Part shown: piece after piece, positions 1-32,000 of the stretch
How positions within the stretch are numbered: position 1 is the first letter of the stretch
Layout of the letters: each line of letters starts with the position of its first letter
Source of the DNA: an uncultured bacterium
GTDB taxonomy: Bacteria > Margulisbacteria > WOR-1 > CAVSGV01
Length of the DNA stretch: 32,000 bases
Assembly: GCA_963699255.1 (NCBI GenBank)
Contig: OY969425.1
Location: forward strand, 420,001-452,000
Direction: 5' to 3'
Position numbers and translations under genes: made by a program
The notes under the pieces: generated by a model
What the model was told of the DNA's origin: nothing
Seen by the model: only the letters and a program-made list of their open reading frames with translations
Database searches by the model: none

Positions 1-1726
1 CGAGGCAGTGGCTTGAGGATACCCTTGGATCGTCGGTCTGGGTCTCATTGATCTTTATCCCTTTAACGAAATAGGTTTCAATGTCATAGCCCCCGTTAAC
101 GGTGGAATATCTCAGCGTCTCCTTTTCAAAAGCCTCAGGGTTCAAGGTCAGCATGCCGCACCTGAAAAAGTAGGGGAGAAGGTCGCGGAACCTGAAATCG
201 TATTCTATGTCAACCCTCGGTTCGTTCACGTGAACGTAAATTGTCTTCCAGAGGTCGCCTCCGGCGATCGGTATCTTGCATGTGACAGGTACCCTACCGG
301 CATGTTTGGAAAGATCTTCAGGCAATATCAGCTGTGTCTGTTCCAGGTCCGTCGATTTCTTGTTCCCGTCTTCCTGTATGATCGTGTGCCCGGTGTACTG
401 GTCGGTAGAGAAGCTTATCTGGTCGTAATAATCATGCGGGATGGTGCCGGCCATATGTGTATCATGTATCTTCGGGAATGTGAGTTTCTTTATGGCGCCG
501 CCCCGCCTGCTCATGAGCTCGATCCTGACATGCGGGGTGATGATCGTTTCGCCTTCGATTTTGACGCCGCCTTTTGAAGCCCTGATCACCGCGGGAGCGG
601 TCTTGTCGAACTTCGCAGTGATGTTATCCAGATACCCGAGCTTATTCCGGAGCTCCGTATATTTTTCATCCGTGGTGAACGTCCTGAAGTCGCTAGCAAA
701 AAGATAGCATAGCTTATCCCACATCTCCCTGGTGGCCTTTTTACCCGCATTTGATAGCCTTTCATACAGTTTGAAGCACTGGGTGTTCACTCTGGTGTTA
801 TCCCTGCCGCAGACAGCCCATCTTGTCACGTTATATTTCGCCTGTTTTTTCACGACAACGGGATACTGGGGAAAGCCGACCTCGACCTCTTTTTTGGGAG
901 GTATCTTTTTGATGGCCGTTGAAGGCGTTACAACTTCGATACCTTTGGTCTTTTCGAGCCCGGCGAAAAGATCTTCTAGTCTCTTGAGGTCGCCCTGATA
1001 GTCGAACGGCTTGTATAAAAAGTCGGAGCTTCCGGGAGAATAATTGAATATCTCCCAGTCGGACCCGTATAGCGGAAAAGCTCTGTCTTGAGCATTTGAT
1101 CTTTGAGCGTTAAGATATTCAATGTAATCATCAAGAGTGATTTCGTTCTTTATGTAGCGTTGGAACTTCTGGAAGGCTATCGAGCTGTTCCAGATTAGAC
1201 GGATCTTCTGGTCGTCGGTGCCTTTGAGAAGGAGAGGGGAGTATTTGAATTCCGCGGGAAAGTTGCCGAACTCCTGTGAGTTATCCCAGTCAAGCACAGT
1301 GGCCCCGTATCCGCCTTTTTTGATTACTTTTACAAGGCCTTTTGAGTAAACCTGTTCGTTGAGATAGAAGATTTCCGGGATGAAACCGAGTATCTTTTTA
1401 TAAACGCGGTTGCCCATCTCGATGTTATGCTGATTCACCTCCGCCGGTATCAGCGGCATGATGTTCTGCGAATAGCCGGAGCCGATAACCTCGCATTTTC
1501 CTTGAGCGCATCTGGATTTGAGTCCCGTGATGAAGCCTTTGTCCAGCGATGCTATCTTTTCCATGGTGTAAGCGGGGAATTCCAGGCCGAGGGCGACATC
1601 ATATTTGTCCAGCATTTTAAGGACGGGCCAGTAGCATTTCTCGATCATCGCCGGGTACTGGAATTCCGGGATGCTTGAGAATTGCAGGTTGGCGTGAAAG
1701 AACGTATATAAATAAAGTTTGCTCAT
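1..1726 (-). CDS. GH57-family glycoside hydrolase-like protein (3' end truncated by the window edge)
   Basis: Absent from the ORF track because it has no stop inside the window. Manual minus-strand translation from the ATG at 1726..1724 gives 575 uninterrupted codons (MSKLYLYTFFHANLQFSSIPEFQYPAMIEKCYWPVLKMLDKYDVALGLEFPAYT...). Segments resemble GH57 conserved regions: FFHANLQ, CEVIGSGYSQNIMPLI, YLNEQVYS (candidate nucleophile Glu) and YGSDWEIF (candidate acid/base Asp). Family assigned from motif memory only. Confidence 0.55.
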   Translation of the reverse strand, partial: MSKLYLYTFFHANLQFSSIPEFQYPAMIEKCYWPVLKMLDKYDVALGLEFPAYTMEKIASLDKGFITGLKSRCAQGKCEVIGSGYSQNIMPLIPAEVNQHNIEMGNRVYKKILGFIPEIFYLNEQVYSKGLVKVIKKGGYGATVLDWDNSQEFGNFPAEFKYSPLLLKGTDDQKIRLIWNSSIAFQKFQRYIKNEITLDDYIEYLNAQRSNAQDRAFPLYGSDWEIFNYSPGSSDFLYKPFDYQGDLKRLEDLFAGLEKTKGIEVVTPSTAIKKIPPKKEVEVGFPQYPVVVKKQAKYNVTRWAVCGRDNTRVNTQCFKLYERLSNAGKKATREMWDKLCYLFASDFRTFTTDEKYTELRNKLGYLDNITAKFDKTAPAVIRASKGGVKIEGETIITPHVRIELMSRRGGAIKKLTFPKIHDTHMAGTIPHDYYDQISFSTDQYTGHTIIQEDGNKKSTDLEQTQLILPEDLSKHAGRVPVTCKIPIAGGDLWKTIYVHVNEPRVDIEYDFRFRDLLPYFFRCGMLTLNPEAFEKETLRYSTVNGGYDIETYFVKGIKINETQTDDPRVSSSHCL

Positions 1727-1761
1727 TCAGTATATTCTATAATTATTCGATTCCGTTGTCG

Positions 1762-2490
1762 CTATGCAATCCGTTTTTTTATCCACGCGTGATCCGGGTC
1801 GTCAAAAGGGGACAGCTTCCTTTTGTCGCCCGCCAGGATCCACAGGTAATAAAGGCTGTATCCGGGCGCCGCGACGACGGGATGGTATCCTTTCGGGATC
1901 ATTATTATGTCATCGTTCCTGATAGTGAACGTTCTATCGAAGCCTTTCCCGTATATCCTCTGAAGACCGAAACCCTGCGGCGGAGAAATGCGGAAATAAT
2001 ACAGCTCCTCCATTTTCACCTCTTTGGGAGGCCTGTTCATGTCGTGCTTATGGGGCGGGCTGCTGGACCAGTTCCCGGGAGGATTGATCGTTTCTCCAAC
2101 CAGCATGTGATCGGCGTCCGTATCCCCATCAATAATATTGAAAACCTTTCTTTCCCAGTTGCCTTTTCCCACGCGCTTTACTTTTACCATGCTCGGGGTA
2201 ATCAGCTTCGGGGCGAATTTCCTTGAAGCTTTGACCCTGCAGACGGCTATTGTGGTCGGCGCAAGAGCTTTTATTGAACACTGCGAATCGATCGGGATAT
2301 ATGCCGCGTGGGCCTTATCTTTGAATACGGACCTTCTTCTGCCCATTTTGCCCAGAGGACTGTTATCGACTATCAGGCTGCATAGACCGTCAAGCAGCAC
2401 CAGCGCGATCTCACGGTTGCCGGAATCGATCTCATGCTTTTGACCTTTTTTCAGGCGCAGTAATTCGAATAAAATCTTTTTAAGTCCCAT
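1762..2490 (-). CDS. IolB/KduI-like cupin sugar-acid isomerase (5-deoxy-glucuronate isomerase family)
   Basis: GNWSSSPPHKHD followed by EELYYF matches the IolB signature (GNWSSYPPHKHD). The track start (GTG 2496) sits only 1 nt after the Shine-Dalgarno. The ATG at 2490 has GGAGGTG 7 nt upstream, so the start is refined to 2490. Confidence 0.7.
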   Translation of the reverse strand: MGLKKILFELLRLKKGQKHEIDSGNREIALVLLDGLCSLIVDNSPLGKMGRRRSVFKDKAHAAYIPIDSQCSIKALAPTTIAVCRVKASRKFAPKLITPSMVKVKRVGKGNWERKVFNIIDGDTDADHMLVGETINPPGNWSSSPPHKHDMNRPPKEVKMEELYYFRISPPQGFGLQRIYGKGFDRTFTIRNDDIIMIPKGYHPVVAAPGYSLYYLWILAGDKRKLSPFDDPDHAWIKKRIA

Positions 2491-2492
2491 GT

Positions 2493-3698
2493 TCACACCT
2501 CCGAAGTATCGATCTTTACGGTCGAAGCGGCCTTGTCAAATATCTTGTTGGTTTCCTCATAGTCCTTTCCGACAACGATTATATAGCACACGATATCCGC
2601 GCAGCTCTTGTAAGGTGATATCAGGTCGCCTTTTTTCGTATACATTATTACCTGTTTGACGCCTTTGATCTTCTTCGCTTTTTCAACGCCGGTAATGCTC
2701 ATGACTTTCCCCGGTTTTGGGAATATGCATTTGCAGATGGAGACCCTGTCCCATTTGGATTTAGTTGCGGATTCCGGCATAGGTTTGCCTATGGCTATTG
2801 TCAGGGCTGCCTTTATCGGATCCATTCCTGTTGCCAGAGGGGTCGTGTATTGGGAATGGAAGCCGCCGCTCAATCTTGCGGGCATTTCGATTATCTTAGG
2901 GCCGTCATTGGTCAGTATCATGTCTGCCTTGGCCGGGCCGAAAGTGATGCCCAACGATCTGGCGGCTTTTTCCACCACCTTATATATATCTTCCTGTATA
3001 TTTTTCGGCAGTCTTGTCGGATTTGAATGTCCGATCTCGATCTTGTACGGGTCGAAGTCGTATATCCTGTCAACGATCCCGAACCTGTGATGAACGTTCC
3101 TGTAAACGATGGTTTCAACGCTTTGTTCCGTACCCTCGAGATGTTCTTCGATCAGGGCCGTTTTGGTGGTGGAATATTTTTGCGCATCGATCAGAGCTTC
3201 CTTAAGCTCATCCGCCGAAACGATCTTCCTGGAGCCTCTTGAGGCGGCGCTGTCGACAGCTTTTACCATCACGGGGAATCGTCCGATCTTTTCCACCGCT
3301 CTTGCTGCGCCGTTAAGATCCTTTACTTCAAAGGACATGGCCGTGGGAACGCTGTCCTCGAGCCATTTCTTCTTCATCAGAGCTTTATTGTTGCTTCTTA
3401 CGGCCACGTTCATCGGTATGCCGGGAAGACCTAATGCGTTTGTTACAGCCGCGACGGTCACCGCGACGTCAGCCCCGGCAAAAGCCCCTATGATATTGTA
3501 TTTCCCTTTGTTTTTCAGGGCGAACCTGACATGTCCTTCCACGTTCTTCGTGTCCATCACGACCCTGACGTCCGCGTGCCTGAAGCCGGGAGCCTTCGAG
3601 TCGCGGTCGGTGGCGATAACGTTAAGTCCCATTTTTTTCGCGGTCAGTATCGCCGGTACCTGCATCAATCCCGCGCTGACGATGATTATAGATCTCAT
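2493..3698 (-). CDS. ATP-grasp ligase, paralogue 1 (L-amino-acid-ligase / carboxylate-amine ligase-like)
   Basis: N-terminal pre-ATP-grasp pattern IIIVSAGLMQVPAILTAKKMGLNVIATDRDSKAPG. Central FPVMVKAVDSAASRGSRKI. C-terminal GPAKADMILTNDGPKIIEMPARLSGG. ATGA overlap with the upstream SDR stop. Confidence 0.75.
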   Translation of the reverse strand: MRSIIIVSAGLMQVPAILTAKKMGLNVIATDRDSKAPGFRHADVRVVMDTKNVEGHVRFALKNKGKYNIIGAFAGADVAVTVAAVTNALGLPGIPMNVAVRSNNKALMKKKWLEDSVPTAMSFEVKDLNGAARAVEKIGRFPVMVKAVDSAASRGSRKIVSADELKEALIDAQKYSTTKTALIEEHLEGTEQSVETIVYRNVHHRFGIVDRIYDFDPYKIEIGHSNPTRLPKNIQEDIYKVVEKAARSLGITFGPAKADMILTNDGPKIIEMPARLSGGFHSQYTTPLATGMDPIKAALTIAIGKPMPESATKSKWDRVSICKCIFPKPGKVMSITGVEKAKKIKGVKQVIMYTKKGDLISPYKSCADIVCYIIVVGKDYEETNKIFDKAASTVKIDTSEV

Positions 3699-4459
3699 AT
3701 TCCGTATGATAAGAACCCTCCGTCAACGCAGATCGTTTCGCCTGTGATGAAATCACCCGCGCTGCTGGCCAGGAGAAGGGCCGCGCCTATAAGGTCTTTC
3801 GTGTTGCCGAGCCTTCTCATGGGCGTTCTGTCCAGGATCCTGTTCAGGCGGGCTTTATCCGAAAGCGCTTTTTTGTTCAGTTCGGTCCTGAACACGCCCG
3901 GTGTTATCGCGTTGACATTGATATTGTATCTTGCCCATTCGCAGGCGAGAGTTCTAGTAAGCGCCAGAACTCCGCCTTTGCTGGCGCAGTAAGCGGCGGC
4001 CTCTGTCAAACTGACGTGCGACCCGAGCGAAGCGATGTTTATTATTTTGCCTGAGCCCTGTTTTTTCATCTGTTCGCCGAAAACCTTGCAGACCAGGAAT
4101 GTGCCTTTCAGGTTAACGTCGATGACCTTGTCCCATTCTTTTTCCGAGACCAGGAAACTATCTTTTTTCTGATGTGTGCCCGCGCAATTCACCACAACGT
4201 CGATCCTCTTGAATTTTGAAACGATCTTTTTTGAGAGGGCAGTCAGGCTTTTTTCGCTGGTAACATCCACCGGACAGATCACCCTTTTATCAGAAGGGAC
4301 CCCGAGAGATTCATATGTTGAGAGATTCTCCCGTCCGGACCTTGAGGATATGATGACGGACGCGCCGAAATCTTTTAATCCTCTGGCAATATCCTTTCCG
4401 ATACTTCCACTGCCGCCTATGACAAGGGCCATTTTTGAACTCAAGTCAAATGGATTCAT
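3695..4459 (-). CDS. Classical short-chain dehydrogenase/reductase, KduD/gluconate-5-dehydrogenase-like
   Basis: VIGGSGSIGKDIA glycine-rich loop, VNCAG, catalytic YCASK, and NINVNAITPG / ITGETICVDGG tail typical of the KduD/IdnO subgroup. Strong SD AGGAGGAAG upstream of the ATG at 4459. Confidence 0.8.
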   Translation of the reverse strand: MNPFDLSSKMALVIGGSGSIGKDIARGLKDFGASVIISSRSGRENLSTYESLGVPSDKRVICPVDVTSEKSLTALSKKIVSKFKRIDVVVNCAGTHQKKDSFLVSEKEWDKVIDVNLKGTFLVCKVFGEQMKKQGSGKIINIASLGSHVSLTEAAAYCASKGGVLALTRTLACEWARYNINVNAITPGVFRTELNKKALSDKARLNRILDRTPMRRLGNTKDLIGAALLLASSAGDFITGETICVDGGFLSYGI

Positions 4460-4489
4460 AAATGCTTCCTCCTATTATTAGCCGGACTT

Positions 4490-5600
4490 TTAATTCGTTA
4501 TCACGTAGATCGGGACATCGTAATTGGACTTCCATTTTTTCCTGTCGTATATCCCGTTTTGCACAAGTATGCTGACAAGGCCTTTGTGTTCCCTGGCTTT
4601 TTTCATGTCATCCTCCGCCGTGAAACGGCTTATGACGCGCGACTTATAAGATAATCGATGATTTTTCACTTTACTGTTCAGGCTGAAATTTATAAGCTCT
4701 TCAAATGGCGAGATGTTAAGGCCGCTGGGAACGATGTAAAGCGACAAAAGTATCCCATGGAACCTGGGCGCCACTTCCATTATCATAAGTTTTCCGTTCT
4801 TGTCCCTTATCAGAATCTCCCTTTACCGGTCCGTGGGTCAAGCCGATCGCCCCACATGCTTTTTCGAATATCTTATAGACGCGTTCCTGTTCGGCCAGCG
4901 GTAATATCGAAGGGCATCGTCCCTCGATAACGACGGCATAGGGGAGTTTGCTGGAGGTCTTGTCGCTGATGCCCAGCCTTATCAGCTTGCCCTTATTCAT
5001 GATGCCGTTCACGTCGTGAAGAGTGGCATCCTCAATATATTTTTCGCAGACCACCTGTTTCGTGTATGAATGCTTCATCGCCCGGTCAAATGCGTCTTTG
5101 ATATGTGACGGGTTGTCCACTACCGTCACTCCCAGGCAGCTGGAACTGTCGGCAGGTTTCAGGATAAGTTTGCCTCCGTGTCTCGCGAGTTCTTTTTTAA
5201 CGTCTTGATATGATCTCACCGGTATGCTGAAGGGGGAGGGGATCCGGTGATGAAGGAAAACATCTTTCATCAGGCCCTTGTGTTCGCATATATATGAAGC
5301 TTTTGTCGAGTGCCACTTTATACCGAGAGCGCCGGCCACTATGGCTGCGGAAAGGAACAGCTCGGTGCCTGTGTAGACCGTCAGGATCCTGTCATCCAGC
5401 TTGTTGCTGTACAGGTATGAAAGGATGCCGAACGCGTCGCGGCCGTCAATAACGACGGGTATGTCGCATTGTGACAGCGCTTTGGCTTTTGGATCGCGGT
5501 TCGTTACGATGGTCTTTAAGCCTTTCCCTTTGGCGATCTTCAGCTGGGGCGTGTTAAGGTCGCCCATCCCGATGAAAAGTATGCGATCCTTCTTAACCAC
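4490..5600 (-). pseudogene. ATP-grasp ligase, paralogue 2, interrupted by a single-nt frameshift (or an assembly indel)
   Basis: Track ORFs 4716..5600 (294 aa) and 4490..4786 (98 aa) are two halves of one ATP-grasp. Frame 1 reads ...GLTHGPVKGD then turns to nonsense. The +1 frame continues ILIRDKNGKLMIMEVAPRFHG..., the canonical ATP-grasp C-terminal core. Total length is 1111 nt = 3n+1. GTG start with AGGAGAA SD. Confidence 0.75.
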
Positions 5601-6741
5601 TTATAGTTCTCCTGTCAGACAGATGCGGGAAAAGCCCGGTAACTGCCCCAAGTATCTGTTTTTTCGAATTCACGAGCAGATTGTATCCTTTCACTTTCAT
5701 TTTTCCCTTCTTTGAGCCAAGCGTCCAGGGTTCGAGGAGCTTTATATATTTAAGTTTACCGCGTTTTGCCGGGACGTTCACGTCATAGAACAGCGCTGAA
5801 CTGCCTTTGAACGGCGGCTGAGGGTCTACGGGGAGGTTCAAATGGACGTTCACATAATTTCCCAGCAGATCGTATCCGTAAGATTCCTTGCACAAATAAA
5901 TCCCATGAACAGGCAGAAATTCAGCCTCTATCAGATTTAAATCCATATTATTGGATAATATTATATCACAGTTGAGAGCGAGCGGGCCGAACCTGAACAC
6001 TCCGCAGAGAGCTTCGATCATCCGGATGATCTTTCCTCGAAGTTGTGTCAGCGTATCATCCGCTTCAGCGGTGGATCCCGTTATTTCTCCCAGTTCGTTG
6101 TCATATAATGTCCATCCGGGGCTTAAAAAGATCACTTTTTTGCCGTTCCATATGGCGTCGACAGCGATCTCGGGTCCATTGACGAATGTTTCGATGACGG
6201 CGTCCTTTTTCAGGCTGTGTTTGACCGCATCGGCGAAGGCAGGTTTTAGCTGATCCAGATGAGAAACAAAGTTGACGCCTTTTCCTCCCAATCCGCTTGT
6301 CGCGGGCTTTATGACAACGGGAAGGTCCCGCTCACGGACACTTTTAATGTCTTTCCATGTCCTTATGGAAGAAAGCTTTGCTTTGTTGAATGCCTTCCTT
6401 AACAGGTTCTTATTGAGTAGTATATTCATCGTTCTTTTGTCGATATGTTTTATTCCAAGCTTTGCCTTCAGGGTTTCAACCGTCCTGAAAGGCTCTCCCG
6501 TGCATGCCGTCATGACTTGTTTGATCTGTTTGATCTCATCTTTGAACCCTATCTGCAGGCCTTTCCATGTTCCCGCGGCGTCATATGTGCTTACGTTAAT
6601 AAATCCGTCAACGATGTCCCTTGCCGGGGCGTCCGGATTGATATCCGTCGCGATAATGCGGTATCCGAGGGCTTTGATCCGTTCTATATATTTGATCTGT
6701 GATGCTCCGCCGCCGATGAAAAGCACAGTGTCTTTTGTCAT
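5593..6741 (-). CDS. ATP-grasp ligase, paralogue 3
   Basis: VLFIGGGASQIKYIERIKALGYRIIATDINPDAPA (same N-terminal pattern as paralogues 1 and 2), LPVVIKPATSGLGGKGV, and NLIEAEF near the C-terminus. TAATG overlap with the pseG-like stop. Confidence 0.75.
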   Translation of the reverse strand: MTKDTVLFIGGGASQIKYIERIKALGYRIIATDINPDAPARDIVDGFINVSTYDAAGTWKGLQIGFKDEIKQIKQVMTACTGEPFRTVETLKAKLGIKHIDKRTMNILLNKNLLRKAFNKAKLSSIRTWKDIKSVRERDLPVVIKPATSGLGGKGVNFVSHLDQLKPAFADAVKHSLKKDAVIETFVNGPEIAVDAIWNGKKVIFLSPGWTLYDNELGEITGSTAEADDTLTQLRGKIIRMIEALCGVFRFGPLALNCDIILSNNMDLNLIEAEFLPVHGIYLCKESYGYDLLGNYVNVHLNLPVDPQPPFKGSSALFYDVNVPAKRGKLKYIKLLEPWTLGSKKGKMKVKGYNLLVNSKKQILGAVTGLFPHLSDRRTISG

Positions 6742-7709
6742 TACTTTTCAAGTCCCCTCAACAGCTTAATGATCCTTTGGACGCCTTTTCCATCGACCAG
6801 CTTTTTGCCGCCATTTGATAATTTCAGCGATCTCTTTTGATCGTGCTTCAGGCGATCCACAACGTTCAATATGGATGCTTCAGAAACATCCTTGAAGTAT
6901 CCCAGAGAGATAGAAGTTCCAAGTTTTTCAAAAGTGCGGATCTCATCTTTCTCCCTCATGTAATTGCTCATAATAAACGCAGGAACTCCCATGTAAGCAA
7001 GCTCATACAGGGTAGTTCCGAACGCCGTTATCGCAAGGTCCGATGAGGCCATAAGTTTTGCTATGTTCTTCGGGTTCTTAATGACCGTGAACCTGCGGTC
7101 TGACGGAATGTGCTGTTCTTTGAATGCGGCCCCCAGAACAATAACAGCCTTGAAATCCCATTTGAGATGTTTAAGTGCCTTGCAGACCTTCTGCGTGAGC
7201 CTGTTCGGGTCCGACCCTCCCATCGTAACTAGTATCGTGAACCTGCCGTGACGGATCCTCTTTGATTTAAGGAATTCGGGATTCAGCGGGAAGTATTCAG
7301 CGCCGATATATTTCTTCCCCTTAAACCCTTTCCATCTCAAGTTGTCCCTGAAATGAGATACCGGGAATATCACGATATCCGAGATGAGCCTAGCCTTGCT
7401 CGCGTTATCGATCAGGCATATTTTTGAGCTCTTCGATCTTAGCTCTTTTATCTGCGCGGATACGTCGCCCTTCTGGTCTATGACGGTCACTCCCGGATTA
7501 AAAAGTTTGATCGGGGAGCTTGAGAGCAGAAAAGCCTTAAAGCCTTTGTCCTTCAACATTTTGATCGGTGCATTATCACCGTTGACGAGAAAGCGAATCT
7601 TTTTACCTTTTGCTCTCAGCCCGGAAGCGATAGCGATAGAACGCCTCAGATGACCATAACCGGCCTCGGAACCGGCTTTGATGAAGAACAAATAATCGCA
7701 GTTGATCAT
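6741..7709 (-). CDS. pseG: PseG/SpsG-like UDP-sugar hydrolase (GT-B fold, UDP-2,4-diacetamido-2,4,6-trideoxy-hexose hydrolase family)
   Basis: N-terminal FFIKAGSEAGYGHLRRSIAIASGL matches the PseG hallmark (R.DAs..iG.GHvmRcl.LA). C-terminal half ILVTMGGSDPNRLT ... AITAFGTTLYELAYMGVP. ATGA overlap with the LmbE stop. Confidence 0.65.
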   Translation of the reverse strand: MINCDYLFFIKAGSEAGYGHLRRSIAIASGLRAKGKKIRFLVNGDNAPIKMLKDKGFKAFLLSSSPIKLFNPGVTVIDQKGDVSAQIKELRSKSSKICLIDNASKARLISDIVIFPVSHFRDNLRWKGFKGKKYIGAEYFPLNPEFLKSKRIRHGRFTILVTMGGSDPNRLTQKVCKALKHLKWDFKAVIVLGAAFKEQHIPSDRRFTVIKNPKNIAKLMASSDLAITAFGTTLYELAYMGVPAFIMSNYMREKDEIRTFEKLGTSISLGYFKDVSEASILNVVDRLKHDQKRSLKLSNGGKKLVDGKGVQRIIKLLRGLEK

Positions 7710-8389
7710 TTTACAAGGCGCACCAGCTCAAAGGCCTCGGCTGCTTTAAGCCCGCTGTCGACGCCACGCTTCTTCGCGAGGATGGTTATTGCCTCGACGG
7801 ACCTTGGATGCGGCCATTTTCTTATCTCGCTTTTGTATGCTTTCATTGCGGCGATCTTTGTTTTTAATGTGCCGGAAATATCCATGTAAACGTTCGGCTG
7901 GAAAGAACACGGATAGTTCCACTCGGTGGAGGAGGGGACCTCGAAAGAAATGATCTTTTTTACCGTTTCTCCCGGAAGAGGGCGGCACGCGGTCAATACG
8001 GCCTCGAACGTTATCCTGTGATCGATGTTAAGATCGGCTCTGTGATGAGTGTAAATGACATCGGGTCTTACCTTTGCCTTGATCTCCTCGACGATCTTGA
8101 CTATGTCGAGGAATTCACACGCGTCGAACCTGTTGTCAGGAAGGTCTTTTGTGAAAATTTGTCTTATCTTCAGCAGTTTCGCGGCGTTAGAAGTATACCC
8201 TTTCAGGTCCTTGATCGCCTTGCTTCCGAGACCGCCTTCTCTCTTCATGTATCTGGACGTTATCCCTTCTCCGAGGATGAGAGCGTAGACCTCGTGTCCC
8301 TCGCGCGCGAGGCGGGCCATTGTTCCCCCGCAGCCGAGTACCTCGTCATCCGGATGGGCCGCTACGATCAATATTTTTTTCGTTTTCAT
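7706..8389 (-). CDS. LmbE/PIG-L family Zn-dependent N-acetyl-sugar deacetylase
   Basis: ILIVAAHPDDEVLGCGGTMA (AHPDDE motif) and THHRADLNIDHR (second His/Asp metal motif). ATGA overlap with the WbqC-like stop. Confidence 0.85.
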   Translation of the reverse strand: MKTKKILIVAAHPDDEVLGCGGTMARLAREGHEVYALILGEGITSRYMKREGGLGSKAIKDLKGYTSNAAKLLKIRQIFTKDLPDNRFDACEFLDIVKIVEEIKAKVRPDVIYTHHRADLNIDHRITFEAVLTACRPLPGETVKKIISFEVPSSTEWNYPCSFQPNVYMDISGTLKTKIAAMKAYKSEIRKWPHPRSVEAITILAKKRGVDSGLKAAEAFELVRLVK

Positions 8390-9108
8390 GACAGCATCTC
8401 CTTTATCTTATTTTTATCCACGTTCTTTGACATTATAACATCAAAAGCTTTATCTGGTCCGGCATTGAACAACAGGTCAACTATGGCCATACTCGGCTGG
8501 AATTCCCCCCACATTTGAGGATATGAAGGGTGTTCGTATTCCTGAAAAAGCAGCTTTATCCCTTTGCTTTCAAAGGACGCTTTATCCGCGTAATCTTTGC
8601 CGAGAGCGCCGAAAACGAACATCTTCGCCTTAAAATGTTCGCAGAGGTCCAGGATGAGCTGTTCTTTTTTGTTCGTTATTTTCAGTTCGCTTTGCACGTG
8701 AACTTTTGTCTGGGTCTTAAGTTCTTTAAGAAAATAGTCCATGGTATATTTGAGAAGCGGGAACAGCCTGTCCCAATCTTTCTTGTACAGGTCCTCGAAA
8801 AAATCGCTGTAAAGGTGGAAGCAGGGCGCTTTTTTGTAGTTCATGTAAAGGCTCTTCCAGTGTTTGGACCGCCAGTCCTCCCTATTGTTGATCTCCATGT
8901 CTTTTATGCGCTTATCCGTGTGTCCTGAGATCAGGATCGGAACGGTAAGCCAGATAGGGCCCTGGGGCGTCTTGATCTTGTTCCTGTTCGTGAAGCTGTT
9001 CTTTTCGAACTGGACATCATCGAGCATCACAAAATCATCACTTATCGCTATCTTATGGAAAAGTCCGAGCCACGGCAGATAAGCGGGTTGATGCGCGGTT
9101 AAGATCAA
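8386..9108 (-). CDS. WbqC-like family protein (polysaccharide-cluster protein of unknown function)
   Basis: N-terminus LTAHQPAYLPWLGLFHKIAISDDFVMLDDVQF matches the WbqC-like family opening (QPnYlPwlGyF.Ki...D.fv.lDdVqf). TTG start overlaps the NeuB stop (TTGA). Confidence 0.7.
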   Translation of the reverse strand: MILTAHQPAYLPWLGLFHKIAISDDFVMLDDVQFEKNSFTNRNKIKTPQGPIWLTVPILISGHTDKRIKDMEINNREDWRSKHWKSLYMNYKKAPCFHLYSDFFEDLYKKDWDRLFPLLKYTMDYFLKELKTQTKVHVQSELKITNKKEQLILDLCEHFKAKMFVFGALGKDYADKASFESKGIKLLFQEYEHPSYPQMWGEFQPSMAIVDLLFNAGPDKAFDVIMSKNVDKNKIKEMLS

Positions 9109-10160
9109 CGTATAGCTCCCATTGTTATCATCTGGCCTTTTTCTATGTTCCTTTTTGCCGTCATGTTCAATATCTTATCTTTCATCTTCGGCGCAAGGCC
9201 CGTGCCCGGCCTTTTGAATTCGATATTTTGGGGCGTTATCTTATCGCCTCGCTTTATTTTGACCTTCGCGACGATGCTTCTCCTCGCGTCCATTCTGGTG
9301 CGGATCTCCATCTTTGTGGGCTCAAGCTTTGAGGTCCCCAGCATCACCTCGGCTTTTCTTACAGCGCTTACAAGCGCCTTCAGTTCTTCCGGGTCCGATG
9401 AGAACCAGTGGTCGGGTCCGGGCAGGTTACGGTCAAGGGTAAAGTGCTTTTCGATGATCTTTGCACCCATTGCCGCGGCCACAACGCACGCTTCTATGCC
9501 TTCCGTGTGGTCGGAAAATCCGGTCACGATCTTGAACCTGTCTTTTATAGAGTTCATTTTCCTCATATTGACCTGCTCCGGTTTTGCGGGATAAGACGCG
9601 ACGCAGTGGAGAACAGCCAGTTTATCGTTGCCGGTTCTTCTGATCGTGTAGACGGCGTCGGCGATCTCGGACTGATACGCCATGCCGGCGGAAATGATCA
9701 TCGGCTTGTTCTTCGAAGCGTAATATTTCATGAGCTCCAGGTTTGTCAGGTCATCTGAGCCCACTTTGATTATAGGCATGTCCGTTATCCTTAGCAGCAT
9801 GTCCAGGTCTGATGGGTTCTGGGGAGTGGAGAAGAAAATCATCCTTTTCTTTTTACAGTAAGAGCATATATCCTTCCATTCCGGCTCGCTGAACTGGTAT
9901 CTCCTGAACATTCCGATCGCCGATTCGGTGATCTTTTTCCCCTGCGATCTGTATGTGATGGTCTGTGCGGGGCTTGAAATGAATTCCTCGGCTTTGAACG
10001 TCTGGAACTTTACCGCGTCGGCGCCGCACTGTTTAGCCGTATCGATCATCCTCTTCGCCATTTTGACCCTGCCGTTGTGATTGATGCCGGCTTCGGCAAT
10101 GATGAATACAGGGCGCCCTTCACCGATCGAAAGCTTATCCGTTATTCTGATTGTCTTCAT
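9105..10160 (-). CDS. pseI: NeuB-family nonulosonic acid synthase (PseI/LegI/NeuB type) with C-terminal SAF domain
   Basis: PVFIIAEAGINHNG, DAVKFQTF, GFSDHTEG, and C-terminal RRSIVAKVKIKRGDKITPQNIEFKRPGTGL (SAF/antifreeze-like domain). ATGA overlap with the upstream gene. PseI versus LegI/NeuB specificity is inferred only from the pseB/pseC/pseG context. Confidence 0.85.
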   Translation of the reverse strand: MKTIRITDKLSIGEGRPVFIIAEAGINHNGRVKMAKRMIDTAKQCGADAVKFQTFKAEEFISSPAQTITYRSQGKKITESAIGMFRRYQFSEPEWKDICSYCKKKRMIFFSTPQNPSDLDMLLRITDMPIIKVGSDDLTNLELMKYYASKNKPMIISAGMAYQSEIADAVYTIRRTGNDKLAVLHCVASYPAKPEQVNMRKMNSIKDRFKIVTGFSDHTEGIEACVVAAAMGAKIIEKHFTLDRNLPGPDHWFSSDPEELKALVSAVRKAEVMLGTSKLEPTKMEIRTRMDARRSIVAKVKIKRGDKITPQNIEFKRPGTGLAPKMKDKILNMTAKRNIEKGQMITMGAIR

Positions 10161-11011
10161 TCCATCCCCTTAACTTTTGACGCGACATAATCCCTGGCTC
10201 TTCTCATGTCCTGCGTATCCAGCATGTCGATCGCTTCTTTCAACTCTTCCTTTAGGTCCTTGAATATCTTTTTCTGGATTATATTCTTGTTCACGAGCAG
10301 CAGATATGGTTTTTTGTTGAAGAGCCGAACGATATCGGAAACGGAAAAAGCCTTATTTGTTTTATACAGTTCATCGAACACCATGCAGATGAGGGCGTAG
10401 TCTTCGGGCGTGTCCAGGGTTACCCTGATATCGCGCCTGTTCAGTTCTTTGGGGACCTTCAGTACTCCGATCTCGAACTTTTCCGGATGAGACCAATAAA
10501 TGTACGGGGTGACGTGTTCCGTTTCTTCCACTTTTTTCGCGTTCATGAACGTTTCTTTCAGGGTGTCATAGGACATTATCTCCACGCTCATGCCGACGGG
10601 ATATGAGCCGCAGGCCGAATAATCGTTTTTATCCCTGATGTGCATCTTTATGGTCCTGTCTATGATGCCGGGATCTATGAAAGGGCAGTCGCTTGTCAGT
10701 CTCAAGACGATGTCGGAGCCGTTCTCTTTTGCTGCAAAGTAATACCTGGAAAGCACGTTCTCCTCGCTGCCCCGGAAGCATCCGATGTGCAACTTGCGTG
10801 AGAGCCGGTAGATCACGTCATCAGCTCGGTTCGTTGTTGTCGCGATTATGATCTGATCGACCATTTTGCTTCTTTTTATCCTTCTTATCATCTGCTCTAA
10901 GGCGGGTGTTTTGGATCCGTAGGGCAGGGGAAGCATGACCTTTCCCGGAAGCCTGGAGGATGTCATCCTTGCCTGTATTATTGCGGCGATCTTTAAAGGC
11001 TCTTTAGCCAT
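10157..11011 (-). CDS. SpsF-type (COG1861-like) cytidylyltransferase, candidate CMP-nonulosonate synthetase (PseF role)
   Basis: IAAIIQARMTSSRLPGKVMLPL ... QIIIATTTNRADDVI ... CFRGSEENVLSRYY is the SpsF / acylneuraminate cytidylyltransferase-family pattern. Confidence 0.7.
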   Translation of the reverse strand: MAKEPLKIAAIIQARMTSSRLPGKVMLPLPYGSKTPALEQMIRRIKRSKMVDQIIIATTTNRADDVIYRLSRKLHIGCFRGSEENVLSRYYFAAKENGSDIVLRLTSDCPFIDPGIIDRTIKMHIRDKNDYSACGSYPVGMSVEIMSYDTLKETFMNAKKVEETEHVTPYIYWSHPEKFEIGVLKVPKELNRRDIRVTLDTPEDYALICMVFDELYKTNKAFSVSDIVRLFNKKPYLLLVNKNIIQKKIFKDLKEELKEAIDMLDTQDMRRARDYVASKVKGME

Positions 11012-11931
11012 TCGTATTCCTCCCTTAATCCTTTCTTGATATCTATCTTTGGCCCGTAGCCTAAGACCCGTTTTGCCTTTGTAATATCGGCCGAGGTGTG
11101 GGCGACGTCGCCTTTTTGATTTTCCAGGTATTTTACTTTCGCCTTTTTACCGGAAATGTCCTCGATCAGCTTGATCGTGTCGTTCACCGAGATCCTTGAG
11201 CCTCCGCCTATATTGAAGATTTCCCCGGGCGCGCAGCCGCAGTTCGCCGCCTTCATGTTCGCGTCCACTACGTCAGAAACGAAAGTAAAATCCCTTGTCT
11301 GCCTGCCGTTGCCGTATACCGTTATGTCATCGCCGTTGATAATGGCCCTGATGAACCTGTTAAACCCCATGTCCGGACGCTGCCTGGGGCCGTAAACTGA
11401 AAAGTATCTTAAAGATACCACGGGGATCCCGTGATTTTTTGAATAAAGGTAGCACAGGGATTCCGCCGCGAGCTTTGTGACGCCGTACGGGGAGACTGGC
11501 CTGGGGGCGAAACTCTCTTTCGTCGGAAGCTTTTCCGAGTCACCGTAAATGGAGGAAGATGATGCAAAGACCATTTTTTTTATCTTTTTGTCCTTCAGGG
11601 CTTCAAGCAGCCTCTGGGTGGCAAGTATATTGTCCTCGACGTATACCGAAAAGCTTTTTCCCCAGCTTGCCCTGACGCCGGGCTGGGCTGCTTCGTGGAA
11701 CACAAAGTCCGTTCCGTCCAATAATCTTTCGAGGTCGCTGTCAAGAAGGTTTTCCTTCACAAGTTTGAATCCTTTGCGGCCGACGATCCCGGAAATATTC
11801 TTTTCCTTGATTACTTTTGAATAATAATCCGTGAAGCAGTCTATCCCGGTAACTTCAAAGCCGTCCTTCAGAAGTCTTTGGGAAAGATGCGACCCGATAA
11901 ACCCCGCGGCGCCGGTCACAAGGGCTCTCAT
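10993..11931 (-). CDS. NAD-dependent nucleotide-sugar epimerase (extended SDR, UDP-glucuronate/UDP-hexose 4-epimerase-like)
   Basis: MRALVTGAAGFIGSHL, catalytic YGVTKLAAE, YGPRQRPDM...RDFTFVSDV. Start refined from 11943 to the ATG at 11931, which forms an ATGA overlap with the pseC stop and has GGAGGA 5 nt upstream. The 11943 ATG lies inside that SD. Confidence 0.75.
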   Translation of the reverse strand: MRALVTGAAGFIGSHLSQRLLKDGFEVTGIDCFTDYYSKVIKEKNISGIVGRKGFKLVKENLLDSDLERLLDGTDFVFHEAAQPGVRASWGKSFSVYVEDNILATQRLLEALKDKKIKKMVFASSSSIYGDSEKLPTKESFAPRPVSPYGVTKLAAESLCYLYSKNHGIPVVSLRYFSVYGPRQRPDMGFNRFIRAIINGDDITVYGNGRQTRDFTFVSDVVDANMKAANCGCAPGEIFNIGGGSRISVNDTIKLIEDISGKKAKVKYLENQKGDVAHTSADITKAKRVLGYGPKIDIKKGLREEYEWLKSL

Positions 11932-13076
11932 TTGTTCCTCCATTTATCGATCGTGTCTTTGACCGATCCTGTCACGCGTCCGATGTCGTTTTCCGTCATT
12001 TTCTGGTGGATCGGAAGGGATATCTCGCTTTCATAGAAAGATTCGGCAATTGGGAAATCGCCCTTTTTGTATCCGAATTTATTTCTGTAATAAGGCTGTA
12101 GCGGAACGGGGATATAGTGTACGTTCACACCTACGCCCAGCTTCCTGAGTCCCTCGAAGAATCTGCCTTTTTCTTCCGATCAGATTTCCGCGGAGCCTTA
12201 TCGGATAAAGATGATATGACGACCGCGCGTATGCTTTTTCAACGGGAGTGCCGATCTCTTCCATGCCGGCAAAGCTCTTGTTGTACCTGTCCGCGATGTG
12301 CCTTCTTGTCTTGACGAACCTGTCGAGTTTTTTAAGCTGTGAAATTCCCAGCGCGCATTGCATGTCCGTCAGCCGGTAGTTGTATCCTAGGTCCCGCATT
12401 TCATAATACCAGGGTCCGTCGCCGACAATGTCCCGAGTTATGCCGTGGGTCCTGAATTTCAGCATCTTTTCATAGAAGTCCTTATTGTCCGTCAGGACCA
12501 TCCCGCCCTCGCCGGTAGTGATGTGCTTGACCGCATGAAAGGACAGAACGGTCATGTCCGCAAGGACGCCGATCTTTTTGCCTTTATATTTTGCTCCCAG
12601 GGAATGGGCGGCGTCTTCGATTACGATAAGGCCGTTTTTTTTAGCTATCTTGTTCATTTCATCCATATCGCATGGATGCCCGGCGTAGTCGACAGGGATT
12701 ATCGCCTTTGTTTTTGAATTTACCTTCCATTTTATCTGTTCTATGGAGATCAGAGCGGTGTCGGGATCGATATCCGCAAAAACCGGGGTTCCGCCGCAAT
12801 AGATAACGCAGTTCGCGGACGCGACGAACGTGGTAGGGGACGTTATGACCTCATCTCCCGGAGTGATACCTGCCGCAAAACACGCGCCGTGAAGGGCGGA
12901 TGTGCCGGAATTAAAGGCAACCGCGTATTTAGTTCCGCAATATTCGGCGACTTTGCTCTCGAACAGTTCAACTCTAGGGCCCTGGGTCAGAAAATCGGAC
13001 CTCAGCGCAGCGGCGACGGCTTTTATGTCGTCCGCGTCTATAGATTGTGTGGAGTAGGGGATATATCTTCTTTTCA

Positions 13077-13077
<1 letters not shown>
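11928..13077 (-). pseudogene. pseC: PseC-type DegT/DnrJ/EryC1 PLP aminotransferase, interrupted by a single-nt frameshift (or an assembly indel)
   Basis: Track ORFs 12079..13125 and 11928..12128 are one gene. Frame 1 carries IPYSTQSI..., [14 protein letters not shown] (PLP Lys) and SSYHLYPIRL, then turns to nonsense. The +1 frame continues EEKGRFFEGLRKLGVGVNVHYIPVPLQPYY...ISLPIH. Length 11928..13125 is 1198 nt = 3n+1. The likely true start is the ATG at 13077 (MKRRYIPY), overlapping the pseB stop (TAATG). Confidence 0.8.
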
Positions 13078-14159
<1,082 letters not shown>

Positions 14160-14165
14160 TCAAAC

Positions 14166-14813
14166 TCAATCGATCTTTAATGCTTTGGCCTGGTCGAGGT
14201 CTTCCTTGAAATCTATCTCTTTGGCCGCCAGGTCGCCTATGTCCACGGCCTTGAAATCCATCGGCAATATCTTGTCTATAGCGTCCTCATAATAAAGCAT
14301 TTTGTCCATTCCGTTTATCTGGTCTTTCAGCTTCCCGCAGAACTTTCCGGAGAACCTGTATATGCCAATAGCTTCTCCTTGTCCGCTGATGTTCTTTCCA
14401 ATCCTGACGATGTCATCTTTGCCTTCAAGCGTGACCTGGATCTCTTCCGGGTGCACGTTCTTGAATTCAACGGCCGCGCACGACGGCTTGTCCATGAGCC
14501 CGATTATCTTTTTGTCAAAGACAACGTCCCCGTTCAGAACGAGTGTGTCTTTCCCGTTCAATGCGAGGCCGAGAGAATGGATCGTGTTCGTTGTCTCATA
14601 ATCGGGATTGTGAACATATTTCAGGCCCGGATACCTTTTTTTTATAATGTCGGCTTTGAATCCCACCACCATGACCACGTCGAAACCCGTCAGCGCTTCA
14701 AGCTGCCGCTCAATGATGGTCTTGCCGCCGATCTTCAGGAAGCACTTCGGCAGTCCTTCCGTAAGATCCTTGAGCCGTTTTCCTATTCCCGCCGCCAGTA
14801 TTATCGCCTGCAC
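14166..14813 (-). CDS. Small sugar-/alcohol-phosphate nucleotidyltransferase (LicC/MobA-like NTP_transferase fold)
   Basis: MQAIILAAGIGKRLKDLTEGLPKCFLKIGGKTIIE is the G-x-G-x-R-L nucleotidyltransferase opening. 215 aa with no C-terminal LbH domain. GTG start with SD GAGGAG (14819-14824) 5 nt upstream. Substrate cannot be read from the sequence. Confidence 0.7.
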   Translation of the reverse strand: MQAIILAAGIGKRLKDLTEGLPKCFLKIGGKTIIERQLEALTGFDVVMVVGFKADIIKKRYPGLKYVHNPDYETTNTIHSLGLALNGKDTLVLNGDVVFDKKIIGLMDKPSCAAVEFKNVHPEEIQVTLEGKDDIVRIGKNISGQGEAIGIYRFSGKFCGKLKDQINGMDKMLYYEDAIDKILPMDFKAVDIGDLAAKEIDFKEDLDQAKALKID

Positions 14814-14818
14814 TAAAA

Positions 14819-14824
14819 CTCCTC
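14819..14824 (-). promoter_or_regulatory. Shine-Dalgarno (GAGGAG) of the nucleotidyltransferase gene, directly abutting the heptamer palindrome
   Basis: The minus strand reads ...CATCTC GAGGAG TTTTA GTG. Confidence 0.6.
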
Positions 14825-14886
14825 GAGATGTGAGATGTGAGATGCGAGATGCGATTTCACATCTCTCGTCTCGCGTCTCTCATCTC
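14825..14886. repeat. 62-nt palindrome built from 4+4 inverted heptamer repeats
   Basis: Plus strand: gagatgt gagatgt gagatgc gagatg | cgatttca | catctct cgtctcg cgtctct catctc. Arm-to-arm pairing over 27 positions is 22 Watson-Crick, 3 G-T and 2 mismatches. It fills almost the whole spacer between the msbA-like stop (14892) and the next gene's SD. Confidence 0.85.
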
Positions 14887-14891
14887 CTGAA

Positions 14892-16616
14892 TTATTCCTC
14901 ATCTCTGAACTGCATATCATATAATGTCTTGTATTTCCCGCCTTTTGCCAGGAGTTCTTTGTGGGAACCCTCTTCGATGATGCGGCCCTTGTCGAAAACA
15001 AGTATCCTGCCGGCTATCTGCACGGTTGAGAGCCTGTGCGCGATGATGAACGTTGTGCGGCCTACGATAAGTTTTTCCAGCGCGTCCTGGACAAGCCGTT
15101 CCGATTCCGTGTCAAGTGAGGAAGTAGCTTCATCCAGGATAAGGATCCTGGGATCCCTCAGTATCGCCCTTGCGATGGAGACCCTCTGTTTTTCGCCTCC
15201 GGAGAGAAGTGCTCCTCTCTCGCCGACCAGCGTGTCGTATTTGTTCGGCAGACCCATGATGAAATCGTGTATGTTCGCCGCTTTTGCCGCGCTTATTATT
15301 TCGTTGTCGGGCGCGTCAAAGCTGCCGTAGGAAATGTTCTCTTTTATAGTCCCCAGGAAAAGCACCGTGTCCTGATGGACTATGCCTATCTGCTTCCTCA
15401 GGGAATACAGCTTGCATTTTTTTACGTCAACGCCGTCAATGGAAACAGAGCCCGAAACGGCGTCATAAAACCTTGGGATAAGGTTCACAAAGGTCGTCTT
15501 GCCCGCTCCGGAGCGTCCGACCAGGGCGATGATCTCCCCGGGCTTTGTTCTTAAATTTATATTCTTCAGTATGGGAGTGCTTTTTACATAATGAAAATCA
15601 ACGGACTTGAATTCAACGGTCCCTTTAATCGGCGGAAGTTCGACCGCGTCCTTTGCGTCGGTGATCGCGGGTTTTGTGTCAAGAATCTCAAATATCCTTT
15701 CGGCGGCCGACAGGGACCGCTGTATCGCGATGGTTATCTTCCCAAGCGTTGAAATGGGGGTGGCAATAAGTCCTATGCCGACGAAGAAAGCTATCAGATC
15801 ATTTATCTTCAGCTGGCCCGCGACGACCTCATACGCGCCGTACCATATTACAATTACTACCGCAATGGCCTGGATCAGTTCAAGCAGAGGTTTCTGCGTG
15901 GCGTCGATCTGTATCTCTCTCATGGTAAGCCAGAAGCTTTTTTCCATCTCATCGCCGAACTTCTGCACCTCGTACTTTTCGGTGGTAAAGGATTTAATGA
16001 CCCTGATGCCGGCGACCTTTTCTGCGAGGATCGAATAGATGTCTCCGGCCTTTTTCTGGGTCTGACGGGCCGCTTCTCTTATCAGGGAGGAAAACCTTGA
16101 TATCGTGAATGTGATCACCGGCGCCACCAGAAGGGTCAGAACGGTAAGGCGCCAATTCAGCCTTATCAAATAGATCAGCGCGCCGGTCAGTGTCAGGATA
16201 TTCGGAAGTATCTCCGTGACGCTGAGCATCATGGCGTTCTGAAGGGATCCGGTGTCATTGACTATCCTTGCCATGACGTCGCCGACACGCCACTTGGAAA
16301 AGAAGTCAAAAGACAAGGTCTGGATATGGCTGTATATGTCTTTTCTCAGGTCAATGATCATTCTCTGTCCGGCAAAGGACATGAGATAAACCTGCCCGTA
16401 GCTTAAGAGGCTTTTAAAGAAATAAATGGCCACGGCTGCAAAAGCGATCATGTTAAGCAGATGGAAATTCTTTTCGGCTATCGCTTTTGTAAGGCCGCTT
16501 GCAATGGGTATAAGGGCGATGTTGCAGGCGGAGAGGAGAACAATGCATATCAGCGCGGCAAAGATATTCGCCGACATCGCTTTAATGTATTTAATAAGCC
16601 TAAGGTATAACTTCAT
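14892..16616 (-). CDS. msbA: MsbA-like ABC exporter (fused permease + ATPase; lipid A/lipid-linked glycan flippase family)
   Basis: Six-TM N-terminal half. Walker A GRSGAGKTT, signature LSGGEKQRVSIARA, Walker B ILILDEATSSLD, H-loop IIAHRLST. Adjacent to an LpxB-like gene. Confidence 0.8.
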   Translation of the reverse strand: MKLYLRLIKYIKAMSANIFAALICIVLLSACNIALIPIASGLTKAIAEKNFHLLNMIAFAAVAIYFFKSLLSYGQVYLMSFAGQRMIIDLRKDIYSHIQTLSFDFFSKWRVGDVMARIVNDTGSLQNAMMLSVTEILPNILTLTGALIYLIRLNWRLTVLTLLVAPVITFTISRFSSLIREAARQTQKKAGDIYSILAEKVAGIRVIKSFTTEKYEVQKFGDEMEKSFWLTMREIQIDATQKPLLELIQAIAVVIVIWYGAYEVVAGQLKINDLIAFFVGIGLIATPISTLGKITIAIQRSLSAAERIFEILDTKPAITDAKDAVELPPIKGTVEFKSVDFHYVKSTPILKNINLRTKPGEIIALVGRSGAGKTTFVNLIPRFYDAVSGSVSIDGVDVKKCKLYSLRKQIGIVHQDTVLFLGTIKENISYGSFDAPDNEIISAAKAANIHDFIMGLPNKYDTLVGERGALLSGGEKQRVSIARAILRDPRILILDEATSSLDTESERLVQDALEKLIVGRTTFIIAHRLSTVQIAGRILVFDKGRIIEEGSHKELLAKGGKYKTLYDMQFRDEE

Positions 16617-17823
16617 TTATCTCCTCAGTAATGCGTTTTGCCGCGCCTGGATCCCCGAGGGAGGATCTGAGCAGGTGACTCATCTCATCCAGTTTTTTTG
16701 CGTCACTAAGCAATAAAACGGCAGTCTCCGCCAGGGTTTTCGGCTGAACATCGCCTTTAAATTCCGGGACGATCTCTCTTCCGCATTTTATGTTCGGAAT
16801 GGCAAAAAATCTCGTCTTAAGAAGAAGTATTTTAACATAAATTTTCTTGAAAATATAGCCGATGAGGGGGATCTTCCCAATGATCTCGTATATCCCTTCA
16901 AGGGGGATCAGCTCGGAGCTTTTCTCCGGGAATACCACGATCATGGGAGTGCCCAGCACCGCCACTTCCGCGGTATTCGTTCCCGGGATCGTTATGGCAA
17001 GGTCAGAGGCGGCGATAACGTCGTGCTGGCCGCTGAAAATAAGCTTGATCGAAGTCCCATTATATTTGATCCGGTCATTGATGTTTTGAAGTCCGGCTTT
17101 GCTCAGGTGTTTCTTAAGCAGATCCTGCTTTAAAAAAGGGGAGATGATGAAAACGAACTGACAATCCTTGTTTAAAGCCTCTATATTGCTTGCGACCTCC
17201 GAAAAAAAGGAAAGGGTGTATTGTATCTGGAATTCCCTGCTGCCGGGAAGGAACGCGACAAGTTTTTTGCCTTTATCCAGGCCCAGTTCGCTGAACACCT
17301 GATCCTTCCCTTTTACAGCTTTTACGCTTTCCACCATAAGATTGCCGACGATCTTTATCTGATCTTCCGGATAGCCCTGCTTTTTGAATTTCTCGTAAAT
17401 AAGCCGGTCGGGGACAAGGAATTTTTTATATATCTTCGGCCATTTGGCATAAGCTTCCGAATATGCAACGGCGGGATATTTAAGCCTTTTTGCGATCATT
17501 TTGCCGTAAAGGACGTCTCCGCCCATGAAAACGACAGCACCGGTACTGCTGAATTTTATCCCCTCCGGCAATCTCCCCCTCAGCATCCACATGAAGAATT
17601 CATTTGCGCTTATGACCTTTGTTACTCCAGGAAGAGACTTTGCTATTTCGGTCTCCTTGCCGGTGGAGTAGGGGCAGGGGGTAAAAACGATCGTTATCCC
17701 GAATTGCGGATATCTTTCATGAAGCGCGTCAACGGTGGGCTTCACATATGAGGACAGCTCACCGGGTCCGTTGACCAGTATGACTACGTCGGGGTTTTCC
17801 TTGTTCCGGAAAGAGCTTTCCAT
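16600..17823 (-). CDS. lpxB: LpxB-family (GT19) lipid-A-disaccharide synthase-like glycosyltransferase
   Basis: It aligns by eye to E. coli LpxB blocks: FLPGSREFQI (LLPGSRGAEV), ASDLAITIPGTNTAEVAVLGTPMIVVF ([27 protein letters not shown]), FFAIPNIKCGREIVPEF (YVSLPNLLAGRELVKEL). The N-terminal half is divergent, as in 'LpxB-related' proteins. Confidence 0.65.
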   Translation of the reverse strand: MESSFRNKENPDVVILVNGPGELSSYVKPTVDALHERYPQFGITIVFTPCPYSTGKETEIAKSLPGVTKVISANEFFMWMLRGRLPEGIKFSSTGAVVFMGGDVLYGKMIAKRLKYPAVAYSEAYAKWPKIYKKFLVPDRLIYEKFKKQGYPEDQIKIVGNLMVESVKAVKGKDQVFSELGLDKGKKLVAFLPGSREFQIQYTLSFFSEVASNIEALNKDCQFVFIISPFLKQDLLKKHLSKAGLQNINDRIKYNGTSIKLIFSGQHDVIAASDLAITIPGTNTAEVAVLGTPMIVVFPEKSSELIPLEGIYEIIGKIPLIGYIFKKIYVKILLLKTRFFAIPNIKCGREIVPEFKGDVQPKTLAETAVLLLSDAKKLDEMSHLLRSSLGDPGAAKRITEEINEVIP

Positions 17824-18920
17824 AGTAAACTTTCTTTCAGGTCGACAGCATTATATTTGCACAGCTCTCGACAACAAAAACACATTATACACTTATTTTT
17901 GTTGATTTTGAACGATTTACCGTCGATCGCTTTTGCGGGGCATGACCTGACGCACATCATGCATTTGACGCACTTTTTGCCGTTGATCTTCGGCCGGACC
18001 TTTATCATGTTTATTATCGGTTTCAATATAAATTTAAATATTGCGGGCATTATGTTCAGGATGGCGGATACCTTGGTGGGATGTTCAAAATCCTTGTACT
18101 CCGGGAGCTTTTCGCCCAGCAGATCGATCTTGTCGATATCAGCTTCGCCAAGCCTTCTCTGGTACGCGATCCTTGTGGTCGGGATATCAAGGGGTTCAAA
18201 ATTCATGATTTTTGAACAGACAGCGTCAAGGGCTATAGTATCGGTCGAGGCTATAATGAGCCCAAGATCCCTTAATTTGCCGTTCGCGGGACCTTGCCCT
18301 TCCATTGCCGTGACAGCATCGGCTATCGTCACGGCCGGCCTGATCCTTTCAAAAAGGTCGACCAGCGCTTCCGAGAATTCTTCCCTCGAGGGAGTTTCAA
18401 GGTGGTAATTCACCTTGTGCAATCCGGGGACGCAGCCGAACATGTTCTTTATTCCGCATGTGAACAGGGTCAGTTCATGGGTCTTTAGCTTGGGGATATT
18501 GATGATCAGGTCGAACGACAGCGCGGTGTTCGAGATATATATGGGGTTTATTTTCCCGCCGGGGTTCTCGAATTTCCGCATTCCTTTCTCTTCAAAGTTA
18601 ACGATGGGGATACCAAGAGCCCGCATTCCGGTCGCTTTCAATACCTTATCATATAAAAGGTTGGCCCCTCCGGGGCTGTCGCCGATAAAAGGGGAGGCGC
18701 CGAGTTTTTTTACCTCATCGGCTATTGCTTTCACTATCGCCGGGTGCGTCGTTGCTCCCCGTTCGGGAGGGAGATCCGTAAGCAGGTTGGCCTTCAGGAG
18801 GACTTTTTGCCCGGGGCTTATCAGGCCGGATAAATCCAGGAGCTCGAATATCCGCTCGATAGATGAGGCGACGCTTTGTGGCGAATAATCACCGCATTTT
18901 ACGATGGCGACTTTTGGCAT
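17784..18920 (-). CDS. DUF362 domain protein with C-terminal 2x[4Fe-4S] ferredoxin-type domain
   Basis: KVAIVKCGDY...GQKVLLKANLL...GATTHPAIVKA is the DUF362 opening. C-terminus has CVKCMMCVRSCP and CIMCFCCRELC cysteine clusters. It overlaps the lpxB-like start by 40 nt. Confidence 0.8.
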   Translation of the reverse strand: MPKVAIVKCGDYSPQSVASSIERIFELLDLSGLISPGQKVLLKANLLTDLPPERGATTHPAIVKAIADEVKKLGASPFIGDSPGGANLLYDKVLKATGMRALGIPIVNFEEKGMRKFENPGGKINPIYISNTALSFDLIINIPKLKTHELTLFTCGIKNMFGCVPGLHKVNYHLETPSREEFSEALVDLFERIRPAVTIADAVTAMEGQGPANGKLRDLGLIIASTDTIALDAVCSKIMNFEPLDIPTTRIAYQRRLGEADIDKIDLLGEKLPEYKDFEHPTKVSAILNIMPAIFKFILKPIINMIKVRPKINGKKCVKCMMCVRSCPAKAIDGKSFKINKNKCIMCFCCRELCKYNAVDLKESLLWKALSGTRKTPT

Positions 18921-19885
18921 CAGAAGAAAAAGAACCGCCTTTTCATTTCATATGAACCGGCAAGCTTTTCTATTGCATCAGCCGCGGATCTCGTGGCGTA
19001 GCCGAGGTTGTAAAAAGATCTCCATTTCCAGTAATCCCTCAAGAATTTGTATTTATCGGGTTCGTTCAAAGCTTTTTTCACGGCTCGGGGCAAAGTTCCC
19101 CGGGTAGCGAATTCCCCGATCTGGAATATCCCGTAATGGCTCGCGGGCTCTTCCCATATGCCGTATTGCTGCCTGTCCCCGGTCATGTCTATCTGGACCA
19201 TTGGTTTATCAAGGATGGCGAATTCGATCATGATCGATGAAATATCTCCTATCAATAAGTCCGCCGCCAGCAAATATTTGTTCTTGTTCGGCTGCTTTAT
19301 CACTTTTTTACCCTCAAGTTTATGGAACATCTTGTCGTATTCATGGAGGCATAACAGGAGGTTCTTGAAGCCAAGGGCTTCAACCTCCGGAAGGGCATCG
19401 ATGCTGCCTTTTCTTTTTGCATCCTTATCGTCCCAGGAAGGAGCGAATATCACGATGGGTTCTTTGGGATCCAGCCCCAGTTCATTGATCACCTGATCTC
19501 TGGTGCTTTTCCCGTTCACCAGCTCATCGCTTTTCGGGAATCCGATCTCGATGTTGTTTTTGAACCGGGGAAAAACATGTTCCATCCTTTCCTTCCATAT
19601 CGGGCCGGTCATCAGCATGAAATCGGTCTTGGTATGGATCTGGTAGAGGGTGGTCTTTACAACGGCGACACCGTGCGGCATGAAAAATATCGGCCTTTTG
19701 AGCTTCTGGATTATCCCCGGATTCATATAGAGGACGCTTGCTATCAGCGTTCCGTCGATCTCATTTTTCGGAAAAGGCGTCCTCTCGCCCTGAAGTATCG
19801 CATGTCCGCGCTTTTTCAGCTCTTCTTCCACGGGCGTGAGGCAGGCTCTCTGGTACGGTTTATCGGAAAGGCTTTGAAGCTTCAA
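18920..19885 (-). CDS. TagB/TagF-family CDP-alditol phosphotransferase-like protein (Glyphos_transf)
   Basis: IVIFAPSWDD (compare YaPTWRd) and LLIGDISSIMIEFAILDKPMVQIDM (compare litDYSSv.fDf.ll.kPii.y..D). TTG start, so the N-terminus is uncertain. Confidence 0.6.
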   Translation of the reverse strand: MKLQSLSDKPYQRACLTPVEEELKKRGHAILQGERTPFPKNEIDGTLIASVLYMNPGIIQKLKRPIFFMPHGVAVVKTTLYQIHTKTDFMLMTGPIWKERMEHVFPRFKNNIEIGFPKSDELVNGKSTRDQVINELGLDPKEPIVIFAPSWDDKDAKRKGSIDALPEVEALGFKNLLLCLHEYDKMFHKLEGKKVIKQPNKNKYLLAADLLIGDISSIMIEFAILDKPMVQIDMTGDRQQYGIWEEPASHYGIFQIGEFATRGTLPRAVKKALNEPDKYKFLRDYWKWRSFYNLGYATRSAADAIEKLAGSYEMKRRFFFF

Positions 19886-19913
19886 TCTTTCATTTTCCTT
19901 TCATGAAATCATT

Positions 19914-19983
19914 GGAACCCGCGACTAAAAGTCGCGGTTCCATGTAAAAACACTTGGAACCGAGAGTTTCACTCTCAGGTTCC
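19914..19983 (-). repeat. Two tandem isomorphic hairpins, each clamped by GGAACC...GGTTCC
   Basis: 19914-19941 is ggaacccgcgact aaa agtcgcggttcc (12 bp, 1 bulged C). 19956-19983 is ggaaccgagagt ttc actctcaggttcc (12 bp, 1 bulged A). They are 14 nt apart. The second overlaps the last codons and TGA of rfbH. On the minus RNA it is followed by AAGUGUUUUUACAU. Confidence 0.7.
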
Positions 19984-21300
19984 AAAGTCTGCCATGAACT
20001 CATCAAAAACTTTGACGATGTACCGCAGCTTTTGTTCTGTGATCCCCGGGTAAACGCCTATCCAGAAAAGAGCGTTCATCACCGTGTCCGTATTCTTCAG
20101 ACCGCCCGAGATCCTGCATTTAATGTCAAGGTATGCCGGCTGTTTGGTCAGGTTCCCGCCGAACATCATCCTTGTCGCGATCTTTCTGCTCTCAAGAAAG
20201 TTTACTATATCCGCTCTCGTGAAAGGAGCATTCTTTTTCACGAGTATCGGGAATCCGAACCAGCTTGGTTCGGAGTGTTCTTCGGGGTGGGGAAGAAGGA
20301 GATATTTATCATATCCTCGAGATTTGAGACTTGAGATCAGAGATCTGAAGTTATTCTTCCTAGCTTTTATGAATCCCGGAAGCTTCTCAAGCTGCGCTAC
20401 TCCTATCGCAGCCTGCATATCGGTGATCTTAAAATTATATCCTATGTGAGAATAAACGTATTTATGGTCATAACCGAAAGGAAGTTTTCCGAATTGCTGG
20501 GAGAATCGCTTCCCGCAGGTATCGTCATGGCCCGGCTCGCACCAGCAGTCACGTCCCCAGTCGCGGAAAGACATCACTATCTTTTTTAGAAGGGGATCGT
20601 TCGTGAGCACAGCCCCTCCTTCTCCCGTCGTGATGTGATGGGGCGGATAGAAACTGCAGGTCGCCAGATGCCCGAAAGTGCCGGTATATCTGCCCCTGTA
20701 TTTTGAGCCAAGTGCATCGCAGTTGTCTTCTATGACCCAGAGCCTATGCTTTTTTGCGACCTTCATTATCTTATCGAGATCGACCGGATTTCCGAGAGTG
20801 TGGGCGACGAATATCGCCTTTGTTTTTTTAGAGATGGATTTTTCAATGATGTCCGCGTCAATGTTGTATGTGCCAAGCTCAACGTCAACGAAAACAGGGA
20901 CAAGATTATTTTGAAGGATCGGGTTCAGTGTTGTAGGAAAACCGCAGGCAACGGTTATTACCTCATCGCCGGGAACGAGCCTTCTTTTGCCAAGCTTCGG
21001 AGAAGTTAATGCTGACATAGCTAGGAGATTCGCCGATGAGCCGGAATTGACAAGCATGCAGTATTTGACGCCGAGTAAACGGGCGAGTTTCTTTTCGAAT
21101 TCGGCGGCGAACCTTCCGGCCGTGAGCCAGAAATCGAGCGATGAATCGACAAGATTAATCATTTCTTTTTCGTCATAAACCCGGCCTGAGTAATTTATCA
21201 TCGTTTTGCCCGGCAGGAATTTCTCCCCGATTTTTCTCTCCCTATGCAGCCTTTTTACCTTCTCAAATATCTCTTCGCGCAGTTTTTTCTCAGAGTTCAC
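19975..21300 (-). CDS. ddhC: CDP-6-deoxy-L-threo-D-glycero-4-hexulose 3-dehydrase (E1; RfbH/DdhC), PMP- and [2Fe-2S]-dependent
   Basis: Near-colinear with Salmonella/Yersinia RfbH: [60 protein letters not shown] (His replacing the PLP Lys), [42 protein letters not shown]. Confidence 0.9.
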
Positions 21301-21312
21301 GCTATCCGCCTT

Positions 21313-22257
21313 TCATTCATCGCACTTGGTCGTTTTGCAGTACTTCATGTATTCATCTTTTTCGATCGTTTTTCTGTCTATGTCGGGCAGGATCGAGCTG
21401 TAATATTGGAACAGTTCTTTCAAGGCGCTGTCCAGCGGAGTGAATTTAAAGCTGATCTCCTTTTGAAGCCTGGAATTGCTGCCGCTGTACTCCTTGCCCA
21501 GTCCGGGGTTCTTCACGATTATTTCGGACCTGAAGCCCGATATTTCATTGATCTTGTTCGCGATCGTCTTAAGGTCGACGGTGGCCCCGGTCGTCAGGTT
21601 ATATATATTGAATTTCGGCGAGTTCGACAGGAAACGCTCGACTATCTTTACAGCGTCATTGATGTACATGTAATCGAATCTGACGTTTTGATTTATCACT
21701 ATTGGAAGCTTTAAAAGGTTCTTTACTATCGCGTTCGATATGAATTTATATTCGTAGTCCTCATATCTGCCGAACATCCCGAATATGCGAAGGTTGAATA
21801 TGTTCTTTGACTTCTCCGCGAACTTTGAGCAGACATATTTGGAAAAGCTGTAATCATCAGCAGGGATGTGGTTGCCGAAGTAATCCTCGCTCATGCCCGG
21901 TTTGTAATTCTGCCTGTCATACTCCGCGCCGCTCCCGAAAAAGATCAGGCGCCGGTCATTATCCATAGCCTGGACAAGATCGAAGAACATGCGCAGGTTG
22001 GATGAAACAATGTCCGTTTTGCCGGCGTCATAACCGGTTTTTCTTGAGCCGCCGACGCTGGCGCAGTGGATGATGACGTCGATATTGCATTTTTTTATGA
22101 AACTTGAGACTTTGTCGGGGTCAGCCAGCTCCAGGTCTTTGTGATAAGGATAAAATAATGCATATTTTGACTGGAACTGGCCTAGATATTCCACCAGGTT
22201 CCTGCCCACGAATCCGCGGGCGCCCGTTATGAAAAGGTTCAGTTTCTTTTCGCTCAT
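21313..22257 (-). CDS. Extended-SDR NAD(P)-dependent sugar-nucleotide reductase/epimerase (candidate 4-keto or side-chain reductase of the dideoxyhexose pathway)
   Basis: LFITGARGFVGRNL Rossmann motif, catalytic YSFSKYVCS. It lies between the GT2 gene and rfbH. Specific reaction not determinable. Confidence 0.65.
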   Translation of the reverse strand: MSEKKLNLFITGARGFVGRNLVEYLGQFQSKYALFYPYHKDLELADPDKVSSFIKKCNIDVIIHCASVGGSRKTGYDAGKTDIVSSNLRMFFDLVQAMDNDRRLIFFGSGAEYDRQNYKPGMSEDYFGNHIPADDYSFSKYVCSKFAEKSKNIFNLRIFGMFGRYEDYEYKFISNAIVKNLLKLPIVINQNVRFDYMYINDAVKIVERFLSNSPKFNIYNLTTGATVDLKTIANKINEISGFRSEIIVKNPGLGKEYSGSNSRLQKEISFKFTPLDSALKELFQYYSSILPDIDRKTIEKDEYMKYCKTTKCDE

Positions 22258-22265
22258 TTTATGCC

Positions 22266-23195
22266 TTAAAAGTTTATTCTTTCCTTTTCGATCACCAGGG
22301 GCCTCTTTAGCACCTGGGTGTGTATCGATCCGATATATTCGCCCAGGATGCCTATAAAGAAAAGCTGGACGGACGCGAACAGGAAGAACCCTATGACCAG
22401 CGGCGCGATACCCACGGAAAAACTGCTCCAGAAGATTAACTTGTATATAAGATAACAGAAGCTCACCAATATGCAGGTAATGGACGACAGGAAGCCGACC
22501 ATTGTGGCTATCCTCAACGGGACTTTTGAATGATTGGTAATGCCAAGGATCGCCATGTCGTAAAGTATGTAGAAGTTGTTCTTTGTGGACCCTTTCTTCC
22601 TGACCGGCTGGGTGAACTCGACTTTCGCCACATCAAAACCTATGTCCGCGATCAATCCCCTGAAATAAGGGTATGGATCGTCTATCTCCCTCAGTATCTC
22701 TATCACTTTTTTATCATAAAGGCCGAATCCCGTGAAATTCTGTATCTGGTCGATCTCCGATAGTCTGCTGATGAGCCGGTAAAAGAACCTGCGAAAAGCG
22801 AACATGAGAGGGAATTCGTTGCTCCTTTTTTTGATCCCCACTACCACCTTATATCCTTCTTCCCATTTCTTAATAAATTCAGGGATAAGGGCAGGGGGGT
22901 CCTGAAGGTCCGAGGCCATGCCGATGACCGCGTCGCCGCTGCCCTGAAGGATGCCGTAGAACGGGGAGCGTATGTGCCCGAAATTGCGGGCGTTGACTAT
23001 TATCTTAAGGTTCTTGTCCTTTGCCGCCAGTTCTTTTAATATCGGCACGGTCCTGTCGGTGGAAGCGTTATCTATGAAGATGTGCTCGTATGAATAGTTC
23101 TTAAGCCCCGTGAATACCTCTTTCACCTTCATATATACGTCCCTTACGTTCGCCTCTTCATTATAACAGTATGTTACCACGCTGATTGATTTCAT
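22266..23195 (-). CDS. GT2 polyprenyl-phosphate glycosyltransferase (GtrB/ArnC/DPM1-like) with two C-terminal TM helices
   Basis: ISVVTYCYNEEANV, IFIDNASTDRT, MASDLQDPP (DxD-type). C-terminal hydrophobic segments IATMVGFLSSITCILVSFCYLI and IAPLVIGFFLFASVQLFFIGILG. Confidence 0.8.
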   Translation of the reverse strand: MKSISVVTYCYNEEANVRDVYMKVKEVFTGLKNYSYEHIFIDNASTDRTVPILKELAAKDKNLKIIVNARNFGHIRSPFYGILQGSGDAVIGMASDLQDPPALIPEFIKKWEEGYKVVVGIKKRSNEFPLMFAFRRFFYRLISRLSEIDQIQNFTGFGLYDKKVIEILREIDDPYPYFRGLIADIGFDVAKVEFTQPVRKKGSTKNNFYILYDMAILGITNHSKVPLRIATMVGFLSSITCILVSFCYLIYKLIFWSSFSVGIAPLVIGFFLFASVQLFFIGILGEYIGSIHTQVLKRPLVIEKERINF

Positions 23196-23207
23196 TTTTA
23201 TCTCCTT

Positions 23208-25004
23208 TTATTCCTTGATTGGATGAATGATCATTTCTTTCCTGAACTCTTCCCTCGGAAGGAACGGATACATGTCTTCCAGGGGCATTGAGACCATGGT
23301 CCCGTCGTCTTTCCTGCGGCTGGACACCGTCGGGATGACTTCCTGATCCCTGTCACAGAAGACCTCGCATATCACCGGTGAGTCGTATTTTATCATCATT
23401 TTTATGGTTTTTTCGAGTTCGCCGGACGTTCTTACGGATAAATACTTTATCCCGTATGCCTGGACGATCTTTTTTGTGCTGGGAAAAGACACGCCTGAGG
23501 AGCTATCTGTGCCGATAAGCCTTCCATCGAAGAACTTGGTCTGAGTCGCCCTGATCGAAAGATAGCCGTCGTTGTTCCATATGAAAAGTTTTATGGGGAG
23601 TTTATGGTGTACTATGGTCTGAAGCTCCTGGATGTTCATCTGAAAGGATCCGTCCCCGGTTATCCCGAACACTTCACGCCTGGTCTTTGCGAAACAAACG
23701 CCGATGCACGCAGGGACTGTGTATCCCATCTCTCCCTGCGCGCTTGAGGTGATATATCTTTGATCGTTCTTCAGTTTAATGCCCTGAGCTATGACGTAGG
23801 ATGTCGATCCCGCGTCGGCGATGACCACCGAATCCTTTTTTAAGAGATTTGACAGGGTTTCAATGAAATAATAAGTATTTATCCCTTTCCTGTCATTTTT
23901 ATATGAGGTCTGGTAGACGGGCCATTTCTTTTTCCAGCTTGAGCATTTATCCGACCATTTTTTCAATTCGGGCTTATCGGCGATCTTCAGTTTATCAATG
24001 AATCGTTTAGCGTCGGCGTTAATGAAGATGTCTATGCGGACGGTATTTTTTTTGTGTTCAACTGGATCTATGTCCACGACGACGATTTTTGCTTCCCTGG
24101 CGAACGTCTCGTATTCATGGCCGGTAGAGCTGACGCTCAGCCTGCTGCCGATAGCAATGACCAGGTCCGCGTTCTGGACGGCGAAATTCCCGGCGCGGTC
24201 GCCCTTGTTGCCGATCTTTCCGATGAACAGGGGATGGGCGGTGGGAATAAGTCCGATCCCCAGCCTTGATGCTACGACGGGGATGCCGGAGGTTTCCACA
24301 TAACGGGAGAATTCCTTTATGGCACCAGCGAGCCGTATCCCGCCCCCCGCCAAAATTACAGGCCTTTTTGATTTCGCTATTAATTCAGAAACTTTGTTCA
24401 TTTCGTCGTCGGTGGGGTCTTCCTTATAATCTTTTTTGATCTGTTTTTCCGAGAATCTCGGCAGTTCGTCCTCATCAATGACAGCGCCCTGGACATCAAG
24501 AGGGATATCCAGCCACACGGGGCCCGGCCTGCCGGACCTGGCCAGATAGACTGCCTTATCTATGTGATAGGCGATCTGTTTCGGATCGTTCACCATTTCG
24601 GCGTATTTCGTGATCGGCCTGACGATCGAGACTATGTCCGCTTCCTGCACTCCGAGCTGCCTCAACGGAAGGCCCGAATTCATTATCGTCTCTTTCCTTT
24701 TGCATTGTCCGGAGATGAACATGCAGGGGACATTATCCTGCCACGCGCCCAGGAGGCCGGTTATGGCGTTCGTCGCGCCGCAGCCTGTGGTGACATAGGC
24801 AACGCCGAAGTTCCCGTTATATTTAGCGTAAGATTCGGCTGCCATCGCGGATGCCTGTTCGTGGTGATTGCATATGGCTTTCAGATGCGGATGTTTTGCT
24901 ATGCCGTCCGAAAGGAACATCATTCCTCCGCCCGAGACCATGAACACTTCTTTAACCCCGAGCTTATATATACGGTCAGCGATGTAATCCGCGACCCTCA
25001 TCAT
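23208..25004 (-). CDS. Thiamine-diphosphate-dependent acetolactate-synthase-like enzyme (YerE-like candidate branched-chain sugar synthase)
   Basis: HHEQASAMAAESYAKYNGNFGVAYVTTGCGATNAITGLLGAWQDNVPCMFISGQ (Pyr domain with catalytic Glu) and GDGSFQMNIQELQTIVHHKLPIKLFIWNN (the GDG-X24-NN ThDP motif, counted). Start refined from 25067 to the ATG at 25004, which forms an ATGA overlap with the upstream stop and yields MMRVADYIA. Confidence 0.75.
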   Translation of the reverse strand: MMRVADYIADRIYKLGVKEVFMVSGGGMMFLSDGIAKHPHLKAICNHHEQASAMAAESYAKYNGNFGVAYVTTGCGATNAITGLLGAWQDNVPCMFISGQCKRKETIMNSGLPLRQLGVQEADIVSIVRPITKYAEMVNDPKQIAYHIDKAVYLARSGRPGPVWLDIPLDVQGAVIDEDELPRFSEKQIKKDYKEDPTDDEMNKVSELIAKSKRPVILAGGGIRLAGAIKEFSRYVETSGIPVVASRLGIGLIPTAHPLFIGKIGNKGDRAGNFAVQNADLVIAIGSRLSVSSTGHEYETFAREAKIVVVDIDPVEHKKNTVRIDIFINADAKRFIDKLKIADKPELKKWSDKCSSWKKKWPVYQTSYKNDRKGINTYYFIETLSNLLKKDSVVIADAGSTSYVIAQGIKLKNDQRYITSSAQGEMGYTVPACIGVCFAKTRREVFGITGDGSFQMNIQELQTIVHHKLPIKLFIWNNDGYLSIRATQTKFFDGRLIGTDSSSGVSFPSTKKIVQAYGIKYLSVRTSGELEKTIKMMIKYDSPVICEVFCDRDQEVIPTVSSRRKDDGTMVSMPLEDMYPFLPREEFRKEMIIHPIKE

Positions 25005-25732
25005 TTTTGTTTCTCCAGTATTTTTGAGATCGTTGCCTGGTCCCTGCTGTTGTCCAGGGGACGCCATATGCCGTTGAATCGGAAAGCAAAAAGTTCCTTC
25101 CTGGCGACGAGGTCCTCAAGAACGTCTTTTTCGAACACGCAGGAAGGAGAGCCCGAAAGCTTGTTCGATCTGAATATGGTCGAATTGAGGAAGTAAAAAC
25201 CTCCGTTTATGTAATCCTTTTCGAGTATCGGTTTTTCAGACAGCCCTTTGACGATATCCTCGTCGTCAACAAGCCCCAATATCCTGAACCTGGTGGGATT
25301 GTGTACGGCAAGGAGGGTAGCGGTCTTGCCGTGCGAAAGGTGGAAAGCAAGCTCTTCCTTCAGGTCCACATCGGAAAAAGTGTCGCCGTATGTCATGCAG
25401 AATGTCGGAGCAGAAATAAGGTCTTTGACCTGCGCAAGGCGTGAACCCGTCAGGTTATCTGTTCCGGTATCAACGGTCTTGATGTCCCATTCTTTCGGCA
25501 GAGATGATATATATTTTTTTATCATTTCGCCGCCGAAGCCGGTGCAGAGGATGAATTTTCGAAAACCCGCGTCGGCATAATGCCGGAATATATATTTAAG
25601 TATCGGAGTGCCGTTCATTTCCACCATCGGCTTCGGGATCACCTTGCCGTTGGGGCCCAGGTTTATGCCTCTTCCTCCCGCCAATATCACAACGGGCATT
25701 TCTTTTATCATCTTATCAAGTCCTTCGCTCAT
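25001..25732 (-). CDS. Divergent second copy of an RfbF-like sugar-1-phosphate cytidylyltransferase
   Basis: VVILAGGRGINLG...PKPMVEMNGTPIL, VDTGTDNLTGSRL, MTYGDTFSDVDL, INGGFYFLN, WRPLDNSRD parallel RfbF blocks. It lacks the roughly 30-aa insert of canonical RfbF. SD AAGGAGGA upstream. Confidence 0.7.
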   Translation of the reverse strand: MSEGLDKMIKEMPVVILAGGRGINLGPNGKVIPKPMVEMNGTPILKYIFRHYADAGFRKFILCTGFGGEMIKKYISSLPKEWDIKTVDTGTDNLTGSRLAQVKDLISAPTFCMTYGDTFSDVDLKEELAFHLSHGKTATLLAVHNPTRFRILGLVDDEDIVKGLSEKPILEKDYINGGFYFLNSTIFRSNKLSGSPSCVFEKDVLEDLVARKELFAFRFNGIWRPLDNSRDQATISKILEKQK

Positions 25733-25742
25733 ACGTCCTCCT

Positions 25743-26570
25743 TCAGTTCAGGGGTTTAAGATCTGCGAGTCCGGCGTTCCTCAACATTTCAGCGAGTTCA
25801 TCGATGGCATCCGGACATCCAACGGCAAAATTCACCTTGCTTGAACCCTCCAGGCATTCATAGTATACCTTTGCTCCTGCCCTTTTAGCTACAGAAATGG
25901 CTCCCGCCACATCCCAGACCCTGTTCGCTATGCCGTAGGCGGCCTGAAGCCTGCCGGACGCGACGTAGCATATGTTAACGGATGCCGAACCAAGCCTGAG
26001 GCAACCGCGGCTGGCGTCGTTCACGTTTCCGAAAAACTTATATTCGTTCCTTCTTTTATCGTCATCCGAGTGGTTCCCCGAGAAACTCGCGACGACAAGC
26101 GAGTCTTTGAGCCTGGCAGGGGACAGCCGCAGTCTTTTACCGTTCTTGTAAGCGCCTTCATCTCCCATCGTGAAATATATTTCTTTCAATGCCGGCAGGG
26201 CCACGGCTCCAACGAGGAATTTGTTCCCCTCTATCAGCCCGACAGAAGAGGAATAAAAGGGGATCGAGGATATGAAATTCGTCGTGCCGTCAATAGGATC
26301 TACCATCCAAACCGGAGCATGAGCGGGGAGAACAAGGGCATCGCCCTTTGTCGATTCTTCTCCCACTATGCCGTATTTTGAGACTGAAAGGATCTTTTTA
26401 ATGTGTTGTTCTATGGCGATGTCCAGCTCCGTTACAATGTCCCTGTAGCTGCTTTTCGTCGAGACGGCCAGTCCTTCCGTGTGCGTTTCTTCTATTATGT
26501 CCGCGCTGGTGGAGACGGCTTTCAGCGCGAGCTCTGATTCATTCATCCATTTGAAATCCATTTTCATCAC
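25743..26570 (-). CDS. Inositol-monophosphatase-family sugar/alditol phosphatase (IMPase/FBPase/CysQ superfamily)
   Basis: GIVGEES, WMVDPIDGTTNF, VWDVAGAISV (WD..AG motif). The start is either the GTG at 26570 or the ATG at 26567; both overlap the upstream stop. Confidence 0.8.
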   Translation of the reverse strand: MMKMDFKWMNESELALKAVSTSADIIEETHTEGLAVSTKSSYRDIVTELDIAIEQHIKKILSVSKYGIVGEESTKGDALVLPAHAPVWMVDPIDGTTNFISSIPFYSSSVGLIEGNKFLVGAVALPALKEIYFTMGDEGAYKNGKRLRLSPARLKDSLVVASFSGNHSDDDKRRNEYKFFGNVNDASRGCLRLGSASVNICYVASGRLQAAYGIANRVWDVAGAISVAKRAGAKVYYECLEGSSKVNFAVGCPDAIDELAEMLRNAGLADLKPLN

Positions 26571-27679
26571 TTTCTTGATCTCTCTATCAGGGCCTCAAGC
26601 TCTGATACGATCTTCGGCAGCCTCTCCCTCATTACTATCTCAAGGGCTTCGCCTTTTCTTAAACCGAGGATATAGGTCAAGAGAAATTTTGGAGATAAGG
26701 TCTTTCTTAAGAAGCTCAGGTGTCTGTCTTCGTCAGCCTCGTTCTCAAAGAGAAGCGCACTCGTAATGCCGGTCAGGATGTTCCGCGGCGTGAATCCGAG
26801 AGAAAGACATATCTGCGCGGCCCCGATCAATCTGCCTTCCAGATCAAGCTTCCTGAGAGGTTCCCTTGCCACACGGGATATGGGATCGTGCAGAAGGACG
26901 TTCGAGAACCTCTGGAGCTCTTTTTCCGCGTACCAGTCAAGGAACGAGTGGGGGATGTCCCATTTCAGCTTGAGAGCCGTCAGCATCTCCTTCATAGCTC
27001 CGGAAACTATTTTCCTGTTGTCGGGATAATTCATTGATTCGTGTATGTAAGTCGCTCCCACCAGCGCTCCCAGATATGCCGTTATGCAGTGAGGCGTGTT
27101 ATGCAGGTACAGCTTTGCGGTCCATTGTTTGTTCAGCTCCGCCTGAGTGCAGAAATTCATATTTCCTTTTATGCCCTTTGCCCCTTCATCAATGAACATT
27201 ACTCCGTCCTCGGTTATTATTGAAAGAGGGTCTTTGGCCAGTAACTCGGCGGATGCCGTGTTGGACGTGATTACGTCGGGCACCGCAAAATACACCCTTT
27301 CATAGTTCAATGCGTTCCGGACCAGCGTGACGGTCTGGGGATCGTTCTCGCTGAGTATGACGGGACATTTCACGCCGGTAAGGCAGGCGGCGGCGGAAAG
27401 CGCGTTACGCGGACCCACGTTCATGAAAACGGCCTCGGCTCTAGTATGGTCGGACATCCGGAACTCAGAATGGTGATAAGCGGCTTTTACGTTCACAATC
27501 AGTTCTTCAAGCTTGTTGTTCTTTGCCTTATAAGAGTGGTATTTTTTCCGTTCGTTGAGGCTTTTCACCAGATCCCTGTTGGCATCGACGAAAATGAATT
27601 CATACTGTCCTTTTTCAAATATCCAAGGGAGGTAGCCTCTACCGATCGCCCCGGCGCCGAGAATGATGATTTCTTTCAT
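26567..27679 (-). CDS. Mannitol-1-phosphate 5-dehydrogenase-like (MtlD / mannitol dehydrogenase family) oxidoreductase
   Basis: IIILGAGAIGRGYL (compare MtlD HFGAGNIGRGF), LHNTPHCITAYLGALVG (compare LNTGHAITAYLG), ISRVAREPLRKLDLEGRLIGA (compare VERVGRQPLRKLSAGDRLI). Start refined to the ATG at 27679 (MKEIIILGAG), 4 nt after the upstream stop. Confidence 0.7.
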   Translation of the reverse strand: MKEIIILGAGAIGRGYLPWIFEKGQYEFIFVDANRDLVKSLNERKKYHSYKAKNNKLEELIVNVKAAYHHSEFRMSDHTRAEAVFMNVGPRNALSAAACLTGVKCPVILSENDPQTVTLVRNALNYERVYFAVPDVITSNTASAELLAKDPLSIITEDGVMFIDEGAKGIKGNMNFCTQAELNKQWTAKLYLHNTPHCITAYLGALVGATYIHESMNYPDNRKIVSGAMKEMLTALKLKWDIPHSFLDWYAEKELQRFSNVLLHDPISRVAREPLRKLDLEGRLIGAAQICLSLGFTPRNILTGITSALLFENEADEDRHLSFLRKTLSPKFLLTYILGLRKGEALEIVMRERLPKIVSELEALIERSRK

Positions 27680-27683
27680 GTTA

Positions 27684-29171
27684 TTAAAGGTTTTCCCCCA
27701 GCTGCCAGGGAACGAATTCTTCTCTGTCCAGCCCTTGAGATTCATTAGAGGTCTTTGTTCCGTTAGCTGTCTTCAGGAAAAAATTATATATCTCGCGCCC
27801 TGCTTCAGCAAGGTTGTTTTGGTGCAGGGATCTTCCGGCGTCGATGTCCATATCGTTCTTTAGCCTGTTATAAAGTTCCGAGGTAGAGGCTATCTTTATC
27901 GTGGGCGCGATAGGGCAGCCGAACATCGAGCCTCTCCCGGTCGTGAAGGCGATAAGGTTGCAGCCGCCCGCCGCCATTCCCGTTACCGACACCGGATCGA
28001 AACCGGGCGTGTCCATGAAAACAAGGCCTTTCCTGGTGATGCGCTCTCCGTAATCGATAACCTGTTCGATAGGGGACGAGCCGCCTTTTTTGATCGCGCC
28101 AAGACTTTTTTCCAGTATTGTCGTGATCCCTCCCTCCAGGTTGCCCGGAGCTAGGTTATTGTTCATGCTGAAGCTGTTCTTTTCGGCCCATTCGTTCCAC
28201 CACGAAAATTTTTTCATCAGCCTGCGCCTGTCACTGTCTCTTACGCAGCGCCGAGCGAGATATTTTTCGGCTCCGAAACACTCCGGCGTTTCCCCCAGGA
28301 CAATAGTCCCGCCTTTGGAGACAAGAATATCCCCGGCCATTCCAAGGGCCTGATTGGCCGTTATCGCGGAGAATGCGTCGCTGCCTCCGCAGTTAAGTGC
28401 GACAGTAAGCATGGAAACGGGCAGGGCGGTCCTTTTGAGTTTCGGAAGCATGGAAATTATCCTGTTCAATCTGGCCATCCCGAGTTCGACAGCTTTTTTT
28501 GTTCCGCCCGCATCCTGAATATTGAAAGATTCAATAATGGGTCGTCCTGACCTCTCTTTTGCGCTCAAGCATGAATTTATGCTTTTTATCGTTATATCCT
28601 CGCATCCCAGACCGATGACCAGCGCCCCGACGACATTCGGATGATAGATCCATCCGGCAAGGGTCCTGTTCAGCAACCTGTCCGATAGACCGCCGATCGC
28701 CTGTGCGCATCCGCTGCCGTGCGTTACCGGTATTATGCCGTCTACATTTATCTTTGAAAGGTCCCTTTTTTCAAAGCAGCGGGCAACTTCTCTGACAACA
28801 CTTGCGGAGCAGTTAACCGATGATACTATGATAATGTAATTTCGCGTGCCCGCGCGGCCGTCTTTTCGAAGATACCCCTGGAAATGAGAGGGCAGGGCAT
28901 TCCCTTTTTTTACGGGCCCGGGTTTGGGCATTGAAAAACTCAGCTTGTCAGAAAAGGCCATGTTGTGAACATGCACGTGTTCGCCGGGCTTGATGTTCCT
29001 TGTGGCAAGGCCTATCGGCTGTCCGAGCTTTATTACCGGTTTTCCTGAACCGATGGGCCTGAGTGCGATCTTATGTCCTGCGGGAACGGTCTTATGCCTA
29101 GCGATAACAACTCCCACATTGTCTTTGGGATCAATCACGATGTAAGCATTGTTTATTATTTTATTGGTCAT
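27684..29171 (-). CDS. UxaA/GarD-family sugar-acid dehydratase (altronate/galactarate dehydratase family; SAF N-domain)
   Basis: DNVGVVIA...VPAGHKIALRPIGSGKPVIKLGQPIGLATRNIKPGEHVHVHNM is the N-terminal SAF signature of UxaA/GarD. 495 aa as in E. coli UxaA. Conserved Cys-containing core VNCSASV, GSGC, GLGCE. Confidence 0.8.
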   Translation of the reverse strand: MTNKIINNAYIVIDPKDNVGVVIARHKTVPAGHKIALRPIGSGKPVIKLGQPIGLATRNIKPGEHVHVHNMAFSDKLSFSMPKPGPVKKGNALPSHFQGYLRKDGRAGTRNYIIIVSSVNCSASVVREVARCFEKRDLSKINVDGIIPVTHGSGCAQAIGGLSDRLLNRTLAGWIYHPNVVGALVIGLGCEDITIKSINSCLSAKERSGRPIIESFNIQDAGGTKKAVELGMARLNRIISMLPKLKRTALPVSMLTVALNCGGSDAFSAITANQALGMAGDILVSKGGTIVLGETPECFGAEKYLARRCVRDSDRRRLMKKFSWWNEWAEKNSFSMNNNLAPGNLEGGITTILEKSLGAIKKGGSSPIEQVIDYGERITRKGLVFMDTPGFDPVSVTGMAAGGCNLIAFTTGRGSMFGCPIAPTIKIASTSELYNRLKNDMDIDAGRSLHQNNLAEAGREIYNFFLKTANGTKTSNESQGLDREEFVPWQLGENL

Positions 29172-29908
29172 AATCTGATTTTTAGCCCATCAAGCGCGGC
29201 GGTAGAATCGGCAAATATCTTTCTCGCCTGTATCTGAGCCGTCTCTCTCTCCCTGATCGTTTGATATTCATATGCGTCGAAATGCGTAAGGGCGAGTTTT
29301 CTTGAGCTTGAATTGACCGCGAGCTTTGCCGCAAGCTGCGGGTTCATGTGAGGCCAGTTCGGTGAAGTGCGTCCCGGCGCCAACGAGCATTCCGATATCA
29401 GAAGATCGGCATTTTTTGAAAGATCGACGGACGCCTTGCAGTATCCCGTATCGGTACAATAGCTTATTATTTTATCATCAATTTTGAACCTGTAGCCATA
29501 GCAGTCAGAGGCATGCTTAAGCTTTAAGCACCTGAATGTTACAGGATTTGAATTCCAGCCGATGCTGATATCATGGATCCTGCAGGGATATGACAGCCTG
29601 TTCGGCGGAATGGAGAATTTCCTGCCCAGGAAATTCGTGATCGTTCTCCTGGTGCCCGGCTGGCCGAAAATATCGAGCCTTTTGAAGTTGAACTTTGCGA
29701 GAACATGCAGCCCTTCAATATGATCAAGATGGAAATGGCTTAAAAAAAGATAGACCGGTTTGTTCTCTTTGATGTATCTGTCGGCTTTATAGATGCCGTT
29801 GCCCGCGTCAAGTATGATGTAGCATTTTTTTGCGTCAATAAGCGTGCATATTGTATTGCCTGTATTTGAATCATACCAGCCGTTAGTCCCCAGAAATATT
29901 ATTTTCAT
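29168..29908 (-). CDS. Metallo-beta-lactamase-fold hydrolase
   Basis: LSHFHLDHIEGL (HxHxDH), a downstream CTDTGY block (candidate metal-ligand Asp) and LTHFD. Confidence 0.8.
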   Translation of the reverse strand: MKIIFLGTNGWYDSNTGNTICTLIDAKKCYIILDAGNGIYKADRYIKENKPVYLFLSHFHLDHIEGLHVLAKFNFKRLDIFGQPGTRRTITNFLGRKFSIPPNRLSYPCRIHDISIGWNSNPVTFRCLKLKHASDCYGYRFKIDDKIISYCTDTGYCKASVDLSKNADLLISECSLAPGRTSPNWPHMNPQLAAKLAVNSSSRKLALTHFDAYEYQTIRERETAQIQARKIFADSTAALDGLKIRL

Positions 29909-30288
29909 GCAAAGCTCCAGAATTTTAGCCCAAAAAAGGTGAATAACGGGAGGAAAAAGATAAAGAACAACTGGGCGATCCTCGGGTCGATCTTCAAAAT
30001 CTCAACGAAGACCGGGAGAAGCGCCGCGTTTATCACAAGGGTCGCCGCATAGACGATTATGAACCTCGGAAGTTCTCTTTTGAAGTGATGCTCGGACGTG
30101 AAGACCCAGTATTTGTTCCAGAAATAGCTATTGAGAAGCCCGATGAAGAATGAGATCAGCAGAGCGATAAAATAGTGGAACTTAAGATACAGGAGCAGAT
30201 AATATATGCCATATCCGATGACGGTATTAGCTGCGCCGATGATCGCGAATTTAATGAGTTGAACAGAAATGTTGAATAGCCAGGGCAT
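29905..30288 (-). CDS. GtrA-family small membrane protein (polyprenyl-phosphate-sugar translocase family)
   Basis: 127 aa with four hydrophobic helices. KFAIIGAANTVIGYGIYYLL and NSYFWNKYWVF are typical GtrA blocks. Confidence 0.8.
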   Translation of the reverse strand: MPWLFNISVQLIKFAIIGAANTVIGYGIYYLLLYLKFHYFIALLISFFIGLLNSYFWNKYWVFTSEHHFKRELPRFIIVYAATLVINAALLPVFVEILKIDPRIAQLFFIFFLPLFTFFGLKFWSFA

Positions 30289-30307
30289 TACTGATCTTTT
30301 CCTTTTT

Positions 30308-31351
30308 TCACGCTTCCATATACTCCGATATTTGATCGATGCATACTTTTCTCATGTCTTTTTTCCCTTTGTAAGCGCGCGTCCATTGTGTGATATTATC
30401 GATGGCGCTTTCGATATCCACTTTAGGGCTCCATTTAAGGGCATCTTTTGCCTTTGAACTGTCGAGCATCAATAATCGGGTTTCATGCGGATGTTCCTTC
30501 TTGTCCACCACATATGAAGCATCTTTCCCCCATTTAGAGCAGAGCGTTCTGACAAGCCATTCAACGGTCTTCGCATCCTTATCAGCTGGGCCAAAGTTCC
30601 AGGCTTCGGCGTATCTCTGCCCGCCCTCATAAAGCTTGCGCGCCAGGATCAGGTATCCGTTTAGAGGATCCAGGACATACTGCCACGGCCTGATCGCTTT
30701 TGGGTTCCTTATGTGGATCTTTTCGCCTTTAAGTATGGCCCTGATGAAATCGGGCACCAGCCTGTCAACTCCCCAGTCGCCGCCGCCGATGACGTTGCCG
30801 GCCCTTGCTGTTGCCACAGCAATGCCGTTTTTCAAGAAAGAATCCCTGTAAGCGGAGGTTACGAGTTCGGAACAAGCCTTGCTGCTTGAATAAGGGTCAT
30901 ATCCTCCGAGCGGCTCGGTCTCTCTGTAGCCGGTCGTCTTTTCCTTGTTCTCATATATCTTGTCGGTCGTCACGTTAATGACGGCTCTTACGCTTGGACA
31001 GCTTCTGATCGACTCGAGGAGATTGACCGTTCCCATAATGTTCACGGCGTAGGTTTCAACGGGGTCCTTGTAAGACCTCCTGACCAGAGGCTGGGCAGCC
31101 ATATGGATAACGATCTCCGGCTTTGCCGCCATAATAGTTTTTTTCAATGATCCAAGATCCCGGATATCGGCTGTTATTGACCTGACAAGATCGTCCATCT
31201 TGCAAATTTCAAATAGACTGGGCTTTGTTGGAGGTTTAAGGGCGTATCCGGTCACTTTCGCTCCCAATAGATTCAGCCAGAGACAAAGCCAGGAGCCTTT
31301 GAATCCAGTGTGGCCGGTAATGAAGACCTTCTTGTTCTTCCAGAAGTTCAT
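30308..31351 (-). CDS. ddhB: CDP-glucose 4,6-dehydratase (RfbG/DdhB)
   Basis: FWKNKKVFITGHTGFKGSWLCLWL is the RfbG hallmark. YSSSKACSE catalytic YxxxK. ATGA overlap with the rfbF stop. Confidence 0.9.
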   Translation of the reverse strand: MNFWKNKKVFITGHTGFKGSWLCLWLNLLGAKVTGYALKPPTKPSLFEICKMDDLVRSITADIRDLGSLKKTIMAAKPEIVIHMAAQPLVRRSYKDPVETYAVNIMGTVNLLESIRSCPSVRAVINVTTDKIYENKEKTTGYRETEPLGGYDPYSSSKACSELVTSAYRDSFLKNGIAVATARAGNVIGGGDWGVDRLVPDFIRAILKGEKIHIRNPKAIRPWQYVLDPLNGYLILARKLYEGGQRYAEAWNFGPADKDAKTVEWLVRTLCSKWGKDASYVVDKKEHPHETRLLMLDSSKAKDALKWSPKVDIESAIDNITQWTRAYKGKKDMRKVCIDQISEYMEA

Positions 31352-32000
31352 TTCCAGACTTTCCAGGGAGCTTTATTGGAATTCCACAATTCATTCAGGT
31401 GATTTACGTCCCTCATGGTATCCATGCAGTGCCAGAATCCGTCGTGGCTGAAAACATTCAACTCACGTTCTTTTGTAAGCTTCTTTATAGGCTCTCTTTC
31501 AAAGAAACAATCTTTATCGCCGATATAATCAAAGCTTTCTTTTTTTAACGCGAAGAAACCGCCGTTTATGTAAGCATCAGTGACCTGAGGCTTTTCATGG
31601 AAATCCGATACAAGGCCGTCCTTTATGATAAGCTCGCCGAAACGGGATTCGGCATGAATTCCCGTAAGTGTCGCGATCTTGCCAGACCTGAGATGGAAGT
31701 CATAAAGCTTTTTTATGTCTATATCAGATACGCCATCGCCGTATGTGAGCATAAAATCATCGGTATCGACGTACTTTTCGATCTTCTTTATCCTTCCTCC
31801 GGTCATCGTGTTCTGCCCAGTATCAACAAGCGTGACATTGAATTTTTCACGGTCGGATTTTTTGTGTATGGTGACCTTCGCGCTAGAGCCGAACTGAAGA
31901 GTAAGGTCGTTGTTCAGCGCCTCGTAATTCAGGAAATACTCTTTTATCATGTCACCTTTATACCCCAGGCAAATAATGAAATCATTGAAACCGTGGCTCA
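31348..32000 (-). CDS. ddhA: Glucose-1-phosphate cytidylyltransferase (RfbF/DdhA), 5' end beyond the right window edge
   Basis: The frame stays open upstream of the track ATG (31950) to the window edge: ...SHGFNDFIICLGYKGDMIKEYFLNY (compare RfbF HGIKDFIICCGYKGYVIKEYFANY). Downstream: VTLVDTGQNTMTGGRI, LTYGDGVSDIDI, INGGFFAL, GFWHCMDTMRD, APWKVW. Confidence 0.9.
   Translation of the reverse strand, partial: SHGFNDFIICLGYKGDMIKEYFLNYEALNNDLTLQFGSSAKVTIHKKSDREKFNVTLVDTGQNTMTGGRIKKIEKYVDTDDFMLTYGDGVSDIDIKKLYDFHLRSGKIATLTGIHAESRFGELIIKDGLVSDFHEKPQVTDAYINGGFFALKKESFDYIGDKDCFFEREPIKKLTKERELNVFSHDGFWHCMDTMRDVNHLNELWNSNKAPWKVWK

Follow-up and report, generated by a model that had tools for sequence, protein, structure and literature searches.

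Pseudaminic acid (Pse) is a sugar that resembles sialic acid, and Pse-type nonulosonates with large or unusual substituents are known from several bacteria. In the Treponema denticola flagellin glycan, as described in PMC13439194, a Pse-configured nonulosonate carries an O-methylated deoxy-hexonic acid as its N-acyl group. In Shewanella oneidensis, the flagellin bears a mono-N-acetyl Pse-type sugar and a C9H16O7 unit that lacks nitrogen and carries 0 to 2 methyl groups, and loss of the ATP-grasp gene sfmE results in a smaller flagellin glycan (PMC3765264). In the ion source the outer Shewanella unit is 'easily cleaved' (PMC3765264), behavior that is compatible with a glycosidic link too, and the chemistry of this unit was still unsolved in the 2023 literature. 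Tannerella forsythia produces Pse5Am7Gra, a Pse with a glyceroyl (hydroxy-acid) N-acyl group put on before transfer; according to its paper the modifying enzymes are unidentified, and no ATP-grasp link is shown. A related reaction in glycan biosynthesis is catalyzed by the Campylobacter jejuni capsule amidoligase Cj1438, which belongs to the ATP-grasp enzymes and links the carboxylate of a glucuronate to an amine as an amide. Cj1438 is likened to the present ligases by description; its substrates are the glucuronate of a polysaccharide and serinol or ethanolamine phosphate, whereas the ligases here would act on a nonulosonate precursor.

The 32,000-nt stretch of bacterial DNA analyzed here (the window) contains a minus-strand operon in which three ATP-grasp ligases (AG1, AG2 and AG3), a short-chain dehydrogenase/reductase (SDR) and a cupin accompany PseB, PseC, a NeuB-type synthase, a CMP-synthetase-type gene and a PseG-like gene. 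We lean towards reading it as a variant Pse-type nonulosonate operon, in which an ATP-dependent ligase step that adds a polyhydroxy acid derived from a sugar stands in for acetylation by PseH.

Core pathway genes and the acetylation step

Compared with the canonical PseB-PseC-PseH-PseG-PseI-PseF pathway, the operon is alike in its PseB, PseC, PseG-like, NeuB-type and CTP_transf_3 genes. It differs in having no PseH, in PseG-like and NeuB-type proteins that score under the family cutoffs, and in nine additional genes (epimerase, WbqC, LmbE, AG3, AG2, SDR, AG1, cupin and GH57-like). All operon genes described below lie on the minus strand. The inverting UDP-GlcNAc 4,6-dehydratase PseB (13077..14045) scores 498.6 against a TIGR03589 cutoff of 407.75. 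The aminotransferase PseC (11928..13125) is frameshifted in the window, and its intact copy in L001, an independent Logan assembly that differs from the window by 5 indels and no mismatches (99.96% identity), scores 511.3 against a TIGR03588 cutoff of 423.5. With both proteins over their equivalog cutoffs, the profiles show them to be bona fide PseB and PseC, which together would yield UDP-4-amino-4,6-dideoxy-beta-L-AltNAc with its amine free. Single-base indels similar to the one discussed below for AG2 break PseC at 12160 (an extra T in the indel map against L001) and the GH57-like gene at 310.

Downstream lie an NAD-dependent epimerase/dehydratase (10993..11943; PF01370, 197 bits), whose top NCBIfam matches are LegB-like, GalE and TviC, each under cutoff, and a CTP_transf_3 cytidylyltransferase (10157..11011; PF02348, 100.5 bits) that is a candidate CMP-nonulosonate synthetase. 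The NeuB-family nonulosonate synthase (9105..10160; PF03102, 288 bits, plus a SAF domain) remains under the NCBIfam cutoffs for both NeuB_NnaB (381.6 against 399.65) and PseI (298 against 340.25). It is followed by a WbqC-like protein (8386..9108; PF08889, 255.7 bits), for which no sequence relative was found in the PDB and the single-sequence AF2 model is unusable (pLDDT 31.8). An LmbE/PIG-L family de-N-acetylase (7706..8389; PF02585, 85.4 bits) with visible AHPDDE and HxxxxxxDH motifs and a divergent PseG-like UDP-sugar hydrolase (6741..7709; TIGR03590, 99.4 bits against a cutoff of 153.55) complete this part of the operon. The sequence-only reading regarded the genes from here onward as translationally coupled throughout. 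Overlaps of 1 to 8 nt do connect PseG-like/AG3, AG3/AG2, SDR/AG1 and AG1/cupin, but AG2 and the SDR lie 30 nt apart with a GGAGG site in the gap.

No acetyltransferase was detected in the 30 scanned window genes, at the gap-free related loci L012 and L023, or in the 10 scanned out of 36 unassigned open reading frames (ORFs) of related loci; a PseH-type enzyme was likewise not found in the window or among the related-locus genes scanned. A PseH gene could lie outside the window, elsewhere in the genome. The sequence-only reading had proposed tailoring of a Pse-type sugar and had missed the absence of PseH, which makes replacement of the acetylation step likelier than tailoring of finished Pse. 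It appears rather unlikely that the ligases act late, with the completed nonulosonate, its CMP form or a protein-bound glycan as substrate, or that the nonulosonate C1 carboxylate serves as the acid and is converted to an amide. Such late action would agree with the Shewanella sfmE mutant, whose flagellin is still glycosylated with a smaller unit and whose cells are motile, with the position of AG3-AG2 pairs after NeuB and a CMP-synthetase-type gene in L036, L037 and L040, and with the Pse amide forms reported in Caulobacter. However, without PseH the early amine stays free, the sub-cutoff scores of the PseG-like and NeuB-type proteins are as expected for an altered early intermediate, and the Tannerella forsythia modification precedes transfer.

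The three ATP-grasp ligases

AG1 (2493..3698) is an LAL/PurT-type ATP-grasp carboxylate-amine ligase that matches ATP-grasp families and LAL_C2, AG2 (4490..5600) is an ATP-grasp ligase with an intact form of 369 aa (for the repaired protein, ATP-grasp_3 at 32.3 against 23.2), and AG3 (5593..6741) is a divergent, rare member (ATP-grasp_4, 27.8 bits). The suggestion that the three are paralogous holds: they are true though distant paralogs, with identities of 29% for AG1-AG2 (E 5e-35), 25% for AG2-AG3 (E 2e-12) and 25% for AG1-AG3 (E 1e-9), well past chance.

The interval 4490-5600, previously taken for an intact gene, is frameshifted in the window, where its 1111 nt hold two ORFs in different frames (4716-5600 and 4490-4786). 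Taking out the T at 4814 alone restores a 369-aa ORF whose alignment with an intact homolog of 373 aa on a sister contig (P0125) is gapless and 80% identical, and the break is on this evidence therefore an assembly artifact caused by one extra T. That AG2 is instead a genuine pseudogene, leaving the organism with just two working ligases, is very improbable. The ORF is indeed broken in the window and in L001 alike, and the NCBI entry for AG2 is a 283-aa fragment; however, the breaks fall at different bases, 4814 in the window and 4765 in L001, which lacks both the T at 4814 and the A at 4765 of the window, and the hybrid of the two is intact. The remaining differences between the two assemblies are also single-base indels, which break or repair PseC, WbqC and the GH57-like gene.

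Profile and Foldseek comparisons place the nearest characterized relatives of AG1 among L-amino-acid-ligase/PurT-type carboxylate-amine ligases, one of the families that the sequence-only reading had named as candidates. Its PDB profile matches are 3VOT (E 6e-35) and 4DIM, and its AF2 model (pLDDT 90.9) retrieves 4DIM as the best structure, then 3VOT (TM 0.83), PurT, RizA and BacD. AG1 shares the ATP-grasp fold (TM ~0.8) with the L-amino acid ligases BL00235 (3VOT), RizA and BacD and with PurT, and likewise has the LAL_C2 domain of the L-amino acid ligases, at an identity of just 15-22%. The E-x-x-(A/P)-R-type Mg/phosphate motifs of these enzymes are present in AG1 and AG2, whereas in AG3 the motif reads E-x-E-F and the Arg is missing; the conserved residues of AG3 are K145, G150/G152, N257-x-D259 and E272-x-E274. 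In contrast to the L-amino acid ligases, AG1 would, judging by its gene context, join a sugar acid to an amino sugar.

The three ligases also differ in abundance. AG1 has 685 homologs, many of them over 50% identical, while AG2 has 27 in 5.8 billion proteins, and AG3 has 4 matches in a word-indexed search and 15 representatives under E 1e-30 among 1.84 billion. The AG3 gene always sits immediately upstream of an AG2 homolog, as in six loci (L036, L037, L038, L039, L040 and L041).

Isomerase, reductase and conserved gene neighborhoods

The IolB/KduI-family cupin (1762..2496, with a possible alternative ATG at 2490; PF04962, 273.7 bits) is a proposed uronate aldose-ketose isomerase. The IolB motif noted earlier, GNWSSSPPHKHD, is present, the NCBIfam IolB equivalog TIGR04378 is matched at 249.8 (cutoff 205), and the HKHD and GYHPV metal motifs align with the IolB-like PDB entry 2QJV (E 7e-44). 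The known product of IolB, once reduced, would be a 2-deoxy acid, while KduI-type chemistry leads to 3-deoxy acids; the cupin scores as IolB, and may follow one of the two or neither. The adjacent gene encodes a classical SDR of the sugar-acid oxidoreductase group (3695..4459; adh_short_C2, 208.8 bits), a proposed keto-acid reductase. Its earlier description as KduD/gluconate-5-dehydrogenase-like was right as to the closest families, gluconate 5-dehydrogenase (231 bits), KduD (216 bits) and D-mannonate oxidoreductase (193 bits), besides GolD/DthD, but all of these matches are under cutoff. The GH57-like gene (1..1726; its L001 copy matches PF03065 at 74 bits) is truncated at the window start as well as broken by its indel; intact it encodes ~656 aa, as in the sister contig L035 (656 aa). 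Its product weakly matches 1K1W, a GH57 4-alpha-glucanotransferase, and has conserved NE and D.E.F positions by eye.

Altogether 33 public genome loci with AG1 homologs were surveyed, which are phylogenetically non-independent and in some cases incomplete. Nonulosonate genes (PseB, PseC, NeuB, CMP-synthetase or PseG-like) cluster with AG1 homologs in 27 of the 33, which ties the block to the nonulosonate pathway and not to primary metabolism, as had been anticipated; PseG-like homologs occur at 25. The most constant neighbor of AG1 is the GH57-like gene (28 loci), and a reductase accompanies it in nonulosonate clusters. The cupin is present in 14 loci, after AG1 in 13, and SDR homologs with 45-49% identity precede AG1 at 12 cupin loci, giving the order SDR-AG1-cupin in Deltaproteobacteria, Firmicutes and Acidobacteria. 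The survey shows SDR-AG1-cupin-GH57-like to be a conserved gene module in many phyla, and by this context AG1 is the conserved ligase of SDR-AG1-cupin. The block is thus not the single unit it was taken for: SDR-AG1-cupin, with the GH57-like gene that lay outside the original block, is widespread, while AG3-AG2 is a separate, rare two-gene module. Among related loci, LmbE and WbqC turned up in this lineage alone, LmbE being also found in the sister contig L041.

Elsewhere other, non-homologous enzymes take the place of the cupin, which strengthens the earlier idea of a sugar-acid acyl donor. Cupin plus SDR adjoin AG1 at 14 loci and UxaC, a true glucuronate isomerase, plus SDR at 8; for instance, the UxaC of L012 scores 575.8 against a cutoff of 387, next to an SDR whose best match is D-mannonate oxidoreductase. 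Cupin and UxaC occur together in none of the 33 loci (P = 0.005 under independence, the loci being related). Aldo/keto reductases adjoin AG1 at 4 loci, and a split transketolase with an SDR does so in 3 contigs.

These neighborhoods bear on what the ligases couple. Nonulosonates with alanyl and glutamyl substituents are known, the dipeptide-forming BL00235, RizA and BacD are among the nearest solved relatives of AG1, which has an LAL_C2 domain, and a chain would suit three ligases in series. All three could accordingly be L-amino-acid-ligase-like, adding an aminoacyl or short peptidyl substituent to nonulosonate amines, with the cupin and SDR serving something other than the donor, for example the sugar backbone. 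We consider this distinctly unlikely, since most AG1 loci are flanked, with overlapping frames, by an SDR and a uronate-type isomerase, aldo/keto reductase or transketolase, and no amino-acid biosynthesis or racemase genes lie beside AG1. Moreover, where such large acyl groups have been studied structurally, in two flagellin glycans, they are polyhydroxy acids free of nitrogen.

An aldose-ketose isomerization of a uronic acid followed by NAD(P)H-dependent reduction of the keto-acid, as proposed here, is also the logic of UxaC/UxuB, KduI/KduD and IolB catabolism. In contrast to hexuronate and inositol catabolism, the operon continues without a kinase, aldolase or dehydratase, and the proposed fate of the product is ligation instead of breakdown. 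That the cupin and SDR serve ordinary catabolism (as IolB, or as KduI/KduD for pectin or hexuronate) and adjoin a glycan operon by chance is extremely improbable. The cupin does pass the IolB equivalog cutoff, and altronate/galactarate-dehydratase-like and mannitol-dehydrogenase-like genes lie at 26.5-29.2 kb of the window. However, the SDR-AG1-cupin order repeats at its 12 loci within nonulosonate/flagellin clusters, no further iol genes and no kdgK/kdgA genes adjoin, both genes overlap their ligase neighbors, and the SDR is under the KduD cutoff.

Proposed pathway and related systems

The ligases, isomerase and reductase probably attach unusual sugar-acid side chains to a Pse-type sugar; we infer the acid, the amine acceptor and the step order from gene context. 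The cupin would convert the aldehyde of a free hexuronate or deoxy-hexuronate to a keto-acid, which the SDR would reduce to an aldonic or deoxy-aldonic acid. AG1 would then activate the carboxylate of this acid as an acyl-phosphate and join it to the free 4-amino nitrogen on the Pse precursor, the later N7 of the nonulosonate, and the divergent PseG-like, NeuB-type and CMP-synthetase-type enzymes would handle the bulky intermediate. Further acyl groups are probably the task of the AG3-AG2 pair, acting together with the deacetylase LmbE. More speculatively, the free uronate may come from the action of the GH57-like protein, and LmbE may strip the 2-N-acetyl group, opening a site where AG3-AG2 and WbqC could install a second non-acetyl substituent; alternatively, they might extend the first one.

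Among the 33 AG1 loci, methyltransferases occur in 27, flagellin genes in 15 and Maf genes in 11. No methyltransferase was found inside the window operon and no Maf or flagellin gene in the window, so that the product and target here may not be those of the flagellar loci.

The sequence-only reading knew of no characterized pathway with this gene combination, but precedents exist, the closest being the ATP-grasp genetics of Shewanella sfmABCDE (PMC3765264) and the T. denticola product class (PMC13439194). The T. denticola glycan described there is the product class expected of an isomerase, a reductase, a methyltransferase and an ATP-grasp ligase; the likeness is purely one of product, and the window operon has no methyltransferase. 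For Shewanella, the acid-forming partner is a TPP enzyme with a methyltransferase, whereas the window operon has a cupin isomerase, and a single ligase without any reported LmbE, WbqC or GH57-like gene stands against three ligases here. SfmE, an ATP-grasp_4 protein, is set beside AG1 by description and context, not as an ortholog. In its gene content, sfmABCDE of S. oneidensis MR-1 is otherwise like the window operon, with PseB, PseC, no clear PseH, a NeuB-like synthase and an SDR.

Operon layout and the pseudaminic acid core

Every long gene annotated between positions 1 and 14045 lies on the minus strand. In order of transcription these genes encode PseB (13077-14045), PseC (11928-13125), a NAD-dependent epimerase/dehydratase (10993-11943), a cytidylyltransferase that matches the general CTP_transf_3 family only (10157-11011), a NeuB-family synthase (9105-10160), a WbqC-like protein (8386-9108), an LmbE/PIG-L deacetylase (7706-8389), a divergent PseG-like protein (6741-7709), the ATP-grasp proteins AG3 (5593-6741) and AG2 (4490-5600), an SDR (3695-4459), a third ATP-grasp protein, AG1 (2493-3698), an IolB/KduI cupin (1762-2496), and a GH57-like protein, whose gene starts at 1726 and continues past the window edge. 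At most junctions the genes share 1 to 8 nt, as the translational coupling proposed from the sequence alone would have it, but AG2 and the SDR gene are separated by 30 nt with a GGAGG site inside. No tRNA genes were found in the window.

The first two enzymes are confidently assigned by profile scores, PseB at 498.6 against the TIGR03589 cutoff of 407.75 and an intact copy of PseC at 511.3 against a cutoff of 423.5, and together they would yield UDP-4-amino-4,6-dideoxy-beta-L-AltNAc. The next enzyme of the canonical pathway, the N-acetyltransferase PseH, has no counterpart at the locus: no GNAT or hexapeptide acetyltransferase was detected among the 30 window genes scanned, and no acetyltransferase in the gap-free related loci L012 and L023 or in the 10 scanned ORFs out of 36 unassigned ORFs of related loci. 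A PseH copy may reside elsewhere in the source genome; replacement of PseH is the likeliest logic of the operon. The NeuB-family synthase stays below the cutoffs for both PseI (298 versus 340.25) and NeuB (381.6 versus 399.65), and the PseG-like protein below that for PseG (99.4 versus 153.55). Because these scores fall under the PseG and PseI cutoffs, the two proteins fit a role as predicted handlers of a bulkier intermediate. By sequence search, the PseG-like protein has no meaningful match among solved structures and the WbqC-like protein (PF08889, 255.7 bits), encoded between the NeuB and LmbE genes, has no solved relative. A single-sequence AlphaFold model of the latter (pLDDT 31.8) was discarded before any fold search, and a literature search on WbqC turned up nothing functional.

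Other genes of note lie outside the operon. Upstream of it, and in the same orientation, is another group of sugar-acid-type genes (25001-29171), comprising altronate/galactarate-dehydratase-like (27684-29171), mannitol-dehydrogenase-family (26567-27745), inositol-monophosphatase-family (25743-26570) and nucleotidyltransferase (25001-25732) genes. This group could either supply the ligase module or serve the synthesis of a different activated sugar. CDP-hexose-type genes for a 4,6-dehydratase, an E1-like DegT-family protein, an epimerase/reductase and a GT2 enzyme occupy 19975-25067 and 30308-31950, and the gene for a TPP-dependent enzyme (23208-25067) lies with them; the cytidylyltransferase ORF (31348-31950) is apparently truncated at its N-terminus. 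This set presumably resembles a branched-chain dideoxyhexose (yersiniose/YerE-like) pathway. The TPP enzyme was considered as a counterpart of SfmB from the Shewanella oneidensis flagellin modification operon and set aside, as it sits among the CDP-hexose genes 16 kb from the module; we take it to belong to that different sugar pathway, in the manner of YerE. Two LpxB-related GT-B proteins were noted, one in the window (16600-17823) and one in the sister contig L035 just downstream of the GH57-like gene (6930-8036; TIGR03492, 293.9 versus a cutoff of 219). As there are no lipid A genes close to either of them, each may be a transferase that acts on the modified sugar. The glycan locus also encodes a DUF362 protein whose C-terminal part is a 4Fe-4S dicluster domain (17784-18920).

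Three ATP-grasp paralogs and the AG2 reading frame

The five-gene block of three ATP-grasp genes, SDR and cupin described by the sequence-only reading was confirmed as to its genes and the paralogy of its ligases, except that AG2 is frameshifted in the window. Pfam and NCBIfam ATP-grasp profiles match AG1, AG3 and a repaired AG2. Pairwise comparisons (AG1 and AG2, 29% identity, E 5e-35; AG2 and AG3, 25%, 2e-12; AG1 and AG3, 25%, 1e-9) indicate that the three proteins are real but distant paralogs. The ATP-binding lysine, glycine-rich loop and acidic Mg2+ ligands are kept in these proteins. Invariant positions include K146, D259, E271 and R275 in the AG1 family and K145, G150/G152, D259, E272 and E274 in the AG3 family, while AG2 carries the motifs GPVKGD...MEVAPRFHG. 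The E-x-x-(A/P)-R signature of AG1 and AG2 is replaced by E-x-E-F in the AG3 family. A C-terminal LAL_C2 domain was detected in AG1 (63.2 bits versus a cutoff of 29.4) and in neither AG2 nor AG3. The relatives of AG1 in profile and Foldseek searches include L-amino-acid ligases, one of the candidate groups that the sequence-only reading listed, and PurT: its predicted model (pLDDT 90.9) matched 3VOT (TM 0.83), PurT, RizA and BacD within a TM range of 0.72-0.84. By sequence and fold, AG1 is thus a predicted LAL/PurT-type carboxylate-amine ligase.

The AG2 span of 1111 nt is divided between two frames, with no intact ORF in the window, as a pseudogene would be. This possibility was rejected on comparison with L001, an independent Logan assembly of the same organism, as the two assemblies are broken at different bases. 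Five single-base indels, at 310, 4765, 4814, 8505 and 12160, are the sole differences between them. Three are extra bases of the window at GATC-like sites (in PseC at 12160, in AG2 at 4814 and in the GH57-like gene at 310), and two are losses in L001 (in AG2 at 4765 and in WbqC at 8505). A hybrid AG2 that takes the L001 base at 4814 and the window base at 4765 encodes 369 aa with a full ATP-grasp domain, and its gap-free alignment with an unbroken 373-aa protein of a sister metagenome contig shows 80% identity. The frameshift is therefore an assembly artefact. In the window, the indels disrupt PseC, AG2 and the GH57-like gene; in L001, they disrupt WbqC and AG2. They fall at GATC- and CCWGG-like sites, the extra Ts of the window in contexts of the type GAT(T)C or GATCTT(T) and the missing A of L001 within CCC(A)GG, and look like methylation-motif or homopolymer basecalling errors.

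A widespread AG1 module and a rare AG3-AG2 pair

The block was originally viewed as a single unit. The distribution of its ligases instead separates two modules, a widespread one built around AG1 and a rare AG3-AG2 pair. AG1 has 685 detectable homologs, many of them more than 50% identical to it, from Deltaproteobacteria/Thermodesulfobacteriota, Verrucomicrobiota, Acidobacteriota, Gamma- and Betaproteobacteria, Firmicutes, Bacteroidota, Chlorobi and one Methanocella MAG. By comparison, AG2 gave 27 matches and AG3 only four in a word-indexed search, with only 15 representatives of AG3 below an E-value of 1e-30 among 1.84 billion. In loci L036 to L040 and in the sister contig L041, the gene immediately upstream of an AG2 homolog (41-50% identity) encodes an AG3 homolog (30-36%). 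Since L036 and L038 also contain an AG1-like ligase, the triple ATP-grasp nonulosonate locus is rare but recurrent; among the related loci and contigs compared, LmbE and WbqC were seen in this lineage only. The combination of the AG1 module with AG3-AG2, LmbE and WbqC in this lineage is rare. In another lineage, the gene immediately after the AG3-AG2 pair encodes a B12-binding radical SAM protein (L036, 11110-12654; L040, 6993-8531).

A scan of AG1 loci, restricted to one genome per species, returned 33 loci, whose ORFs were labeled from BLAST matches to the window proteins and to reference ORFs that had been checked with Pfam. The expected association with nonulosonate genes held in most of them: at least one core nonulosonate gene occurred in 27 of the 33 loci. 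GH57-like genes of ~650 aa were present in 28, methyltransferases in 27, SDRs in 26, flagellin in 15 and the Maf glycosyltransferase in 11. The GH57-like gene (1-1726 in the window, minus strand) is the most constant neighbor of AG1; only its first ~280 residues match GH57, and the GH57 nucleophile and acid/base positions, judged by eye, are seemingly kept.

Fourteen AG1 loci contain the cupin, usually in the order SDR-AG1-cupin-GH57. In eight others it is replaced by a true glucuronate isomerase, UxaC, which in L012 reaches 575.8 (cutoff, 387) and is followed by a different SDR with D-mannonate oxidoreductase as best family match. The cupin and UxaC were found together in none of the 33 loci (P ~0.005 under independence, for loci that are interrelated and in part truncated). 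Loci with neither enzyme often have an aldo/keto reductase (L013, L019, L030 and L033), and in three metagenome contigs a split transketolase and an SDR directly precede an AG1-like ligase. Thus, four unrelated enzyme sets, each predicted to make a polyhydroxy carboxylic acid from a sugar or uronic acid, can fill the same position beside AG1. Between their CMP-synthetase and PseG-like genes, six cupin loci of Deltaproteobacteria (L005, L007, L008, L010, L023 and L027, at ~1200-6500 in each) additionally encode a class-III aminotransferase together with one or two GFO/IDH/MocA oxidoreductases, which suggests the introduction of a further amino group; the window has none of these genes.

The IolB motif reported for the window cupin was borne out. 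The protein passes the equivalog cutoff for the 5-deoxy-glucuronate isomerase IolB (TIGR04378, 249.8 versus 205), its L023 ortholog falling below it at 193.9, and its metal-binding motifs HKHD...E...GYHPV align with those of the IolB-like structure 2QJV. The SDR had been likened to KduD and gluconate 5-dehydrogenase, and these families do give its best matches, but both scores are below cutoff (TIGR01832, 216.2 versus 338.85; gluconate 5-dehydrogenase, 231.2 versus 279). By profile similarity it groups with the sugar-acid oxidoreductases, including D-mannonate oxidoreductase, without reaching a cutoff of any. Chance adjacency of catabolic kduI/kduD or iolB genes was considered and set aside because the synteny is conserved. 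Within the 32-kb window there are no iolC, iolD, iolE, iolG or iolJ-type genes and no KDG kinase, aldolase or pectin-degradation genes; the neighbors of the cupin are ligase and pse genes. Our literature search found no paper tying pseudaminic acid, legionaminic acid or nonulosonates to glucuronate isomerase, KduI or IolB.

A proposed acylation pathway and its known counterparts

In the mechanism that we propose, the cupin would isomerize a free uronate or deoxy-uronate, the SDR would reduce the resulting keto-acid to an aldonic or deoxy-aldonic acid, and AG1 would join this acid to the free 4-amine in place of PseH. More speculatively, the GH57-like protein may free the uronate, perhaps from UDP-GlcA, and LmbE may expose a second amine for AG3-AG2, with WbqC as a helper. 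A UDP-glucose dehydrogenase is encoded in L038. Gene context supports, and here sharpens, the original suggestion that the block decorates the amines of a Pse-type sugar with ligated acyl or sugar-acid groups of an unusual kind. As a tentative proposal, possible but held at less than even confidence, AG1, the GH57-like protein and a uronate-converting set (an SDR with the cupin, UxaC, an aldo/keto reductase or a transketolase) would form a widespread undescribed pathway in which ATP-dependent N-acylation by sugar-derived aldonic acids replaces PseH acetylation, and which would be the genetic basis of the large polyhydroxy-acyl nonulosonates of Treponema and Shewanella flagella; in this lineage, LmbE, AG3-AG2 and WbqC would also remove and rebuild the second N-acyl group to give an acetyl-free nonulosonate.

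Nonulosonic acids decorate flagella, capsules and S-layers, where they influence motility, immune recognition and the binding of phages, and much of their diversity resides in the N-acyl groups. For several studied organisms the enzymes that install large non-acetyl N-acyl groups are unknown; for the Pse5Am7Gra of T. forsythia this is stated explicitly (PMC5420450). The gene-context pattern names candidates, AG1-type ligases with interchangeable uronate-converting enzymes, as well as cultivable carriers (among them Methylotuvimicrobium, Methylomicrobium, Roseateles, Pelomonas and Alishewanella), and therefore makes the question directly testable. The module enzymes would also be useful for enzymatic synthesis of modified CMP-pseudaminic acids.

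The sequence-only reading named no characterized pathway with this gene combination. The block is not unique to the window and partial precedents exist, although no enzyme of the module has been characterized. S. oneidensis has PseB and PseC and no clear PseH, and the products of its sfmABCDE operon are a NeuB-like protein, a TPP enzyme, an SDR, a methyltransferase and an ATP-grasp protein; its flagellin carries a 274 Da mono-N-acetyl Pse-type sugar with a nitrogen-free C9H16O7 unit bearing up to two methyl groups, and the glycan is smaller when sfmE is mutated (PMC3765264). The outer glycan unit was still undefined as of a 2023 preprint. Like this system, the window has a single PseH-free cluster that contains NeuB-like, SDR and ATP-grasp genes, a match at the domain level only to the published gene descriptions (PMC3765264). 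Unlike sfm-type loci of Shewanella, the window, L001 and L035 have no Maf or flagellin genes. In T. denticola, according to PMC13439194, a Pse-type sugar is N-acylated by an O-methylated deoxy-hexonic acid, and this glycan represents the product class that would be expected of the AG1 module.
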